64,000 bases of DNA from Clostridia bacterium (GTDB lineage: Bacteria; Bacillota; Clostridia; TANB77; CAG-508). The notes beneath the pieces are model-generated. The model was not told the origin of the DNA. It ran no database searches and saw only the letters and a program-made list of their open reading frames with translations. Within the stretch, counting starts at the first letter, position 1; each line of letters starts with the position of its first letter. Position numbers and translations under genes: made by a program. This document shows positions 1 through 64,000 of this stretch, one piece after another. Where the stretch lies: the NCBI GenBank assembly GCA_017510525.1, contig JAFWNC010000008.1, positions 11,119-75,118 on the forward strand, in the 5' to 3' direction.

Positions 1-1102
1 CATAAACTGGTGCACCATATAAAAATTCTACACCATCAAAAACTGCTTGTTGGCCAGATGATGTTATTTTTGCACCCATTTTATTTAATTCTTCAGTATA
101 TTGAAAACGTGAATTCCATATACTCTCATTTATTATACTTGTTCCACTTGAAATTGCTAAACAAACTCCCATTTGAGGTTGAAGGTCTGTTGGAAATCCA
201 GGGTATGGTAATGTCTTGATATTGGCCTTTGTAGTTCTTTTACTCCACCATACATGAACATTTTCTTCATCAGCTTCAACATTGCCACCAATTTCAAGTA
301 TCTTTGCTATTACAGGTTCTAAGTGTTTTGTAATACAGTTTTTTACTAAAATATCACCTTTTGAAGCAATAGCTGATAACATGAATGTTCCAGCTTCAAT
401 TTGATCAGGAACAACTGAATAAGTAGCATTTCCCTTTAATTCTTTAACACCATTTATTCTTATAATATCTGTTCCAGCTCCTCTAATATCAGCACCCATT
501 GTATTTAAAAAGTTTGCTAAATCAACAACATGAGGTTCTTTAGCTGCATTATCAATTGTAGTAGTTCCTTCTGCTAAAACACTAGCTATCATTATATTCA
601 TAGTAGCTCCAACAGAAACAATATCTAAATATATTGAGTTAGCTTTTAATTTATCACAAGTTGCTGTTATACTTCCACCACCAACTTTTACTTTTGCTCC
701 AAGGGCTTCAAATCCTTTTATATGTTGGTCAATAGGTCTTGGACCTAAATTACATCCTCCTGGTGATCCAACTTCAGCTCTACCACATCTTCCCAATAAT
801 GCTCCAATTAAGTAATAAGAAGCTCTGAATTTTCTTGTTATATCTAAAGGTGCAGTTGTTGAATGTATATTTCTAGAATCAATTTCAACAGTATTTTTAC
901 CAATCCATTTAACTTTAGCACCTAAATGTTCTAATATTTCACAATATAATTTTACATCACTAATATGAGGTAAGTTTTCTATCGTACAAACTCCATTTAT
1001 AAGAATTGTAGCAGGAATTATTGCTACAGCAGCATTTTTTGCTCCACTTATTTCAACTTCACCTTTTAAAGGTGTAGGTCCTGATATTACTAGCTTTTCC
1101 AA
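1..1102 (-). CDS. murA: UDP-N-acetylglucosamine 1-carboxyvinyltransferase (MurA), N-terminal ~367 aa; the C-terminus runs off the window start
   Basis: Reverse-complement translation begins (TTG)EKLVISGPTPLKGEVEISGAKNAAVAIIPATIL... and continues as a typical MurA to position 1. TTG start at 1100-1102 lies 8 nt downstream of GGAGG (complement of 1111-1115). Confidence 0.9.
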   Translation of the reverse strand, partial: MEKLVISGPTPLKGEVEISGAKNAAVAIIPATILINGVCTIENLPHISDVKLYCEILEHLGAKVKWIGKNTVEIDSRNIHSTTAPLDITRKFRASYYLIGALLGRCGRAEVGSPGGCNLGPRPIDQHIKGFEALGAKVKVGGGSITATCDKLKANSIYLDIVSVGATMNIMIASVLAEGTTTIDNAAKEPHVVDLANFLNTMGADIRGAGTDIIRINGVKELKGNATYSVVPDQIEAGTFMLSAIASKGDILVKNCITKHLEPVIAKILEIGGNVEADEENVHVWWSKRTTKANIKTLPYPGFPTDLQPQMGVCLAISSGTSIINESIWNSRFQYTEELNKMGAKITSSGQQAVFDGVEFLYGAPVY

Positions 1103-1178
1103 AATATATCCCTCCAAATTATTAATATACTAATTAATTCCCAAAGAATATATCATAAAATTGAATGTTTTACAAGTA

Positions 1179-1799
1179 TTAATTAAATAGTTCTATAATT
1201 TTAAATTTTAATTTAATATCAAAACTATTTTCTGAAATTATAGATAGTTCCTCTTCAGAGAGATTATTTTTAAGTATATTTATTGATTTTTCTTCCATTT
1301 TACAGGTTGTGTTGTCTAATAGACAAAGAGGTGGAAACATTACACACCACCAGTTTTGACCTTCTGCTTTACCAATTTTAATTTTTATACCATCGTAATT
1401 TCCTGATGGGAAAGAAATGTTTTCATATTCTTTTTTTGGAAAATAGAAATTTCCAATTTCAACTGAAACGGGGTAGTTATATCCTTCTTCTTTAATTCTA
1501 TTTTCTGCAACTTTTGTTATTTTATCAATATGATAATTTGCAAATTCTATAAATTCTTCTTTTGTATTAATATTTGATGTGTGCGAATTAATATATTCTA
1601 AAACGGAATCTCTTACTTTCAGTTTTAATTCTTGGTCTCCTTCTGTGTCGCTATTTGCTATTACATGTAATCTAAAGATGGAACTCGAAATATCTGAGAA
1701 CACAGCGTTTGAGTAGTTAATTGCTGAAATTGTTACGAAAAAGATGAAGAGTAATATAAGAATTATGTGATATTGATATTTTTTAATAAAATTTAACAT
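1179..1799 (-). CDS. spoIIR: stage II sporulation protein R (SpoIIR)
   Basis: ORF track 1179..1853. Internal Met MLNFIKKY... is preceded by GGAGAAATAC. N-terminal membrane-spanning (TM) segment, then HVIANSDTEGDQELKLKVRDSVLEYI, a typical SpoIIR signature. Confidence 0.8.
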   Translation of the reverse strand: MLNFIKKYQYHIILILLFIFFVTISAINYSNAVFSDISSSIFRLHVIANSDTEGDQELKLKVRDSVLEYINSHTSNINTKEEFIEFANYHIDKITKVAENRIKEEGYNYPVSVEIGNFYFPKKEYENISFPSGNYDGIKIKIGKAEGQNWWCVMFPPLCLLDNTTCKMEEKSINILKNNLSEEELSIISENSFDIKLKFKIIELFN

Positions 1800-1914
1800 G
1801 GTATTTCTCCTTATAGGGTTATTTCTTCGAAGATGGAAATGTTCGATTCCCACAGTTCAATTATTGACATGTTTGTGATTATTATACATGTCGAATTTAG
1901 GCGTACGAATGTTG

Positions 1915-1943
1915 TTGACATTTTTGTAACACAATGGTAATAT
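1915..1943 (+). promoter_or_regulatory. sigma-A-type promoter TTGACA-17-TAATAT
   Basis: ttgaca at 1915-1920, 17-nt spacer, taatat at 1938-1943. It sits about 35 nt upstream of the 1976 ORF. Confidence 0.4.
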
Positions 1944-1975
1944 TTACCAGTAAGAAATTCTAGGAGGTTTTATAT

Positions 1976-2455
1976 ATGTTTGAAAATAAGAAAACGGAGA
2001 GGATTTGTAGTTTATATGTAAATGAAATGCATCTTGTAGTTATGTTGATTCCATATATAGAAAAAAATCTAGAAAGAAACGTTAAAATAGTAACTATATT
2101 AGAAAAAGATTTAAACAATGAATTGGATGTTTTATTAGAAAGAACTAATCTAAATGAGAGTAAAAAGAAAAAAATTAGAGAAATAAATTGGGATAGTAAG
2201 AAATTAGATGAAATTGAAAAACTAAATTTAAAAAATGGAATTGTAATTATAAATGGTAGCAGAGAGTTTGTAGAAAGAGTTAATTTTCTAATTGAAAATA
2301 AAGCTGAAAAAATTATTAATTGTATAAAATTAGAAGATTTTGAGAAAAGAGCTAGTAGTGTTTTAGAAAAACATGACAAAATTTTAAATACTTTGGGTGA
2401 ACGTGAAATATCTGAGGTTTTTCATATAGATTTAAGGAATAATGTTAGGTTATAA
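1976..2455 (+). CDS. hypothetical protein, 159 aa, Lys/Glu-rich
   Basis: ATG preceded by TAGGAGG. No family recognised. Confidence 0.6.
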   Translation: MFENKKTERICSLYVNEMHLVVMLIPYIEKNLERNVKIVTILEKDLNNELDVLLERTNLNESKKKKIREINWDSKKLDEIEKLNLKNGIVIINGSREFVERVNFLIENKAEKIINCIKLEDFEKRASSVLEKHDKILNTLGEREISEVFHIDLRNNVRL

Positions 2456-2495
2456 ATATTTGAATTTTTTAAAAAAAGCGTACCAAATCATATTT

Positions 2496-2524
2496 GGGGC
2501 GGGCATGGAAACCCGCCCCTACAG
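2496..2524. repeat. GC-rich REP-like palindromic element (family 1)
   Basis: ggggcgggcatggaaacccgcccctacag. 8-bp GC stem. Nearly identical copy at 28994-29022. Confidence 0.7.
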
Positions 2525-2564
2525 TTGTTAATTTGGTGTTCGCTTAAAAATAAATGTTTTCATC

Positions 2565-2593
2565 TTGACTTATAGACTTTAAAGATATATTAT
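2565..2593 (+). promoter_or_regulatory. sigma-A-type promoter TTGACT-17-TATTAT
   Basis: ttgact 2565-2570, 17-nt spacer, tattat 2588-2593. Upstream of the 2629 start. Confidence 0.45.
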
Positions 2594-2628
2594 ATGTGTA
2601 CACTGTAATATATAAAGGAGGTACCTAT

Positions 2629-5592
2629 ATGGCTGATGACTATTCAAAAGCAAAAGAGATTCTAAAGAAATATAATCAGGAACATTTATTACTTAAATAT
2701 GATGAGCTTAGTAAGTCAAAGCAAAAAGAATTATTAAGTCAAATATTATCTATTAATTTTGATTTAATGAAAGAACTATATGAAAATGCTAATAAAAAGG
2801 TTGATTATAAAAAATCAAATATTGAACCTATTGAATATATTGATAAATCAAAACTAACTGTATCTGAGAGAAAAAGATATGAAGAAAAAGGTATAGAAGC
2901 CATTAAGCTAAATAAATTTGCAGTAGTAACTATGGCTGGTGGACAAGGCACTAGACTTGGTCATAATGGTCCAAAAGGAACTTTTGATATGGGTCTAGAT
3001 TCTCATAAATCTTTATTTGAGCTTTTATGCGAGACTCTTAAAAGAGCTAGAAGCGAATATGGTGTTGTTATTCCTTGGTATATTATGACAAGTAGAGAGA
3101 ATAATGAAGAAACAGTTAGGTTTTTTGAAAATAATAAATATTTTGGATATCCTAAAAATGCGGTTCATTTCTTTATTCAAGGTGAATTACCTATGCTTGA
3201 TTTAGAAGGTAAAATATTACTTGATGAAAATGGATTAGTAAAACAAGCTGCTGATGGACATGGTGGTACATTAAAAGCACTTGGTAAAAATAAAATACTT
3301 GATGAATGGAAAGAAAATGGAATTGAGTGGATTTTCGTAAGTGGTGTTGACAATGTTCTAGTAAAATCTGTTGATCCATTATTAATAGGAATGTCAATTG
3401 AAAATAAGGTATTAGGTGCTGTTAAAACAATAGAAAAAACTGATCCAGAGGAAAAGGTTGGTGTTTTCTGTAGAAAGAATAAAAAAGTTGCAGTAATGGA
3501 ATACACTGAGATCTCTCATGAAATGGCAAATATGAGAGATAAATATGGTGCATTGGTTTATGGTGATGCAAATGCTGTTTTCCATTTATACAATATCAAA
3601 GGCTTAGAGAGAGTAAGTAATATGAGATTACCTTATCATACTGCTGTTAAAAAAGCTAAATATATTGATAAAAAAGGAAAATTGATTATACCTGAAAAAC
3701 CAAATGCTTATAAATTTGAATTATTTATATTTGATTCATATGAGATGCTAGATGATGTAGTTGTTTTAAGAGTAAAAAGAGAAGAAGAATTTGCTCCAAT
3801 AAAAAATGCTGAAGGTGTCGACAGTCCGGAGACAGCTAGAAAATTGTATACGGATTACTGGAATAAAGTTGCTTATATGAAGAAATTTGAAGAATGGTGT
3901 ACAAATCCTTTAATTGATAGTGATACAAAAGAGGAGCTTTTAGATATTAGAGGAAATGATGAAGAAATAAAAGATAGATTTTATAAGGATCTAGATTTTG
4001 GAACAGCTGGACTAAGAGGAGTTATTGGAGCAGGAACAAATAGAATGAATAAATATACTGTTTCAAAGGCAACTCAAGGATTAGCAAATTATATTATAAA
4101 ACAAGGTACAGAGAGAAAAGGTGTTGTAATTGCATATGATTCTAGAAACATGTCTAGAGAGTTTAGTGAATATGCAGCGCTTTGTTTAAATGCTAATGGA
4201 ATTAAAACATTTATTTTTGATGAATTAAGACCTGTTCCAGAGTTATCATTTGCTGTTAGAGAATTAGGTGCTACAGCTGGTGTAATGATTACAGCAAGCC
4301 ATAATCCACCACAATATAATGGATATAAAGTATATTGGGATGATGGTGCACAAATTGTTGCTCCAAGAGATAGAGAGATAATTGATGAAGTAAATAAAGT
4401 TACTGATTATTCAATGGTTAAAACTATTTCAAGAGAAGAAGCAGGAAAAAGATGTTTATATCATACTATTGGAAAATCAATAGATGACATGTATAATAGA
4501 ACACTTAAGAATTTATCAATAAATCCTGATATTATTAAAGAAGTTGAAAAAGACATAAAAATTGTTTATACACCTCTTCATGGTGCTGGAAATAAAGCTG
4601 TTCAAAGAGTTCTTTCTGATCTTGGATTTACTAATGTATATGTTGTTCCAGAACAAGAATTACCTGATGGAAATTTCCCAACTGTTAGTTATCCAAACCC
4701 TGAAGAACCTAAAGCCTATGAATTAGCTTTAAAACTAGCTAAAAAGGTTGATGCTGATATTATTTTAGCTACAGACCCTGATTCTGATAGATTAGGTATT
4801 TTTGTTAAAAATGTTAAAACTGGTGAATATATTTTATATACAGGAAACATGACAGCATTATTAATTGCTGAATATATTCTTTCTCAAAGAAAAGAAAAAG
4901 GAACTCTTCCTAAAAATGGTGCTATTATAAAGACAATAGTTTCTTCAAATTTAACTGACGATATAGCTGATTTTTACAAAATGAAATTAATTGAAGTGTT
5001 AACTGGATTTAAATATATTGGAGAGCAAATAAGAGGATTTGAGAAAAATCATAAGCATGAATATGTTTTTGGTTTTGAAGAAAGTTTTGGTTGCTTAGTT
5101 GGAACACATGCAAGAGATAAAGACGGAATTGTTGCTGTAATGATGCTAGCTGAAGCGGCAGCTTTTTATAAAAAGCAAGGATTAACGTTATGGGATCAAA
5201 TGCTTAATATTTATGAGAAATATGGTTATTATAAAGAAGCTCAAACTTCAATTGTTCTAAGTGGAGCTGAAGGAGCTGAAAAGATTAAGGAACTTATGAA
5301 TAATTTAAGAAACAATCCTCCAAAAAAATTTGGAAAGTTCAAAATTGTAGCTATTAGGGATTATGATAAAGGTGTTCGAATTGAGCTTGAAACTGGAAAA
5401 GAGGAAAAGATTACTCTTCCTAAATCTAATGTTCTTTATTATGAGCTTGAAAATAATGAATGGTGTTGTGCAAGACCTTCTGGAACAGAGCCTAAAGTTA
5501 AGTTCTATATGGGGGTTAAGGGCAAAAACATGGAAGACGCTGAAGAAAGATTAGCAAATTTAAAAAGTGAAGTTTTAAATATAGTTGAATAA
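2629..5592 (+). CDS. bifunctional fusion: N-terminal UDP-sugar (UDP-GlcNAc/UDP-Glc) pyrophosphorylase (UDPGP/UAP family) joined to C-terminal alpha-D-phosphohexomutase (phosphoglucomutase/phosphomannomutase)
   Basis: Start MADDYSK follows AAAGGAGG. N-terminal half carries MAGGQGTRLG, WYIMTS and DGHGG (UDPGP family). C-terminal half carries GTAGLRG, TASHNPPQYNGYKVY, DPDSDR, GEESFG and RPSGTEPKVKFY (PGM family). A single uninterrupted frame; the internal MKKFEEW has no RBS. Confidence 0.8.
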   Translation: MADDYSKAKEILKKYNQEHLLLKYDELSKSKQKELLSQILSINFDLMKELYENANKKVDYKKSNIEPIEYIDKSKLTVSERKRYEEKGIEAIKLNKFAVVTMAGGQGTRLGHNGPKGTFDMGLDSHKSLFELLCETLKRARSEYGVVIPWYIMTSRENNEETVRFFENNKYFGYPKNAVHFFIQGELPMLDLEGKILLDENGLVKQAADGHGGTLKALGKNKILDEWKENGIEWIFVSGVDNVLVKSVDPLLIGMSIENKVLGAVKTIEKTDPEEKVGVFCRKNKKVAVMEYTEISHEMANMRDKYGALVYGDANAVFHLYNIKGLERVSNMRLPYHTAVKKAKYIDKKGKLIIPEKPNAYKFELFIFDSYEMLDDVVVLRVKREEEFAPIKNAEGVDSPETARKLYTDYWNKVAYMKKFEEWCTNPLIDSDTKEELLDIRGNDEEIKDRFYKDLDFGTAGLRGVIGAGTNRMNKYTVSKATQGLANYIIKQGTERKGVVIAYDSRNMSREFSEYAALCLNANGIKTFIFDELRPVPELSFAVRELGATAGVMITASHNPPQYNGYKVYWDDGAQIVAPRDREIIDEVNKVTDYSMVKTISREEAGKRCLYHTIGKSIDDMYNRTLKNLSINPDIIKEVEKDIKIVYTPLHGAGNKAVQRVLSDLGFTNVYVVPEQELPDGNFPTVSYPNPEEPKAYELALKLAKKVDADIILATDPDSDRLGIFVKNVKTGEYILYTGNMTALLIAEYILSQRKEKGTLPKNGAIIKTIVSSNLTDDIADFYKMKLIEVLTGFKYIGEQIRGFEKNHKHEYVFGFEESFGCLVGTHARDKDGIVAVMMLAEAAAFYKKQGLTLWDQMLNIYEKYGYYKEAQTSIVLSGAEGAEKIKELMNNLRNNPPKKFGKFKIVAIRDYDKGVRIELETGKEEKITLPKSNVLYYELENNEWCCARPSGTEPKVKFYMGVKGKNMEDAEERLANLKSEVLNIVE

Positions 5593-5596
5593 ACGT

Positions 5597-5630
5597 AAAA
5601 TTGGGCGGGGTTTCATCCCTGCCCAATTTT
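5597..5630 (+). terminator. GC-rich hairpin plus T-run; REP-like family 1 variant that also serves as terminator
   Basis: aaaattgggcggggtttcatccctgcccaatttt immediately after the stop codon. Confidence 0.6.
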
Positions 5631-5827
5631 ATCTTATATAAGCTCATTATTTTTTAATATAATATTGCTTTTTTTTAAAACATATAATAAAATAAGGACA
5701 CTATTTAGGGCTTTTACAAGTAATATATCACAAAAAGTAAAAAACTTTTTCTTGATTTTAATATAAAGTGACAATATTTTTAATAATTATAGTGTTTAAT
5801 TATAAGAAAAAGTAAGAGGTGGTAAGG

Positions 5828-8266
5828 ATGTTTCAAAATTTAGCGGAAGAAATTATGCAAAAAAAAGAGGATGTTAAATTTAATAAAATAAAGACTAATT
5901 TAATTGGCAGAGTTTTTAAAATTCAAAATATAATCGTTTATATTTTATCTTTTTTAATATCTACAGTTAAGGTAGATGATTCAATTGCTCCTTTTGGAAT
6001 GGCTATGTTTGCAGCAGCCTGTGGAAGTAAGATTCCTGCAGGAGTTGTTTTAGCAAGTACTATGGCTGCTACGCTAATAAGTTTTGGTGTTAATGAATTA
6101 TTAACTTATTCTTTGACTGTTCTTGTTTTTGTTTTATCAGTAATCGTTTTAAAACCCAGAATTGAAGATGATAGAAATGAAAGAGGAAAACTTGGAAAAA
6201 ATGTTATTTTTTCTATTTTAGTTGTACAAGCTATCAGAATTTTTACAGGTACTGTATTGGTTTATGATATAGTGTTTGTAGTTGTTACAGCAATTATGAC
6301 TTATATCTTTTATAAAATTTTTGTAAATAGTTTAAATGTTATTGAAGAGATTAAAACAAAAAGAGCATTTACAATTGAAGAAATAATTGGTGCTACTGTT
6401 TTTATTTCAATAGCAGCTGTATCTCTTTCAGAATTTAGAATCTATGGACTTTCTGTATCAAATATTATAGCTATATTCCTAATATTAGTATTAGGATGGA
6501 GAAATGGAATATTGGTTGGTTCAACAGCTGGTGTTTCAATTGGAATGGTTCTAGGTGTTATAGGAGTTGTTACACCTTTACAAATCCTTTCTTTTGCGAT
6601 TTCAGGATTAATTTCAGGTGCTCTAAGTAGATTTGGAAAATTTGGTGTTGCTTTCGGATTTTTAATCGGAAATACTGTTTTGTCTTATATTTCAACAGGC
6701 ACAACAATACAGATATTGCAATTTCAAGAGATACTTATAGCTTCTGTTGGTTTAATTTTTGTTCCTAAATATGTTGAAATAAATATTGAAAGTATAATTG
6801 GCACTACTAAGTTGTTAGCACCACCAATTGATAATGGATTATCAGAGAAAAGAGACTTAAGTTTTAAACTAAAGAATATTTCGTCAACGATAACCGAAAT
6901 GATTAAAAGTTACGGGATTACAGAAGAGGATAAAATTATAGAGGAGCTTGAGGGAATTAATACTAGTAGAGAAATGTTTGTAGAAGATTTTTTAAATAAT
7001 ATAGATGCTTTCCCTAATAATTTTCTATATGAAGATCTTGTGGATGTTCAGAATGGCTTAATTGAGGATATATATGTAACTATAGTTAAACAAGGAGAAA
7101 TATCGGAAAACGATTTAATTAAAATATTTGAAAAGAGAAATAATTTTATTATAGATGATCAAGATAATGACTTAATAAGAATGGATGTAGAGCAAATAGT
7201 AAGAATAGCAAATCGAACATATAAGGTTAATGAATTAAACTTCTCATGGAAAAAGAAGTTACAAGAAAACAAGACGACTATTTCTAAAGCTATGAAAGGT
7301 GTTTCAAAAGCTATAACTGATATAGCTGAAGATATATCTAAACCTAAAGAGACAGAGTTTAAAGAAAAAGAAAAGATAATAACACAAACGCTTTCACAAA
7401 AGGGTATTAGTATTATTGATATAAAAATGAGACAAAATAGAGTTGGCAAGTATTTTATTGATCTATTTTTGGAAAATGATATTACTAAAGATGAAATTAG
7501 ATTTATTGAAAATATTTTTACAAAAGTATGTAATGAAAGAATAATTTTTAGAAAAGACTCTAAGCATTTAGATTTAGAAAACTATATGCAAAAGTATTCT
7601 TCAGAAGATAAATATACTGTTCAAATTGGTGTTTCTAAAGTAGCTAAATCAGGTAATAATATTTCAGGTGATAGTGATATTCAAATTAAACTTGATGATG
7701 ATAAATATTTATTATCTATTTCTGATGGAATGGGTTCAGGTCAAGAAGCTAGAAAGAGTAGCCAAATTGTTGTTAGAATGCTTAAAAAACTATTATCAGC
7801 AGGATTTGAGAAGAATGATTCTTTGGAATTAATAAATTCTACAATAAAACTTTCTAATGAAGAAATATATGCAACTATGGATACAGCTATATTAGATTTA
7901 TATTCTGGACAAGTTGAATTTATTAAGAATGGTGCTGTTAATACATTCATCAAAAATGATAAAAATATTGATGAAGTGATTTCAAATTCTTTACCTTTAG
8001 GTATTCTGAATAGTGTTGATTTCACAGCTTGTGATAAAGAAATAAAAGATGGTGACATTATTGTTATGTGCAGTGATGGAATCATTGATTCAAATCAAGA
8101 GTCAGATGATGATAAATGGTTTGTTAAATTACTTAAAAATGTTCATACAAATAATGTTCAGAGAATGGCTGATATTATTCTAAATGAAGCAATTGATAAT
8201 AATTATGGAATAGCAAAAGATGACATGACTGTTATTGTTGCTAAAATTGGACTTAAGAAAAATTAA
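5828..8266 (+). CDS. spoIIE: stage II sporulation protein E (SpoIIE), membrane-bound PP2C phosphatase
   Basis: About 10 N-terminal TM helices. C-terminal PP2C motifs ISGDSD...LSISDGMGSGQEA. AAGAGG sits 8 nt upstream of the ATG at 5828. Confidence 0.9.
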   Translation: MFQNLAEEIMQKKEDVKFNKIKTNLIGRVFKIQNIIVYILSFLISTVKVDDSIAPFGMAMFAAACGSKIPAGVVLASTMAATLISFGVNELLTYSLTVLVFVLSVIVLKPRIEDDRNERGKLGKNVIFSILVVQAIRIFTGTVLVYDIVFVVVTAIMTYIFYKIFVNSLNVIEEIKTKRAFTIEEIIGATVFISIAAVSLSEFRIYGLSVSNIIAIFLILVLGWRNGILVGSTAGVSIGMVLGVIGVVTPLQILSFAISGLISGALSRFGKFGVAFGFLIGNTVLSYISTGTTIQILQFQEILIASVGLIFVPKYVEINIESIIGTTKLLAPPIDNGLSEKRDLSFKLKNISSTITEMIKSYGITEEDKIIEELEGINTSREMFVEDFLNNIDAFPNNFLYEDLVDVQNGLIEDIYVTIVKQGEISENDLIKIFEKRNNFIIDDQDNDLIRMDVEQIVRIANRTYKVNELNFSWKKKLQENKTTISKAMKGVSKAITDIAEDISKPKETEFKEKEKIITQTLSQKGISIIDIKMRQNRVGKYFIDLFLENDITKDEIRFIENIFTKVCNERIIFRKDSKHLDLENYMQKYSSEDKYTVQIGVSKVAKSGNNISGDSDIQIKLDDDKYLLSISDGMGSGQEARKSSQIVVRMLKKLLSAGFEKNDSLELINSTIKLSNEEIYATMDTAILDLYSGQVEFIKNGAVNTFIKNDKNIDEVISNSLPLGILNSVDFTACDKEIKDGDIIVMCSDGIIDSNQESDDDKWFVKLLKNVHTNNVQRMADIILNEAIDNNYGIAKDDMTVIVAKIGLKKN

Positions 8267-8273
8267 AAAAGTA

Positions 8274-8302
8274 TTGACAAATTTTTTTTATGAACTTATA
8301 AT
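8274..8302 (+). promoter_or_regulatory. consensus sigma-A promoter TTGACA-17-TATAAT driving the metK leader
   Basis: ttgaca 8274-8279, tataat 8297-8302. Confidence 0.6.
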
Positions 8303-8311
8303 ACCTTTAAT

Positions 8312-8440
8312 ATATGTTATCGAGAGTGGACGAGAGAATCGGCTTTATGACTCCACAGCAACCTATTAATTTAGGTGCTAATACCGACAAAGTTACTTTT
8401 ATAGTGCTTTGGATGATGATTTATTAGATAGTATAGATTG
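8312..8440 (+). ncRNA. SAM-I (S-box) riboswitch leader of metK
   Basis: gttatcgagagtggacgagagaatcggctttatgactccacagcaacc...ggtgctaataccgac resembles the S-box core (YTTATCAAGAG...GCAACC...GGTGCTAAT). It sits 5' of metK and is followed by an intrinsic terminator. Confidence 0.55.
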
Positions 8441-8445
8441 TTAGA

Positions 8446-8478
8446 CCTTTGTGCTATTTAAGGCACAAGGGTTTTTTT
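8446..8478 (+). terminator. riboswitch expression-platform terminator
   Basis: cctttgtgctatttaaggcacaaggg followed by T7. Confidence 0.6.
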
Positions 8479-8488
8479 AAAACCTAAA

Positions 8489-8516
8489 CTGTAGGGGCGG
8501 GTTCCTATGCCCGCTA
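8489..8516. repeat. REP-like element, family 1
   Basis: ctgtaggggcgggttcctatgcccgcta. Confidence 0.6.
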
Positions 8517-8563
8517 AAGAATAACATATATGTAATAATAAATGTTGAAAGGAATGAAGTATT

Positions 8564-9706
8564 ATGAGAAAACTATTTACGTCAGAAAGTGTTACAGAAG
8601 GACATCCAGATAAATTGTGTGATTATATTTCAGATAGTGTTTTGGATAGTTTTTTTGCAGAAGATGAGAATTCAAGAGTTGCTTGTGAGACAGTAGCAGG
8701 AAAAGGAGTTGTTTTTATTACAGGAGAGATAAGTTCCAATGCTAATGTTGATATTGAGAAGGTTGCTAGAAATGCAATAAAAGAAGTTGGATATTTTGGA
8801 GAGAATTATGATATTGATTATAATACATGCAAAATTGTTGTTAATGTGTCTAAACAATCCCCAGATATTGCGCAAGGTGTGGATAATTCTTTAGAAGATA
8901 AAGAAGGAGAAGCGGTTAATTCAGAGGGAGCTGGAGATCAAGGATTAATGTTTGGATTTGCTTGTGATGAAACAGAGGAGTTAATGCCTCTTCCAATTTC
9001 ATTGGCTCATAAGCTTTCTAAGAAATTAACTGATGTTAGAAAAGAAGGAATAATTGACTATATAGGAGCTGATGGAAAAGTACAGGTTACTGTAGAATAT
9101 GAAGATTCAAATCCTGTAAGAATTGATACAATCGTTGTTTCAGTTCAACATAGAGAAGATGTTTCGTTAGATCAGCTTAAGAGAGATATTAAAGAAAAGG
9201 TAATTAAAGAAGTTGTACCACCAGAATTATTAGATGACAATACTAGATTTTTTATAAATCCAACAGGTAGATTTGTAATTGGCGGACCTTTAGGGGATAG
9301 CGGACTTACTGGAAGAAAAATTATTGTTGATACATATGGTGGATATAGTCGTCATGGTGGTGGCGCTTTTTCAGGAAAAGATCCAACAAAGGTTGATAGA
9401 TCTGCTGCTTATATGGCAAGACATGTTGCAAAAAATGTTGTTGCAAATGGATATGCTAAAAGGTGTGAAATCCAGTTCGCTTATAGTATTGGTGTAGCTA
9501 AACCGGTTTCAATTTATATTGATACCTTTGGAACTAATAGTATTCCTGAAAGTGAAATATTAGATAAGATTAATAAAAAATTTGATTTAACACCAAGAGG
9601 TATTATTAATTATTTAGAACTAAGAAAACCTATTTATAGAAAGACAACCAATTATGGCCATTTTGGAAGGGAAGGACTTCCATGGGAAGAAGTTATAGAA
9701 TTATAA
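8564..9706 (+). CDS. metK: S-adenosylmethionine synthetase
   Basis: [20 protein letters not shown]..., [12 protein letters not shown], full length 380 aa. Confidence 0.95.
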
Positions 9707-9715
9707 AAAAGTTTG

Positions 9716-9740
9716 TAGCGGAGAACTTGAGTTCTCCATA
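9716..9740. repeat. family-2 palindromic element TAGCGGAGAACT-NN-AGTTCTCCATA
   Basis: tagcggagaacttgagttctccata. It contains GAAC-N4-GTTC. Other copies at 14858, 22736, 29045 and 35436. Confidence 0.6.
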
Positions 9741-9741
9741 A

Positions 9742-9762
9742 GTGGCGAAGCCACTTTTTTTT
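9742..9762 (+). terminator. intrinsic terminator of metK
   Basis: gtggcgaagccac followed by T8. Confidence 0.7.
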
Positions 9763-9842
9763 ATTATTTCTATTGAAATTTAGGTGGCGTTTGTGATATA
9801 GTTAGTTTGTAAAATTATAACTGTATAATTCAAGGAGGATGT

Positions 9843-11411
9843 ATGAGTAGAAATAGAGGTAGAAGATTTGATGCCCAGCCTAGGATTAATATGAAAAAGG
9901 TTATAGCTACTATAATTGCTTTTCTAGTTATCATAATGGTTGTAGCATCAATAATAATTCTAATCAAAAGAAGTAAAAATCAAAATACAACAGCTGAAGA
10001 TATAAAATATTTTGCTTATTATTCAAGTAATTCAAATAATGAGAAAGTAAAATATGGAGAAGAAGAGATTAATCCGCCTAGTTTAGGAGTTATAAATAGT
10101 AATGGAGAAGTTGTTATACCTGCTAAGTATGATTTAGTAATAGTACCAGACAAAACAAAAGGATTATTTATTACTACTTTAACAGGTGAAAATGACAATG
10201 TAACAGTTAAAGTTTTTAATGAAAACAATGAAGAAATACTAGATGATTTTTCTAATATAGATGCAATTAGTAATTCTTTAAATGGAGAAATATGGTTTGA
10301 AGAAAATGTATTAAAATATCAAGAGAATGGTAAATATGGATTGATAGATTTTGATGGAAATGTTCTTCTTTCTCCAGAATATGAATATATTGGAGCTTTA
10401 AATGGAATTGAAAGAAGTTTGCTTTTAATCAAAGATGGAAAAACTGGTTTATATAATAATGTTTCTAAAGATATTATTATAGAACCAAAGTACAAATCTA
10501 TTGAAGCTTTAGGAAAAACTTATAATGATGGATATATTGTTAAAGACGAAAATGATAAATATGGTATTATAGGACCTGATAAAAAAGTAATTTTAGAAAC
10601 AAAATATGATGAGATTTCTAAAATTAATGGAAATGGAATGTATAATGTTAAAAGTGAAGGTGACAATATAGTAATAAACACTGAGAATATAGTAGTTTTA
10701 TCAACTGGATTCGATGAAGTAAAATCTATTGATGGAGACAATATAATTATAAGAAATGGAGACAAATATGGAATACTAAACAGTAAAAGTGAAACTGTTA
10801 TAGAGCCTAAATATGAAGATTTATCTTATTGTTATACTGATACTTATATAGCAAAACAAGAAGGAAAATATGGTGTTATAAATACTTTAGGTGATGTAAA
10901 AATTGATTTTAAATATTCAAATATAGAATTTAGAAAAGATGTAAACATTTTCGTATGTGATAATTCTGATTATACATCTGATTTATATAGTAGAGAGCTT
11001 GAATATAAGGTAACAGGAATAATATCAAGAGCAGACTCTGAAAAAGGCTATATAATGGTTAAAATCAATAATGAAGTAAAATATTATAATCTAAAATTTG
11101 AAGAAAAAACTGAGAAAGATATTTTCCCAGATAATACATTGTTCTTAGTAAAAGAAAATAACAAATATGGATATGAGAACAAAGATGGAGAAAGAATAGT
11201 TGATTGCATTTATGATGATGCAATGCCTCAGAATGAGTATGGTTTCTGTAGTGTTAATAAAGGAGGAAAATGGGGTGCATTAAAATCAGATGGTAATGTA
11301 ATTGTTGAACCTAAACTTGAAATAAATGAAAGTGTATTAATAATTAATTTCATTGGAAAATATCATCGTACAGAGTTATTTGACGGATTAGAAGTATATA
11401 CAGACGAGTAA
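9843..11411 (+). CDS. membrane-anchored protein with about 10 WG-containing (KYG/KWG...E/DPKY) repeats
   Basis: N-terminal TM segment. Recurring KYGLIDFDGNVLLSPEYEYI, KYGIIGPDKKVILETKYDEI and KWGALKSDGNVIVEPKLE units. RBS AAGGAGG. Confidence 0.7.
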   Translation: MSRNRGRRFDAQPRINMKKVIATIIAFLVIIMVVASIIILIKRSKNQNTTAEDIKYFAYYSSNSNNEKVKYGEEEINPPSLGVINSNGEVVIPAKYDLVIVPDKTKGLFITTLTGENDNVTVKVFNENNEEILDDFSNIDAISNSLNGEIWFEENVLKYQENGKYGLIDFDGNVLLSPEYEYIGALNGIERSLLLIKDGKTGLYNNVSKDIIIEPKYKSIEALGKTYNDGYIVKDENDKYGIIGPDKKVILETKYDEISKINGNGMYNVKSEGDNIVINTENIVVLSTGFDEVKSIDGDNIIIRNGDKYGILNSKSETVIEPKYEDLSYCYTDTYIAKQEGKYGVINTLGDVKIDFKYSNIEFRKDVNIFVCDNSDYTSDLYSRELEYKVTGIISRADSEKGYIMVKINNEVKYYNLKFEEKTEKDIFPDNTLFLVKENNKYGYENKDGERIVDCIYDDAMPQNEYGFCSVNKGGKWGALKSDGNVIVEPKLEINESVLIINFIGKYHRTELFDGLEVYTDE

Positions 11412-11443
11412 AAAATAAAATTACAAAAGAGGAGAGATATATC

Positions 11444-12682
11444 TTGGAATTGAATGTTAAATATCAATATTCATATTTCTTATATCCTTATGTTGTTGAA
11501 GAAGATAAATATGAACGATATATTATAAGGTTATTAAAAGATAAGAATTGTGAATTAAAAATATTTGAAAAAGAAAAAGACTTGGATTTATATAATTATT
11601 TTCATCCTAATATTAGAGATAATTATTTTCCAACATTTGAACTTAGAAATGAGAAATTAAAAGAATTTAATGACATGTCTGTTGAGAAAAAAGCTAGATC
11701 TATATCAGGATATTCTTGTGTTTCTTTTAATTATAATATGGCTGAAGATATACAAGGAAAAATGGGAAATGAAAATGGAATTTTCTTTAATATTCCTAAA
11801 ATAGAGATAATATGCTTTAAAACGGGAATATGTTTTCTAAGTATAAAAACACATATGGAAGAATCAGAAAAGTTTGCTGATTTATTAAATTTTAATTATA
11901 AATTTAAGGAAATAAATTCTGAATTTAGTGATTTAAAGAAATTTGAAAATATTAATATTCAAACAGGAATTTATAAAGATTCTAAAAAAATAACTGATGT
12001 AATAAGTGAGATAACAGGAGATAGTAAAAGAACAGATTTAGTAAATAATAAGTTTTATACATTTTCATATGCATGTATTCCTTCAGACTATTGGAATGAG
12101 AGAAATGATTTTGAGAATCTTGAAAGTGAGTTTCTGAAATATGCTAATACTTTTCCAAGCAATTATATTGTAGGTCTAAATAAAAACAATGATGAACAGA
12201 ATTTGAGTGTAATTTCAAAGATGAAGTATTCTAGAACAGGAATAACAAATATGAACTGTAATCTATTATGTTCAACAGCTGATATGTATAATTATACAAA
12301 GCTTCCTTATGAATATGAAACTATGATTTATTATACTTATATTTTAAGATTATATCAAAAATTATTCTTAAATTATATTAATTCAGAATTTAAAAATTAT
12401 GAGAGAATAATTAAAATAAGACGAAAATTTATTGATTTTACAAATACTTTATGGGCTAAAGATATTACTAATGATGATACAGGAAGTTTATATTATAAAA
12501 TGTTAAATGAAACATTAGAAATTGAGGAACTATTTGAGCAAATAGGGAAAAAATACGAAATTATTTATAAAGATTTAAACATAGAAAAGAATAATAGAGA
12601 TAATATAATTGTTGTAATGCTTCTAATTACTTCACTTGTATTAAATACTATTACTATAATTTCATATTTATATCTGAAATAA
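11444..12682 (+). CDS. hypothetical protein, 412 aa, with a single C-terminal TM helix
   Basis: TTG start 9 nt after GAGGAG. No family recognised. Tyr/Asn-rich. Confidence 0.5.
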   Translation: MELNVKYQYSYFLYPYVVEEDKYERYIIRLLKDKNCELKIFEKEKDLDLYNYFHPNIRDNYFPTFELRNEKLKEFNDMSVEKKARSISGYSCVSFNYNMAEDIQGKMGNENGIFFNIPKIEIICFKTGICFLSIKTHMEESEKFADLLNFNYKFKEINSEFSDLKKFENINIQTGIYKDSKKITDVISEITGDSKRTDLVNNKFYTFSYACIPSDYWNERNDFENLESEFLKYANTFPSNYIVGLNKNNDEQNLSVISKMKYSRTGITNMNCNLLCSTADMYNYTKLPYEYETMIYYTYILRLYQKLFLNYINSEFKNYERIIKIRRKFIDFTNTLWAKDITNDDTGSLYYKMLNETLEIEELFEQIGKKYEIIYKDLNIEKNNRDNIIVVMLLITSLVLNTITIISYLYLK

Positions 12683-12685
12683 TAA

Positions 12686-12723
12686 GGTTGAAAAATAATT
12701 TTATTTTTCAACCAGATTTTTTT
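12686..12723 (+). terminator. intrinsic terminator
   Basis: ggttgaaaaataattttatttttcaacc followed by a T-run. Confidence 0.6.
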
Positions 12724-12743
12724 AAAAGGGGAATAATTAAAAA

Positions 12744-13103
12744 ATGATAAGATGTGGAACAGATATTATCGAAATAGATAGAGTTAGAAAATCTATTGAT
12801 AATATAGGCGAAAAATTCATAAATACTATTTTTACAGAAAATGAAAAAAGGTATTGTGAATCTCATAATAAAATGAAATATCAACATTATGCTGCAAGGT
12901 TTGCTGCTAAAGAGGCTATATATAAGGCTTTTAGCGGAAAAAAAGAGCTATCTTGGAAAGATGTTGAAATTATTAATAATGAAAGTGGAAGGCCTAAAGT
13001 AGTTTTTTTGAGAGATATGGGAGAAGATGAAATAAGTGTAGACATATCTATTTCTCATTGTAAAGATTATGCTACTGCAAGTGTTGTAGTGTATTTTGCA
13101 TAA
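12744..13103 (+). CDS. acpS: holo-[acyl-carrier-protein] synthase
   Basis: MIRCGTDIIEIDRV...; 119 aa, typical AcpS. Confidence 0.85.
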   Translation: MIRCGTDIIEIDRVRKSIDNIGEKFINTIFTENEKRYCESHNKMKYQHYAARFAAKEAIYKAFSGKKELSWKDVEIINNESGRPKVVFLRDMGEDEISVDISISHCKDYATASVVVYFA

Positions 13104-13145
13104 ATTAATCATCTTAACATATATTTAAGTATAATATATGTTGAG

Positions 13146-13865
13146 GTGATTTTTTTGTATGTTATTGATAAAAGAAGAATTTTAGTTATTGTTAGTAGTA
13201 TTGTTTTTTCAATTTTTTTTGTAGCAGTTAGCGTTAAAAAAGTTGAGAAAACTGTTATGACTGCGACTTCTCCTGTTTGCGATAGGGTAGTAATTTTAGA
13301 TGCTGGTCATGGTTTGCCTGATGAAGGAGCTGAAAGTTCAAATGGAACAACAGAAAGCCAGATTAATTTAAATATTGTTTTAAAGGTACAAAAATTATTA
13401 GAACAAAGTGGGTGTAGTGTTGTTTTAACACGTTCTGATGAAAATGGAATTTATGATATTGAGAGTAATTCAATTAGAGAAAAAAAGGTTTCTGATATAA
13501 AAAATAGGGTAAAGATCGGGAATGAGAGTAGTGGAGACATATTCGTATCTATTCATCTTAATAAAATACCTCAGAGTCAGTATTATGGCTGGCAGACGTT
13601 TTATAATAAGAGGTCAGAAGAAGGAAAAAAGCTAGCGGAGTGTTTACAAAATGGATTAAATGATAGTATTGATAAGGATAATAATAGAGTTCCTCTAAGT
13701 ATTTCTGGAAAGTATATTGTTGATAATGTTGAGATTCCAATGTCTATAGTTGAGTGCGGTTTTTTATCAAATCCTGAGGAAGAAAAGTTACTACAAACAG
13801 ATGAATATCAGAGTAGGATTGCATGGGGGATTTATTTAGGAATTCAGGATTATTTTGAACAGTGA
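13146..13865 (+). CDS. cwlD: N-acetylmuramoyl-L-alanine amidase (amidase_3; CwlD-like germination amidase)
   Basis: VVILDAGHG...DIFVSIHLN...VECGFLSN. N-terminal TM segment. Start is GTG at 13146 or the in-frame TTG at 13155 after GAGGTGA. Confidence 0.7.
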   Translation: MIFLYVIDKRRILVIVSSIVFSIFFVAVSVKKVEKTVMTATSPVCDRVVILDAGHGLPDEGAESSNGTTESQINLNIVLKVQKLLEQSGCSVVLTRSDENGIYDIESNSIREKKVSDIKNRVKIGNESSGDIFVSIHLNKIPQSQYYGWQTFYNKRSEEGKKLAECLQNGLNDSIDKDNNRVPLSISGKYIVDNVEIPMSIVECGFLSNPEEEKLLQTDEYQSRIAWGIYLGIQDYFEQ

Positions 13866-13866
13866 A

Positions 13867-13889
13867 AGAGGTGAGCATTGCTCACCTCT
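13867..13889. terminator. putative bidirectional hairpin between convergent cwlD and the HD-GYP gene
   Basis: agaggtgagcattgctcacctct, with no strong T-run. Confidence 0.35.
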
Positions 13890-13894
13890 TGTAA

Positions 13895-14833
13895 CTAAAC
13901 TCTTAATTTTTTAATCTGTTTTAATTCTCCTTTTAGTCTATTTATAATCTCCATTCTTTCTTTTAAAGAAATTCGATATTCTTCTAAAACAAATTTAAAG
14001 TTTTCGATTGATTCATTTGGAGCTTTTAAATACATTTCAACTCCTGCTTTGTAATACTCTTTATTTTTTTCAGATTTTGCTTTTTCATATCCTTTATAAT
14101 ATTTTTCAGCATTTTCTAATCTCTGAATTTCTTTTTTAACATAGTCTAAATAGGTGTATCTTTCATAAATTTCATATTCAGTATCATCTGCTATTACTTT
14201 AAATAATGCTTTTAGTATTTTTTTATCGATTTTACCTACTTTTGCATCTTTTACAAGCATTTTAAGGCCATCTTGTTGCTTAACGGGTTCAGAGTTTTCT
14301 ATTAAAATGTTTAAGGTATCTATAATTCCAATATGAGTTTTATATTGCCTTTTAGCACTTATTGCCTCAAATTCATCAGCTACTCTAATAATTTGAGCTT
14401 CATAAGGTATGTCTTTTTTAGTTAGTCCTTGAGGATAACCAGATCCATTTAAAGCTTCGTGGTGATATAATGCACCAGCAGCATAAGGCCTAAGTTTCAA
14501 GTCTTTCATACACATATTATATCCAATTGTTGTATGTGTTTTCATTACTTCAAATTCTTCATCAGTTAATTTTGAAGTTTTTTGAAGAATACTTGGTGGG
14601 ATAAACATTTTACCTAAGTCATGTAAATAAGCACATACAGTTGTATAAATTGTAAATCCTTCATCTAAATGTAGATATTCACATAATCTACATGTTATAT
14701 TGGCGACATTTTCACAATGTTTTCTAGTGTATACATCTAGACTATCTAGCATAGCTAATTGATATCTCATCGTTTTATCAAGATTGTATGATTTTATTGC
14801 GGTTCTACTATAAAAATCAAATTCTTCTTTCAT
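13895..14833 (-). CDS. HD-GYP domain protein (predicted c-di-GMP phosphodiesterase)
   Basis: HD...HDLGK...HHEALNGSGYPQGL motifs. Full 312-aa ORF. Confidence 0.75.
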   Translation of the reverse strand: MKEEFDFYSRTAIKSYNLDKTMRYQLAMLDSLDVYTRKHCENVANITCRLCEYLHLDEGFTIYTTVCAYLHDLGKMFIPPSILQKTSKLTDEEFEVMKTHTTIGYNMCMKDLKLRPYAAGALYHHEALNGSGYPQGLTKKDIPYEAQIIRVADEFEAISAKRQYKTHIGIIDTLNILIENSEPVKQQDGLKMLVKDAKVGKIDKKILKALFKVIADDTEYEIYERYTYLDYVKKEIQRLENAEKYYKGYEKAKSEKNKEYYKAGVEMYLKAPNESIENFKFVLEEYRISLKERMEIINRLKGELKQIKKLRV

Positions 14834-14857
14834 ATCTTATTTTCCTTTGTTTTTTTT

Positions 14858-14879
14858 ATGGAGAACTTAAGTGCTCCAT
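14858..14879. repeat. family-2 palindromic element (degenerate)
   Basis: atggagaacttaagtgctccat in the divergent intergenic region between the HD-GYP gene and smc. Confidence 0.5.
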
Positions 14880-15005
14880 TTACACTATTATAATTGTATA
14901 TCCTAATTTTTTATTGGTCAAGGGGTTGATAATTTTTTTTGTTTAGGATATGATAATTGTGCACAAAAAGTGTAAAATATGGAGTTAGAAAAGGACTAGG
15001 GAAAT

Positions 15006-18000
15006 ATGTATTTGAAGAGATTGGAATTGCAAGGATTTAAGTCATTTGCTGATAAAACAGTTTTAGATTTTATGCCAGGAATAACTACTGTTATAGGACC
15101 TAATGGATCAGGAAAAAGTAATATTTCTGATGCCATTAGGTGGGTTTTAGGTGAGCAGAGTATGAAATCACTAAGAGGGTCTAAAACAGAAGATGTTATT
15201 TTTGCTGGAACACAGGCAAGAAAATCTTTAGGATTTGCTGAGGTTTCTATTATTTTTGATAATCAGGATGGAAAGCTACCTATTGAATTTAGTGAAGTTA
15301 CAGTAACTAGAAGAATTTATAGAAGTGGTGAGTCTGGTTATTTTATTAATAAAACACCTTGTAGATTAAAGGATATTTTAGAACTTTTAATGGATACAGG
15401 TATTGGTAAAGACGGATATTCAATTATTGGACAAGGAAAAATTGACGAAATTCTAAGCAATAAATCTGAAGAAAGAAGACATATTTTTGAGGAAGCTGCT
15501 GGAATTGTTAAATACAGAACAAGAAAAGTTGAATCTGAGAAAAAGTTAGAGCAAACAAAGCTTAATTTACTTAGAATAAATGATATATTATCAGAAATCG
15601 AATCAAATATTGAACCTTTAAAAATACAATCTGAAAAAGCAAAGAAATTCCTAGACTTGCGTGAAGAGCTAAAGAGCATAGAAATAGGTCTATTTATACA
15701 TAATATTGAGCAATATAAGCTTAAAATAGATGAGATTATTAAAGAAGAAGATATTTTTTCTACTCAAAGTGTTAGAGAAGAAGAAAGATTATCTAATATT
15801 CAAGAACAAAAGGAAAATCTAAAAAAAGCAATTGATGATATAACAACTAAAATAGAGGAAATGCAGGCATTAAGCTTTGAAAGTGAGAAAAAGAAAGAAC
15901 AGTTTAATTCTGAGATTCAGATAAACCAAGAAAGAATTGTTAATAATAAAGAGAATTATGATAGATTTGCAGTTGAAATTGAAGAATCAAAGAAAATGAT
16001 TGAAGAACTTGAAGAAGAGAAGAATCAGAAAGAGAGTAAAAAATCAAATTTGTTTGAAAATAAAAAGAAATTTGCTGATGAACTAGAGGAGAAAGAAAAA
16101 CAGCTTAAAGAAATTACAGAAAAACTATCTAATGAAGAGATTGAAATTGAAGGGAAAAAACAGCAAGTTGATAAAAATATTGATGACAAGTTTGAAATGG
16201 GAAATACAATCAGTACTTTGGTTGCAAATATTGAAAATGCTGATAAAAGAATAGTTGCAATAAATCAAGAAATTTCAAATTATGTTTCAGAATTAGATAG
16301 CTCTAGGATTAAAAAGAGTGAGATAGATTCAGGATTTTATGAAATTGAAGCTAAGAGAAATCAAATAAAGAATAATTTATTAGAAATTGATGAGAAGCGT
16401 AAGAACTATGAAGCAAAACTAAAAGGATTTGTTGATAATATTAATAATATCGAATCACAAATTAGATTTAAAGATTCTAGATTGCATTTCTTAGAAGAAA
16501 CAGAAAAAGAAAAAGAGGGTTATGTTAGAAGTGTAAAAGCAATACTTACTGATTGTGAGAAAAATATTAGCTTGAAGAAGGGAGTTCATGGGGTTTTAGC
16601 AAATCTTATTTCTGTTCCTAAAGAATACGAAACAGCGATAGAGATGACTTTAGGACAAGCAATGCAAAACATTGTTACAGATACAGAGCAAGATGCTAAA
16701 AAATTAGTTGAACATTTAAGAGTTAATAAACTTGGAAGAGCTTCGTTTTTGCCAATTTCGTCAGTTAAAGGTAAAAAACTTGATAAAATTAGTAAAACCG
16801 GCGGAGTAATTGGAATTGCTTCTGACCTAATCAAATATGATAAAAAATATGATGGTATTGTTCAGAATCTATTAGGTAGAACTGTAATTGTTGATACAAT
16901 GGATAATGCTATTTTCCTAGCAAAACAGTTTAAATATAGTTTTAAGATTGTAACATTAGAAGGAGATGTTATAAACCCATCTGGAATGATTTCTGGTGGT
17001 AGTGTTGCCCAGAAAACTGTAAATATTTTAGGTCGTTCTAGAGAAATAGAAGATTTGAAGAAAGAAATCAAAAATTTAAAAGCGAAATTAGAAAAAACAA
17101 TCAAAGAAAAAGAAGACTATGAAACAGAAATGGAAGATACAATTGAGCTTGTTGCTTCTTTCGAAAAAGAAATGCAAGATAGTGAGATTGTTTATGCTAC
17201 TGAAAAACAGAAGGTTATTTCTATTGAAAATGAGATTTCTAAAATTGAGGAAAGACTTGAAAGAGTAAAGAAAGAAAAGGAAGACCTTGAAAGTCAGAAA
17301 AAAGACAATTTAAAAATTCAAGATGATTTGAAAGAAAGAATTAAAGAAATTGAAACTCAAAATGAAGAGTTGAATAAGGAAATTACTGAATTTGCAGTAA
17401 GAAATAAAGATAAACAAAAAGATATAGATGACTTAAATTTTGATATTACAAACTTAAAAATCTCAGTTTCTTCTTTTGATGAAAGTGAAGTATCTATTAA
17501 AGAAATGATTGAGAGAATTGATAGTGATATTGAAAAAACTAATGTAGTTATTGAAAATAAGACAAAGCAAAGAGAAAAGATTTTAGAGGATAATAAGGCT
17601 TTAGAAGAAAAAATTGAAGAGCTTAAATTAGAAATTGAGAAATTAAAAGATGATGTTGAAAATGGAAATACAAAAGTAACAGACTTAAAAGAAGAAAGAG
17701 TAAATAAAAACAAAAAATTAGAGGAGACAGAAGAGGAGATAACTTCTCAGATTGAAAAGATTGATGGATTAAAAGACCAAATATCTAAATGTGAGGTTCG
17801 TAAATCTAAAAATGAATATGAATTAGAACAAGTTATAACTAAAATGTGGGAAGAATATGAAATTACTCCTCTTGATCCTGGAGAATATACTAAACCTGAG
17901 AATGTTAAAGAAGTTGAGAAAAAAGTTTCTTCTATTAGAGGAGAAATTAAAGAACTTGGAAGTATTAATATAGACGCAATTGAGGAATATAAACAATTAA

Positions 18001-18548
18001 AAGAAAGATATGACTTTATGTCTGAGCAGAGATTAGACTTAGAAAACACTGTTGCAAAACTTAAGAAGGTTATTACTGAAATGGTAGACATAATGAAAGA
18101 CCAATTTGACAAAAAGTTCAAAACAATTAACAAATATTTTGGAGAAGTATTTGTTCAATTGTTTGGTGGTGGCAAGGCTGAGCTAAAACTTACTGATGAA
18201 GCTAATATTTTAGAAAGTGGAATTGAGATTGAGGTTCAACCACCTGGAAAGAAACTTCAAAATATGTCTCTTTTATCTGGTGGTGAAAGAGCATTTACTG
18301 CTATTGCTTTATTGTTTGCAATTTTAAAGATAAATCCTGCTCCATTCTGCGTATTAGATGAGATTGAAGCTGCTTTAGATGATGTTAATGTTTATAGATT
18401 TGCTGATTATTTAAAGAAATATACAGATAGCACACAATTCTTAGTAATAACACATAGAAAAGGAACAATGGAGGCTGCAAATACAGTTTATGGAATCACA
18501 ATGGAGGAAAATGGTATTTCAAAATTGTTATCATTAAGCTTAAAATAA
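15006..18548 (+). CDS. smc: chromosome segregation protein SMC
   Basis: 1180 aa. N-terminal Walker A GPNGSGKSN. Long coiled coils. C-terminal LSGGE...DE signature. Confidence 0.95.
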   Translation: MYLKRLELQGFKSFADKTVLDFMPGITTVIGPNGSGKSNISDAIRWVLGEQSMKSLRGSKTEDVIFAGTQARKSLGFAEVSIIFDNQDGKLPIEFSEVTVTRRIYRSGESGYFINKTPCRLKDILELLMDTGIGKDGYSIIGQGKIDEILSNKSEERRHIFEEAAGIVKYRTRKVESEKKLEQTKLNLLRINDILSEIESNIEPLKIQSEKAKKFLDLREELKSIEIGLFIHNIEQYKLKIDEIIKEEDIFSTQSVREEERLSNIQEQKENLKKAIDDITTKIEEMQALSFESEKKKEQFNSEIQINQERIVNNKENYDRFAVEIEESKKMIEELEEEKNQKESKKSNLFENKKKFADELEEKEKQLKEITEKLSNEEIEIEGKKQQVDKNIDDKFEMGNTISTLVANIENADKRIVAINQEISNYVSELDSSRIKKSEIDSGFYEIEAKRNQIKNNLLEIDEKRKNYEAKLKGFVDNINNIESQIRFKDSRLHFLEETEKEKEGYVRSVKAILTDCEKNISLKKGVHGVLANLISVPKEYETAIEMTLGQAMQNIVTDTEQDAKKLVEHLRVNKLGRASFLPISSVKGKKLDKISKTGGVIGIASDLIKYDKKYDGIVQNLLGRTVIVDTMDNAIFLAKQFKYSFKIVTLEGDVINPSGMISGGSVAQKTVNILGRSREIEDLKKEIKNLKAKLEKTIKEKEDYETEMEDTIELVASFEKEMQDSEIVYATEKQKVISIENEISKIEERLERVKKEKEDLESQKKDNLKIQDDLKERIKEIETQNEELNKEITEFAVRNKDKQKDIDDLNFDITNLKISVSSFDESEVSIKEMIERIDSDIEKTNVVIENKTKQREKILEDNKALEEKIEELKLEIEKLKDDVENGNTKVTDLKEERVNKNKKLEETEEEITSQIEKIDGLKDQISKCEVRKSKNEYELEQVITKMWEEYEITPLDPGEYTKPENVKEVEKKVSSIRGEIKELGSINIDAIEEYKQLKERYDFMSEQRLDLENTVAKLKKVITEMVDIMKDQFDKKFKTINKYFGEVFVQLFGGGKAELKLTDEANILESGIEIEVQPPGKKLQNMSLLSGGERAFTAIALLFAILKINPAPFCVLDEIEAALDDVNVYRFADYLKKYTDSTQFLVITHRKGTMEAANTVYGITMEENGISKLLSLSLK

Positions 18549-18551
18549 ATT

Positions 18552-18734
18552 AAATTTGCAATTTATGGTTTTATTTGCCCTCGACAGGGTAGTTCTATTA
18601 TTTTTTTGCTTCGGTTTCCCCAATGGAGGCTGTAACTCGCTATTGCTCGAACAGCCCTCATCGGTCCCCACAACACCTCGCTGAAAAATAATAGAACTAC
18701 CCGCACGGGCTTTAATGTTTGTAATTGCAAATTT
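18552..18734. ncRNA. candidate structured RNA or palindromic element (6S-RNA-like architecture); strand unknown
   Basis: Outer inverted repeat (IR) aaatttgcaatt/aattgcaaattt. Perfect 19-bp IR gggtagttctattattttt (18587-18605) / aaaaataatagaactaccc (18684-18702). The GC-rich 78-nt centre holds the gaggctgt...acagccctc hairpin flanked by two unpaired stretches. Confidence 0.3.
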
Positions 18735-18771
18735 GCTATAAAGCAAACAATTTTGAAAATAGGAGGGCAAT

Positions 18772-19533
18772 ATGGATTTTTTTGATTCTCATGCTCATTA
18801 TAATGATGAGAGGTTTTTGGAGAATAGAGATGATTTAATAAAAAGAATGTATAAAAATGAAATAACTGGAATTATTTGTGCTGGTTATAATTTAGATTCT
18901 TCTATTGATGGTATTAATTTTGCTAAAAGTTTTCCACATATGTATGCAACTTGTGGAATTTCACCTAATGATATTGATGAAAATGTGGATAATAACATTA
19001 AAAAAATTGAAAGTGTTGCGAGTGATGAAAAGGTTGTAGCTATTGGCGAAATTGGACTTGATTACTATTGGAATAAAGATAATAAGGAAAAGCAGAAAGA
19101 GGTTTTTATAAAACAGATTGAGATTGCAGATAAATTAGACTTGCCAATAGTTATACATACTCGTGATGCAACTATTGATACTATTAATATTTTGAAAGAG
19201 CATTGTCCTAAGAAAAAGGGTGTTTTTCATTGTTGTCCATTGAATCAGGAACTTATTAAAGAGGGGTTAAAACTTGGGTTTTATATATCTTTTAGTGGAA
19301 ATATAACATTTAAAAATGCTAAAGCTGAGCCTTGTGTTGAATTGGTACCTATGGATAAGATTTTGATTGAAACTGATAGTCCTTATTTGGCACCAGAGCC
19401 ATTAAGAGGTACAACAAATATTTCAGAAAATGTGAAATTAGTGGCAAAGAAAATTGCTGAGATTAAAGAAATATCAATTGACGAAATTGCAAAGATTACA
19501 TTTGATAATACAAAGAGAATATTTAGATTATAA
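18772..19533 (+). CDS. tatD: TatD-family metal-dependent hydrolase
   Basis: MDFFDSHAHYND..., 253 aa. Confidence 0.8.
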   Translation: MDFFDSHAHYNDERFLENRDDLIKRMYKNEITGIICAGYNLDSSIDGINFAKSFPHMYATCGISPNDIDENVDNNIKKIESVASDEKVVAIGEIGLDYYWNKDNKEKQKEVFIKQIEIADKLDLPIVIHTRDATIDTINILKEHCPKKKGVFHCCPLNQELIKEGLKLGFYISFSGNITFKNAKAEPCVELVPMDKILIETDSPYLAPEPLRGTTNISENVKLVAKKIAEIKEISIDEIAKITFDNTKRIFRL

Positions 19534-19538
19534 TCATA

Positions 19539-19563
19539 AGGGCGGGGATGGAACCCCGCCCAC
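19539..19563. repeat. REP-like element, family 1
   Basis: aagggcggggatggaaccccgcccac. Confidence 0.6.
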
Positions 19564-19650
19564 TTTAATTATAAAACTATTGTAATTAAACCAAATTTGT
19601 AGTATAATTATTGGAGCTTTATTGAAAATATAAAAAAGGAGAGATTTGGT

Positions 19651-20712
19651 ATGTTTCAAAAGTTAGAAGCTGTTGAGAAACGTTATGATGAGCTTACAAA
19701 ACTTATAAGTGATCCAGATGTTATTTCTAGACAATCAGAGTGGCAAAAATACATGAAAGAACATAGTGAGATTGCTGAAATTGTTGAAAAATATAGAGAG
19801 TATAAAAAGGTTAAAGAAGCAATGGATGAGGCTCGTGAAATGCTTGGAGATAAAGATTTAAAAGAGCTTGCTGAAATTCAAATTGAGGAGTCTAAAGAAA
19901 AGCTTCCAAAGATTGAAGAAGAATTAAAAATGCTTTTAATTCCTAAAGATAAGGATGATGAAAGAAACATTATCTGCGAAATCAGAGGTGGAGCTGGTGG
20001 TGAAGAGGCTGCTTTATTTGCTGGAACTTTATTTAGAATGTACTCAATGTATGCTGAGAGAAAGCATTGGAAACTAGATATTTTAAATGAAAATTCAACT
20101 GGACTTGGTGGTTATAAAGAAGTTTCTTTTATGATCACTGGTAAAGGAGTTTACAGTAGATTAAAATTTGAGAGTGGTGTTCATAGAGTTCAAAGGGTTC
20201 CTGAAACTGAAAGTAGTGGTAGAATTCATACTTCAACAGCAACTGTAGCTGTTCTTCCTGTTGTTGAAGATGTTGAAATTGAAATAAATCCAGCTGATAT
20301 TAGAATGGAAGTTTATAGAGCCTCTGGTGCAGGTGGACAACACGTTAACAAAACTTCATCAGCTGTAAGATTAATTCACGAACCAACTGGAATTGTCGCA
20401 GAATGTCAAACTGAACGTTCTCAGGTTCAAAATAGAGAATATGCAATGAGACTTCTTCGTTCTAGATTATATGAAATGGAGAAGGAAAAGCAAGATGCTG
20501 AGCTAGCAAATGAGAGAAAATCTCAAGTTGGTAGTGGTGATAGAAGTGAGAAGATTCGTACTTATAATTATCCTCAAGGTCGTATAACTGATCATAGAAT
20601 TGGTTTAAGTATTTATCAAATGGAAGATTTCTTAAACGGAAATCTTGATGAAATGATTGATAGTTTAACAGCAGCAGATAGAGCAGAAAAATTAAAAGGT
20701 GGAGAAGAATAA
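19651..20712 (+). CDS. prfA: peptide chain release factor 1
   Basis: GGQ motif ([11 protein letters not shown]). [10 protein letters not shown] tripeptide region. 353 aa. Confidence 0.9.
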
Positions 20713-20722
20713 AATTTTATGT

Positions 20723-20752
20723 ATCGGGCGGGGACAAGCCCCGCCCCTACAG
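20723..20752. repeat. REP-like element, family 1
   Basis: atcgggcggggacaagccccgcccctacag. Confidence 0.65.
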
Positions 20753-20774
20753 ATACAACGTAATATATATAATT

Positions 20775-20803
20775 GTAGGGGGTGGGGTTTGTCCCCACCC
20801 GAT
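20775..20803. repeat. REP-like element, family 1, inverted orientation (G>A variant)
   Basis: gtagggggtggggtttgtccccacccgatg. It pairs convergently with the copy at 20723. Confidence 0.6.
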
Positions 20804-20840
20804 GTGTACAAATTATTAAAATATAGGAGTGGATGAATAA

Positions 20841-22733
20841 ATGGGAAGAGACAATAAAATGCTTGATTATTTCAAGAAATTGCCAAAGTTTAAATTTAAA
20901 AAGATTAAAATGGAAGACTTAGATGATATTGAAGAGCTTAAAGAAGGATATTCAAGTTCTGAAACTGAAAAAAGAGAAAAACCTAAAAAAGGTGAGCATT
21001 ATCCAGAAACACATTATGAAACAATTAAAGAAGTATATTTAGATTCAATGAAAAAGTTTAGTGACAGAGTTTTTATTTTAGATAAAAATGATCCAAAGGA
21101 AGAAAAGTTTAGAGAATATACATACAAAGAATTTGGAGATGATGTTGAAGCTCTAGGAACTGCACTAACAAAGAAATATAATGTTCAAGGTGAAAAAATT
21201 GTTATTATTGGTGAAAATCAATATGACTGGTATGTATCATATATTTCTGTTTTATTAGGAGCTGGTTTAGCTGTTCCTGTTGATAAGGAACTTCCAGAGA
21301 ATGAGATAGAGAATGTTGTAAATAGATCAAAGGCTTCTGTTGTTATTTATTCGCCTCATATAAAAGACAGAATTAATAATATAATGGGAAATTTACCAAC
21401 TGTTAAGTATTTTATAGAAATGAAAAGTAATTCTAAGTTAGAAGGAAAAGTGGTTGGTTTTGATAAGGTAGTTTCTGAAGGTAAAGAACTTATTAAAAAA
21501 GGTGATGATTCTTTCTTGAAGATTAAGATTGATCCTGATGAGTTTAAAGCATTATTCTTCACATCAGGAACAACAGCTAACAGTAAAGGTGTAATGGTTA
21601 ATAATAGACAACTGGCTAACAATGTTAATGCGGTTTCTGCATATGTTAAAATAGATGAAGAAGACAGGTTCTTCTCGGTATTACCTTTACATCATACATA
21701 TGAATCAAGTATTGGTTTCTTAATTCCTTTGGCAAATGGATCATCAATAGCTGTATGTCAAGGGTTGAGATATATTTCTGAGAATTTAAAAGAAACTAAG
21801 CCTAGTGTTTTAATAGCTGTTCCTCTTTTGATTGAAAACTTATATAAAAACATTATGAAAAATATTAAGAAGAGTAAAAAAGAAATAATGGTTTCATCTA
21901 TGATGCAGCTTACTAATGTTTTAAAAGGTGTTGGAATAGATGTTAAAAGAAAAGTGTTTAAAGAGATATATGAAGGTGTTGGTGGAAACCTAGAGTTTAT
22001 AGTTTCTGCTGCAGCTCCAATTGATAAGAAAGTTGGAAAATGGTTTACTGATTTAGGTGTTATTTTCCTTCAAGGATATGGATTAACTGAGACTTCGCCA
22101 ATTTCAGCGGTTACACCTGACTATGATACTAGAGTAGGTTCTGCTGGTAAAACTATTATTAATGGAAAAGTAAAGGTTGATAATCCTGATGAAAATGGAG
22201 AAGGTGAATTAGTTATTTCAACTGGTACTTTGATGATGGGATATTATGAAGATCAAGATGCAACTGATGAAGTTATAGAATATGATGAAGAAGGAAGAAG
22301 ATGGTTCCATTCTGGTGATATTGGATATATAGATAAAGATGACTTTATTTATATAACTGGAAGAATAAAGAATGTTATTGTTACTCAAAATGGTAAAAAT
22401 ATTTTCCCTGAGGAGTTAGAGCTTTTATTAGCTGGAGTTGAAGAAATTGAAGAGTGCATGGTTTATGGAAAAGAGGTTGAAGACCAAAAAGAATTAATCG
22501 TAACATGTAGAGCTATTCCAAATTATGATAGAATTAAAGAGCTTTATGGTGAAAAGACTGAGAAAGAGATTTATGATATTATTTGGAATAAGATTAAGTT
22601 GATGAATAAAAAGGTTACAACTTATAAGGCTATAAAGGGTCTAGAAATCAAAGATGGCGAGTTTATAAAAACAACAACAAAGAAAATTAAGAGATTTGTT
22701 GAGATTAAAGAAGGAAAAATAAAAGAGATATAA
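20841..22733 (+). CDS. long-chain fatty-acid-CoA ligase / AMP-dependent synthetase
   Basis: AMP-binding signature FFTSGTTANSKGVMV. YGLTETS and GDIG motifs. 630 aa. Confidence 0.8.
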   Translation: MGRDNKMLDYFKKLPKFKFKKIKMEDLDDIEELKEGYSSSETEKREKPKKGEHYPETHYETIKEVYLDSMKKFSDRVFILDKNDPKEEKFREYTYKEFGDDVEALGTALTKKYNVQGEKIVIIGENQYDWYVSYISVLLGAGLAVPVDKELPENEIENVVNRSKASVVIYSPHIKDRINNIMGNLPTVKYFIEMKSNSKLEGKVVGFDKVVSEGKELIKKGDDSFLKIKIDPDEFKALFFTSGTTANSKGVMVNNRQLANNVNAVSAYVKIDEEDRFFSVLPLHHTYESSIGFLIPLANGSSIAVCQGLRYISENLKETKPSVLIAVPLLIENLYKNIMKNIKKSKKEIMVSSMMQLTNVLKGVGIDVKRKVFKEIYEGVGGNLEFIVSAAAPIDKKVGKWFTDLGVIFLQGYGLTETSPISAVTPDYDTRVGSAGKTIINGKVKVDNPDENGEGELVISTGTLMMGYYEDQDATDEVIEYDEEGRRWFHSGDIGYIDKDDFIYITGRIKNVIVTQNGKNIFPEELELLLAGVEEIEECMVYGKEVEDQKELIVTCRAIPNYDRIKELYGEKTEKEIYDIIWNKIKLMNKKVTTYKAIKGLEIKDGEFIKTTTKKIKRFVEIKEGKIKEI

Positions 22734-22735
22734 AG

Positions 22736-22760
22736 ATGGAGAACTCTAGTTATCCGCTAC
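22736..22760. repeat. family-2 palindromic element (reverse orientation, degenerate)
   Basis: atggagaactctagttatccgctac. Confidence 0.5.
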
Positions 22761-22856
22761 GAATTATGAATAAATGAATAAAAGGGACGGTTTTCTTTAT
22801 GCATAATTTTAAAGCTCCTAAAATATATTGTAATAAATATATTTCGGGAGTTTTTT

Positions 22857-23588
22857 ATGTATGAGATTGTAAAGACAACTTTTGCTGGTTTGTTTTTTGG
22901 TATGTTTGGAACTACAATTGGTGGATTTTTAGGGAGTTCGTTTGATTTTAAATCTAATAAAACTATTAGTTTTATTTTAGAATTTGCTGCTGGACTTATG
23001 CTTTCTATTATTTGTTTTGAGCTTATTCCAGAATCGCTTAAAATAACTGATATTTCTATTTCTCTTTTAGGAATAATGGTTGGCGTGATTGGTATGATTT
23101 TTTGCGAGAATAGGGTTAAAAAGCTTGAGAGATATAAAACTAAGGGTAATAGTTTATTAACAACAGGAATTGTTATTGGTATTGGTCTAGCTATTCATAA
23201 TTTCCCTGAGGGAATTGCTATTGGAAGCGGATTTGAATCATCAATGAAGCTGGGCTTGTCTGTTGCTATTGCTATTTTAATTCATGACATACCAGAAGGT
23301 ATTTCTATAGCAGTTCCTTTGAAACAAGGTGGAATGAGTAGAAAATCTGCGATTTTTTATACAGCTTTATCTGGAGTAAGCACTGGAATAGGTGCATTTT
23401 TTGGCTGTGTTTTAGGAAATATTTCTGAGAGTTTTGTTAGTTTTTCTTTAGCTTTTGCAGCTGGAGCAATGCTTTATATTGTTTCGGGGGAGCTCATACC
23501 AGAGTCAAAGAAGATGTATAAGGGTAGGTTTCCGGTTATTGGGAATATAATAGGTTTTTTATTGGGGTTGGTCGCTATGCATGTGTGA
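22857..23588 (+). CDS. ZIP-family divalent metal transporter (ZupT-like)
   Basis: HNFPEGIAIG and HDIPEGISIA motifs. 8 TM segments. 243 aa. Confidence 0.8.
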   Translation: MYEIVKTTFAGLFFGMFGTTIGGFLGSSFDFKSNKTISFILEFAAGLMLSIICFELIPESLKITDISISLLGIMVGVIGMIFCENRVKKLERYKTKGNSLLTTGIVIGIGLAIHNFPEGIAIGSGFESSMKLGLSVAIAILIHDIPEGISIAVPLKQGGMSRKSAIFYTALSGVSTGIGAFFGCVLGNISESFVSFSLAFAAGAMLYIVSGELIPESKKMYKGRFPVIGNIIGFLLGLVAMHV

Positions 23589-23597
23589 GAGATATAT

Positions 23598-23652
23598 GTA
23601 GGGGCACATTGCAATGTGCCCCTACGGTTTGTTGAACATAGTTCAACAAACG
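23598..23652. repeat. REP-like element (gtaggggcacattgcaatgtgcccctac) followed by an AT hairpin
   Basis: Perfect GTAGGGGC...GCCCCTAC termini, then ggtttgttgaacatagttcaacaaacg. Confidence 0.65.
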
Positions 23653-23735
23653 TCAATTTATTTAATTTCTGTATTGACAAAACAGAATAAAAAAATATAT
23701 AATACAAACATAAATTCGCAAATAAGGAGCAGAAG

Positions 23736-26027
23736 ATGATTGATATAATTGATGAACTAAATGATAAACAAAGAGAAGCGGTTTTAGCTACGGAGGGACC
23801 TTGTTTAGTTATTGCTGGTGCTGGTTCTGGAAAAACTAAGGTTCTTACTCATAAAATCGCTTATTTAATGCATGAAAAGGGTGTTAAACCTTGGAATATT
23901 TTGGCTATTACTTTTACTAATAAGGCTGCTAATGAGATGAAAGAAAGGGTTGAAAAGTTGGTTGGTGAAGTGGCTCAAGATATGTGGATTGGTACTTTTC
24001 ACTCAATTTGTGTTAAAATTTTAAGAAGATATATTGATAGAATTGGTTTTACTTCTTCTTTCATTATTTTTGATAGTTCTGATCAAAGAACTCTTGTTAA
24101 GCAATGTTTAAAACAGCTTAATATTGATGATAAGTTGTTTACAGATAGATCTGTTCTTTCTGAAATTAGCAATGCTAAAAATGAAATGCTAGAGCCTGAT
24201 ATGTATTCAGCTAGAACTAATGGAGAGTTTAGAAAACAAACAATAGCTGAAGTTTATAAACTTTATCAAAAGAAACTAAGAGAAAACAATGCGATAGATT
24301 TTGATGATATTATTAATTATACAATTAAGATATTATCTGAAAATCCAGATGTTTTAGAGTATTATTCAAATAAATTTGAATATGTTTTAGTTGATGAGTA
24401 TCAAGATACTAATAAGGCTCAATTTACTTTGGTTTCTATCTTGGCAGCTAGATATGGAAATATAACTGTTGTTGGTGATAATGATCAAGGAATATATTCT
24501 TTTAGAGGTGCTGATATTACTAATATTTTGAATTTTGAAAAGGATTTTCCAGGAACAAAGATTATCAAATTAGAGCAAAATTATAGATGTACACAAAACA
24601 TTCTAGATGCTGCAAATGCTGTTATTAAAAATAATGAAACTAAATATGAGAAAAAGCTATGGACTGAAAATGGTAAGGGAAGTAGTATAAATATTTACAG
24701 GGGAACTGATGAATATGATGAGTCTAATTATATTGTAGAACAAATAAATAGGCTTAGAAGAGAAGAATATATGACTTATCAAGACTTTGCAGTTCTTTAT
24801 AGAATGAATAGTCAATCTCGTAGTATTGAAGACATTTTAAGAAGAGAGAATATTCCTTATAGAATTGTTGGTGGTCTTAAGTTCTATGAGAGAAAAGAAA
24901 TCAAAGATATTATTGCTTATTTAAGGTTGATACAAAACACGTCTGATAATTTAAGTTTAACTAGAATTATTAATGAACCAAAAAGAGGAATTGGAAAAAC
25001 TAGTCTTGATAAGGTTGAGATATTAGCTGGTCAAAATGAAATCTCTATGTATGAAGTTATCAAGAGAGCTGATGAATTTGGCCTTGGAAGAGTATTTTTA
25101 AATTCTAGAGATTTTATTTCTCAAATTGAGGAGCTTAGAGGTTTAAAAGATACAATATTAATTTCTGAACTTATTAAACAGACTTTACAAAAAACAGGTT
25201 ATACAAAGGCTTTGGAAGATGAAAATACGACAGAAGCGGAGACAAGATTGGAAAATTTAGATGAATTTTTAACTGTTGCTATGGAATTTGAAGAAGAGAT
25301 GGCTGATAATTCTTTAGAGGAATTTTTAGAGGGAATTACTCTTTCAAGTGATATAGATAATTCAGATGATTCAGAAGATCAGGTTACACTTATGACATTA
25401 CACAGCGCCAAGGGTTTAGAGTTTCCAGTTGTCTTTTTGGTTGGTATGGAAGAAGGAGTTTTTCCAGGATATAAATCAATAGGAGAGCCTAAAGAACTAG
25501 AAGAAGAAAGACGTTTGGCTTATGTTGGAATTACAAGAGCAAAATTTCATTTATTTGTTACATGTGCTCGCCAAAGAACAATATTTGGATCTACAAGTTG
25601 TAATAAAATTTCTAGATTTTTAAAAGAAATACCAAAAGAATTGTTAGAAGGTTATGAAGAAGCGTTTGGCGAAATGGAAGAAACAAAATCTTATGGTGAT
25701 TATAGATATGAGTGGAAATATGGCCAAAGTGTTGCCTCAGTTAATTCTTACAAAATTGGTGATACAAGTTCTGTTGTCAAGAAAAAACCAGAATATGCTT
25801 TTAGAACAGCAGAGAGCTTTTTAAGTAATTTAAATAAAACTAAAAATGAGAATGTTGATGTTTCAATATATAGAGCTGGACAGAGAGTGTTTCATAAAAA
25901 GTTTGGTGAAGGTAAGATTAATTATGTTGAACAAGAGGGTGATGACATGAAGGTTGATATTACTTTTGATAAAATTGGACATAAGAGGTTAATGGCGAAG
26001 TTTGCAGGATTAGAGATAATTGATTAG
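23736..26027 (+). CDS. pcrA: ATP-dependent DNA helicase PcrA (UvrD family)
   Basis: AGAGSGKT Walker A, DEYQDTN, conserved C-terminal domain. 763 aa. Confidence 0.9.
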   Translation: MIDIIDELNDKQREAVLATEGPCLVIAGAGSGKTKVLTHKIAYLMHEKGVKPWNILAITFTNKAANEMKERVEKLVGEVAQDMWIGTFHSICVKILRRYIDRIGFTSSFIIFDSSDQRTLVKQCLKQLNIDDKLFTDRSVLSEISNAKNEMLEPDMYSARTNGEFRKQTIAEVYKLYQKKLRENNAIDFDDIINYTIKILSENPDVLEYYSNKFEYVLVDEYQDTNKAQFTLVSILAARYGNITVVGDNDQGIYSFRGADITNILNFEKDFPGTKIIKLEQNYRCTQNILDAANAVIKNNETKYEKKLWTENGKGSSINIYRGTDEYDESNYIVEQINRLRREEYMTYQDFAVLYRMNSQSRSIEDILRRENIPYRIVGGLKFYERKEIKDIIAYLRLIQNTSDNLSLTRIINEPKRGIGKTSLDKVEILAGQNEISMYEVIKRADEFGLGRVFLNSRDFISQIEELRGLKDTILISELIKQTLQKTGYTKALEDENTTEAETRLENLDEFLTVAMEFEEEMADNSLEEFLEGITLSSDIDNSDDSEDQVTLMTLHSAKGLEFPVVFLVGMEEGVFPGYKSIGEPKELEEERRLAYVGITRAKFHLFVTCARQRTIFGSTSCNKISRFLKEIPKELLEGYEEAFGEMEETKSYGDYRYEWKYGQSVASVNSYKIGDTSSVVKKKPEYAFRTAESFLSNLNKTKNENVDVSIYRAGQRVFHKKFGEGKINYVEQEGDDMKVDITFDKIGHKRLMAKFAGLEIID

Positions 26028-26042
26028 ATTTGTAGGGGCGAC

Positions 26043-26093
26043 CATTGGTCGTCCGAGGGCTGGGACAAGCCCCGCCCCTACAATTTTATTGAT
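26043..26093. repeat. composite REP-like element (gtaggggcgaccattggtcgtccgagg + gggacaagccccgcccctaca)
   Basis: The same composite recurs at 49541, 60927 and 62052. Confidence 0.7.
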
Positions 26094-26117
26094 TTATTTA
26101 AAAAAATAATGTATAAT
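26090..26117 (+). promoter_or_regulatory. putative promoter TTGATT-16-TATAAT
   Basis: Upstream of the first small peptide gene. Confidence 0.35.
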
Positions 26118-26159
26118 ATATTATGTAACTTTTAATGACGGCCTAGGAGGTGACATCTT

Positions 26160-26255
26160 ATGAAATCTGTTGCGAAGTTTTTTGTAATAGGAGGTTTTCT
26201 TTTCACAATTGCTTATGTAGCTTGTGCAATAGCTCTGAGTGACTGGGATTATTAA
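26160..26255 (+). CDS. small hydrophobic peptide, 31 aa (MKSVAKFFVIGGFLFTIAYVACAIALSDWDY)
   Basis: Hand-translated. Preceded by CTAGGAGGTG. Single TM helix. Below the ORF-track length cutoff. Confidence 0.5.
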   Translation: MKSVAKFFVIGGFLFTIAYVACAIALSDWDY

Positions 26256-26278
26256 TTACTACAAAAGGAGGACATTTT

Positions 26279-26407
26279 ATGAAGACATTATTTAAGATTG
26301 TAGGAATTATGTTTGCTTTTATGGCTATAGGCCTTGCTGCTTTTACTGTACTTGTTGCAGCATCTTTAAATGATGACGAATATTTAAAACCGGGCGAATG
26401 TGATTAA
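26279..26407 (+). CDS. small hydrophobic peptide, 42 aa (MKTLFKIVGIMFAFMAIGLAAFTVLVAASLNDDEYLKPGECD)
   Basis: Hand-translated. Preceded by AAAAGGAGG. Single TM helix and an acidic tail. Likely a paralogue of the 26160 peptide. Confidence 0.5.
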   Translation: MKTLFKIVGIMFAFMAIGLAAFTVLVAASLNDDEYLKPGECD

Positions 26408-26412
26408 CATGA

Positions 26413-26443
26413 AAAATAGCACCATTGTAATGGTGCTATTTTT
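26413..26443. terminator. bidirectional hairpin terminator
   Basis: aaaatagcaccattgtaatggtgctatttt lies between the convergent peptide and coat genes. Confidence 0.6.
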
Positions 26444-26493
26444 ATATAATAGGAAAATGCTCCTCTACGAACCATATAGCGCAAGCCACTTCT

Positions 26494-26739
26494 TTAAGCC
26501 TGTACTTCTGTTTTTATTTGTGTTACTTCTTCTTGAGTGGCTTGAGAAGCAGGAGTATAATATCCTTTTAATTTTGCTACTTTAAATAAATCATATTGAA
26601 AAGTTTCACATGAATTTCTTAATTCTTGAAAAGTTTGTCTTAAGTTTGTGTTTTCAGTTTCTGTAATTGCTCCAGCGTAAGTTTTTAAGCTACTTTTTGT
26701 ACCTTCTAAAATATCGTTTACCATATATTTTTCGTCCAT
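26494..26739 (-). CDS. spore coat protein, Coat-F domain family
   Basis: 81 aa, Gln/Thr-rich helical protein. Adjacent to a second CotF-like gene. Confidence 0.5.
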   Translation of the reverse strand: MDEKYMVNDILEGTKSSLKTYAGAITETENTNLRQTFQELRNSCETFQYDLFKVAKLKGYYTPASQATQEEVTQIKTEVQA

Positions 26740-26756
26740 AATAAACCTCCTAAAAA

Positions 26757-26945
26757 TTATTCACACAAAAATGACATTAATTTTTGTTTTGTATTTAATG
26801 CATCTTGAGCTGATTTTGTAAACATTTGCTTAACTTGTGGGTCAACACATGTATTAGCATAGTTAGTTAATTTTTGATAATTAGTATCTTGACTACCAAT
26901 TAAATGTCTCAAATTTTGTAATTCAACTTGATTTAAATTTGGCAT
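26757..26945 (-). CDS. spore coat protein, Coat-F domain family
   Basis: 62 aa. KLTNYANTCVDPQVKQMF matches the clostridial small coat-F protein signature. Confidence 0.55.
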   Translation of the reverse strand: MPNLNQVELQNLRHLIGSQDTNYQKLTNYANTCVDPQVKQMFTKSAQDALNTKQKLMSFLCE

Positions 26946-27018
26946 AATTTTGCACCTCCTATATTTTAGAATTATTATGTACGTAATAAAAAAAAATATA
27001 CAAAAAAATGAAAAGTAA

Positions 27019-27047
27019 TTGAAATATTTCTGTAATAATTGTATAAT
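27019..27047 (+). promoter_or_regulatory. sigma-A-type promoter TTGAAA-17-TATAAT
   Basis: ttgaaa 27019-27024, tataat 27042-27047. Confidence 0.4.
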
Positions 27048-27073
27048 AATCTCCAGAAGGAGTGATCAAATAA

Positions 27074-28078
27074 ATGAAAAGTATTATAATTCATTTACGA
27101 AAATCAATAAGACTTCTATTACTAATTGGATTAGGTGCTTTTATAATAGCTGGTATATTATATTTTATTTATAAGCCAGTATATAAAGTAACTTTAAATG
27201 GTGAAGTTTTAGGATATATAGATGATAAATCAAAATTACAAGATAAAATAAATGAATATATAAGAAATGGTGATAGTGAAGATGTTGCTTTTGTTGAGTT
27301 TGATACACTACCTATGTATGAAACTTGCTTTTCTAGAAAAGACAATGAATTAGAAGATAGCAAAATCTTGGATGAAATTCTTGCAACAGGAACATCTTAT
27401 TATAAATATTATGCAATAATTGAAGATACAGAAGAAAAATACTATGTTAAAAATTATGATGAGGCAGAAGAAATAATAAATACATTAAAAGAAAAGAATA
27501 GTACAAATATAGATCAAATTAAATATGAAGTTAGATACAATACAGAGCAAAAAGAATTTACAGCAAAAGATGATATTGTTGCAGCATTATATGTTGAGCC
27601 AGTTGTTGTTAAGCCAACTGTTTCATATTCAACATCATCATATACAGCTTACTCATCTTCAGGTTCTGTAAATACTTCACAAACAGTATCTTATAGTTAT
27701 ACTCCAATTGGTGTTTCATTAATTAGACCTGTTGGAGGAACAATAACATCTGTATATGGGCCAAGAAGTAGAGGTGTTCATACAGGATTAGATATTGCAA
27801 CATCTAGTGGAACTCCAATTGGAGCAGCAGCCAGTGGAACAGTTAGTTATGCTGGATGGAAAGGTGGCTATGGTAATTTACTTGTTATTGATCATGCTGA
27901 TGGGGTTCAAACATATTATGCACATTGTAGTGCACTATATGTTTCTGCTGGGACAAGCGTAAGTCAAGGTGAGACTGTTGCAGCAATTGGGTCAACAGGT
28001 AATTCAACAGGACCGCATTTACATTTAGAAGTTAGAGTTGGAGGAATTTGCCAAAACCCACAAAATTATGTGTATTAA
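27074..28078 (+). CDS. membrane-anchored M23 (LytM) family metallopeptidase
   Basis: N-terminal TM segment. C-terminal HTGLDIA...GNLLVIDHADGVQTYYAH...GPHLHLEV motifs. 334 aa. Confidence 0.75.
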   Translation: MKSIIIHLRKSIRLLLLIGLGAFIIAGILYFIYKPVYKVTLNGEVLGYIDDKSKLQDKINEYIRNGDSEDVAFVEFDTLPMYETCFSRKDNELEDSKILDEILATGTSYYKYYAIIEDTEEKYYVKNYDEAEEIINTLKEKNSTNIDQIKYEVRYNTEQKEFTAKDDIVAALYVEPVVVKPTVSYSTSSYTAYSSSGSVNTSQTVSYSYTPIGVSLIRPVGGTITSVYGPRSRGVHTGLDIATSSGTPIGAAASGTVSYAGWKGGYGNLLVIDHADGVQTYYAHCSALYVSAGTSVSQGETVAAIGSTGNSTGPHLHLEVRVGGICQNPQNYVY

Positions 28079-28095
28079 TATAATGGAGAAATCTG

Positions 28096-28485
28096 TTATG
28101 TGAATTCTTCTAAAAGATAAAATATATTATTGTCAATATTAGGTGAAATGTTTATTTCACCTTTTTTTTCATCTAATAAGAAGTCATTTTTATATTTAGT
28201 TAATCTAATAAAATTACAAAAGTCTTGAAATTCTTTATTTGATTTAAAGTAGTAGTTTTTGTTTGTTGTAATGAAATATATGTAATAACTGTTTTTTATT
28301 ATATATGTGTATTTTTCTATTAGATTACCTGTTAAATTATATTTTTTTAAAATTGTATTTTTAATCTGATTAATAAAGATGATTAAATTGTTAGAGTTCA
28401 TCATAAATTCTTGTTTAGATATATTAGAATTATTAAAAGTTCCTTTTGCTAGGAATGTTTTGTTATCAATGTTTTCAAGTTCCAT
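28096..28485 (-). CDS. hypothetical protein, about 130 aa
   Basis: Start MELENIDNK follows AGGAGG. Its 3' end overlaps the + strand terminator hairpin at 28141-28170. The listed longer ORF upstream reads into a REP-like element. Confidence 0.45.
   Translation of the reverse strand: MELENIDNKTFLAKGTFNNSNISKQEFMMNSNNLIIFINQIKNTILKKYNLTGNLIEKYTYIIKNSYYIYFITTNKNYYFKSNKEFQDFCNFIRLTKYKNDFLLDEKKGEINISPNIDNNIFYLLEEFT
28141..28170 (+). terminator. intrinsic terminator of the M23 peptidase gene
   Basis: aggtgaaatgtttatttcacct followed by T8. Confidence 0.6.
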
Positions 28486-28512
28486 TTGAGGCCTCCTTAA
28501 TTGGTTGTGTAT

Positions 28513-28558
28513 AGGGTATTGCTTCGAAGAGCGGACGAGCAATGCTCGCCCATACATG
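28513..28558. repeat. REP-like element, sub-family ggacgagcaatgctcgcc
   Basis: agggtattgcttcgaagagcggacgagcaatgctcgcccatacatg. Related to the units at 34817-34862. Confidence 0.6.
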
Positions 28559-28716
28559 TATATATTAATTGTATCATGAGGGTGGTGGATTTTAAAAGAT
28601 AAGATTCTGGAAATAAAGGTAAATAATACTAAATTTTACTTGAAAAAATACTAATTACCATATATAATAATTATGTTAAAAAAGCAAATTTCCGTAGAAA
28701 AAAATGGAGGTAAAAA

Positions 28717-28974
28717 ATGTTATCAAAAGATAAAAATATTTGGGTACTATTGATTTTTATATTGGCTGGAATAGTAATAGGAGGATTATTAGCAACATAT
28801 GCTACAGAGGTAAGTTGGTTAAAATGGTTAGCTTATGGAGAAGATTTTGGATTACAAAATCCAGTTCAATTAGATTTAAAGGTTCTTAGTCTAACTTTAG
28901 GTTTTTGGATTAAGATTAATGTTGCAAGTATAATAGGAATTATTTTAGCAATATTTATTTATAGAAAAATTTAA
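28717..28974 (+). CDS. small membrane protein (DUF4321-like), 85 aa
   Basis: Two TM segments. It sits upstream of the radC-mreCD cluster, as is usual for DUF4321 proteins. Confidence 0.55.
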   Translation: MLSKDKNIWVLLIFILAGIVIGGLLATYATEVSWLKWLAYGEDFGLQNPVQLDLKVLSLTLGFWIKINVASIIGIILAIFIYRKI

Positions 28975-28993
28975 TGTGACGCCATTATTTTAT

Positions 28994-29022
28994 AAGGGGC
29001 GGGCATGGAAACCTGCCCCTAC
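28994..29022. repeat. REP-like element, family 1
   Basis: aaggggcgggcatggaaacctgcccctac. Near-identical to the copy at 2496. Confidence 0.7.
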
Positions 29023-29044
29023 GAATCATATGTCACAAGCGTTG

Positions 29045-29070
29045 TAGCGGAGAACTAGAGTTCTCCATAT
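29045..29070. repeat. family-2 palindromic element
   Basis: tagcggagaactagagttctccatat. Confidence 0.6.
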
Positions 29071-29101
29071 TAACTGGGGCTATACTTTGGAAGGAGTATA
29101 G

Positions 29102-29788
29102 ATGGCTTTAAAATTAAAAGAGCTCCCATTATCTGAAAGACCTTATGAAAAACTAATACTTTATGGAGCTGAAAATCTTACAAATGTAGAATTATTAGCA
29201 ATAATAATTGAAAGTGGAACAAAAGAAGAAACATCAATATCTTTAGCTCAAAAGATATTAAAATTAGCCGAAGATAATGATGAAAATAATCTGAGGTTCT
29301 TACAAAACTGTACAGTTGAAGAATTTATGAAAATAAAAGGAATAGGAAAAGTCAAGGCAATACGCTTAAAAGCAATATCAGAGTTAACTAAAAGAATGTC
29401 AAAGCCTATTAAAAACGAGATTTTTGTAAAATCTTCAAAAGATGTTGTTGATCTAATTATGGATGAAATGAGATATGAGAAAAATGAGGTTGTTAAAATA
29501 ATCTTGCTTAATTCCAAAAACAAGGTTTTAAGAATTAAAGATATATCAATTGGAACAACGAGTTATGCTGTTATTGATCCAAAAGATATATTATCAGAAG
29601 CTATAAAAATAAAGGCGAGAAAAATGATAATAACTCATAATCATCCAAGTGGTAACCCGACTCCAAGTAAAGATGACTATGAACTCACAAAAAGAATTGA
29701 TACATGTTGTAAACTGTTTGAAATCGAGCTTTTAGACCACATTGTAATTGGAGATGGTATTTATAAAAGAGTTGAATGGAGACATTAA
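29102..29788 (+). CDS. radC: RadC-family JAB-domain protein
   Basis: HNHPSGNPTPSKDD motif. 228 aa. Confidence 0.85.
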   Translation: MALKLKELPLSERPYEKLILYGAENLTNVELLAIIIESGTKEETSISLAQKILKLAEDNDENNLRFLQNCTVEEFMKIKGIGKVKAIRLKAISELTKRMSKPIKNEIFVKSSKDVVDLIMDEMRYEKNEVVKIILLNSKNKVLRIKDISIGTTSYAVIDPKDILSEAIKIKARKMIITHNHPSGNPTPSKDDYELTKRIDTCCKLFEIELLDHIVIGDGIYKRVEWRH

Positions 29789-29822
29789 GGAGACAGAATA
29801 AAAATAAAGGAGGCCATTTAGT

Positions 29823-30638
29823 ATGTTTGGAAAAAAGCATTCTAATGTTATTGGAACTATAATTACAATTATTATATTAATTTTACTTGTCATCTTGACA
29901 AATATAGATATAAAAAACTTGTCATATGCAGAAAGTTTAACTAGTTCAATTATTAGACCAGTACAAAATGGCTTTGCTATGTTGAAAAATAAAGTTACTG
30001 GAAATAAACAATTTTTTACAGATTTGGATACTTTAAGAAAAGAAAATGAAGAGCTAACAAAAGAAAATAGTGAACTTGAAACAAAGCTTAGAGAGCTAGA
30101 AATAATAAAAGCAGAAAATACAACATTACAAGAATATATGAGTTTAACTGATAAATACAAAGATTTTAAAACAATACCAGCAAATGTTATAGATAGAGAT
30201 GTTAGTAATTATAGTAGTACACTATTATTAAATGTTGGTAAAGATGATGGGGTTAAAGAGAATATGACTGTTATTGCTGATAAAGGTTTAGTTGGTCATG
30301 TTATTTCTGTTACAAATAATACAGCAAAGGTTCAAGTAATTGTTGATAGTAGTAGTAGTGTAAGTGCTCTAATAAGCACAAGTAATGAAAGCATTATATG
30401 TAAGGGTTCTGTTGAAAATGATTCAACATTAAAAGCAACTTATATAGATACGTCAGCTGAGCTTCTAACAGGTGATAGTGTTGTAACATCTGGATTAGGT
30501 GGTATTTATCCAAAAGGAATTACAATTGGAACAATAAAACAAGTTGTTGATAAATCAAATATAACTGATAGATATGCAATTGTTGAAACATCAGTTGATT
30601 TTTCAAAATTATATACAGTATTAGTAATTAATAATTAA
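29823..30638 (+). CDS. mreC: rod shape-determining protein MreC
   Basis: N-terminal TM segment, coiled-coil LRKENEELTKENSELE, C-terminal beta domains. 271 aa. Confidence 0.85.
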   Translation: MFGKKHSNVIGTIITIIILILLVILTNIDIKNLSYAESLTSSIIRPVQNGFAMLKNKVTGNKQFFTDLDTLRKENEELTKENSELETKLRELEIIKAENTTLQEYMSLTDKYKDFKTIPANVIDRDVSNYSSTLLLNVGKDDGVKENMTVIADKGLVGHVISVTNNTAKVQVIVDSSSSVSALISTSNESIICKGSVENDSTLKATYIDTSAELLTGDSVVTSGLGGIYPKGITIGTIKQVVDKSNITDRYAIVETSVDFSKLYTVLVINN

Positions 30639-30663
30639 TATTGTAATTTGAAAGGATTATTGA

Positions 30664-31197
30664 ATGAAAAAATTATTGATTGGAATAATTACATATTTGG
30701 TTTTCTTGCTATTATATTTCATACAAGCAGACTTTTTTAGCTGGTTTACAATCGCCAAAGTGTCGCCAAATTTATTCGTTATGCTTATATTATTTTTGGG
30801 CCTATTTGCTAGTGGGCCATTTGCTATGATTATGGGACTAATAACAGGCTTGTCACTTGATTTAATAATAGGAAAAACAATTGGTGTTTGTGCAATAATG
30901 CTATGTTTAGTTGGTATAATTGCAGGATATATAGACAAAAACTTTTCAAAAAACAGTAAGCTTACAATACTAATAATGGTAGCTGTTGTAACTTTTATTT
31001 ATGAAGTAGGATTATATTTGTTTAATGTAATAATTTTTGAAATGCCTATAGAATTAAAACCATTTTTTAAAATATTAATTATTGAAATTATCTATAATTC
31101 AATAATTACAATCATTTTCTATAAATTAATAACTAAGGTAGGATATAAAATAGAAAGTTATTTCAAGCAAAAAAATATTTTAACAAGATATTTTTAA
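30664..31197 (+). CDS. mreD: rod shape-determining protein MreD
   Basis: 177 aa polytopic membrane protein immediately after mreC. Confidence 0.75.
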   Translation: MKKLLIGIITYLVFLLLYFIQADFFSWFTIAKVSPNLFVMLILFLGLFASGPFAMIMGLITGLSLDLIIGKTIGVCAIMLCLVGIIAGYIDKNFSKNSKLTILIMVAVVTFIYEVGLYLFNVIIFEMPIELKPFFKILIIEIIYNSIITIIFYKLITKVGYKIESYFKQKNILTRYF

Positions 31198-31213
31198 GAG
31201 AGAAGGTGAATAA

Positions 31214-33307
31214 TTGGCTAAGAAAACAGAAGTTGAGAGAACGAATTTTAGATTTAATTTAATAACGACATTTGTTTATATAGTTGGTGCTATATTAATT
31301 ATTCAATTATTCAATCTTCAGATAGTTCATGGAAAAGAATATAGAGAAACATCAAATGTTAGGCTATCAAAAGAAGCAACTATAGAAGCAGCAAGAGGGA
31401 AAATCCTTGATAGAACTGGGAAAATATTAGCAGACACTCAAATGGGATTTAATGTTGATTTATATAAAACAAAAGCTTCAGAAGATGATATTAATAATGC
31501 TTTATTAATAGTAGCGCAAACTTTAGAAAGTAATGGGGATAAGTATATTGATGATTTTCCGATTTCGATAGATCCTTTTAATTTTGAGTTTGACTCAGAG
31601 GAAAAATTAGATAAATGGAGATATGAATATAGTATATCTGAAAAAGCTACTCCTGAAGAGGCTTTTTACAAGTTTAAAGATAAATATGGAATAAGCGAAA
31701 TAGAAGATGTTGGTGACCTAAGAAAGGTTATTGGTTTAAGGTATACGATTGAGAAAACTGGATACACTTCAACGACACCTATTCAATTAGCTCAGAATGT
31801 TTCTAGAAGCAGTATGCTTCAAATTAGTGAAAGAGGAAATGAGCTTCCAGGAATTAATATTGAGGTTGAATCAAATCGTGTATATTCTCAAGGAGAACTT
31901 GCATCACATATAATAGGCTATATTTCAAGGATAAATGAAGAAGAATATTCAAACAATAAAGATAAATATGAAGCAGATGATTATATTGGAAAAACTGGAA
32001 TTGAGTATTTATTTGAAGATTACCTAAGAGGTGAAAATGGTTTAAAACAAATAGATATGACAGTTGATGGAACATCGAGTGGTGAATATACTACTAAAGA
32101 TGCAATTGGAGGAGCTAATGTTGTTTTAACAATAGATGCGAATTTACAAGCTATAACAGAAGCGGCATTAGAAAACAATATTAATAAAATTAGATCAGGT
32201 GGATTTGACAAAGCGTATGATGCTCAAGGTGGAGCAGCAGTTGTAATAAATATTAAAACTGGCGAAATACTAGCTATGGCAAGTTTTCCAGATTATGAAC
32301 CAGGACAATTTTTAAATGGAATTTCAACTGATAAATGGAATGAATATCAAAACAATTCAGCAATATTAAATAGAGCAATTCAAGGAACTTATGCCCCAGG
32401 ATCAATATTTAAGATGGCTACAGCTATTGCAGGACTTGAATCAGGGGTAATTACAACAGATGAATATATTAATGATACTGGTGTTTATCCAAGAGCTCAC
32501 CATCCTGAATGTTGGTATTATACGAGTTATCATGTAGGACATGGATATTTAAATGTTTCTGGAGCAATACAACATTCATGTAACTATTTCTTTTATGAAA
32601 CAGCTGAAAGAATGGGAATAGATAAACTTTCAGCATATGCTAGTTATTTTGGATTAGGTAGAAAAACAGGAATTGAGCTTCCAAATGAAAGCTCAGGATC
32701 ACTTGCATCTGTTGAAACAGCTCAAAGAAAAGGTGAAGAATGGACAGAAGGTGGAACTTTATCTGCAGCTATTGGTCAAAGTTATAATGATTTTACACCA
32801 TTACAAGTTGCTAAATATATTGCAATGGTTGCTAATAGAGGTCAAGTAGTTAAGCCTACAATTATTCAAAATGTTGTAAATTCTGAAGGAAATCAAATTC
32901 CTAAAGAAGAAGTTAATGAGTTTGTTAGTAAAAAGCTTGGATTAGATGATGATTTTACTGAAAGTATAAACATGAGTGAAGAAAATATAAATGCTGTTTT
33001 AGAGGGAATGAGATCTGTTACAGATGATGTTGGAGGAACAGCGTATAGTACTTTTAAAGATTTCGATATAACTGTTGGAGGTAAAACAGGTTCAACAGAG
33101 GCTGGAAATTACACAAATGCTTGGTTCGCAGGATTTGCTCCTTTTGATAATCCTGAAATAGCAGTTGTTGTTTTAGTTGAAAATGGTGGACATGGTTCTT
33201 ATACAGCTGAGGTTGTTAGAGATATAATTGGCGAGTATTTTGGAATGAACATGGAGGAGATACGAGAAAATATGTCTGCGACATACGAAACAGAAAGCAT
33301 CAGATAA
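31214..33307 (+). CDS. mrdA: penicillin-binding protein 2 (class B transpeptidase)
   Basis: SIFK (SxxK), SCN (SxN) and KTGS (KTG) motifs. N-terminal TM segment. TTG start at 31214. Confidence 0.85.
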   Translation: MAKKTEVERTNFRFNLITTFVYIVGAILIIQLFNLQIVHGKEYRETSNVRLSKEATIEAARGKILDRTGKILADTQMGFNVDLYKTKASEDDINNALLIVAQTLESNGDKYIDDFPISIDPFNFEFDSEEKLDKWRYEYSISEKATPEEAFYKFKDKYGISEIEDVGDLRKVIGLRYTIEKTGYTSTTPIQLAQNVSRSSMLQISERGNELPGINIEVESNRVYSQGELASHIIGYISRINEEEYSNNKDKYEADDYIGKTGIEYLFEDYLRGENGLKQIDMTVDGTSSGEYTTKDAIGGANVVLTIDANLQAITEAALENNINKIRSGGFDKAYDAQGGAAVVINIKTGEILAMASFPDYEPGQFLNGISTDKWNEYQNNSAILNRAIQGTYAPGSIFKMATAIAGLESGVITTDEYINDTGVYPRAHHPECWYYTSYHVGHGYLNVSGAIQHSCNYFFYETAERMGIDKLSAYASYFGLGRKTGIELPNESSGSLASVETAQRKGEEWTEGGTLSAAIGQSYNDFTPLQVAKYIAMVANRGQVVKPTIIQNVVNSEGNQIPKEEVNEFVSKKLGLDDDFTESINMSEENINAVLEGMRSVTDDVGGTAYSTFKDFDITVGGKTGSTEAGNYTNAWFAGFAPFDNPEIAVVVLVENGGHGSYTAEVVRDIIGEYFGMNMEEIRENMSATYETESIR

Positions 33308-33365
33308 AATGAGCTATAAATTATATATTTTCTGTATAAAAATAAAAGAAAGGAAGTCTAATAAT

Positions 33366-33974
33366 ATGAGAAGTGTAATCAGAATTACAGCTACAAAAGA
33401 AGAAATAAAAATTACAATAAATGTTGAAGGTGAAATGCCACAGATTTTGGAAGAGTTAGAAGCAAAGATGCCAAGACTAAAGAAATATTATAATAAAGAA
33501 AAAACACCAATTCATATTATTGGAAAAGTTTTAAAAGAAAAAGAAAAAGATGAAATAAGAAAATTAATAGCAAAATCAATAGATGTAAGAGTTTCTTTCG
33601 GAGAAACATCTGAATTGCTTGGTTTACATGCAATCAAAAAGACATATGAAAGTGAAATTGATACATCAGAAACAAAATTCATTCAAGGCTCTCTTCGTTC
33701 AGGGCAAAGAGAAGAATTTACTGGAAGCATAGTAATCCTAGGAGATTTGAATTATGGAGCAGAAGTAATAGCAGGAGAAAATATTGTTGTTTTAGGAACA
33801 CTAAGAGGATTAGCACATGCAGGAGCAAATGGGAATAAGAAAGCTATAATTTCAGCAAATTCAATAGATTGTATACAAGTAAGAATTGCAAACATAGTAA
33901 AAGAAATAGAACCAACAGAAGTGAAATTCCCTTTTATTTACTTAAATGAAAATGATAATATAGTAGTTGAATAA
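33366..33974 (+). CDS. minC: septum site-determining protein MinC
   Basis: C-terminal beta-helix repeats (IVILGDLNYGAEVIAGENIVVLGTLRGLAHAG). Start MRSVIRI follows AAAGGAAG. No minD or minE follows. Confidence 0.8.
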   Translation: MRSVIRITATKEEIKITINVEGEMPQILEELEAKMPRLKKYYNKEKTPIHIIGKVLKEKEKDEIRKLIAKSIDVRVSFGETSELLGLHAIKKTYESEIDTSETKFIQGSLRSGQREEFTGSIVILGDLNYGAEVIAGENIVVLGTLRGLAHAGANGNKKAIISANSIDCIQVRIANIVKEIEPTEVKFPFIYLNENDNIVVE

Positions 33975-33980
33975 AAAAAT

Positions 33981-34013
33981 GTAGGGGCGACGTTAGCGTT
34001 GCCCGATTTTTTT
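33981..34013 (+). terminator. REP-like GC hairpin plus T7 (terminator of minC)
   Basis: gtaggggcgacgttagcgttgcccgattttttt. Confidence 0.6.
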
Positions 34014-34115
34014 GACTTTTGGGGACGCGGGTGGAAATGGGGACGGTTCTCTTTTCCAAGGAAAACTTGGAAAAGAGAACCGTCCCCATTTCCACCCGCG
34101 TCCCCAAAAGTCAAA
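34011..34115. repeat. perfect 105-bp hairpin palindrome (50-bp arms, 5-nt loop)
   Basis: tttgacttttggggacgcgggtggaaatggggacggttctcttttccaag | gaaaa | exact reverse complement. Verified base by base. Confidence 0.9.
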
Positions 34116-34117
34116 AG

Positions 34118-34465
34118 TCATAGGTCTATTAGGTTTGTTAGGTCTAGGTCTAGGAGGATTAGGATTATTGCTATGTATAAATACCAATCTGTGCAGTTTT
34201 CGAAGAATAGGAATAGTAGTATTCCGTAGAGGATTAGGTCGTCGAGTTGTAGGGGAATGTTGAAATGCGACATTATGGTGTTTAGTGTGGTGTTGCGGGA
34301 ATCGGGGGTTTCAATTTGATTTTCGCCAATTTGGGGTTGTAGGGGCATATTGCTAATAGTGCCCCCTACGGTATTGGGTGGGATGTTTTTGGGTTGTGGT
34401 GGCCATGGGTTATTGGTTCTGTATTCATATGGGCTATAGGGCGGGTATATTGTGTTGTATGGCAT
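34118..34465 (-). CDS. small Pro/Tyr-rich protein (MPYNTIYPPYSPYEYRTNNPWPPQP...), possible spore-coat-like; doubtful gene
   Basis: ATG overlaps the stop of the upstream gene (TAATG). A REP-like element (34339-34369) is translated in-frame. Confidence 0.35.
   Translation of the reverse strand: MPYNTIYPPYSPYEYRTNNPWPPQPKNIPPNTVGGTISNMPLQPQIGENQIETPDSRNTTLNTIMSHFNIPLQLDDLILYGILLFLFFENCTDWYLYIAIILILLDLDLTNLIDL
34339..34369. repeat. REP-like element
   Basis: gtaggggcatattgctaatagtgccccctac. Confidence 0.65.
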
Positions 34466-34800
34466 TATTTATCACCGCCTTGTTTTTGTAGTGTTTTGAA
34501 TATTTTTATGTATCTTAAGATTTGAGAGTATTGGTCTATTTTGTTTCTTCTGCTTTCGCGCATGTATGGTTTTAGTGCTTGGAGTAGGTTTGAGTTGTTT
34601 TCGCTTGTATTGTTTGAATCTAGAATTGTTTTTATTTTCATTATTGTGTTTATGTCTATGTTGTCAAAGATATTGTTGGAGCTTGTATTTGTTTCGGTTG
34701 TTTGGGTTGAGGAATCTGGTTTATTGCCGAATAGTGTGGTTGGGTCGATGTTTTTTTCTTTTAAGATTTCTGAGAATTTGTTTAATAAGTCGTCGTTCAT
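34465..34800 (-). CDS. hypothetical small protein, 111 aa (MNDDLLNKFSEILKEKNIDPTTLFG...)
   Basis: GGAGGAAT RBS. Hydrophilic and Asn/Ser-rich. The +strand ORFs covering the same DNA are hydrophobic read-throughs. Confidence 0.5.
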   Translation of the reverse strand: MNDDLLNKFSEILKEKNIDPTTLFGNKPDSSTQTTETNTSSNNIFDNIDINTIMKIKTILDSNNTSENNSNLLQALKPYMRESRRNKIDQYSQILRYIKIFKTLQKQGGDK

Positions 34801-34816
34801 GGATTCCTCCTTTTTT

Positions 34817-34914
34817 ATTGGGTATGCTTTCGTAGAATGGACGAGCAATGCTCGCCCCTACAATATTGGGTATGGCGTTGTAGAATGGGTACATTGCTAA
34901 TAGTGCCCTACTAT
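34817..34914. repeat. tandem pair of REP-like units
   Basis: ttgggtatgctttcgtagaatgg-ACGAGCAATGCTCG-cccctaca, then ttgggtatggcgttgtagaatgg-GTACATTGCTAATAGTGC-cctacta. Confidence 0.6.
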
Positions 34915-35061
34915 TTATGGTTTGTTTTTTAGGTCTTTGAGGATGTTTTCGGGGTTTTGGTTGTTTAATACTTGCTTGGCTTTGTTGATTCCTTGTTCTA
35001 GTTCTTGTTTATCCATTTTAGATAACATATCAAGCAGGGTATTTATATCTTTATTATTCAT
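34915..35061 (-). CDS. small protein, 48 aa (MNNKDINTLLDMLSKMDKQELEQGINKAKQVLNNQNPENILKDLKNKP)
   Basis: Hand-translated. AAAGGAG RBS. Below the ORF-track cutoff. Confidence 0.4.
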   Translation of the reverse strand: MNNKDINTLLDMLSKMDKQELEQGINKAKQVLNNQNPENILKDLKNKP

Positions 35062-35357
35062 TTGGTTTCATCTCCTTTGTTTTAGTATATGATTTGAGTT
35101 ATTTTATATGCGTGTCTAAAAAATTATAATTAAAAGTATTGATATTTTAATATCTCATAAAAAAAATTGTCTATATGTTTTTACAATTTGTCTTTTTGGG
35201 TAAACAATATTCTATATTATGTAACTTTAAAATAGATTTTTAAAATTATTCTACAAAAAATTTAATCTAAATGTAATATTCGACAAAATTCAGTATTTTC
35301 CGTAAAATCAGAGATTACAAGGAAAACTAAAAATTACTTATATAAAAAAAAGTGACA

Positions 35358-35385
35358 TTGACAGGTTTTTAAAAGTATTTAAAAT
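35358..35385 (+). promoter_or_regulatory. putative promoter TTGACA-16-TAAAAT for the first giant operon
   Basis: ttgaca 35358-35363. Confidence 0.35.
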
Positions 35386-35435
35386 AAAAATTAAAATAAA
35401 GGCAGAATATTTTTATTGTGAGAATGTTCAAAGAA

Positions 35436-35457
35436 ATGGAGTACTTAAGTTCTCCAT
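35436..35457. repeat. family-2 palindromic element
   Basis: atggagtacttaagttctccat, sited between the putative promoter and the RBS of the 35483 gene (operator-like position). Confidence 0.55.
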
Positions 35458-35482
35458 ATTAAGAAATTTTGGAGGTAGAGAA

Positions 35483-38400
35483 ATGCAAAAGAATAGGAGT
35501 ATAAGAGAGAAAATCACAGCTAGTGTTTTAGTTATATGTTTGCTTATGTCATATTTGGCTACATTTAGTAGTATCTATGTAACTTATGCTAGTGATGAAA
35601 AAGCTGAAGTTGTTTTCAAGGCTGAAATTGTTGATTTGAATAGTGAAAATTCAAATGAACAATCTGAAAATAATGAAAACACTGAAGAAACAGAGAATAA
35701 TGAAGAGCTGGAGAATCAGGTTGAAACTGAAGAACAAGATGAAAATAGTTCAAATCAAGAAGCTGAGGTTAACCTACAAACTAACACCCCTGAATCAGAA
35801 GAAAAACCTGGAAGTAGGTTTGTTCTTAAGATTAAGGTTGGTGTTAAAAATAATGGTTATTTGAAAAACGGCAAGATTGAAATCTCTGATCTTGAAAACC
35901 AAATTTTCTCTATTTCTGAATTCTCTAATCCTATAGTTCAATCTATCTCTGATGGAGTTATAAAACTTAAAACAATAGATGCAAAAGAAGAATATGAAAT
36001 CGAAATACCTCTTGAATTAAAGAAAAATGCTGATGTTTCAGCAAATTCTATAGAAAACGGAACAAAGATAAAACTAACTGGAATATATGTTGACGAACAA
36101 GCTGTTGAAGAAAAAGTTGAAAGGGAACAAACTGTTTTCGTTGAGGTTGAAAACGAAAGAAAAATCGAAATAGGAAGCAACATTGAAAAATTTATTAAAT
36201 ATACTCAAGATAGTAAAGAATATGCGTTAATCCAAGTAAAGGTTGAAATTCAAGATACAGCTGAAAACCTTATATTACCTGTTAAATCAACTGATTTAGC
36301 AATCAAACTTCCTGAAATAACTGTTGAGGAAGGTAAGGAAAAGCCAGAGATTGAAAAAGTTTTAGTTGTTGCAAAAAATACTGGTTTCACAAATGGTAAA
36401 TTAGGTTCAGATGTTAAGTTTACTGAGGATAATTATAGTGTAAACAATGATGGAAAACTTAATATACATGTTGAAAATAAGGCTGAAGATGGAAAATACA
36501 AACAAACAAATGGAAAAGATGAATATTTAATAGAGCTAACTTATAATAATGCAGAAAATATTCAAACACAGTCTGCAAAAGGCAAAATTGAAGCTACTAT
36601 TAGTTTATTTGACAAGAAATCTACAAAAGATGTAAATAGTGTTTTAGAACAAGAATACAAATTTGATGAAGCTTCTACAAATAAGGTTACATATGATGTT
36701 CGAACTCTTACAGAAAAAATAAGTAAAGGAAATATATATGCTAACATAAACAAAGAAGATAACTACTATGAAACAGAATATAAAAATGAGGTTTCATTTA
36801 ATATTTCAAGAGCCAATAGTATAAAAACAATTGAAATTAGAGAATATGATGAAAGTTATTATATTGAAGATGGTAGTAAATATTCTACAAAAACTGATGT
36901 TGGGCTAGATACTTATTACAAAACATCAACCTTTAATAAAGAAAACTTAGTTAATATAATTGGCGAAAACGGTAGTTTAGAAATACTAAACGAGGAGGGA
37001 GATAGCTTAATTACTATTAATAAAGATACACAAGCTAATGAAGAAGGAAATATTGTTTATCCTTATAATAACAAAATCGAAAAAATCGTTGTAAGGGTTA
37101 ATAATCCTGAAAAAGAGGGAATTTTAAATATTCAAAATACAAAAGCAATTGAAAAGAGTAATTATACTAAAGAATCTTTAGTTCAATTTAAAGGAATTGC
37201 TAATTCATATAATGCAGCTGCTTTATATGATGAGGATATCAAGTCTGAGCTTGGTATTAAAGAAATTAAAACAGAAATGGTTGGAACAAAAACTAGAGCA
37301 GACATGGAGATTTCAAGGGGAACTTTAAGTACTATTGTTAAAAATGAAGATGTTGAGTTTGATATTTGTTTAAACAATTCAAAAGATTCAAGCGATATGT
37401 ATATTAATCCTGAATTTGAAATTACTCTTCCAGCTGGTGTTACAACGGCTACTATTAAAGATATCAACGTTTTATACGGAAATAATGAGCTTATAAAGTC
37501 AGAAGAGTCAAGAACTGGTTTGAATGATAACAATCAAGTTGTAATTTATGTAAAACTTGATGGTGTTCAAAAGAATTATAGTATTGGTGATACTGAAAGA
37601 GGAACAACTATTGTTGTTAAAACTGATATTGAATTAGATAGATATTTATCTAATAGAGAAGCTCCAGTTGAACTTAGATATAGAAATGAAAATGCTACAG
37701 AATATGGTTCTGAGGTTGTTGACGGTGTTGCAAAAGAAACACTAAATTTCAAATTTCAGGGCGGATTTGGTGTTGTAGCAAGCCAAAGAATAAGCGGATA
37801 TAATGCTGATAATTATGTAATGTCTATGAACCAAGGTGAGCAAATAGCTTCTATTTCTGATGTTGAAACTTCAAAACAAGCTGAAATGGAGATTGCTTTA
37901 ATTAATAATAATGAAGAGATTATGGAAAACCCTATTATATTAGGAAGAATTCCTTTTGATGGTGTTACTTCAATTAGTAGTTCAGAGAGCTTGGGAGCAA
38001 ATGTAAATACAAAAATGACTAGCGGAATAGAGAAAATTGTTGGAAAAGATGTTAAAGTATATTATTCAGAAAATGGTGAAGCAACAAAAGAATTAGATAA
38101 AGCTGAAAATGGATGGAGAGAAGATATTGGCGATTTACAAAAGGTTAAATCATATTTAATAGTTGTTGATGGAAATATTGAGATTGGTGAAAGTTTAGCT
38201 TTAAAATATGGTTTTGAAATTCCTGAAAACTTAGGAAAAAATGCTAGTATTTTCGGAACTTTTGGAGTTTACTATGATACTGAAATTGGAACAAAATTAG
38301 TTGAGGCTAATAAAGTTGGTCTTGAAACTGAAAAGGAAGAAATTCAAGAATCAGAGGAAACAGTATCTTTATTTAGTGTTAGAGCAGTACGTTACGGAAC

Positions 38401-40351
38401 AAATATAGCAGGAAATGGGGCTTCATCAGGAACAGAAAATAATGAATCATCAGATGAAATAACAAATATATTAGAAGATGTTATTTATGAAAGACCAAGA
38501 TATGAAGCACCAATTGATGCAGATCCAATACAAATACAATTTGAAAACGAAAGTGAAAGCTCGGTAATAATTAAAGGTGGAACAATTGAATATAATGTTT
38601 CAGTTAGAAATATGAAAACAAATCCAATAGAAGATGTTGGTGTAACAATAACTCTTCCACAGGGTTTAACATATATTGACTCAAATTCTAAAAATGAAAA
38701 TGATATAAATACAAATGGAAGTTATAATACATCAAACAGAACAGTAAGTTTCAATTTTAATTCAATAGATAAATATGAATATATAACATTGAAATTTAGT
38801 GTAGATAGTGAAATATCTGCAAATGAAGTTCAGATAACAACAAATGTACAATCTGATGATATTGATAAAGAATATAATAATACTAAACAATATACTGTTA
38901 AACAAGGAGAATTTGAAGCAAGTTATAGTAATTTGTCAGGAAATAATTATATTAAATCAGGTGAAGAAATAAAATATAAATTAACTCTTGTAAATGTATC
39001 AGGTGAAACTGTATCAGATATTACAGTTGAATCAGACTTCCCAGACGAATTAAGCTTACAAAGCGTTGAATTTGTAAAAGGTGATTATAAAACAGAAGGA
39101 TATATAACAAATAATTCATTTGTTATATCACAATATTTATTACCTAATGAATCTTTTGAAATTATTATAACAGCTGAAGCTGGAAATATAAGTGCTTCAG
39201 AAAAACAAGTAAGTAATTATTTAACAGTTACAACAGATAAGAAAACATATAGAACAGAATCTGTTGAAACTATAATTCAACAATCATCTGAAACATCAAA
39301 TGGATCAGAAGGTGGTTCAGATTATAGAGAAAATAGTAATGGCGGTATTAATATAGATACAGCTGGAGAGTATAAAATAACAGGAACAGCTTGGATTGAC
39401 AAAAATATGAATGGTTCAAGAGATTCAAGTGAAAAAGGTTTAGAAGGGATAGTAGTAAAATTATTTAATGCAAATACAAATCAATTAGTAGATAAAACAA
39501 CAACAGATGGAGCTGGAGGCTATATCTTTACAGGTTTATCACAGGGTAATTATTATATTATATTTGAATATGATGGAGAAACATATTCTTTAACAGATTA
39601 CCAAAAATCTGGAGTATCTGGTGACAAAAATTCAGATGCAATTTTATCAAATGGAGAAACTAGAACAGATACTATAGTAATAAATGATAGAAGTATTAGT
39701 AATATTGATATAGGACTAATTCAAGGAAATGTATTTGATCTAACATTAGAAAAAACAGTATCTAAAATAACTGTTCAAAATGATAATGGAACAAAGGTTA
39801 TTGATGGTAATGATTCATCACTTGCAAAAGTTGAAATAAAAGCAAAAGATTTGGCATCTTCAACTGTATATATTGAATATAAAATAAAAGTTACAAATAA
39901 TGGACAAATTCCAGGAATAGTTCAAAAAATTGTTGATTATCTTCCTAAAGATACTAATTTAAATACTGAGATAAATCCAAATTGGTATATTGGAAATGAT
40001 GGATATGCTTATAATGAACAACTTTCAGGAACTGTAATTAATCCTAAAGAAACAAAGGAAATAAGTTTAATAATATCAAAAGATATAACCGAAAATAATA
40101 CTGGATTAACTTCAAATAAAGCTGAAATAGCATTAGCATCAAATGAGTTAGGAATACAAGATATAGATTCATCTCCAGGAAATTCAAATTCTACAGAAGA
40201 TGATATGGGACAAGCAGATGTAATCATCTCAATAAGCACTGGTGGAGGGCTAATAAGCGCTTCAATCCTTATTACGGTTCTGATTAATCTATTACTCATT
40301 GGCTATGTAATAAAAAGAAAAATTGATAGAGATAGAGAGGTGATATTATAA
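35483..40351 (+). CDS. giant secreted surface protein A (1622 aa)
   Basis: Signal peptide, acidic low-complexity stretch, DUF11-type repeats (TLVNVSGETVSDITVESDFPDELS), a CnaB/SdrD-B-like domain (ITGTAWIDKNMNGSRD...GNYYIIFEYDGETY). C-terminus ...DIDSSPGNSNSTEDDMGQADVIISISTGGG, then a TM segment, then KRKIDRDRE. Confidence 0.8.
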   Translation: MQKNRSIREKITASVLVICLLMSYLATFSSIYVTYASDEKAEVVFKAEIVDLNSENSNEQSENNENTEETENNEELENQVETEEQDENSSNQEAEVNLQTNTPESEEKPGSRFVLKIKVGVKNNGYLKNGKIEISDLENQIFSISEFSNPIVQSISDGVIKLKTIDAKEEYEIEIPLELKKNADVSANSIENGTKIKLTGIYVDEQAVEEKVEREQTVFVEVENERKIEIGSNIEKFIKYTQDSKEYALIQVKVEIQDTAENLILPVKSTDLAIKLPEITVEEGKEKPEIEKVLVVAKNTGFTNGKLGSDVKFTEDNYSVNNDGKLNIHVENKAEDGKYKQTNGKDEYLIELTYNNAENIQTQSAKGKIEATISLFDKKSTKDVNSVLEQEYKFDEASTNKVTYDVRTLTEKISKGNIYANINKEDNYYETEYKNEVSFNISRANSIKTIEIREYDESYYIEDGSKYSTKTDVGLDTYYKTSTFNKENLVNIIGENGSLEILNEEGDSLITINKDTQANEEGNIVYPYNNKIEKIVVRVNNPEKEGILNIQNTKAIEKSNYTKESLVQFKGIANSYNAAALYDEDIKSELGIKEIKTEMVGTKTRADMEISRGTLSTIVKNEDVEFDICLNNSKDSSDMYINPEFEITLPAGVTTATIKDINVLYGNNELIKSEESRTGLNDNNQVVIYVKLDGVQKNYSIGDTERGTTIVVKTDIELDRYLSNREAPVELRYRNENATEYGSEVVDGVAKETLNFKFQGGFGVVASQRISGYNADNYVMSMNQGEQIASISDVETSKQAEMEIALINNNEEIMENPIILGRIPFDGVTSISSSESLGANVNTKMTSGIEKIVGKDVKVYYSENGEATKELDKAENGWREDIGDLQKVKSYLIVVDGNIEIGESLALKYGFEIPENLGKNASIFGTFGVYYDTEIGTKLVEANKVGLETEKEEIQESEETVSLFSVRAVRYGTNIAGNGASSGTENNESSDEITNILEDVIYERPRYEAPIDADPIQIQFENESESSVIIKGGTIEYNVSVRNMKTNPIEDVGVTITLPQGLTYIDSNSKNENDINTNGSYNTSNRTVSFNFNSIDKYEYITLKFSVDSEISANEVQITTNVQSDDIDKEYNNTKQYTVKQGEFEASYSNLSGNNYIKSGEEIKYKLTLVNVSGETVSDITVESDFPDELSLQSVEFVKGDYKTEGYITNNSFVISQYLLPNESFEIIITAEAGNISASEKQVSNYLTVTTDKKTYRTESVETIIQQSSETSNGSEGGSDYRENSNGGINIDTAGEYKITGTAWIDKNMNGSRDSSEKGLEGIVVKLFNANTNQLVDKTTTDGAGGYIFTGLSQGNYYIIFEYDGETYSLTDYQKSGVSGDKNSDAILSNGETRTDTIVINDRSISNIDIGLIQGNVFDLTLEKTVSKITVQNDNGTKVIDGNDSSLAKVEIKAKDLASSTVYIEYKIKVTNNGQIPGIVQKIVDYLPKDTNLNTEINPNWYIGNDGYAYNEQLSGTVINPKETKEISLIISKDITENNTGLTSNKAEIALASNELGIQDIDSSPGNSNSTEDDMGQADVIISISTGGGLISASILITVLINLLLIGYVIKRKIDRDREVIL

Positions 40352-43300
40352 TGAATAGTAAAAGAATTGCAAGTTTATTAATCATAATAATCTTATTCAT
40401 GTTAATGTTACCTGAAATAACTATCGCAGCTGAAAATACAGGAAGTTGGGTTGATTTGATAGATGATGATGATAATGAAACAGTATATAGTTTTATAGAT
40501 TATTCAAAATCATGTGGATTTAGAGCATATGATACATATAATGGTAATACTTCGTTTTATAATTTTATACCAAATTATGTTCCAGCTGGTGTATACAGTG
40601 ATAATAGTTATAAGCCATTTTATAGACTTTTATCTTCTTCTAAGATAGGTACTAATGGAAGACCTTTTAGCAGAAAAACATATGTAAAAAATGATAGTGT
40701 AAATAAACCAAGTTTTACAGAAAGGTATATTATTTATAAAGCAAATGAAAGTAAAAATGAAAGCGGTGAAAAAAATAGGAGAACTAGCTATTTAGCTGCG
40801 CAAAATGCATGGTTTAAACTAAAAGGTAATAAAATAAAATTAGATGATGAAGCACAGGATATTTTAGATGAAGCTTTTGAGTATAATACATGGGCTAAAT
40901 CTGTTGAAAGTGAATTAAAAGCTACAACTGGAAAAACAATAGATAATGCAACTGATGAAGAATTAAATGAAGCTTTAGGTGACGATTTTTATTTTGATGC
41001 ATCAAATAGTACTATATCTGTTGTGAATGATGATGATGGAAAAGGAGATTATATTCTCGTATCAAACATAAAAACAAATGGAAGAGATTCGTTTACACAT
41101 AAATCAAAGAAAAATGATCCTGATGATTGTACATTTAGTTTAAGTCCTAGAATTACTAATATAAAAATAACATTTTATAAGAATAATAATAAGAATGATA
41201 CTATGTCTCCTATAGAAGGAAAATATAAGAAAGGAGCTACAAAGTGTAGTTCTGATGGAGAAGTAACAGGTCTATTCTATGAAGGAGGTACAGATACAGG
41301 TATTACTTTAGAATTTCAAGAAATAGAAGACCATATAAGTAAATCTCAGACACGTTGTCAAACAACTTCAACTGCAATTTGTGAAATAAGTGGAAAAAAC
41401 CATTTCATTTTACAAGAAGATTCAAATGATAAGGGACCAGGTTATTATCCTTTTCCATTTGCAAAAGAGAAATTCAATTTAAAAATACCAGCTGATTTTA
41501 TAAAAGAGAATAATATTACTGGAATAAGTGAAATTAATATTGGAGTAAAAACGGAAAAAAGAGAAGTTGGATTGTTAAAGGTAAAATATGATGAAATAGT
41601 TTTAGATGATAAAAATAGTAGCATTAACAATAAAAATGATGGAACTGGTCTAAAAAGAAGTCAATTAGACGATTATACATTTATTTCACAAATTACAACA
41701 AATTCAGCTCTTGGGCTAGAAACGGAAACACCAAATGTAATAACAACAAATACATTGCTTGCAATGCCTGAAAAAACGTTAGATGAATATGAACAAATTG
41801 CAAAAATAGACCAACCAATTTTATTAGCAGATGCTTCAAATACATCATCACAAACTTCAGAAACAGAAGTTGAAGAAGAAGAATATAAAGTTAAAAAATA
41901 TAACTCAACAAGTTATCGTTTCTTAGAAACTGTAGCTGATCCTGTAGGAACAAATGATATACAAGTATCTAAGTTAAAAACAGAAGATGGATATAAATAT
42001 TACCAATTTACAAAAGGTGATAGCATAGTATATGGAAAACTAGAGGAATCAAGTAAAACAATAAACTTCTATACAAATAACTTAAGATATGGAAGTTCAA
42101 TAGATATAGGAACTTGTTTTGGAATAGGTGCAGGTCAAATGAAACTTACTGGTGATTCAACTTCAACAACACAAACAATACAAGCAACAGAAGGTGTAAA
42201 AGCTGTTACAAATGCTTCAACCAATATACAATTAAGAGTAACAGATTTAAAATTAACAGCAAATAAAAACAAAACAATAATAACAGCTGAATTAGGTGGA
42301 AATGATAAATATTTAGAGATATTTGGAAATAAAGTAACATGGGGCTCTAAAACATATACAGCAACAGTAAGTGGTAAGAAAATGACTATAGAAGTTAATA
42401 CAGAAGATATATTATCATCATCTGATATGAGGCTTGAAGTTGAATATGGAATAATAGATGGAACGCTTAGAAATCAAGGATTCAGGTTTACAGAATATCA
42501 GAAAACAGGACTAAAAAAATACATAACATTATCAGTACCAAATGAATTAGCAAATACACTAGAAAAGAAATTTGCTGCAACCGTAAATGATGATATAGAA
42601 ACAACAATGAGTAAAAGCGTAAATGGAATAAATTATCTAGTTAGAACAAAAGGAAATCAATTAGCATTTTTAAAACCTAGAGAGATTGCTGAAGAAACTG
42701 AATTGAGAACAAGTGAAGATGGAAGTGGTACATCATATATTGCTCAAACAGGAAATGTTTTATTTGGTTTAAGATTTAGTGATTCATCAAGTGGATATTA
42801 TATTTCATCAACAGATTCAATTACTGCAAATAAAAGTTTATCTGTTTTTGAAACAATTAAATTTGAAAACAAAGGATATAATTTAAAATTATCATCTCAG
42901 GATTTAACTCAAAACCCTGTTCTTGACATTGAATTAAGGTATACTGTAAAAGATTCAAACGATTCATCAGTATCAGCAAATATAGTTCAATATATACGAA
43001 TAGAAACAACAGGAAAATACACTGAAGTTCCAACAGAAGAGAGCGTTTTAGGAAAAGGAACAATTGCCGGAAACTTACAAACTTTAGTAGATGGTTCACT
43101 AACATATAAAGAAGTATTAGAAGAATCATTATTATTAAATACTCAATTAACATCATTATTTACTGGATGGGCAAATTTAATTAATAGTTCAGATTATCAA
43201 GAATATACACAAGAAAATTCAGTAAGAACAAATACAATAAACAGTGAAGAAGATGGAAATCCTGCTTTAAAAGTATTTACAACAGATGGACTTTTAACAG

Positions 43301-46300
43301 GTGGAATTAGACCTGAAGTTGCTGGTGTAGAGTGGGATGGTAATGATTTAGTAGTAACAATGAAATCAACAACTGCAAGTATTTCAAGTATACACTTAGC
43401 TTCTTATAATTATAAAGAAGGTTGGATACAAGATAATGTTTCTAGTGGAAAAGCACCAACTATCTATTATCAACAATCACAATTAAGCGTATCAAACAAT
43501 AGAATAACTATACCAAATGCAAAAAATCTATTAGATAATATATATACTAATTTTTATATATTAGTAAGAGATACTGCTGGGGAAAATGCTGTTTTAAATA
43601 TACAAGCTATACGTAATGATAATGGAAAAACATATGTTGTAGAAGATAATTATTATAGAATATTAGGTACAACACATTTTGCAGATGACAAAATTAATTT
43701 TACAAATGAAAAATTCTATACAGAATATAATGATGGAAGTAAAGATAAAATTACATTTAATATTCCATTTACATTTAGAAATGGGTCAAGTGATTATTGT
43801 TTAGATTTTTATGATGACAATAAAGCTAAAGAAGCAACTGGTTCTGTAATAGATAATAATGTTGCTAAAATAACATTTGATAAAAGATTGATACAATCAT
43901 TAGGAGAAGGTCGCTCGCTACAAATAAATGCAACTGTAAAAGATGACCATAATAATGATGTAACAGTTACAATAGAATTAAAAATAATGTATAAGGGACA
44001 AATACTAACACAAGGAAATAATTATAAAGATGTTATTGGAAATTATATTGTAACAGTAGAAAGTCCAGTATATGACCTAGATATATCTATTGACAAATCT
44101 GCATTTTTCGTTGATAAAACAAGAAAAGACCATAGTGTTGAAGGTTCTGTTAATGCAAATACTTATCATGATTTTCAATTATTAGTTCAAAATATACCAG
44201 AAGGATATACTTTAGATAGCGTTAATTCAGGAGCTTATGGTGATTTATTTGGTACGCCTAATTATGATATTTATGATAAAGATTTAGTTGTTACCCAATA
44301 TGAATCAAAGATACTTGATGCAGTTGCAGGATTTACTCAAAAATATTTTGGAGATTTCCAATTTGAAGAAAGAGTAAATAAGAAAGTCTTAGAAGTACAA
44401 AATGGTTTGCCTAAATATGGATTAGTTCAAGATAATGCATCAGTTAGACATTATATTCTTTTCAAAAATGCGAGTGGAGATGTAATTACTTTAACTGTTA
44501 AAATTGAGAAAATTGCAAGTGTTGTTGTTAATAGAACATTAGAAAAAGGCGTAAATGTAAATAATTTATATATAGAAGGACCTTATGATGATAATATGAG
44601 TTCTCTTAAAGATGCAGTAATAAATGCAAAAAATAACAATGATAGTATACAAATTACTGAAACAGCAGATACATATAATAATAAAGATATGGAAGTATAT
44701 TTCAATACAGGAGAGAATGTAAATCAGAAAGATGCTTGGACCTTACAATATGAATTGTTAAATGATTATCAAGATGGTGGAGATATATCTTTAAATAATG
44801 AGTCTATTCAGGTAATTAGAGTAGAACAAAGAGGCTATTTAAATCAAGGATATAATCATTATGCAAATATAGAACTTTATTTTGAAGATGCTATCAGTTA
44901 TGAAATAAACTATAGATATAGAATTAATGAAAGTGGTTATGGTGGAGATGGATATGCTGGGCAAATGCTTTCAATTGTAGGCGATGCTGATGAAAACGGA
45001 ATTATATATACATCAAATCTTGGTAACTCAGCTAATAATGAATATATAGAAGGTAATAAAGCAATTTTCAGAGTAAATAGAAATGGATTTTCATGTATAA
45101 CAGTAAGATTTAGTGACTATTCAATACAAAACATATTTGTTTATGCACCTACATTGTTTATAGGAGAAGTTTTAAACAAAGCAGGAGAAAATCTAATCGA
45201 AGATTTACCTTCAATAAGAGACGAAGGACTATTAAATAGAGGTGCTCAGTTCTATGTAGACTTAGAAAAAGGTGATGATAAAACATTAGTATTTTATAAT
45301 ATAACTGGTGAGGTTGGCTTAGGAGATACACTTGGAGTTCCAGCTATAAAAAATGGAGCGAGAACAGTTGCATGGTATGGAGAAAGTCAAACTAATGATG
45401 GATTAGAATGGATTACAACAAAGGATATGTGGGAAAATTATGGAGCAAATTCAACACTTATAAGAAAAGAATCGAATGGAAGCGGAAAAGAAACATATAC
45501 AGTTGATTTAGGAGATATAGAAGGATTTGCTTTAGACCCTGATAATATAAAAGAATATTCAGATGAATCTGAAAATAATCCTAATATTATACCTTCAAAT
45601 TACTATTATAATGTTGATACAGATACTTATGAATTACGTTGGTCTTTTAGATCAACTGACTTACATCATGATGGAAAAGCTATAAATAAATTTGATACAA
45701 CCCTATTTACAATAATATTTAGAGGAAATCCTTCACCAACACCAGGTGAAGATCCAGAACTTGTATATGCAAAAGAAATTCAAGAATTTAGAAAAAATGA
45801 TGAAGATACACCAGATTCTAGAAAAGTAACACCTCCAGAAGAAGGTTGGGACTTTACAATGGAAGTTGGAGGAGAAGTTTGGGTAGATAGTCCAGACACA
45901 GATAAAGGTGTAAATACTAAATATGGATTAAGGGATGAAAATGATAGCAGAATAACTCAAGATATGACTGTACACTTAGAGGAATATGAAGGAACGAGAT
46001 TAATTAATACGATAGATAAAACAATAAAAGCAGGGGAAAGTAGCTATATTTTTGAAGGGATATTACCTCCACTTGCATCAGCGGGACAAGATAGACATTA
46101 TTATAATATAAGATTTGAATATGATGGTCAAAAATATGAACCAACAGAGTTTTTATCAACATCAAGTGTTGACATAGATAATGGTATTGATAGTACAAAT
46201 GGAAATGTTAATAGTATAAAACAATATAGAATTAATGATATGATTAATAACTTGTCAAAATATAAAGAAAATACATGTTCATGGGTAACAGAAAGTGAGA

Positions 46301-49300
46301 CAACAAGAAAAGATTTTGATAGTAGATTATCTACAATAGATAATAAAAATGGACAAGTTGATTATAAGAATAATCCAAATTATGACGAAAAAATCAGTGC
46401 TTCAACGCTTGATGCAGGGTATACAATACCAGTTGGACTTGAAGATTATCATCTAAAAAATAGAGATACATCAATTCAAGTAAAAAGAACAAAAATACAG
46501 CCAGATACACACTACACAATAAAAGGATATAGTAAATCTATAAACTTAGGTTTAGTCGAAAGAGATGAGTCAGATATAGCTGTAATTCAAGACTTGTATT
46601 ATGCTAAAACAGTTGTAAAACACTATGAACAAACATATAAATATAATGCATTTAAAGTTAATAATCAAGATATTAATTACACAGTAAAAGGCCAGGATTA
46701 TAAACTTGGATTATATTCATCAGACTTTATTTATAATTCAGGAATTTATGAAGATACAGCAGTTGATACATTCATGAGTGCTACAGAACTTAGACTATTC
46801 TTAACATATAGAATTAATGTAATTAATGAGTCTCCAAATGTAACAACAGTAGTAGGACAATTGGCTGATTACTATGATGATTCATTTACATTAATTACGG
46901 ATGAAGTAAAACCTGGAATTATAGAAGAGGGTGTAGCTAATAATACAATAAATAATAATAAAGTAGTTGCTTATCCAAGTTTCTATAGAAAAATAGATTC
47001 AGGACAAAACGGAGTATATAATTTTGATGCTGTTGCAGATGGATATGGAAATAATAATAGTGTTACATGGACAGATACAGCTGAAAAAGGTAAGAAGATA
47101 TGTAATATTAATCAATCTATGGAACCAGGTGAAAAAATAGAGCTATTTGTAACATTCGAAGTTGACCAAGAAACAGCTCAAAATGCTATACGTGAAAGCA
47201 TGAAAACAGCATATGAAAACCTAGGAGATGATGCAACACAAGATGAATATGTTAAAGCTGTTGCAAATGAAGTTAGAACAAAGCTTATGGGTGAACAACA
47301 TAACTATATAGAATTAAACAATTATTCAACAAAATATAGAAGAAGAATGAATAATACTTCTGCATATTCTGTAGATTCAAATTCAGGAAAAATAGATAGA
47401 GACTCATGCCCAGGAAATATGGTAATTGGTTCTCTAAAAGAAGATGATGAATGTCAAGCACCAACACTAAATGTATTTGTAGAAGGAAGTCATATAAGAG
47501 AAATATCAGGTGTAGTTTGGGATGACTCAGATAAAGATAAAACAGATGGTCAATATATAGATGGAGAAACAAGTATTTCAAATATTCCAGTATCATTAAT
47601 AGAAAAGATAAAAGATCCTGATAATGGTATTGAATATGAATTTGTACATAAAGGAAAATATGATGGAGATACAGATACATTCAATATTAAAGCAGGTACA
47701 AATCAAGGTGATTCATATACATTATCATCAGAAGATGGCTATAAAATAAAAGGAATGGCACCAGGTATTTATTCATTAAGATTTGAATATGGTGCAAATG
47801 ATGATATGATTAATAATTCAAAGTTCACAGATATTAATTATAAATATAATGGACAAGATTATAAAAATACAAAAGTAAGTCAAAACTTAGATGAAGAGTG
47901 GATGGATGTATCTGAGAATTCTTCTAATAGACTTTCAGATGCAGTAGACTATATTCCAGCAAGATTAAGAAATATAGCATATTCAAGAACAATATCAGCT
48001 GAAAATGGCTCAGTTTTAGCTTCAAAATCGCAAGAAAAATTACAAAACACATACATGAGAGCTGATTCATATAAAATGAAATTAATACCAGAAATCAAAG
48101 AAACTGAAGAAGGAACTCTTGAATATACATTGCCTTACGATGTTAAAGATGTTGATTTTGGTTTAGAGAAAAGACCAGAAACGAAACTATATCTTGACAA
48201 GAAATTAACTGAAATTACTCTAACAAAATCAGATGGAACTGAAGCTATATTTAACGCAAAATTTGACTATGAATATGATACAGAAAATAATAAATATAAA
48301 TTAACAGGAATGGATATTGAAAATGGAATTAATCTCGATAAATTAACATCAGTTGTTGAGGATGGTAACCAACAAGGATTCCGCTATATTCAAATGGAAG
48401 ATAGTTATTTATCAAATTTAAGTATTAACTTAAAATATGATATCTATGTAACAAACATTTCTGAAGAAGATTATATAAGAAATACTGTTGCAGATATGAA
48501 AACACCAGATGCGTTATATAGAGCTGCAAGTGAATTAGAACAAAGTGGTTCATATCAAAGAGGTTATTTATGTGATGAAAACAATATTCTAGGAGGATAT
48601 TACTTTAAACATGAACGTTTTGGTTGGGATGATCCTGTTACTACAACAGTAGACCAAGTAGTTGATTATATTGATAATGATATAGGTCTAGATATTGAAG
48701 AAAATACAAATGTTGAAAACCATGCATGGAAATTTGCAGAAATATATGATGGAAAAACAGTTAAAAATAGCTTAGCAGGATTAATTACAAATGATTCATA
48801 TAATGGAGAAGAATTAACAGACAATGGATCAGGAAATTCAGGAAAAGGTGTAAGCTATTTTGGAACAGGTAAATCAAATATTGCATTATCTGTAAACAGC
48901 AATATAAAAACAAGTCAATCTGGAGACGAGCCAGAAAAAGAAACATACTATTCACATATGAAGAGAACAGATGCTAAAGTCAAAGATGATAAAATATATG
49001 ATGAAGGGCAAATAACTCTATCTGCAACTCAAGCAAGATATAAGGGAAATGATACACAAGATAAGTATAATCCAGATTTAACTAAAGAATTAAAACCAAA
49101 TGATACAGCAAAGATTGGAATTTCAACATCGAAAACAATAAGTAGTGGAACAGATTCAGACAACTTGAAATTTGATAACTTAGCTGAAATATTAGTATAT
49201 TCAAATACTGTAGGTAGAAAAGATATGGATGCTATTCCAGGAAATGCAAATAAGATTGCAAAATCAAGTGGTGCATGGGCAGCTGGACGTTCAGGAGGAG

Positions 49301-49500
49301 GAGAAAGAGACTCAGACTCACCAGAATATATTACAATAACTCCACCTACAGGATTAAGCGAAAAAATGGAAACAAGTAATAACATGTTAATAGTAACGAT
49401 TGTTGCAACTGCAACTGCGTTTATAGCATCAATTACAGTTCCAATAATAACAATCCTATATGACAAAAGTAGAAAAACAGTAAAAGAGGATGATCAATAA
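40351..49500 (+). CDS. giant secreted surface protein B (3049 aa)
   Basis: ATG overlaps the A stop (TAATG). Signal peptide. N-terminal domain with SKSCGF and AAQNAWF, resembling thioester-domain Cys and Gln motifs. CnaB-like GVVWDDSDKDKTDGQYIDGE...GIYSLRFEYGANDD. C-terminus ...ITITPPTGLS, then 10 polar residues, a TM segment, and KSRKTVKEDDQ. Confidence 0.8.
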   Translation: MNSKRIASLLIIIILFMLMLPEITIAAENTGSWVDLIDDDDNETVYSFIDYSKSCGFRAYDTYNGNTSFYNFIPNYVPAGVYSDNSYKPFYRLLSSSKIGTNGRPFSRKTYVKNDSVNKPSFTERYIIYKANESKNESGEKNRRTSYLAAQNAWFKLKGNKIKLDDEAQDILDEAFEYNTWAKSVESELKATTGKTIDNATDEELNEALGDDFYFDASNSTISVVNDDDGKGDYILVSNIKTNGRDSFTHKSKKNDPDDCTFSLSPRITNIKITFYKNNNKNDTMSPIEGKYKKGATKCSSDGEVTGLFYEGGTDTGITLEFQEIEDHISKSQTRCQTTSTAICEISGKNHFILQEDSNDKGPGYYPFPFAKEKFNLKIPADFIKENNITGISEINIGVKTEKREVGLLKVKYDEIVLDDKNSSINNKNDGTGLKRSQLDDYTFISQITTNSALGLETETPNVITTNTLLAMPEKTLDEYEQIAKIDQPILLADASNTSSQTSETEVEEEEYKVKKYNSTSYRFLETVADPVGTNDIQVSKLKTEDGYKYYQFTKGDSIVYGKLEESSKTINFYTNNLRYGSSIDIGTCFGIGAGQMKLTGDSTSTTQTIQATEGVKAVTNASTNIQLRVTDLKLTANKNKTIITAELGGNDKYLEIFGNKVTWGSKTYTATVSGKKMTIEVNTEDILSSSDMRLEVEYGIIDGTLRNQGFRFTEYQKTGLKKYITLSVPNELANTLEKKFAATVNDDIETTMSKSVNGINYLVRTKGNQLAFLKPREIAEETELRTSEDGSGTSYIAQTGNVLFGLRFSDSSSGYYISSTDSITANKSLSVFETIKFENKGYNLKLSSQDLTQNPVLDIELRYTVKDSNDSSVSANIVQYIRIETTGKYTEVPTEESVLGKGTIAGNLQTLVDGSLTYKEVLEESLLLNTQLTSLFTGWANLINSSDYQEYTQENSVRTNTINSEEDGNPALKVFTTDGLLTGGIRPEVAGVEWDGNDLVVTMKSTTASISSIHLASYNYKEGWIQDNVSSGKAPTIYYQQSQLSVSNNRITIPNAKNLLDNIYTNFYILVRDTAGENAVLNIQAIRNDNGKTYVVEDNYYRILGTTHFADDKINFTNEKFYTEYNDGSKDKITFNIPFTFRNGSSDYCLDFYDDNKAKEATGSVIDNNVAKITFDKRLIQSLGEGRSLQINATVKDDHNNDVTVTIELKIMYKGQILTQGNNYKDVIGNYIVTVESPVYDLDISIDKSAFFVDKTRKDHSVEGSVNANTYHDFQLLVQNIPEGYTLDSVNSGAYGDLFGTPNYDIYDKDLVVTQYESKILDAVAGFTQKYFGDFQFEERVNKKVLEVQNGLPKYGLVQDNASVRHYILFKNASGDVITLTVKIEKIASVVVNRTLEKGVNVNNLYIEGPYDDNMSSLKDAVINAKNNNDSIQITETADTYNNKDMEVYFNTGENVNQKDAWTLQYELLNDYQDGGDISLNNESIQVIRVEQRGYLNQGYNHYANIELYFEDAISYEINYRYRINESGYGGDGYAGQMLSIVGDADENGIIYTSNLGNSANNEYIEGNKAIFRVNRNGFSCITVRFSDYSIQNIFVYAPTLFIGEVLNKAGENLIEDLPSIRDEGLLNRGAQFYVDLEKGDDKTLVFYNITGEVGLGDTLGVPAIKNGARTVAWYGESQTNDGLEWITTKDMWENYGANSTLIRKESNGSGKETYTVDLGDIEGFALDPDNIKEYSDESENNPNIIPSNYYYNVDTDTYELRWSFRSTDLHHDGKAINKFDTTLFTIIFRGNPSPTPGEDPELVYAKEIQEFRKNDEDTPDSRKVTPPEEGWDFTMEVGGEVWVDSPDTDKGVNTKYGLRDENDSRITQDMTVHLEEYEGTRLINTIDKTIKAGESSYIFEGILPPLASAGQDRHYYNIRFEYDGQKYEPTEFLSTSSVDIDNGIDSTNGNVNSIKQYRINDMINNLSKYKENTCSWVTESETTRKDFDSRLSTIDNKNGQVDYKNNPNYDEKISASTLDAGYTIPVGLEDYHLKNRDTSIQVKRTKIQPDTHYTIKGYSKSINLGLVERDESDIAVIQDLYYAKTVVKHYEQTYKYNAFKVNNQDINYTVKGQDYKLGLYSSDFIYNSGIYEDTAVDTFMSATELRLFLTYRINVINESPNVTTVVGQLADYYDDSFTLITDEVKPGIIEEGVANNTINNNKVVAYPSFYRKIDSGQNGVYNFDAVADGYGNNNSVTWTDTAEKGKKICNINQSMEPGEKIELFVTFEVDQETAQNAIRESMKTAYENLGDDATQDEYVKAVANEVRTKLMGEQHNYIELNNYSTKYRRRMNNTSAYSVDSNSGKIDRDSCPGNMVIGSLKEDDECQAPTLNVFVEGSHIREISGVVWDDSDKDKTDGQYIDGETSISNIPVSLIEKIKDPDNGIEYEFVHKGKYDGDTDTFNIKAGTNQGDSYTLSSEDGYKIKGMAPGIYSLRFEYGANDDMINNSKFTDINYKYNGQDYKNTKVSQNLDEEWMDVSENSSNRLSDAVDYIPARLRNIAYSRTISAENGSVLASKSQEKLQNTYMRADSYKMKLIPEIKETEEGTLEYTLPYDVKDVDFGLEKRPETKLYLDKKLTEITLTKSDGTEAIFNAKFDYEYDTENNKYKLTGMDIENGINLDKLTSVVEDGNQQGFRYIQMEDSYLSNLSINLKYDIYVTNISEEDYIRNTVADMKTPDALYRAASELEQSGSYQRGYLCDENNILGGYYFKHERFGWDDPVTTTVDQVVDYIDNDIGLDIEENTNVENHAWKFAEIYDGKTVKNSLAGLITNDSYNGEELTDNGSGNSGKGVSYFGTGKSNIALSVNSNIKTSQSGDEPEKETYYSHMKRTDAKVKDDKIYDEGQITLSATQARYKGNDTQDKYNPDLTKELKPNDTAKIGISTSKTISSGTDSDNLKFDNLAEILVYSNTVGRKDMDAIPGNANKIAKSSGAWAAGRSGGGERDSDSPEYITITPPTGLSEKMETSNNMLIVTIVATATAFIASITVPIITILYDKSRKTVKEDDQ

Positions 49501-49504
49501 GAAT

Positions 49505-49535
49505 AAGGCAAAGGGACTGACCCTTTGCCTTTTCG
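49505..49535 (+). terminator. intrinsic terminator of the A-B operon
   Basis: aaggcaaagggactgaccctttgcctt followed by ttcgg. Confidence 0.6.
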
Positions 49536-49540
49536 GCTTG

Positions 49541-49592
49541 GTAGGGGCGACCATTGGTCGTCCGAGGACGGGGGTGGAACCCCGCCCCTACA
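49541..49592. repeat. composite REP-like element
   Basis: gtaggggcgaccattggtcgtccgaggacgggggtggaaccccgcccctaca. Confidence 0.7.
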
Positions 49593-49602
49593 ATTAAAAA
49601 AA

Positions 49603-49651
49603 TGGGGACGCGCACCAAATCAAACATTGGGCGGGGACAAGCCCAACCCCA
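49603..49651. repeat. REP-like element (degenerate)
   Basis: ggggacgcgcaccaaatcaaacattgggcggggacaagcccaacccc. Confidence 0.5.
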
Positions 49652-49740
49652 AATTTAATGTTAAAGTATACATAAAACATCAAAAACGCCAAAAATGTTA
49701 AAAAAAAGTAAAAAAAATGTAATATATTTGTAATAAAATA

Positions 49741-49769
49741 TTGAAAATTTCCAAATAAAGGTGTATAAT
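49741..49769 (+). promoter_or_regulatory. putative promoter TTGAAA-17-(TG)TATAAT for the second giant operon
   Basis: ttgaaa 49741-49746, tgtataat 49762-49769. Confidence 0.4.
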
Positions 49770-49904
49770 ATTATTGTATGATTGGGTAAAAAGGCGAATT
49801 TCACCTATTAAATAATGGAAATATTGCTTAATAGTTGAAAATGCTTTTGTACTCGAAAAAATAAAAAAAAAATAAATCAATATATATTATAGGAGGATGT
49901 TGAT

Positions 49905-52900
49905 ATGTTAAAGAATAGGAGAAGTACTAAGAAAGTATTAGCCTTATTTCTAGTATTTACTATTATGTTTGCTAATATGTTCACAGTTGTTGAATATGCT
50001 GCTTCAAATCTAGGTAAATTAGATTCCAGCGATATTCATGAAAACGTAGAATATGATGCAAAACTTGTAGTAAATGAAGAAGAAAAAGGTTATGAAAACG
50101 CTTTCGATATGAATGAAGAAAACGCAGGTATTAAGCTAGAACTTAATGTAGAAGATAGCGGATACCTTAAAAATGCAAGTATCTCATTTGAATCAGAAAA
50201 CGGATTGAATTTTGAGATTGGAAAAATCGCTGAAAATGATTTAGTTCAAAATTTAGAAAATAACAAATTAAAACTAAATCAAATAAACGAAGGTGATAGT
50301 TTAGAAATCACAGTTCCAATTAAATTCAAAAACACAGATTCAATAGACAATTTAAGCAAAGTTGTATCTGCTAAGTTGTCTGGAATATATGTTGACAATT
50401 CTGGTAAAGAGAACAAAATATCAGAAACAGTAAACTTAAAAGTTACTTGGAATGTTAATACAGAATTAACTGTTTCATCAGAAATAACAAAATATATTCC
50501 TTATAGCTCTAGCAACGGTTCAGGAGTAATTGTTCAAACAAATGTAAAAATGAACATGGGTCAAAAAGCTGAACTAGTTGGAAAAGAGAAATTAGAAATT
50601 GAAGCTTTAAAAATACAAGGTCTAAAACTAGACAAAGTAACAGTTATAAGAAACAATGAAGCTGATTTCTCAGAAAAAGATTGGAAACAAAGTGATGATA
50701 AGATCACAATCGATATTAAGAATGATAACTCTAAAGAGTTTGTTAAAGAAGAATTCTTAATTACTTATATTTTCACTGGAACAGACACTAATGTTTTACC
50801 ATTATCTTTAAATAGTAAAATATTAGCTACAGTTGAAATGTTTGGAAGTAATGAGAAAATAGAAACAGAAAAAGAAGAGTTATACACAGTTTCTGAAAAG
50901 ATTGGGGAAATCGTTTCTATATCTTCTGAATTATCTGAAGAAGTTTTAAATAAAGGAAATATTATAGCTGATAAATATAATGAAGCTAAGGCTTATACAA
51001 CTAACTATGAAATAAACCATAGAATAAATATTTCTTCAACAGATTTAGTTGAAAAGATTTCTATTACTGATATTGATGAAAACTTTAAAGCTGGAGAAAA
51101 TAGTTATTCTACAGTAAATAGCTCATTATATAAGAAAGTTAAAGTTTCTAAAGATGAATTTGAAAAGATCTTAGGAACTGATGGTAAGATTTCTGTTATG
51201 AGCAGAGGAGAAGAAATAGCTACAATTACTAAAGATTCTAAAGTAGAAGATGGTAGTTATGTAGCTGAAATAGCTAAAGAAGTAAGTAGAGTAACAGTTA
51301 ATACTACTGCTCCAAAAACAGAAGGAAACTTAAATATTAAATTAAGTAAAGAAATAAAAGATACAGAATATGAATTAAGCGATATTAAAGCTTGGGATTT
51401 AATGGAATATACTGCACAAGGAAGTATTACTTTAACAGGTGATACACAAAACAAAGTTGCAGATATGCAAAAATCTATTAAATTAGAAAATACTAAAACA
51501 GATACTAATATTTCTTTAAATAAAACATCATTAGGTACAATAGTAAATAATGAAAATGTTGAAATAAAAGTAAGTTTAAATAATGATAAAATAGGAACAG
51601 ACTTTTATAAAAATCCTAAATTTGAAATTACTTTACCTGAATATATTCAAGAAGTAGATTTCAAAGATGTAGGTATTGCTAACGGTGGAGAAGATTTCAA
51701 AATTTCTAAAGCAGAAGCTAATGTTGAAGACGGTAGAGTTGTTATTAGAATTGAACTTGAGGGAACTCAAAAATCATATCCACTAAATAATGTAACAGAT
51801 GGTACAAATATAATTATCAACACAAACATGAGATTAAAATTATTAACACCTTCTAAAGAAGATATAATTACATTAAAATATATAAATGAAGATGCTACAG
51901 AATATTTAGATAACGGATATGAAGAAGTTAAAATATCATATGTAGCACCTACAGGAGTTATAAGTGTTAACTCTACATCAAATTATAATGGAGATAACTC
52001 AAAAGTAATTTCTGTAAATCAAGGTACAAAAACAGATAAGATTGAAATATTTGATAATGCTAAAACAGCAACAATGGATATCTTAGTTATGAACAATAAC
52101 GAAAATACAACTAAAGATGTTAAAATCTTAGGTAGAATTCCTTTCAAAGGAGTTAAAGATGTTAGAACAGGTGAAGAATTAGGAACAACAGTTGATACAA
52201 CAATGACTTCACAAATCATAGCTAACCAAGAAAACAATGCAAATGTTATAATTTATTATTCAGAAAATGGAGAAGCTACAGCTGATCTAACTGATATGAA
52301 TAATGGTTGGAGAACAGATATTACTGATTTTTCAAAGGTTAAATCATACTTAATAGTAACTGACAATTATGAAATGAATAAAGGTGATATATTAAGATTT
52401 TTTTATGAATATACAATTCCTGAAAATCTAGAACATAACAATTATATCTATGGTACATTTGGAACAATTTATAAAGATGTATCAGAAATAGCTGAAAATC
52501 AAGAAATATCTACACCAGACTTAGTTGGACTTACAACAGGTAAAGGACCAAATATTTCAGTTACTACAAAATTAAGTACTGGTAAAGATTCAATTAAAGA
52601 ATCTGAAAAAGTTAAATATACAGCTGAAGTTAAAAACACTGGTGAAGAAGATGCTAGAGATGTAGTAGTAAAAACAGAACTTCCAGAAGGAACAACATTT
52701 GTTGAATATCAAAAACAAGGTTCAATATATGAAGCAAAAGGCTGGAAGTATATTGATGGAAGAGAAAGCATAGAGAAATTTGATACAATTAAACCAGGAG
52801 AAACAAAAGTTATTGAATTTACTGTTGAAGCAAATTCAGTATCTAATGAAATTACTACTGTTGATTGGAAAACAGAGATTACAGCTAAGGACTTAGCTAA

Positions 52901-54803
52901 AACATTAGAATCTGAAGTTATAACAACAACTATTGAAAAAGGTGAGATTATAACTGAAGAATTTACAGAGACTATAGCTGATATAGTACAAGAAAACGAT
53001 GATATTATTTACAAAATAGCTGTAAAGAATACATCTGATAAAGATATTTCAAATATTAAAGTCGAAAAAGACTTACCAGATTTATTAAAATATAGTGAAA
53101 GCTATGTTCAAGATTTTGATGAAGAATTAAACTTAATAGAAAATACAGCTGATAGTAACTATGATATGGATAATAGAAAAGTAACATGGACTATTGATAA
53201 TATTAAAGCTGGAACAACAAGATATGTTGTATTAAAAGCAGTAGCTGGAGAATTAACTGGTGATGTTTATGAAGATACAATTACTACAAATTCAAAAGTA
53301 ACAGCAAATTCAAATACATACTATACAGCTGATGTAAATGAGAAAATTGCTAGACCTAAATTAGTTGTAGAGCAAATTTCTAATAAAAATGGTGAATTTA
53401 TTGGTGAAGGTGAAATAGTTGAATATACAATAAAAGTTAAAAATGAAGGTATTGTTCAAGCTGAACAAGTTGAAGTAACTGATAATTTACCTAATGAATT
53501 AAAAGTTAGATCTTTAAAATATAAAGTTGATGGAACTGAATTGTCAAGAACAGTATCTAAAAATGAAGACGCTGTTGTGTATACAAGTTTAGCTCCACAA
53601 AGTGAAGTAGTAATTAACTTATCTGCTGTTGCTAATACAATAGATCAAACTCAAAAATCTGTATCTAATGTTGCTACAATAGATACGGCAAATGCAAATA
53701 GTGCAACAACAAATAAAGTAAATAATACTATTGAAAGAACAATAGAAGCTCAAACAGCTGGTAATAACGAATCAGAAAATATTTATAAAATAACTGGTCT
53801 AGCATTTGTTGATACAAATCAAAATGGACAAAAAGATGAAAATGAAGCTGGATTAGAAGGAATTGAAGCAGTTTTGGTTGATGTAAACAGCTTAAACAAG
53901 ATTCAAACAGTTGCTACAGGTGCAAATGGAGAATATTCATTTAGTAATTTATCAAACGGAAATTATTATGTAATATTCTACCATAATTCAACAAGATATG
54001 ATTTAGCAACATATAGAAAAGAAAATGTACCTGAAAATCTAAATTCAAATGTTATTTCTGCTGAAATAGAAGAAAATGGAGAAAAGAGAACAGTTGCTGT
54101 TACAGATGCATTAACTATTTCAAATGGAAGTATTTCAAATATTAATATAGGTTTAACAGATACAAAGATATTTGATTTATCACTAGAAAAAACTATTTCA
54201 AGTATCACAGTTCAAAATGAAAATGGAACAAAGAAAAATGAATATAATAACTTAGGCTTAGCCAAAGTTGAAATTGCACCTAAAGATTTAGCTGATACTA
54301 AAGTATATGTTGAATATAAGATAACAGTTAAAAATGAAGGTGATGTTGAAGGATATGCTAAGAAAATAGTAGATTACTTACCAGCTGGAATGGAATTTAG
54401 TACAGAACTTAATAAAAACTGGTATCAAGGAACAGACGGAAAACTATATAGTGAAGAATTAGCTAATACAGTAATAGAAAAAGGACAATCTGCTACAATT
54501 ACATTAATTCTTTCAAAACAAATGACTGAAGAAAATACAGGTATTGTAACAAATACAGCTGAAATAGTAGAAAGTTATAATAAATTAGGATTAGCTGATA
54601 AAGATTCAAGTCCAAATAATAAAGCTCAAAATGAGGATGACTTAGGAAGAGCTGATGCTATCCTATCAATCAATACAGGTAGTACATTAATTTATATAAC
54701 AGCAATTGTTACTACAATAATGATGGCGATCATATTATTTATAGTAATAAGGATGAATAGGTACAAGATAAAATGGTACTTACAAAAAAAGGAGGTGAAT
54801 TAA
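49905..54803 (+). CDS. giant secreted surface protein C (1632 aa), paralogue of A
   Basis: Signal peptide, DUF11-type repeats, CnaB-like ITGLAFVDTNQNGQKDENEAGLEGIEAVLVD...GNYYVIFYHNSTRYD. C-terminal region aligns with A. Ends ...DKDSSPNNKAQNEDDLGRADAILSINTGST, then a TM segment, then RMNRYKIKWYLQKK. Confidence 0.8.
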   Translation: MLKNRRSTKKVLALFLVFTIMFANMFTVVEYAASNLGKLDSSDIHENVEYDAKLVVNEEEKGYENAFDMNEENAGIKLELNVEDSGYLKNASISFESENGLNFEIGKIAENDLVQNLENNKLKLNQINEGDSLEITVPIKFKNTDSIDNLSKVVSAKLSGIYVDNSGKENKISETVNLKVTWNVNTELTVSSEITKYIPYSSSNGSGVIVQTNVKMNMGQKAELVGKEKLEIEALKIQGLKLDKVTVIRNNEADFSEKDWKQSDDKITIDIKNDNSKEFVKEEFLITYIFTGTDTNVLPLSLNSKILATVEMFGSNEKIETEKEELYTVSEKIGEIVSISSELSEEVLNKGNIIADKYNEAKAYTTNYEINHRINISSTDLVEKISITDIDENFKAGENSYSTVNSSLYKKVKVSKDEFEKILGTDGKISVMSRGEEIATITKDSKVEDGSYVAEIAKEVSRVTVNTTAPKTEGNLNIKLSKEIKDTEYELSDIKAWDLMEYTAQGSITLTGDTQNKVADMQKSIKLENTKTDTNISLNKTSLGTIVNNENVEIKVSLNNDKIGTDFYKNPKFEITLPEYIQEVDFKDVGIANGGEDFKISKAEANVEDGRVVIRIELEGTQKSYPLNNVTDGTNIIINTNMRLKLLTPSKEDIITLKYINEDATEYLDNGYEEVKISYVAPTGVISVNSTSNYNGDNSKVISVNQGTKTDKIEIFDNAKTATMDILVMNNNENTTKDVKILGRIPFKGVKDVRTGEELGTTVDTTMTSQIIANQENNANVIIYYSENGEATADLTDMNNGWRTDITDFSKVKSYLIVTDNYEMNKGDILRFFYEYTIPENLEHNNYIYGTFGTIYKDVSEIAENQEISTPDLVGLTTGKGPNISVTTKLSTGKDSIKESEKVKYTAEVKNTGEEDARDVVVKTELPEGTTFVEYQKQGSIYEAKGWKYIDGRESIEKFDTIKPGETKVIEFTVEANSVSNEITTVDWKTEITAKDLAKTLESEVITTTIEKGEIITEEFTETIADIVQENDDIIYKIAVKNTSDKDISNIKVEKDLPDLLKYSESYVQDFDEELNLIENTADSNYDMDNRKVTWTIDNIKAGTTRYVVLKAVAGELTGDVYEDTITTNSKVTANSNTYYTADVNEKIARPKLVVEQISNKNGEFIGEGEIVEYTIKVKNEGIVQAEQVEVTDNLPNELKVRSLKYKVDGTELSRTVSKNEDAVVYTSLAPQSEVVINLSAVANTIDQTQKSVSNVATIDTANANSATTNKVNNTIERTIEAQTAGNNESENIYKITGLAFVDTNQNGQKDENEAGLEGIEAVLVDVNSLNKIQTVATGANGEYSFSNLSNGNYYVIFYHNSTRYDLATYRKENVPENLNSNVISAEIEENGEKRTVAVTDALTISNGSISNINIGLTDTKIFDLSLEKTISSITVQNENGTKKNEYNNLGLAKVEIAPKDLADTKVYVEYKITVKNEGDVEGYAKKIVDYLPAGMEFSTELNKNWYQGTDGKLYSEELANTVIEKGQSATITLILSKQMTEENTGIVTNTAEIVESYNKLGLADKDSSPNNKAQNEDDLGRADAILSINTGSTLIYITAIVTTIMMAIILFIVIRMNRYKIKWYLQKKEVN

Positions 54804-54804
54804 T

Positions 54805-57800
54805 ATGAATCGTAAAAAAATCTTTATAGAAATTTTAATATTTATATTAATTACCGCCTTAGCAGCTATTGGGTATAACGTAACTGCTGCAATAACAACA
54901 GAAATGGCTTCAAAGGGAATTGGATACCCTTCAGGATATCCAACAATAACATTAAGTGATTTAATTAATAATTATAATTTACTATGTTCTGAAGAAGGTA
55001 GAGCTCTTCCAGGAAGTTCAGCAACTACGGTTGTATCTGGAAAAAGATCAAAAGACATACCTTATCCAAGTTATGGACAAGTTGCATTTACTACAGGTGA
55101 AACAAAAAGTTCAAGAAATCCTTTTTCATACGCAGAAAGTGAAACATTAAGTAGATATAAAACAAGTGGACCTGTTACAGCAGTTCCAGAAGAAGCATAC
55201 ATTTTATCTGAAATGACTGAAAACACAAATGGAAATACAGGAGTATTCTATAATGTAACAGATGTAAGATATGAAGGTGAAATTATTGATTCTTATGCAA
55301 TACCAGTAAGAGATGAATCAGATTATATCTATGGTGTTGATTTAGATTCAAATGGAGAACCTACAGCTTATGTTGTAAAAGAAGAAAGTGATTATTATTA
55401 TGTTGATATTAATCAAGTAGGAAGTGATTATTTCCCATACACATATGTACAACAAGCTTGGTGGAGCAGTCCTGCTGGAAGTACAGGTAATCCAGTTACA
55501 CAAAACGATTTCTCAGTTGAAGCAAAAGAATTTGATAAATATATTAAGAGTGTAAGAAAAGGAACTGATACAGTTGATAAAACTGTAACAGTTAATGGAA
55601 CAACAGTAACAGTTCCAGCTCCAATAATTGATTACCAAGTTACATCAACAATGAACAATGCAACAGTAAACTATAATGAAGAAACAAGAAAATACTTAAT
55701 TGGACCATTTACACTTAATTTCCCAGAATGGGTAACAACATCTACAGATAGAGGAGAAGTAAGATTTGCTGGAATTTCTAATATGGATTTAAAAGGAATT
55801 CAAGTAAATGGATCTAGTTCTCAAGAGATTACAATAGATCATTCAAATTGGGATATACAATATTCAAATGTTAGAGAGGAATCAGGTGCATTATCTGAAT
55901 ATCCTCATGATGGAGAAGAATTCTATATTGTATTAGATTATATTGAAGGCGTTACAAAAATTAGTGATATTAAAGTAGATTTTAAATATATGAATGCAGG
56001 TGCTACTTATGAGAATTTAACTGGTAAATATAACATTGTATCATGGACACCAAAAACAGAAGTAGTATCAGATGGAGAATGGCCAATATATATTCATACA
56101 TTAGAATGTACAGCCATTGATAGTAAAACTTCACAAAAATTAGCATTAGGTGTTGAGGCTGCTAGATGGTATGAACATGCGGATTATTCATTATTTAATG
56201 GCGATTTGGTTGTTAAAGATGAACCAATACCAACACCAACACCAGTAATTACACCAAACCCTATTACACCAACACCAGGACGTACAATTCCACCATATAC
56301 AGCAGATGATGACGACGATGATGATTATAGTAGAAAGAAGAAAAAAGTAATAGAACTTACAATTCCTATTGAAGGTGAAGTTTGGATTGATACAAAACAA
56401 GATAAAGCTAATGGAAATGTAACTGAAGGTAAACGTGATGACGGTGAAAAAGGTTACAAAAATGCGGAAGTTTATGTATATAAAGTATATAAAAACAATG
56501 GAACAGAAGTAAAAAGGGAACTTGCTAAGATATATGAAAAAGATAATGATAAAGAATTATCATTCCCAATTTACACAGATGAGAATGGTAAATATACAAT
56601 TCCTAAAATCTTAGTTCCTGGTACTGAGGATAAGAATAATAAATATGATATCGAATATGATGTAGTATTTAAATTTGATGGTCAAACATATACAGCTTCA
56701 AATCCATTACCAACAGCTAATGGCGATGCTAAAACTTATATAAATGCTAGCAGAGCAGAAAAAGATAGTAAATATGCAAGCGATTCTCTAGCTAGTGAAA
56801 ATGCAACAGAAAGAGATACTTATAATAAGAAATTCGAAACTATCACTGGTGATAAGGCAATGGATGATAGTGGTAATACAGAAGGAAAAGCTGGAAACTT
56901 AAAATTAGATTATACATCTGAAGCAGTTACATATAAAGATAATACAAAGAGAAGATCTAAATTAACTACTTTAGATTCAAATGGACATATAATAGAACAA
57001 TATAAGATGATAGCTTCTACAGCTAATACTGGAATTTATGTTCCTGTAAATCATGAAATTACTAAGGATAATGCTGATAGTGTAACATCAACAGTTGATA
57101 AACATGGTAATAAAACAACTACAACATATCATACAATCTATAATTACATGAAACACATTAACTTAGCTGTTAAAGAAAGAGAAGAATCTGATTTAGGTGT
57201 ACTTAAAGATCTATATAAAGCTAAAATAGTTGTTAATGAAAAAGAAATTACTAAGAAATTCAATACTTTAGTAGATTTTGAAGACGCTAAATATGCTGAA
57301 TTCTTAAATATTCAATTAGAGAATGCTCAAACAAAATCTTATAAATTAGGATTATATAATTCAGATTATGAATATAGATCAACAGTTTATGAGAAAGAAG
57401 TTGACCAAGTTAAAGCTGTTAAAACTGGTGAAACTGGATCACTTACAGATACAAACTTACGTGTATTCTTAACATATAAGATTGCAGTATTTAACGAAGG
57501 TTCTTATGATATGGTTATTAATGATTTAAATGATTACTATGATAAGACATTTACATTAGTAACAGAAGAACAAAAAGCAAATATTGTAGATGGAGATACA
57601 AGAACAGCCAAAGTTGTTGCAGAACCTTCTTACTATAGAGTTATAGGATCTACTGAAAGTCCAAAATATGATTATACTTCAAATGGAATGACTAGATTTG
57701 ATTGGGCTTCATCAGAGGCTACAGCAAATGATAGTTACAAGAAAGGTAACATCACATCATTCAGTGGATTAAAATTACATCCAGGTGAGCAATTACAATT

Positions 57801-59880
57801 ATTCGTAACTTATGAAGTTGATAAAGGTGGAGCAGAAAATCCAACAAGAAACTTATTAGGTGAAAAGAATAATGTAGCTGAAATTGCAAGTTACTCAAGT
57901 TATAACTTAGATGGAAGTGTAGCTGGTAAAATCGATAGAGATTCAGCTCCAAATAATATTAAGTTAGATAAAGTAACTGATAAAGCTTGGTATGAAGATG
58001 ATACAGAATCTGCACCAGCTATTAAGATTGAACTTACAGACTTTGTAAACAGAGAAATAAATGGTGTTGTTTGGGAAGATAAAGAAACTAATACAATTAA
58101 GTTTGACCAAAAAGTAGCTAATGGTTACTTAGATGATGATGAAACTAGAATTCCAGATGTTGATGTAGAATTAGTTGAAAAGATTACAGTTGACGGAAAA
58201 GAATATGAACACATTTGGAAAAATGAAGATATTAAGAATTTCAAAGATGTAAATCCTGAAAATTATGAATTAGATGTAACTACAAATGATGATGGTGAAT
58301 ATACATTCAAAGGTGTTCTTGCTGGTAACTATGTAGTAAGATTTAAATATGGTAATAAAGATTCACTTGCTAAATATAATGGACAAGATTACAAAAATAC
58401 AGCTTATGAAGCAGGATTAACAGATTTAAATCAAGAATGGCAAGATATTAAATCAGATGCAGAAGTAAATAATAGAGATAGAAGAGTATCAGATGCTAGA
58501 GATTATGAACCACAAAGAATGAGAGTTATAGCATATTCTAAGACAATTGATAATAACAAGGGTACAATATTAGAAAGTGCTGATAATGGAGCAGATCATA
58601 GTGAATTAATTAAGAATACTCAAATGGTTGCTAATACAGCTAAATTAAACTTAGAGATTGAACATCCTGATTATATTACAGAGAACAAATTAACTGATGG
58701 TACTGTTGAAAGAAAATATGTTGTAAACGGAATTGACTTCGGTTTAGAGCAAAGATCTGAAACAGCTATTGAGTTAAGCAAGAATATTTCTAAGATTACA
58801 TTAATGAAGAATGACGGAATAGATACAATCATGGAAGTAATTATTAATGAAGATGGATCAATTGATTTTGAAAAATCAATTCAAGGTGATAAACTAATCA
58901 ATATAGCTCAAGTTGGAAATACTCAGGGTATTAGATTTGCTAATATTGAAAAATCATACTTAAATAATATGTCAATTAGTTTAGAGTATACAATTAAAGC
59001 TAAAAATACTTCTGAAGTTGACTGGACAGGTGATATTGCTGATTTAGCAACAAGTGAAATCTCAGCAAAAGCTGATGAATTAGCAGATACTTATGATATC
59101 CCTGGTGGAGTTACTTATGGTAGATATGTAGGTAATAACTACTATACAAATACAAATAATAATTCTGATAGAATTGTTAAGACAAATGTAAATCAAATAA
59201 TTGATTACATTGATAATGATATTGGAATGGACGTTAAAGCAAACCAAAATGTTGAAAACCATGCTTGGAAAAATGTTAAAGCAGATGAATTAAGAAGAGT
59301 TCTAGCTGATAGCGTATATAATACAGAAGGTAAGATCGTTGACAATAAAGGAATATCTTTCGAAGGAAATGGTAAATCTAATATAGTTGTAACAGAAGAC
59401 GGAAACTATAATCCAGATGTAGTTGCTGAGTTAGTTCCTACAAGTGCAGCAAGTGAAGGAAAAACAACAGGAAGAATTAAGATTACAACATCTAAGACAA
59501 CATCATCAGATGCTGATTCAAGTGATTTGAACTTCAACAATATGGTTGAAATCTTAAGTTACTCTAATACAGTAGGTAGAAGAGATATGAATGCAGTTCC
59601 TGGTAACGCAGAAATTTCTAGAGGTGCTTATGAAGCAGCAACAGGATATAAGAACAATACTCTAATTGCTGACTATGAAGGTGCTAAAGAAATAAACGGA
59701 CAACATCTAAACGGTGAGAGAGATACAGCTGCTGCAGACTTATTAACATTCACTGAACCTACAGGTTTAGATGTACAAGAAGAAACTACAACAAATTATA
59801 TGGTTGCAATTCTAAGTGCTTCAATAGTAATTGCTGCAGGAATAATGGTTACAATGTTATTTGTATTCAAAAGAAAATAA
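54805..59880 (+). CDS. giant secreted surface protein D (1691 aa), paralogue of B
   Basis: Starts 1 nt after the C stop. Signal peptide. N-terminal domain with LLCSEEG and YVQQAWW (matches the thioester Gln motif hydrophobic-Q-[DENQ]-hydrophobic-hydrophobic-W). PT-rich linker plus DDDDDDD. CnaB-like GVVWEDKETN...GNYVVRFKYGNKD. C-terminus ...LTFTEPTGLD, then 12 polar residues, a TM segment, and KRK. Confidence 0.8.
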   Translation: MNRKKIFIEILIFILITALAAIGYNVTAAITTEMASKGIGYPSGYPTITLSDLINNYNLLCSEEGRALPGSSATTVVSGKRSKDIPYPSYGQVAFTTGETKSSRNPFSYAESETLSRYKTSGPVTAVPEEAYILSEMTENTNGNTGVFYNVTDVRYEGEIIDSYAIPVRDESDYIYGVDLDSNGEPTAYVVKEESDYYYVDINQVGSDYFPYTYVQQAWWSSPAGSTGNPVTQNDFSVEAKEFDKYIKSVRKGTDTVDKTVTVNGTTVTVPAPIIDYQVTSTMNNATVNYNEETRKYLIGPFTLNFPEWVTTSTDRGEVRFAGISNMDLKGIQVNGSSSQEITIDHSNWDIQYSNVREESGALSEYPHDGEEFYIVLDYIEGVTKISDIKVDFKYMNAGATYENLTGKYNIVSWTPKTEVVSDGEWPIYIHTLECTAIDSKTSQKLALGVEAARWYEHADYSLFNGDLVVKDEPIPTPTPVITPNPITPTPGRTIPPYTADDDDDDDYSRKKKKVIELTIPIEGEVWIDTKQDKANGNVTEGKRDDGEKGYKNAEVYVYKVYKNNGTEVKRELAKIYEKDNDKELSFPIYTDENGKYTIPKILVPGTEDKNNKYDIEYDVVFKFDGQTYTASNPLPTANGDAKTYINASRAEKDSKYASDSLASENATERDTYNKKFETITGDKAMDDSGNTEGKAGNLKLDYTSEAVTYKDNTKRRSKLTTLDSNGHIIEQYKMIASTANTGIYVPVNHEITKDNADSVTSTVDKHGNKTTTTYHTIYNYMKHINLAVKEREESDLGVLKDLYKAKIVVNEKEITKKFNTLVDFEDAKYAEFLNIQLENAQTKSYKLGLYNSDYEYRSTVYEKEVDQVKAVKTGETGSLTDTNLRVFLTYKIAVFNEGSYDMVINDLNDYYDKTFTLVTEEQKANIVDGDTRTAKVVAEPSYYRVIGSTESPKYDYTSNGMTRFDWASSEATANDSYKKGNITSFSGLKLHPGEQLQLFVTYEVDKGGAENPTRNLLGEKNNVAEIASYSSYNLDGSVAGKIDRDSAPNNIKLDKVTDKAWYEDDTESAPAIKIELTDFVNREINGVVWEDKETNTIKFDQKVANGYLDDDETRIPDVDVELVEKITVDGKEYEHIWKNEDIKNFKDVNPENYELDVTTNDDGEYTFKGVLAGNYVVRFKYGNKDSLAKYNGQDYKNTAYEAGLTDLNQEWQDIKSDAEVNNRDRRVSDARDYEPQRMRVIAYSKTIDNNKGTILESADNGADHSELIKNTQMVANTAKLNLEIEHPDYITENKLTDGTVERKYVVNGIDFGLEQRSETAIELSKNISKITLMKNDGIDTIMEVIINEDGSIDFEKSIQGDKLINIAQVGNTQGIRFANIEKSYLNNMSISLEYTIKAKNTSEVDWTGDIADLATSEISAKADELADTYDIPGGVTYGRYVGNNYYTNTNNNSDRIVKTNVNQIIDYIDNDIGMDVKANQNVENHAWKNVKADELRRVLADSVYNTEGKIVDNKGISFEGNGKSNIVVTEDGNYNPDVVAELVPTSAASEGKTTGRIKITTSKTTSSDADSSDLNFNNMVEILSYSNTVGRRDMNAVPGNAEISRGAYEAATGYKNNTLIADYEGAKEINGQHLNGERDTAAADLLTFTEPTGLDVQEETTTNYMVAILSASIVIAAGIMVTMLFVFKRK

Positions 59881-59892
59881 CAATCCTATAAT

Positions 59893-59943
59893 ATAGAAAA
59901 GAAAAGGCGCACGTCAATATGCCAGACGAGCGTCTTTTCTTTT
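59893..59943. terminator. putative A/T-flanked hairpin after the C-D operon
   Basis: gaaaagaaaaggcgcacgtcaatatgccagacgagcgtcttttctttt. Confidence 0.35.
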
Positions 59944-59970
59944 AAATTAATAAATGGAATAGAGAAATCT

Positions 59971-60000
59971 GTAGGGGCCGGGTTCCATCCCCGCCCTATT
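59971..60000. repeat. REP-like element, family 1
   Basis: gtaggggccgggttccatccccgccctatt. Confidence 0.6.
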
Positions 60001-60060
60001 GAAAAACAAACATTTTTCTTGTATAATATATAAAAATTAAAAATAAGGGGAATATTTTAA

Positions 60061-60930
60061 ATGGATAGATTGATTAGATGTTTAGCGTATGGAGGAAAGG
60101 TTAGTGTTACTTTGATTTCTTCTAGTGAATTGGTTGAAAAGGCGAGAGTGACTCATGATTTAACTCCTACAACTACAGCAGCTCTTGGACGTTTATTAAC
60201 AATTGGTGAGTTAATTGGAGCTGGACTTAAAAATGATAAAGAGAGTTTTACAATTCAGGTAAAAGGCGATGGTCCTATTGGAAATTGTGTTTGTGTTGTA
60301 AATTATGGATTAAAAATTAAGGGATATGTTCAAAATCCTTTAGTAGAACTTCCTTTAAAGGAAAACGGAAAAATTGACGTTGGTGGAGCTGTTGGTAGAA
60401 ATGGATTTATTAATGTTATTAAAGATATGGGAATGAAAGAGCCTTATGTTGGTGTTACTCCAATTGTAACAGGTGAAATTGCTGAGGATTTTGTTAGATT
60501 TTTTGCTGAGTCTGAGCAACAGCCTTCTGTTGTTTCGTTAGGCGTTTTAGTTGATAAAGATGGTGTTAAATCAAGTGGAGGGTATTTAGTTACATTAATG
60601 CCTGATGCTGATGAAGATGTTATTTCTAGGTTGGAAGAGAACCTTAATAAGGTTCCACCAATTAGTAGTATGCTTGAAAAAAATGCAAGTTTGGAAGAGA
60701 TTGCAGAAATTGTTACCGGTGATTCAAATATTTTTGTTCTAGAGGGAGAAGATGTTCCTAAATTTGTTTGCGATTGTAATAGAGAAAGGTTTGAAAGAGG
60801 ATTGATTTCTCTTGGAAAAGAGGAATTAAAGAATGTTTTGAAAACCGATAATAAGATTGAAACAGTTTGTAATTTTTGTGGAAAAAAATATGTGTTTAAT
60901 AAAGATGATATAGAAAAATTGATGATGTAG
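60061..60930 (+). CDS. hslO: Hsp33 redox-regulated chaperone
   Basis: 289 aa. C-terminal zinc centre CDCNRERF...CNFCGKKY. Confidence 0.85.
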   Translation: MDRLIRCLAYGGKVSVTLISSSELVEKARVTHDLTPTTTAALGRLLTIGELIGAGLKNDKESFTIQVKGDGPIGNCVCVVNYGLKIKGYVQNPLVELPLKENGKIDVGGAVGRNGFINVIKDMGMKEPYVGVTPIVTGEIAEDFVRFFAESEQQPSVVSLGVLVDKDGVKSSGGYLVTLMPDADEDVISRLEENLNKVPPISSMLEKNASLEEIAEIVTGDSNIFVLEGEDVPKFVCDCNRERFERGLISLGKEELKNVLKTDNKIETVCNFCGKKYVFNKDDIEKLMM

Positions 60931-60970
60931 GGGCGACCATTAGTCGTCCGTGGACGTGGTTTACCACGCC
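60927..60970. repeat. composite REP-like element
   Basis: gtaggggcgaccattagtcgtccgtggacgtggtttaccacgcc. Confidence 0.6.
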
Positions 60971-61014
60971 AATATAAATAAAAACAAAAAATAAAATAAA
61001 TGGAGGTGCTTTTT

Positions 61015-61263
61015 ATGGAGTTTTCATATCAACCGAAGGGAGTTTGTTCATATAATATGAAATTTGTAGTTGATGGAGATATTATAAAAGAAGTGGTAAT
61101 TGAAGGTGGTTGTATGGGAAATACAGCTGGTATTTCAAAGCTTCTTATTGGAATGAAGGTTGAAGATGCAATTAAAAGATTAAAGGGGATTGACTGTAGA
61201 GGTAGAGGGACTTCTTGCCCAGATCAAATTGCAAAAGCTTTAGAAAAGTATATGGAAGGGTAG
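61015..61263 (+). CDS. TSCPD-domain protein (TIGR03905-like)
   Basis: CRGRGTSCPDQIAKAL. Start MEFSYQPKG follows GGAGGTG. Confidence 0.7.
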   Translation: MEFSYQPKGVCSYNMKFVVDGDIIKEVVIEGGCMGNTAGISKLLIGMKVEDAIKRLKGIDCRGRGTSCPDQIAKALEKYMEG

Positions 61264-61327
61264 GGGCGAATCCCTTATTTCCCAGGAAATCGACTGAAAA
61301 TGTAACAAAAATGTAATATAAAAAACA

Positions 61328-61355
61328 TTGACAAAAGTGTTTTCTAACGTATAAT
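61328..61355 (+). promoter_or_regulatory. consensus sigma-A promoter TTGACA-16-TATAAT
   Basis: ttgaca 61328-61333, tataat 61350-61355. About 35 nt upstream of the 61388 gene. Confidence 0.55.
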
Positions 61356-61387
61356 GAGTTGGTCTTTAGATCGAAAAAAGGAGATTT

Positions 61388-62047
61388 TTGTCGGAAATGG
61401 AAAATATAATTGTTAATGTTGAAAATGAATTTATGAAATTAAACTCAAAAACTATTAATGAGTATTCTAGCGTTATAGGGGATTTAGACTTTAATAATAT
61501 AAAAATATTGAATTTTGAAGATGAGAATAAGACTGTAAATTTCTTGTTCTATGGTTCTGATTTCTTCGCATATAATAGAGTTAATTTTAAGAATGATTAT
61601 GAGTATAATAAAGGCAAAGATTATATTGAAATTAGCGAAAACTTAAATACTAAAATTCAAAAGATTCCAAATGTTGCTAAAACAAGAGGAATTTTGAAGA
61701 TTGATGATATTGAAGCTAGAATATATGATATGGGTGAATACATTTTATTATTAACAAGAGATGAAACAAGAATATTAAAGGTTAAAGCTGAAGGTGACAT
61801 TAGTGATATTACGTATACTAAACCTGAAGTACAAATTGACAAAATTAAAGAAAATATCGACTTGCTAATATTAGAAGAAGAGGCTAGATTAAAGGAAGAA
61901 AGAAGTTTTAAGAATAAAATCAAAAGAATTAAAATTAAAATTACAAATTATGTATCAGAGCCAATTAGATTTATAAGACAAAAATTATTTAAAACTAGTG
62001 AAATTAAGATGTTAAGTGAAGGAAAACATAGTATATTTGATAAATAA
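61388..62047 (+). CDS. hypothetical protein, 219 aa
   Basis: TTG start at 61388 (or ATG at 61397) after AAAAGGAG. No family recognised. Confidence 0.5.
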   Translation: MSEMENIIVNVENEFMKLNSKTINEYSSVIGDLDFNNIKILNFEDENKTVNFLFYGSDFFAYNRVNFKNDYEYNKGKDYIEISENLNTKIQKIPNVAKTRGILKIDDIEARIYDMGEYILLLTRDETRILKVKAEGDISDITYTKPEVQIDKIKENIDLLILEEEARLKEERSFKNKIKRIKIKITNYVSEPIRFIRQKLFKTSEIKMLSEGKHSIFDK

Positions 62048-62051
62048 TTGT

Positions 62052-62095
62052 ATGGGCGACCATTGGTCGTCCGAGGGTGGGGCTTGTCCCCACCA
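62052..62095. repeat. composite REP-like element
   Basis: gggcgaccattggtcgtccgagggtggggcttgtccccacc. Confidence 0.65.
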
Positions 62096-62117
62096 AATAA
62101 TTTAAAAATATCTTTAA

Positions 62118-62146
62118 AAACAACCTTGTAAGGGTTGTTTTTTTTA
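62118..62146 (+). terminator. intrinsic terminator
   Basis: aaacaaccttgtaagggttgttt followed by T7. Confidence 0.6.
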
Positions 62147-62193
62147 GGTTTTTATTATATAATTTTATCCGTTATGAAGGGAGAGTAGAGATT

Positions 62194-62496
62194 ATGGAAA
62201 ATGAGAAAGTTCAGATTTCTGATGAAGAGATTCTTCATATTGCTAAGCTTGCTAGAATTAAGCTTGGTGATAATGAGATTCAGGATTATAAAAAGAATTT
62301 GGAAGAGATTTTAGATTTTGCTAATATTGTTAATTCTGTTGATACTGAGAATATTGGTGAAACAATTGGTGTTAATGAGAATTATAATCGTTTTAGAGCT
62401 GATGTTGTTACTAATAAAGAGATGAGAGATAAATTGTTACAGAATGCGCCTAGTCAAGATGAGGGAATGTTTAGAATTCCAAAGGTTATTTCGTAG
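62194..62496 (+). CDS. gatC: Asp-tRNA(Asn)/Glu-tRNA(Gln) amidotransferase subunit C
   Basis: 100 aa. ILHIAKLARIKL...EILDFANIVNSVDTENI. Confidence 0.85.
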   Translation: MENEKVQISDEEILHIAKLARIKLGDNEIQDYKKNLEEILDFANIVNSVDTENIGETIGVNENYNRFRADVVTNKEMRDKLLQNAPSQDEGMFRIPKVIS

Positions 62497-62539
62497 AAAA
62501 ATATATTGAGATTATATATTATTTTTTTTTACCCCTTGC

Positions 62540-62680
62540 TGTCACAGCCCGTATCCTACAAATTTTCAATAAATTGAAAATTTGAGTATTTCATCTGATA
62601 GGGCTGCTTCAATCGCACTCGATTCTTACGAATCTCGTTTGGTCGCTGCGCGGGGATTTCAAAAAATAATATATAATCTC
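62540..62680. other. structured GC-containing spacer between gatC and gatA
   Basis: Nested IRs cagccc...caaattttcaat aa attgaaaatttg...gggctg and cgattcttacgaatctcg. Unusual for the normally compact gatCAB operon. Confidence 0.3.
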
Positions 62681-62709
62681 ATGATATAATAAAGAAAGAG
62701 AGGTTTTTT

Positions 62710-64000
62710 ATGAATATTACTGATTTGACTGTGCATGAGCTTATCGATTTGCTTGATAAGAAGGAGATTACTTCTCAAGAGATTGTTAAGGCTTATGCTG
62801 ATAGAATTGATGAGAAAGAGAAGGATGTACAGGCTTTTGTTACTGTTACAACTGATGATGCTAGTAAAATGGCTGAAAAAATTGATAGTGAAGGTAGAAA
62901 TGGTAAATTTTCAGGAATTCCTATTGGAATTAAGGATAATATTAATATTGATGGTGTGAAGACTACATGTAGCTCTAGAATGCTTGAGAATTTCGTCTCA
63001 CCTTATAATGCTACTGTAATAGACAAATTACACGCTGAGGGGTTAATTTCGCTAGGAAAGCTAAATATGGACGAATTTGCTATGGGTGGTTCTACAGAGC
63101 ACTCATATTTCCATAATACATGTAATCCATGGGATTTAAATAAGGTTCCAGGTGGCTCTTCAGGAGGAAGTGCTGCTGCTGTTGCTGCTAATTTAGTTCC
63201 TTGGGCTTTAGGAAGTGATACTGGTGGTTCTATTCGCCAACCTGCTTCATTTTGCGGTATAGTTGGTTTAAAACCTACATATGGATTAGTTTCTAGATAT
63301 GGTTTAGTTGCTTTTGCATCTTCACTTGATCAAATCGGTCCTTTAACAAAGGACGTAACTGATTCAGCAATGTTATTGAACTTGATTGCTGGTTATGATG
63401 AAAAAGATAGTACTTCTGTTAATATTGAGAAAAAAGATTATACTAAAGCTTTAGTAAAAGATGTTAAAGGTTTAAAAATTGCTGTTCCAAAGGAATTTTT
63501 AGCTGAGGGTGTTAATGAAGAAGTTAAAAATGCAATTTTAGAGGCTGCTGAAACATATAAAAAGCTTGGTGCTACTGTTGAAGAGTGCTCTTTAGATATT
63601 GGAAAAGAGGCATTAGCTGTTTATTATATTATTGCTTGTGCTGAAGCTAGTTCAAATTTAGGTAGATTTGATGGAATTAGATATGGTTATAGAGCTGAGA
63701 ATTTTGATAATTTAAGAGAAATCTATATTAATTCAAGAACAGAGGGATTTGGACCAGAGGTTAAGAGAAGAATTATTTTAGGTACTTATGTTTTATCTTC
63801 AGGTTATTATGATGCTTATTATAAAAAAGCTCAAAAGGTTAGAACTGTTATAAGAGATGAATATCAAAGATTATTTGAGAAATATGATATTATTTTAACT
63901 CCAACTTCTCCAACTGTTGCTTTTGGTATTGGTGAGAAATCTAATAATCCTTTAGAGATGTATTTGGCTGATATTTGTACAGTTCCTGTAAATATTGCTG
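62710..64000 (+). CDS. gatA: glutamyl-tRNA(Gln) amidotransferase subunit A, N-terminal 430 aa; continues past the window end
   Basis: [15 protein letters not shown]... Amidase signature [22 protein letters not shown]. No stop codon within the window. Confidence 0.85.

Follow-up and report, generated by a model that had tools for sequence, protein, structure and literature searches.

Class B sortases are common in Clostridia, and housekeeping sortases are commonly encoded away from their substrates. The substrates of the C. difficile sortase SrtB carry the motif (S/P)PXTG, and NVQTG, the closest published xVxTG candidate, is not cut by SrtB in vitro (PMC4155245). The class B sortase Spy0129 of S. 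pyogenes recognizes (E/Q/V)(V/P)PTG, with V and P interchangeable at position 2; in the FCT pilus of this organism the major pilin carries EVPTG or QVPTG and the tip adhesin Cpa carries VPPTG (PMC3019223). The window, that is, the whole 64,000-nucleotide stretch of DNA analysed here, contains four large genes on the forward strand whose products end in signals that partly follow and partly depart from these patterns.

The four genes are two tandem copies, A-B and C-D, of a conserved, translationally coupled two-gene cassette, which occurs in gut Clostridia that are uncultured, low in GC and spore-forming. The cassette products are interpreted as secreted proteins of the fibrillar-adhesin type. 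The product of gene A (35483..40351; 1622 aa) has CLIPPER/DUF11 repeats and an SdrD_B domain (Pfam DUF11/CLIPPER and SdrD_B), besides a signal peptide, an acidic low-complexity stretch, a CLIPPER-like terminal domain and the anchor. Gene B (40351..49500; 3049 aa), the start of which overlaps the stop of A (TAATG), combines a large variable head with SdrD_B-like modules and likewise encodes a signal peptide, a terminal domain and an anchor; a Pfam search with gene B gave no match. Gene C (49905..54803; 1632 aa), with four DUF11/CLIPPER matches and an SdrD_B domain, is paralogous to A. Gene D (54805..59880; 1691 aa), starting 1 nt past the stop of C, encodes SdrD_B-like modules together with a Pro-rich/poly-Asp linker and a head in which Cys and QxAWW are conserved, again with a signal peptide, a terminal domain and an anchor. 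A hairpin with an 11-bp stem directly 3' of B (49505..49531, no strand assigned) is the probable terminator of the A-B operon, and a promoter-like site, TTGAAA-17-TATAAT, identified by match to the consensus only, lies 5' of C (49741..49769, forward strand). The first-pass annotation had placed its observation at 35483-40351, which covers gene A, but the finding extends over 35483-59880.

All four proteins terminate in xxxTG, a hydrophobic helix and a basic tail, and the C-termini quoted in the first-pass annotation are all present in the sequence. Protein A ends in ADVIISISTGGG, the TM segment LISASILITVLINLLLIGYVI and KRKIDRDREVIL. Here, the motif DIDSSPGNSNSTEDDMGQADVII with the last beta-strand of the terminal domain, the latter taken from an AF2 model (40160..40228), is followed by the pentapeptide SISTG (40229..40243), 35 aa from the protein end, and by the hydrophobic segment GGLISASILITVLINLLLIGYVI, a helix in the AF2 model, with the basic tail KRKIDRDREVIL (40244..40348). 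Protein C ends in ADAILSINTGST, a TM segment and RMNRYKIKWYLQKKEVN, with the motif DKDSSPNNKAQNEDDLGRADAIL and last strand at 54597..54665, the pentapeptide SINTG at 54666..54680, 40 aa from the end, and the hydrophobic segment STLIYITAIVTTIMMAIILFIVI with the tail RMNRYKIKWYLQKKEVN at 54681..54800. In B, EYITITPPTG is followed by LSEKMETSNNM, a TM segment and DKSRKTVKEDDQ: GRKDMDAIPGN...GERDSDSPEYITI, a motif variant plus the last strand, precedes the anchor (49213..49338), the pentapeptide TPPTG (49339..49353) stands 48 aa from the end, and the polar spacer LSEKMETSNNM, a 25-aa hydrophobic segment and the tail DKSRKTVKEDDQ complete the protein (49354..49497). D closes with LLTFTEPTG, LDVQEETTTNY, a TM segment and KRK, its pentapeptide TEPTG (59752..59766) lying 37 aa from the end and being followed by the polar spacer LDVQEETTTNY, the hydrophobic segment MVAILSASIVIAAGIMVTMLFVF and the tail KRK (59767..59877). 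All of these tail features are on the forward strand. The distance from the G to the C-terminus is thus 35-48 aa in A-D, a spacing typical of sorting signals. In the first-pass annotation none of the motifs had counted as LPXTG, NPQTN or (S/P)PXTG; taken as a denial of any likeness to LPXTG, this is wrong for B, since TPPTG fits xPxTG.

We consider it somewhat probable (roughly 55%) that A-D are paired fibrillar-adhesin proteins with two divergent sortase-type sorting signals. A and C would provide the stalk, made of isopeptide-type Ig domains (CLIPPER/DUF11) and an SdrD_B domain, and B and D would combine a fast-evolving head with SdrD_B-like modules. B and D would present an LPXTG-type pentapeptide (TPPTG, TEPTG) with a short polar spacer, and A and C a derived pentapeptide (SISTG, SINTG) with a beta-branched residue in the usual place of Pro and the TM helix immediately after it; this A/C type appears to be a previously undescribed signal. 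After Sec export the proteins would be retained in the membrane by the hydrophobic segment and basic tail, and a sortase encoded elsewhere, probably of the class B type, would cut between T and G, joining the Thr either to peptidoglycan or to a lysine in the partner. A B/D-type gene follows the A-type gene in every case, usually with translational coupling, and the two motif classes, whose difference the first-pass annotation had correctly recognized, remain separate in every cassette; this fits two recognition specificities, and the two classes would be read by separate enzymes or with different outcomes.

The strongest alternative, clearly less probable but to be taken seriously, is that the tails of A and C, and possibly those of B and D, are ordinary uncleaved membrane anchors, in which T-G is a structural hinge or helix N-cap and V/I a buried strand residue. 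The AF2 model of a 207-aa fragment of A is in its favour: the last strand spans residues 160-170, T171-G172 is the sole linker and the helix spans 173-206, so that in this model T-G forms a two-residue hinge joining the last strand to the helix. Since the residues before TG in A and C lie within the last strand according to the model, folding may be what conserves V/I, and a sortase might have poor access to the site. However, TG is missing from other copies of this strand. The motif DxDSxP(G/N)N...EDD...A occurs, as the first-pass annotation had stated, just upstream of the anchor in A (aa 1560) and in C (aa 1565), and at internal sites of B (aa 2349) and of D (aa 1044). The internal copies, DRDSCPGN...EDDECQAPTLNVFV in B (47395..47460) and DRDSAPNN...EDDTESAPAIKIEL in D (57934..58020), both on the forward strand, have no TG after them, which indicates that TG is part of the anchor and not of the fold. 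In Bacteroidota-like relatives of the terminal domain the tails instead resemble, by eye, T9SS sorting domains.

Conservation across the family also argues against an uncleaved anchor. The layout noticed in the window is real and family-wide, and T and G of the A/C type do not vary among the complete relatives (88 of 88; gut MAGs, 77 loci) and are kept in 129 of 131 anchor-bearing representatives clustered at 50% or less; near-total invariance of two juxtamembrane residues in more than 200 sequences of 50% identity or less would be unusual for such an anchor. The neighbouring positions -3 and -5 and the adjoining TM sequence vary; T-G itself stands at a fixed position before the TM segment and basic tail. 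The A/C consensus is [SGT][VIL][KSR]TG, abutting the helix directly without a spacer, and a few members have true forms of the (S/P)PxTG type at the same site (SPSTG, SPATG, SPRTG, GPKTG, TPSTG), which supports a sortase signal, SPSTG and GPKTG among them again being at odds with the anchor reading. A-type signals are confined to the homologous terminal domain and so may not be portable, which an uncleaved anchor would accommodate.

The B/D type follows the consensus [TLMV]-P-[PST]-[TF]-G, with a spacer of about 8 residues after the pentapeptide. Among 81 B-type tails the G is invariant (81/81), and TPPTG is the commonest pentapeptide of the family (28/81), followed by LPPFG (10/81) and TPSTG (8/81), with MPTTG and IPSTG also occurring. 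The ten LPPFG tails have Phe at the scissile position, and no LPPFG-like sortase motif was found in the literature searched; these variants without Thr count against a sortase and fit an uncleaved anchor. For the rest of the B type the latter is harder to maintain, since PxTG lies outside the strand and scores as an LPXTG anchor, and an xPPTG signal also occurs on an unrelated SdrD_B+VWA protein.

When 68 A-type and 68 B-type tails were scored with the NCBIfam model TIGR01167 (LPXTG_anchor), 43/68 B-type tails matched at E<=1 and 26/68 (about 38%) came near the curated cutoff, and a TPPTG tail (14.4 bits) scored like a genuine LPYTG neighbour (14.3 bits). The B/D signal, listed in the first-pass annotation as non-canonical, is thus not exotic but of the LPXTG type in its TPPTG consensus. 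A-type tails reached E<=1 in 27/68 cases and the vicinity of the cutoff in 6/68, and in silico mutation of TG to QS reduced the E<=1 matches from 27/68 to 5/68. On the side of an uncleaved anchor, the four tails of the window itself gave no match to any sorting-signal model with the threshold relaxed to E<=10.

Likewise, a search whose only queries were a TLxTC pattern and two sortases of S. aureus detected no sortase homologue in the window, in some 15 kb of additional flank of this organism or in the 1.37 Mb surrounding 77 related loci, and none lies close to any of about 90 cassettes. The first-pass remark that no sortase is nearby has little weight, however, because cassettes in related genomes (loci L046, L052 and L061) are adjoined by canonical LPYTG and LPKTG proteins, so that the clade very probably has sortases elsewhere in its genomes.

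It is improbable that [VIL]xTG of A and C is read by an undescribed non-sortase system, such as a membrane protease or transpeptidase comparable to exosortase, archaeosortase or rhombosortase, with B and D handled by a normal sortase. In its favour, the two motif classes never mix within cassettes, the A-type TG being retained even beside an LPPFG partner. Also compatible with such a system, A and C of the window fit no known sorting-domain model, and SIKTG, SVKTG and SVSTG are absent as sorting motifs from the literature searched. Against it, the cassettes have no conserved candidate enzyme gene beside them and are flanked by housekeeping genes (mreCD, PBP2, minC, hslO), the tail architecture and KKxVL tails are common to the A-type and the LPXTG-like B-type, and the matches to Loki-CTERM and PEP-CTERM models are weak and persist after TG mutation, and are thus driven by the TM segment and tail. 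Functionless chance resemblance among four paralogous proteins would suit the origin of the window's tails in two paralogue pairs, which are not independent observations within the window, but is effectively refuted by the conservation of the feature in hundreds of diverged sequences.

Two sortase-type signals, the reading we prefer, place the cassette among several described systems. With LPXTG signals (TIGR01167), A-D share the signal peptide, the pentapeptide ending in T-G, the hydrophobic segment and the basic tail, but position 1 is T, M or V instead of L, and A and C have V/I/L for Pro at position 2 and no spacer. Like the fibrillar-adhesin stalks built from CLIPPER domains (DUF11, PF01345), A and C are long, secreted DUF11/CLIPPER and SdrD_B proteins with a C-terminal sorting region, whereas the [VIL]xTG anchor and the two-gene cassette are absent from that paper (bioRxiv 10.1101/2025.04.25.650565). 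The FCT pilus has its own sortase and the SipA chaperone beside the pilins, neither of which is present here, and the proteins described here are 5 to 10 times the size of pilins, with no pilin lysine motif identified; in both cases, however, adhesin-type and stalk-type proteins with different motifs are encoded side by side, TEPTG of D and TPPTG of B resemble the xxPTG of the Spy0129 pilins, and V and P interchange at position 2, so that Spy0129 serves as a published precedent for the preferred reading. Compared with the C. difficile SrtB substrates, position 1 of B is T and not S/P, and position 2 is E in D and I in A and C; that SrtB leaves NVQTG uncut counts against the preferred reading. 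Nevertheless, C. difficile also belongs to the class Clostridia (PMC4155245), its single sortase is encoded apart from the substrates, SPSTG or SPATG occurs in a few A-type relatives, and in both systems a short polar stretch separates xPxTG from the TM segment (C. difficile, TGDNTNLY...; B-type family, TGENRNY...).

The C-terminal tails of the four giant proteins A, B, C and D are most economically read as sortase-type cell wall sorting signals, a reading to which we assign a probability of about 0.55, with more confidence for the B/D tails and less for those of A and C. The proteins are encoded on the forward strand by gene A (35483-40351, 1622 aa), gene B (40351-49500, 3049 aa), gene C (49905-54803, 1632 aa) and gene D (54805-59880, 1691 aa), and in all four a T-G dipeptide located 35-48 aa from the C-terminus precedes a hydrophobic segment and a positively charged tail. 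A ends in DIDSSPGNSNSTEDDMGQADVIISISTG, then GGLISASILITVLINLLLIGYVI, then KRKIDRDREVIL, and C in DKDSSPNNKAQNEDDLGRADAILSINTG, then STLIYITAIVTTIMMAIILFIVI, then RMNRYKIKWYLQKKEVN. The end of B consists of GERDSDSPEYITITPPTG, LSEKMETSNNM, a 25-residue hydrophobic segment and DKSRKTVKEDDQ, and that of D of GERDTAAADLLTFTEPTG, LDVQEETTTNY, a 23-residue hydrophobic segment and KRK. Every C-terminal string cited in the first-pass annotation, which described non-canonical xTG signals on all four proteins, was found in the sequence, and the observation itself is real, although the coordinates attached to it were those of gene A only and the true span is 35483-59880. The DxDSxP(G/N)N...EDD...A motif also lies where it had been placed, ahead of the A and C anchors and, in B (aa 2349) and D (aa 1044), within the protein. 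No TG follows the internal copies of the ...EDD...A strand in B and D, which argues that the TG is part of the anchor rather than of the Ig fold. LPXTG-like pentapeptides are expected about 17-45 aa from the C-terminus. The pentapeptide of B, TPPTG, fits xPxTG; those of D (TEPTG), A (SISTG) and C (SINTG) have no proline at position 2. The accompanying claim that none of the four tails is LPXTG-like was thus mistaken for B, whose TPPTG is of LPXTG type and the commonest form in the family.

A and C are stalk proteins (A-type) and B and D variable-head partner proteins (B-type). A profile of the A/C terminal domain identified 250 related sites in species-representative genomes, and gut MAGs, labelled uncultured Clostridia or Clostridium sp., are the source of all 77 loci fetched, with 75% identity for the best match; the domain is matched by 3658 proteins of a library of 1.84 billion representatives, 1536 of them at E<=1e-30. 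A large gene lies immediately downstream of 79 of the 88 A-type genes, starting within 30 nt in 69 of these 79, and is never itself A-type; most of the other nine A-type genes reach the limit of the DNA that was fetched. The cassette often occupies the same position as in the window, mreC-mreD-PBP2-minC-[A-B]n-hslO. This constant partner and shared position define a conserved two-gene cassette, which is tandemly duplicated in the window. A and B overlap by TAATG (40349-40353) and C and D are separated by a 1-nt spacer (54801-54807), which, together with the close partner starts in relatives, points to translational coupling and probably a fixed stoichiometry. Judging from a perfect hairpin with an 11-bp stem directly 3' of B (49505-49531) and a near-consensus promoter-like site 5' of C (49741-49769), A-B and C-D look like separate operons.

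The window is chromosomal and uniform in composition (GC ~29%). Its genes, with SpoIIE, SMC, MetK, PcrA, RadC, MreC, MreD, a PBP2-type transpeptidase and MinC upstream and Hsp33 and GatC downstream, are the housekeeping set of a spore-forming Clostridia bacterium, and ENA metagenome assemblies such as ERZ28655611 (scaffold_258) contain the same organism. An origin from a mobile element or phage was rejected on the basis of the flat composition, housekeeping flanks and conserved synteny, and a tblastn search of plasmids and phages with the A terminal domain gave no match. Two small ORFs on the reverse strand lie between minC and A (34118-34465, 115 aa, and 34465-34848, 127 aa), one of the two Pro/Tyr-rich with a C-terminal hydrophobic end and the other with a conserved ...LKPY..R..KIDQY... 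C-terminus; neither has a Pfam match, and similar ORFs are found 5' of the cassette in several related loci (L003, L006, L019). Approximately 5 kb past the right end of the window, additional flank of the same organism (L078, from 19257) holds a 9562-residue gene call that contains Flg_new, Big_12 and Laminin_G_3 domains and is positioned after gatCAB, LemA and a G5 protein.

All four proteins start with a Sec signal peptide, recognized by eye from a basic N-terminus and the hydrophobic core behind it. Pfam matches above the gathering score were obtained for DUF11 (PF01345) and SdrD_B (PF17210) in A (39 and 63 bits, respectively) and in C (91.9 and 52.2 bits); TIGR01451 is matched as well, and precomputed PF01345 matches cover the A/C terminal domain. 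DUF11, now renamed CLIPPER, is a CnaA-like Ig domain that often forms an intramolecular isopeptide bond and builds the stalks of fibrillar adhesins (bioRxiv 10.1101/2025.04.25.650565). In alignment A1, K9, E50 and N130 are invariant, residues compatible with a Lys-Asn isopeptide bond and its catalytic acid. The last 207 residues of A were modelled with AF2 as a confident beta-sandwich (pLDDT 84.5), for which Foldseek returned generic Ig-like sandwiches only, such as RhoGDI and CARDB. Directly after its signal peptide, A carries a strongly acidic, Asn/Glu/Ser-rich low-complexity stretch (~aa 50-105, 35630-35800). Pfam matches are almost absent from B and D, and their N-terminal heads are highly variable among relatives. 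B is nearly twice as long as most B-type proteins, its closest relative (L002) exceeding 3333 aa, and contains internal duplications (aa 345-456 resembling 2547-2654, and aa ~1405-1538 resembling 2210-2347). In D, the head is separated from the first SdrD_B-like module by a Pro/Thr-rich linker (PIPTPTPVITPNPITPTPGRTIPPY; ~aa 466-510, 56200-56330), followed by DDDDDDD and KKKK. The D head (54805-56244) has no Pfam match and no PDB profile match, and single-sequence AF2 gave an unusable model (pLDDT 30). Across five D-type heads (D and those of L014, L069, L067 and L037; alignment A2), Cys61 (LLC[SC]) and Q216-x-A-W-W are invariant, and this combination of Cys with Q-x-A-(hydrophobic)-W resembles the Cys/Gln signature of thioester-domain (TED) adhesins.

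The B/D-type tail was defined from 81 distinct non-A tails, three of which belong to unrelated neighbour proteins (two LPYTG, one IPPTG). Its consensus is A-E-x-(V/I)-(T/I)-(I/V)-[T L M V]-P-[P S T]-[T F]-G-x-N-(R/K)-x-Y, followed by a hydrophobic segment and (I)KK(K/F)VL. The pentapeptides comprise TPPTG (28), LPPFG (10), TPSTG (8), TPTTG (4), TEPTG (3), TDPTG (3) and others, the glycine being invariant and the TEPTG of D representing a minority x[DEKR]PTG form. To judge by this consensus, the B/D-type tail is a signal of LPXTG type whose first position is relaxed. An LPPFG sub-family (L003, L009, L012, L015, L033, L047, L050, L064 and L073) has Phe where the scissile Thr would be expected and a TM segment that follows almost at once; the paired A-type protein keeps its xxxTG.

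All 88 complete A-type C-termini consist of xxxTG, directly followed by a hydrophobic segment and a basic tail. Among the 73 tails that could be aligned in register, T and G are found at positions -2 and -1 in 73/73, preceded by S (47), T (15) or G (9) at -5, by V (38), I (30) or P (3) at -4, and by K (43), S (15) or R (7) at -3. The sequence of the hydrophobic segment is not conserved. At the level of cluster representatives, 131 of 150 have a hydrophobic segment and basic tail, of which 129 carry T-G and the two exceptions SG and QG, and position -4 is V in 55, I in 49, L in 11, T in 5 and P in 4. By eye, several of the remaining representatives end in what resembles the C-terminal domain of Bacteroidota T9SS substrates, which suggests that the stalk domain is paired with whatever sorting device a lineage possesses. 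In a few A-type relatives SPSTG, SPATG, SPRTG, GPKTG or TPSTG occurs exactly where others have S[VI][KS]TG, linking the A-type motif to (S/P)PxTG by a simple P-to-V/I substitution.

The main alternative is that the tails, and especially those of A and C, are uncleaved membrane anchors, in which the V/I is buried in the last strand of the Ig domain and T-G forms a hinge. The model of A would agree with this, placing the final strand at residues 160-170 (MGQADVIISIS) and a helix from residue 173 to the end, with T171-G172 as the sole linker between them. However, a plain anchor sits poorly with the near-absolute invariance of two juxtamembrane residues, with the internal copies of the same strand that are devoid of TG and with the proline-containing A-type variants, and we regard it as possible but doubtful.

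Comparison with curated sorting-signal models gave no match for the window's four tails to NCBIfam models, even at E<=10. Against TIGR01167 (LPXTG_anchor; cutoff 15.9), a TPPTG tail from related locus L006 scored 14.4 bits and a genuine LPYTG tail from L046 14.3 bits. When 68 tails per class were scanned, 43 B-type and 27 A-type tails matched TIGR01167 at E<=1, and 26 and 6, respectively, at E<=0.016, which by scaling from bit scores approximates the curated cutoff. As a control, TG was changed to QS in the A-type tails; this reduced the TIGR01167 matches at E<=1 from 27 to 5 and left those to Rumino_NPXTG and Loki-CTERM unchanged, indicating that the latter are driven by helix and tail alone. 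TIGR03065 (srtB_sig_QVPTGV) gave weak matches only (3/68 B-type and 2/68 A-type, best E 5.8e-4), which persist after the TG-to-QS change. Exosortase, archaeosortase and rhombosortase domains (PEP-CTERM, PGF-CTERM, GlyGly-CTERM and others) were rejected, as no window tail matches them; a few homologues show weak Loki-CTERM and PEP-CTERM matches that are independent of the TG motif.

Sortases were sought among all ORFs of the window, the 77 loci and 7 extra loci, using phmmer with S. aureus SrtA and SrtB queries and a TLxTC pattern. No SrtA/SrtB homologue or TLxTC protein was found in the window or in its flanks (~8 kb on the upstream and ~7 kb on the downstream side; ~80 kb of the organism in all), nor in 1.37 Mb around the 77 loci (within 10 kb of each). 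Canonical sortase substrates adjoin the cassette in three loci. These are a papain-like protease with Big_2 and LPYTG in L046 (3817-5958, reverse strand), an LPYTG protein of 451 aa in L052 (15063-16418) and an LPKTG protein of 257 aa in L061 (448-1221). L046 also encodes, on the reverse strand (1539-3863), an SdrD_B+VWA protein whose end is made up of IIIPPTG, a TM segment and a basic tail; all four are surface proteins unrelated to the cassette. The LPYTG and LPKTG proteins beside cassettes imply that sortases are very probably present in the clade, and IIIPPTG on an unrelated SdrD_B+VWA protein that the xPPTG signal is portable between protein families. As in C. difficile, in which a single SrtB serves scattered substrates (PMC4155245), the lack of a sortase beside its substrates is the norm for housekeeping sortases.

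If both tails are sortase signals, they would be cut between T and G and joined covalently to peptidoglycan or a pilin lysine; the B/D tail would be an LPXTG-like form and the A/C tail a derived form, reduced to T-G and, ahead of it, a usually basic (-3), a beta-branched (-4) and a small residue (-5). The two tail classes are never mixed within one cassette, and the A-type T-G is kept even beside an LPPFG partner. This agrees with the proposal in the first-pass annotation of two recognition specificities without proving it, and overall its interpretation is partly supported. That the tails belong to a new, non-sortase sorting system is very improbable, and a chance resemblance can practically be discounted. 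More speculatively, and with only a small likelihood, we propose that the cassette builds a two-protein covalent surface fibre by means of two orthogonal signals. One sortase would transfer the xPxTG threonine of the head protein onto a lysine of the CLIPPER stalk, and another enzyme (a divergent sortase, or else a sorting enzyme of a new kind) would read the [SGT][VIL][KSR]TG of the stalk and fix the complex to the wall. Were this so, the sorting motif would be new, and this abundant, uncultured gut lineage would possess a giant pilus-like adhesin of heterodimeric construction. The cassettes occur in many uncultured gut Clostridia, and their products are the largest surface proteins of their neighbourhoods and hence likely major determinants of gut attachment. 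Should [VIL]xTG be a real sortase signal, an entire class of wall-anchored adhesins of these organisms escapes current predictors built on LPXTG, and the invariant T-G would offer a simple search rule for them. Should the tails remain uncleaved, they would provide a well-conserved case of a membrane-tethered fibrillar adhesin and a caution against taking every xTG, TM segment and basic tail as a sortase signal.

Compared with known systems, the B/D signal is already known in kind and the A/C signal is a variant not described so far; in the literature searched, SIKTG, SVKTG, GVKTG, SVSTG, SISTG, TPPTG and LPPFG were not found as sorting motifs. SrtB of C. difficile cuts SPKTG, PPKTG, SPSTG and SPQTG between T and G and leaves NVQTG uncleaved in vitro (PMC4155245). 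Its substrates continue with TGD-x-T-N-L..., much like the TG-E-N-R-N-Y of the B-type family. Class B pilin systems have a dedicated sortase and a SipA-like chaperone in the locus; for the cassettes, no sortase homologue lies in the window or within 10 kb in the 77 loci. In S. pyogenes, the class B sortase Spy0129 recognizes EVPTG/QVPTG in the major pilin and VPPTG/VVPTG in the tip adhesin Cpa, so that the consensus is (E/Q/V)(V/P)PTG, with V/P interchange at position 2 (PMC3019223). This consensus closely resembles the TEPTG of D and the TPPTG of B, with which it shares PTG.

Follow-up and report, generated by a model that had tools for sequence, protein, structure and literature searches.

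Introduction

The closest described systems are the thioester domains (TEDs) of surface adhesins, for which two separate motifs have been published: a helix motif of the TQxAΦW type and a strand motif, ΦQζΦΦ, that contains the thioester Gln (PMC4450167, PMC6194298). In solved TED structures, a hydrogen bond links the helix-motif Gln to the main chain of the thioester Cys, so that the two residues lie side by side (PMC4450167, PMC6194298). This helix Gln is dispensable and never bond-forming in known TEDs; the Gln that forms the bond is universally conserved and lies within the weak ΦQζΦΦ motif, on a β-strand towards the C-terminus of the domain. Its partner, the bond-forming Cys, is part of a β-strand motif, [YFL]CΦζ, and the helix motif, now written TQxxΦW and formerly TQxA(I/V)W, belongs to the central region of three helices. 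The TED fold combines a β-barrel of six strands with a three-helix bundle and may contain an inserted β-sandwich. A further component of surface adhesins is CLIPPER, an isopeptide-bond stalk domain (PMC12617251).

Here, we analyze four genes, A to D, in a 64,000-nucleotide stretch of clostridial DNA (hereafter, the window), in which an initial annotation had proposed that the N-termini of proteins B and D resemble TEDs.

Results

Proteins A, B, C and D are all giant, and each carries a signal peptide and a C-terminal transmembrane (TM) anchor (Table 1). The stop codon of A overlaps the start codon of B, and the end of C is separated from the start of D by 1 nt. A conserved two-gene unit of uncultured gut Clostridia is present here in two tandem copies, with B and D as the downstream genes; this gene pair, consisting of a CLIPPER/SdrD_B partner protein of ~1700 aa and a head-bearing protein, is kept in ~58 of 60 related loci, and several copies are present per genome. 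The conserved C-terminal module of D spans ~1180 aa, and that of B (aa 1794-3049) shares 30% identity with residues 476-1691 of D. A literature search for a stalk-domain gene paired with a separate head gene found no description, and the conserved two-gene unit of giant surface proteins is itself undescribed so far. This unit probably dominates the cell surface of its host organisms. The initial annotation placed its TED-like proteins within a span that corresponds to gene B alone; D is a distinct gene.

Table 1. Genes and sequence features of the locus (positions within the window)
Feature	Position	Strand	Description
Gene A (1622 aa)	35483..40351	+	Partner protein; DUF11/CLIPPER and SdrD_B domains
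Gene B (3049 aa)	40351..49500	+	Orphan head (aa 1-~470), unique middle, C-terminal module (aa 1794-3049)
B head motifs	40504..41700	+	SKSCGF (C55), FTERYIIY (122-129), AAQNAWF (149-155), LDEAFEY (172-178), YPFPFAKEKF (366-375), ISQITT (445-450); collinear with the family
Gene C (1632 aa)	49905..54803	+	Paralogue of A; four DUF11/CLIPPER stretches and one SdrD_B domain
Gene D (1691 aa)	54805..59880	+	Signal peptide/TM, head, PT/poly-Asp linker, C-terminal module, [PE]PTG, TM helix, basic tail
D head module (aa 36-470)	54910..56214	+	Member of an unannotated domain family; AF2 models
D Cys61 codon	54985..54987	+	Invariant Cys; family motif [ILFV][LFMY]C[SCATN]; short predicted strand
D aa 127-137, VPEEAYILSEM	55183..55215	+	Family motif TPxEA[WY][IV]LxE; predicted helix
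D aa 214-220, YVQQAWW	55444..55464	+	Invariant Q216-x-A-W-W; predicted helix; similar to TQxA(I/V)W, the TED motif that does not form the bond
D aa 443-456, SQKLALGVEAARWY	56131..56172	+	Strand motif [ST][SA]Q.L[AT]...RWY towards the end of the module; contains Q444, candidate thioester Gln of the canonical ΦQζΦΦ type
D Pro/Thr-rich linker (aa 474-507)	56224..56325	+	Ends in seven Asp (translation)
D TFTEPTG (aa 1648-1654), spacer and TM helix (aa 1665-1688)	59746..59868	+	Sorting-signal-like end, conserved across the family

The first ~470 aa of D define an unannotated family with 117 cluster representatives at E<=1e-3 and 60 genomic loci. All of its members derive from uncultured gut Clostridia-type MAGs, and the host lineage, which has small genomes, was sampled from human, rabbit, deer and chicken sources. 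The family was revealed by an exhaustive representative search; a word-indexed homologue search gave 2, 0 and 4 matches and contributed little. Judged by sequence, the D head belongs to this domain family, which had no annotation before. C61, Q216, A218, W219 and W220 are invariant in two alignments, of 19 and 42 members selected by coverage. The acidic residues E130, E136 and E239 are also invariant, and P128, E130, L134 and E136 are invariant in family alignment A2. Neither an invariant His nor an invariant Asp/Asn partner for the Cys was found in the alignments of 19 and 42 members. The Cys, which lies in LLCSEEG (aa 59-65), is one of two among the 1691 aa of D. D shows all of the family motifs in collinear order, namely the Cys, TPxEA[WY][IV]LxE, [VI]QxAWW, EAxxFxxY and YP..E.FYI, and these motifs are, on alignment evidence, not a product of chance. 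The motif spacing between the first two helices varies from 22 to 170 aa because a variable β insertion separates them.

The AF2 models of D are of medium confidence (pLDDT 70.6 for the full-module model and 77.1 for the head-only model), with values <50 at residues 425-442, which adjoin Q444. Helices are predicted at residues 128-134, 214-220 and 235-250, the QxAWW motif being on the middle one, and a strand is predicted for the SQKLA segment that contains Q444, which lies 26 aa short of the end of the module. The strand motif with the Q444-type Gln is present in 56 of 115 family tails and in all D orthologues; in the P0002-P0021 clade, the SQxLA Gln is absent and the Cys is kept. Conservation is lacking at the other Gln candidates, namely Q278, Q333, Q340, Q351 and the Gln of FDFQYMNAG.

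The Cys and Gln motifs reported in the initial annotation were found at C61 and aa 214-220 (YVQQAWW) of D, and at aa 52-57 (SKSCGF, C55) and aa 149-155 (AAQNAWF, Q151) of B. The exact Gln-motif match claimed for D did not hold, the motif used for it having fused the two published ones: Gln216 lies on a predicted helix and fits the non-bonding TQxAΦW motif. In a pattern test, neither B nor D contained the strict [YFL]CΦζ or TQxxΦW motif. The Cys context of the D family, LC[SA], has a small residue after the Cys where [YFL]CΦζ has a hydrophobic one, and that of B is KSCG; TQxxΦW is missed because its Thr is replaced by Val or Ile in the [VI]QxAWW motif of the family. The D-type motifs follow the order and the predicted secondary structure of three TED motifs (Cys strand, QxAWW helix and SQxLA strand). 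Q444 (SQKLALG…RWY), with its predicted strand, is a better candidate than Q216 for the bond-forming Gln in D; for comparison with SQxLA, the plasmid TED TIEpLS20 carries SSYQRLMS, and related class II TEDs carry [VI][QK].[AI]LYYG.

Pfam TED (PF08341) and TED_2 (PF20610) matched neither the N-termini of B and D (E<=10) nor 19 relatives (E<=1); four plasmid TEDs, used as a positive control, matched TED_2 at 1e-6 to 8e-12 and TED at 4e-5 to 2e-4. When the N-termini of B and D and the alignment of 19 members were searched against NCBIfam and PDB sequences, no relevant match emerged, NCBIfam being a poor control here because it also missed TIEpLS20, a genuine TED. A profile-profile comparison, proposed as a check in the initial annotation, did not link the heads to TEDs: hhalign of the family was not significant against a single TED sequence, nor against a profile of nine class II TED sequences, for which a Prob of 7.9% fell to 0.8% when signal peptides were trimmed. 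A Cys-to-Cys pairing of the family with class II TEDs disappeared upon this trimming and is therefore not counted. In three structure searches with two models, TED structures were the sole recurrent non-Ig fold; the class II TED 6fwy took Foldseek ranks 3 and 4 with alignments of 375-381 columns, at TM-scores of at most 0.19.

Two large searches, including a metagenome scan for the B head, found no relatives of B 1-500; the family HMM did not detect B, and global hhalign failed to align B with the family. Local hhalign of B 26-330 with the family head profile gave a score of 24.7, at a hhalign probability of 4%; 120 shuffles that kept the composition averaged 13.0 (sd 2.2) and reached 19.8 at most. 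Six B motifs are collinear with those of D; YP..E.F has the same position, aa 366, in the two proteins, and SQ lies at 446 in B and at 443 in D. At near-invariant family residues, B carries the substitutions P128 to F, E136 to K and W220 to F. B also shares its operon position and C-terminal module with head-bearing relatives.

The proposed arrangement of D, an N-terminal module followed by a PT-rich, poly-Asp linker, was borne out: a conserved module follows the signal peptide, and the linker lies where expected (Table 1). The proposed stalk of CnaB-like repeats was not recovered; self-BLASTP of B and D yielded no tandem repeats, and the prealbumin/CnaB-like matches in these proteins are isolated single ones. 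The C-terminal pattern consists of [ST][PE]PTG, ~12 aa, a TM segment and a Lys-rich tail. No ORF of at least 150 codons in the window carries the sortase signature TLxTC, and an adjacent sortase is present in only 1 of the 60 related loci.

Discussion

For the heads encoded in the two tandem two-gene units, we consider it most likely, at nearly an even chance, that the D head is a very divergent class-II-like TED and the B head an eroded copy of it. The analysis shows that the D head belongs to a family, which residues are invariant in it, what secondary structure is predicted and that the operon is conserved; from this, we infer the TED fold, the thioester itself and the identity of the bonding Gln. 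Cys61 on its strand would form an internal thioester in the D head, which would be displayed at the distal end of a long protein with a wall or membrane anchor and would react with an amine of a ligand, leading to covalent attachment. The VQxAWW helix (Gln216) would correspond to TQxAΦW, the TED helper motif, which packs against the Cys in solved TEDs and does not form the bond, and the bond would be formed by Gln444, which lies in the strand motif SQKLA…RWY towards the end of the module. The B head would be a strongly eroded copy of the D head domain, with the same residues in the same order and no known relatives. The heads of both proteins may be very distant relatives of TEDs; the TED reading of the initial annotation is partly supported, by the conserved module, the invariant Cys and Gln and the recurrent TED structure matches, but not by any Pfam or profile-profile match. 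The Cys context and the lack of the strand Gln in about half of the family also speak against it, and the models are of medium confidence.

A rather unlikely, although substantial, alternative is a new type of head that binds non-covalently, an adhesin- or lectin-like tip in which a ligand pocket or the hydrophobic core is made up of the Cys, the QxAWW helix and the acidic residues on the helices, and whose likeness to TEDs is a generic one of a β-sheet and a few helices beside an Ig-like sandwich. The failure of every sequence-based test of TED membership and the low Foldseek TM-scores favor this idea, as do the location of the sole universally conserved Gln on a predicted helix and the absence of the strand Gln from half of the family. 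However, if its role were purely structural, a single invariant Cys would be unusual in a secreted, nearly Cys-free protein of this size; three independent searches with two models repeatedly gave entries of the TED fold, and the three motif analogues are collinear with the TED motifs in matching secondary-structure contexts. We regard as improbable a non-canonical covalent head, in which Cys61 would bond to the helix Gln216 in a new thioester-domain class that makes no use of the strand Gln; these two are the sole polar residues invariant in all subfamilies, including the clade that lacks SQxLA, and the equivalent helix Gln adjoins the thioester Cys in solved TEDs (PMC4450167, PMC6194298), but that Gln is dispensable and never bonding in any known TED. 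A broader version of this idea seems decidedly improbable: in a new covalent-bonding class, the invariant Cys would pair with helix Q216 or with a residue on another molecule, and the gene pair would build a two-component surface fibre that is joined to its partner or target by this chemistry. A disulfide to the partner protein was considered and rejected because C contains no Cys and A contains only two, one of which is in the signal peptide.

Also highly improbable is a surface-displayed Cys-dependent enzyme (protease, transglutaminase or transpeptidase); the invariant Cys and the invariant E130, E136 and E239 would suit one, but this reading is rejected because no invariant His is present, and there is likewise no invariant Asp/Asn partner and no Pfam, NCBIfam or PDB match to any peptidase or transglutaminase family. 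For B, the possibility that the motifs are leftovers or chance, and that its N-terminus is a different or decayed domain without the function of a D-type head, is a serious one, which we rate somewhat below an even chance. The lack of homologues in both large searches, the blindness of the family HMM, the low hhalign probability, the failed global alignment, the three substitutions and the KSC context of the Cys all point in this direction, whereas the local hhalign score above all 120 shuffles, the six motifs collinear with those of D, and the operon position and C-terminal module typical of head-bearing relatives argue against it.

If the head is a TED, covalent adhesion extends to an uncultured, small-genome lineage of gut Clostridia and to a domain type that escapes current profiles; TED surveys would therefore miss a whole branch. 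As half of its members have the helix Gln but no strand Gln, the D-type family could, moreover, help to tell apart what each of the two residues does. Should the head prove not to be a TED, it would still represent a new and well-defined domain at the tip of an adhesin, with an invariant Cys that awaits explanation.

Among known systems, the class II TEDs (BaTIE 6FWV, EfmTIE86 6FWY, SaTIE and TIEpLS20) are the best non-Ig structural matches of the D head. Like it, they are located at the N-terminus after the signal peptide. The predicted features of the D head also have their counterparts in them: a QxAΦ-aromatic helix motif, a strand with the Cys, three helices, a β-sandwich after these and, towards the end of the module, a strand with a Gln. 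Their proteins likewise have a stalk and end in an xPxTG-like signal and a TM segment. They are, however, ~250-280 aa long, whereas the D head module has ~435 aa with its variable β insertion, and their Cys and Gln are 171-204 aa apart, compared with 383 aa from the Cys to the candidate Gln in D. Unlike class II TEDs, the D-type family has a strand Gln that is not universal and an invariant helix Gln, and it lacks a Pfam TED/TED_2 match and a significant profile-profile match. The class I TEDs (CpTIE 5A0G, SfbI 5A0L, Cpa 2XI9 and FNE 5DCQ) have no β-sandwich, their Cys and Gln are 129-153 aa apart, and their motifs [YFL]CΦζ and TQxxΦW do not strictly occur in B or D. TIE-type adhesins that are anchored by sortase consist of a signal peptide, an adhesive N-terminal domain, a stalk built from isopeptide or ester domains and an LPXTG signal at the C-terminus, and they have a cognate sortase. 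In overall architecture, D appears to resemble TIE-type adhesins, with a signal peptide, an N-terminal head, a Pro-rich linker, prealbumin/CnaB-like domains, a [ST][PE]PTG, TM and basic-tail ending and a neighboring gene for a CLIPPER partner. The domains of the partner genes A and C are those of CLIPPER (DUF11)/SdrD_B fibrillar adhesins; in contrast to these adhesins, the stalk-domain and head-bearing proteins described here are encoded by separate, translationally coupled genes.

Results

The Cys and Gln motifs that the initial annotation had placed in the N-terminal modules (heads) of the giant proteins B and D were confirmed by translation at the positions claimed: LLCSEEG (C61) and YVQQAWW (Q216) in D, and SKSCGF (C55) and AAQNAWF (Q151) in B. 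In D, which contains only two Cys in its 1691 aa, they are clearly non-random, and the PT-rich linker with its seven Asp residues was also found. The proposed stalk made of CnaB-like repeats was not recovered; no internal repeats were detectable in B or D, and the stalk thus shrinks to isolated prealbumin/CnaB-like matches.

An exhaustive HMMER search using D 1-480 and two relatives as queries (E<=1e-3) yielded a family of 117 cluster representatives, of which 44 reached E<=1e-30. Among 19 aligned sequences selected for coverage, residues that never vary include C61, P128, E130, L134, E136, V215, Q216, A218, W219, W220, E239, A240, F243 and Y246, and no His is invariant; in a 42-sequence head alignment, the invariants are reduced to C, Q, A, W and W. 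The family motifs are [ILFV][LFMY]C[SCATN], TPxEA[WY][IV]LxE and [VI]QxAWW, with a variable insertion between the latter two (spacing 22-170 aa). A fourth motif at the end of the module, [ST][SA]Q.L[AT]…[AG]RWY (in D, aa 441-456, KTSQKLALGVEAARWY, including Q444), lies on a predicted strand in D; it is kept in all D orthologues and 56 of 115 tails, and one large clade lacks it yet retains the Cys. Scanning of genomes gave 60 loci, with several copies per genome, nearly all in MAGs of uncultured gut Clostridia (rabbit, Hadza, deer, chicken 'Ca. Scatovivens'), together with one Erysipelotrichaceae MAG and one 'Tenericutes' MAG. This D-type head family is real and unannotated and, judging from literature searches, appears to be undescribed, independently of whether it is a thioester domain (TED).

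Most D orthologues (L005-L023; e.g. L006 ~11100-11500) carry a Cys/His-rich insert, IWCNEGAKNCxCGGHH…CSGGAKKCSHGYYHNH, just N-terminal to the SQxLA…RWY hairpin, which is possibly a metal-binding or disulfide knot; D of the window has no such insert. A protein identical to D is found on metagenome contigs, and in one of these, L001, a 9562-aa called gene lies ~9.4 kb downstream of D, past the window end, and begins shortly behind a G5-domain gene, representing a further giant protein near D.

For B aa 1-500, no relatives were obtained in any search, and the family HMM did not match B. Local hhalign of B against the family is collinear across all head blocks (DYSKSCGF, GRPFS..KTY, PSFTERYIIY, TSYLAAQNAWFKLKG and DILDEAFEY), with a probability of 4% and a score of 24.7, as against 13.0 ± 2.2 (maximum 19.8) for 120 shuffled controls. 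YP..E.F occurs at aa 366 in B and D alike, SQ occurs at 446 in B and 443 in D, and B shares the operon position and C-terminal module of the family. The B head is probably a strongly diverged family member.

A and C are paralogous, and both carry SdrD_B domains and DUF11, the isopeptide stalk domain renamed CLIPPER (PMC12617251). Similarity between B and D is confined to the last ~1200 aa, where 30% of residues are identical (E 4e-128). At ~58 of the 60 loci, an A/C-like CLIPPER/SdrD_B gene is located immediately upstream of the head-bearing B/D-like gene; the stop and start of the two often overlap, and pairs are often in tandem (loci L003-L062), as in the window. The two genes, both for giant surface proteins, form a conserved unit that occurs several times per genome. 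In uncultured gut Clostridia, such pairing of a CLIPPER protein with a giant protein that bears the head appears from our literature searches to be undescribed, again irrespective of the TED question.

The B/D-like C-termini follow the pattern …ERDxSATE[LV][IV]T[FL][ST][PE]PTG, then a spacer of ~12 aa, a TM helix and a tail rich in Lys, and the A/C-like proteins end with …[IV]x[VI]xTG and a TM helix. (S/P)PxTG, the motif of sortase B from Clostridioides difficile, accommodates SPPTG. No sortase TLxTC signature was present in ORFs of >=150 codons within the window, and a sortase adjoins the pair at only one related locus (L052).

The window (G+C ~29%) reads as a Firmicute chromosome and also contains spoIIR, spoIIE, smc, prfA, pcrA, radC, mreCD and a PBP gene. 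minC is not followed by minD or minE; instead, ~1.5 kb up to gene A holds small minus-strand ORFs only (115, 127 and 48 aa). Closely 3' of minC is a perfect 51-nt inverted repeat (loop 5 nt), G+C-rich against the 29% of the genome, which may represent a strong hairpin or terminator, the end of a mobile element or an artefact of assembly. The SAM riboswitch upstream of metK is ordinary. One single ORF fuses a UDP-glucose pyrophosphorylase-type domain to a complete phosphoglucomutase/phosphomannomutase.

Coordinates of features in the window and at related loci
Feature	Position	Strand	Remark
Fusion ORF	2596-5592		998 aa
SAM riboswitch	8314-8422		RF00162, 67.7 bits
metK	8564-9706
minC	33309-33974
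minC to gene A	33975-35482
Inverted repeat	34010-34116		arms 34010-34060 and 34066-34116
Tandem pairs A+B, C+D	35483-59880
Gene A	35483-40351	+	giant
Gene B	40351-49500	+	giant
[ST][PE]PTG-type signal of B	49336-49461
Gene C	49905-54803	+	giant
Gene D	54805-59880	+	giant
PT-rich linker of D	56224-56325
[ST][PE]PTG-type signal of D	59746-59868
hsp33			follows the four giant genes
Sortase	L052:14338-15135
9562-aa called gene	near L001 24513-25076

Discussion

The initial annotation saw a resemblance to Cys-Gln TEDs in the heads of B and D, and this reading has partial support: no other single explanation of the head does better than a covalent TED-like tip, to which we give slightly less than even confidence, but every formal membership test that ran to a clear result was negative. 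B, D and their relatives matched neither Pfam TED and TED_2 nor NCBIfam or PDB sequences; the Pfam TED models are valid controls because they matched four genuine plasmid TEDs. When the family was compared by hhalign with a class II TED profile that we built from nine sequences of plasmid records, Prob was 7.9% with Cys aligned to Cys, and after trimming of signal peptides it dropped to 0.8% and the Cys pairing was gone. The sequence evidence for a TED is thus negative. The Gln motif had been regarded as an exact TED match in D and a near one in B; neither protein contains the strict published TED patterns.

In the AF2 models of D 1-480 (pLDDT 70.6, pTM 0.63) and of D 36-290 with 42 sequences (pLDDT 77.1, pTM 0.66) alike, the Cys is at a short strand, and TPxEAW, VQxAWW and EAKEFDKYI occupy three helices that precede a large β region. 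Foldseek gave no match at E<=1e-3; the class II TED 6fwy ranked third and fourth (E 0.016, 375-381 columns, TM <=0.19).

In TEDs, the Gln that forms the bond sits close to the C-terminal end of the domain, on a β-strand that carries the weak motif ΦQζΦΦ; the helical helper motif TQxxΦW / TQxA(I/V)W supplies a Gln and a Trp that touch the Cys backbone, but the bond does not require them (PMC4450167, PMC6194298). The Gln pattern used in the annotation merged these two motifs, and its assignment of Q216 as the bond partner is probably wrong. Because the Q444 motif is missing in half of the family, the alternative that the Cys is partnered by the invariant Q216, or that a thioester is absent altogether, retains some credibility. 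For a TED-like tip in D, Q444 is the better canonical candidate, given its strand setting, its conservation in D orthologues and its likeness to a known TED: the predicted helical VQQAWW would be the counterpart of the helper motif, and the Q444 motif is similar to SSYQRLMS, which holds the Gln in TIEpLS20.
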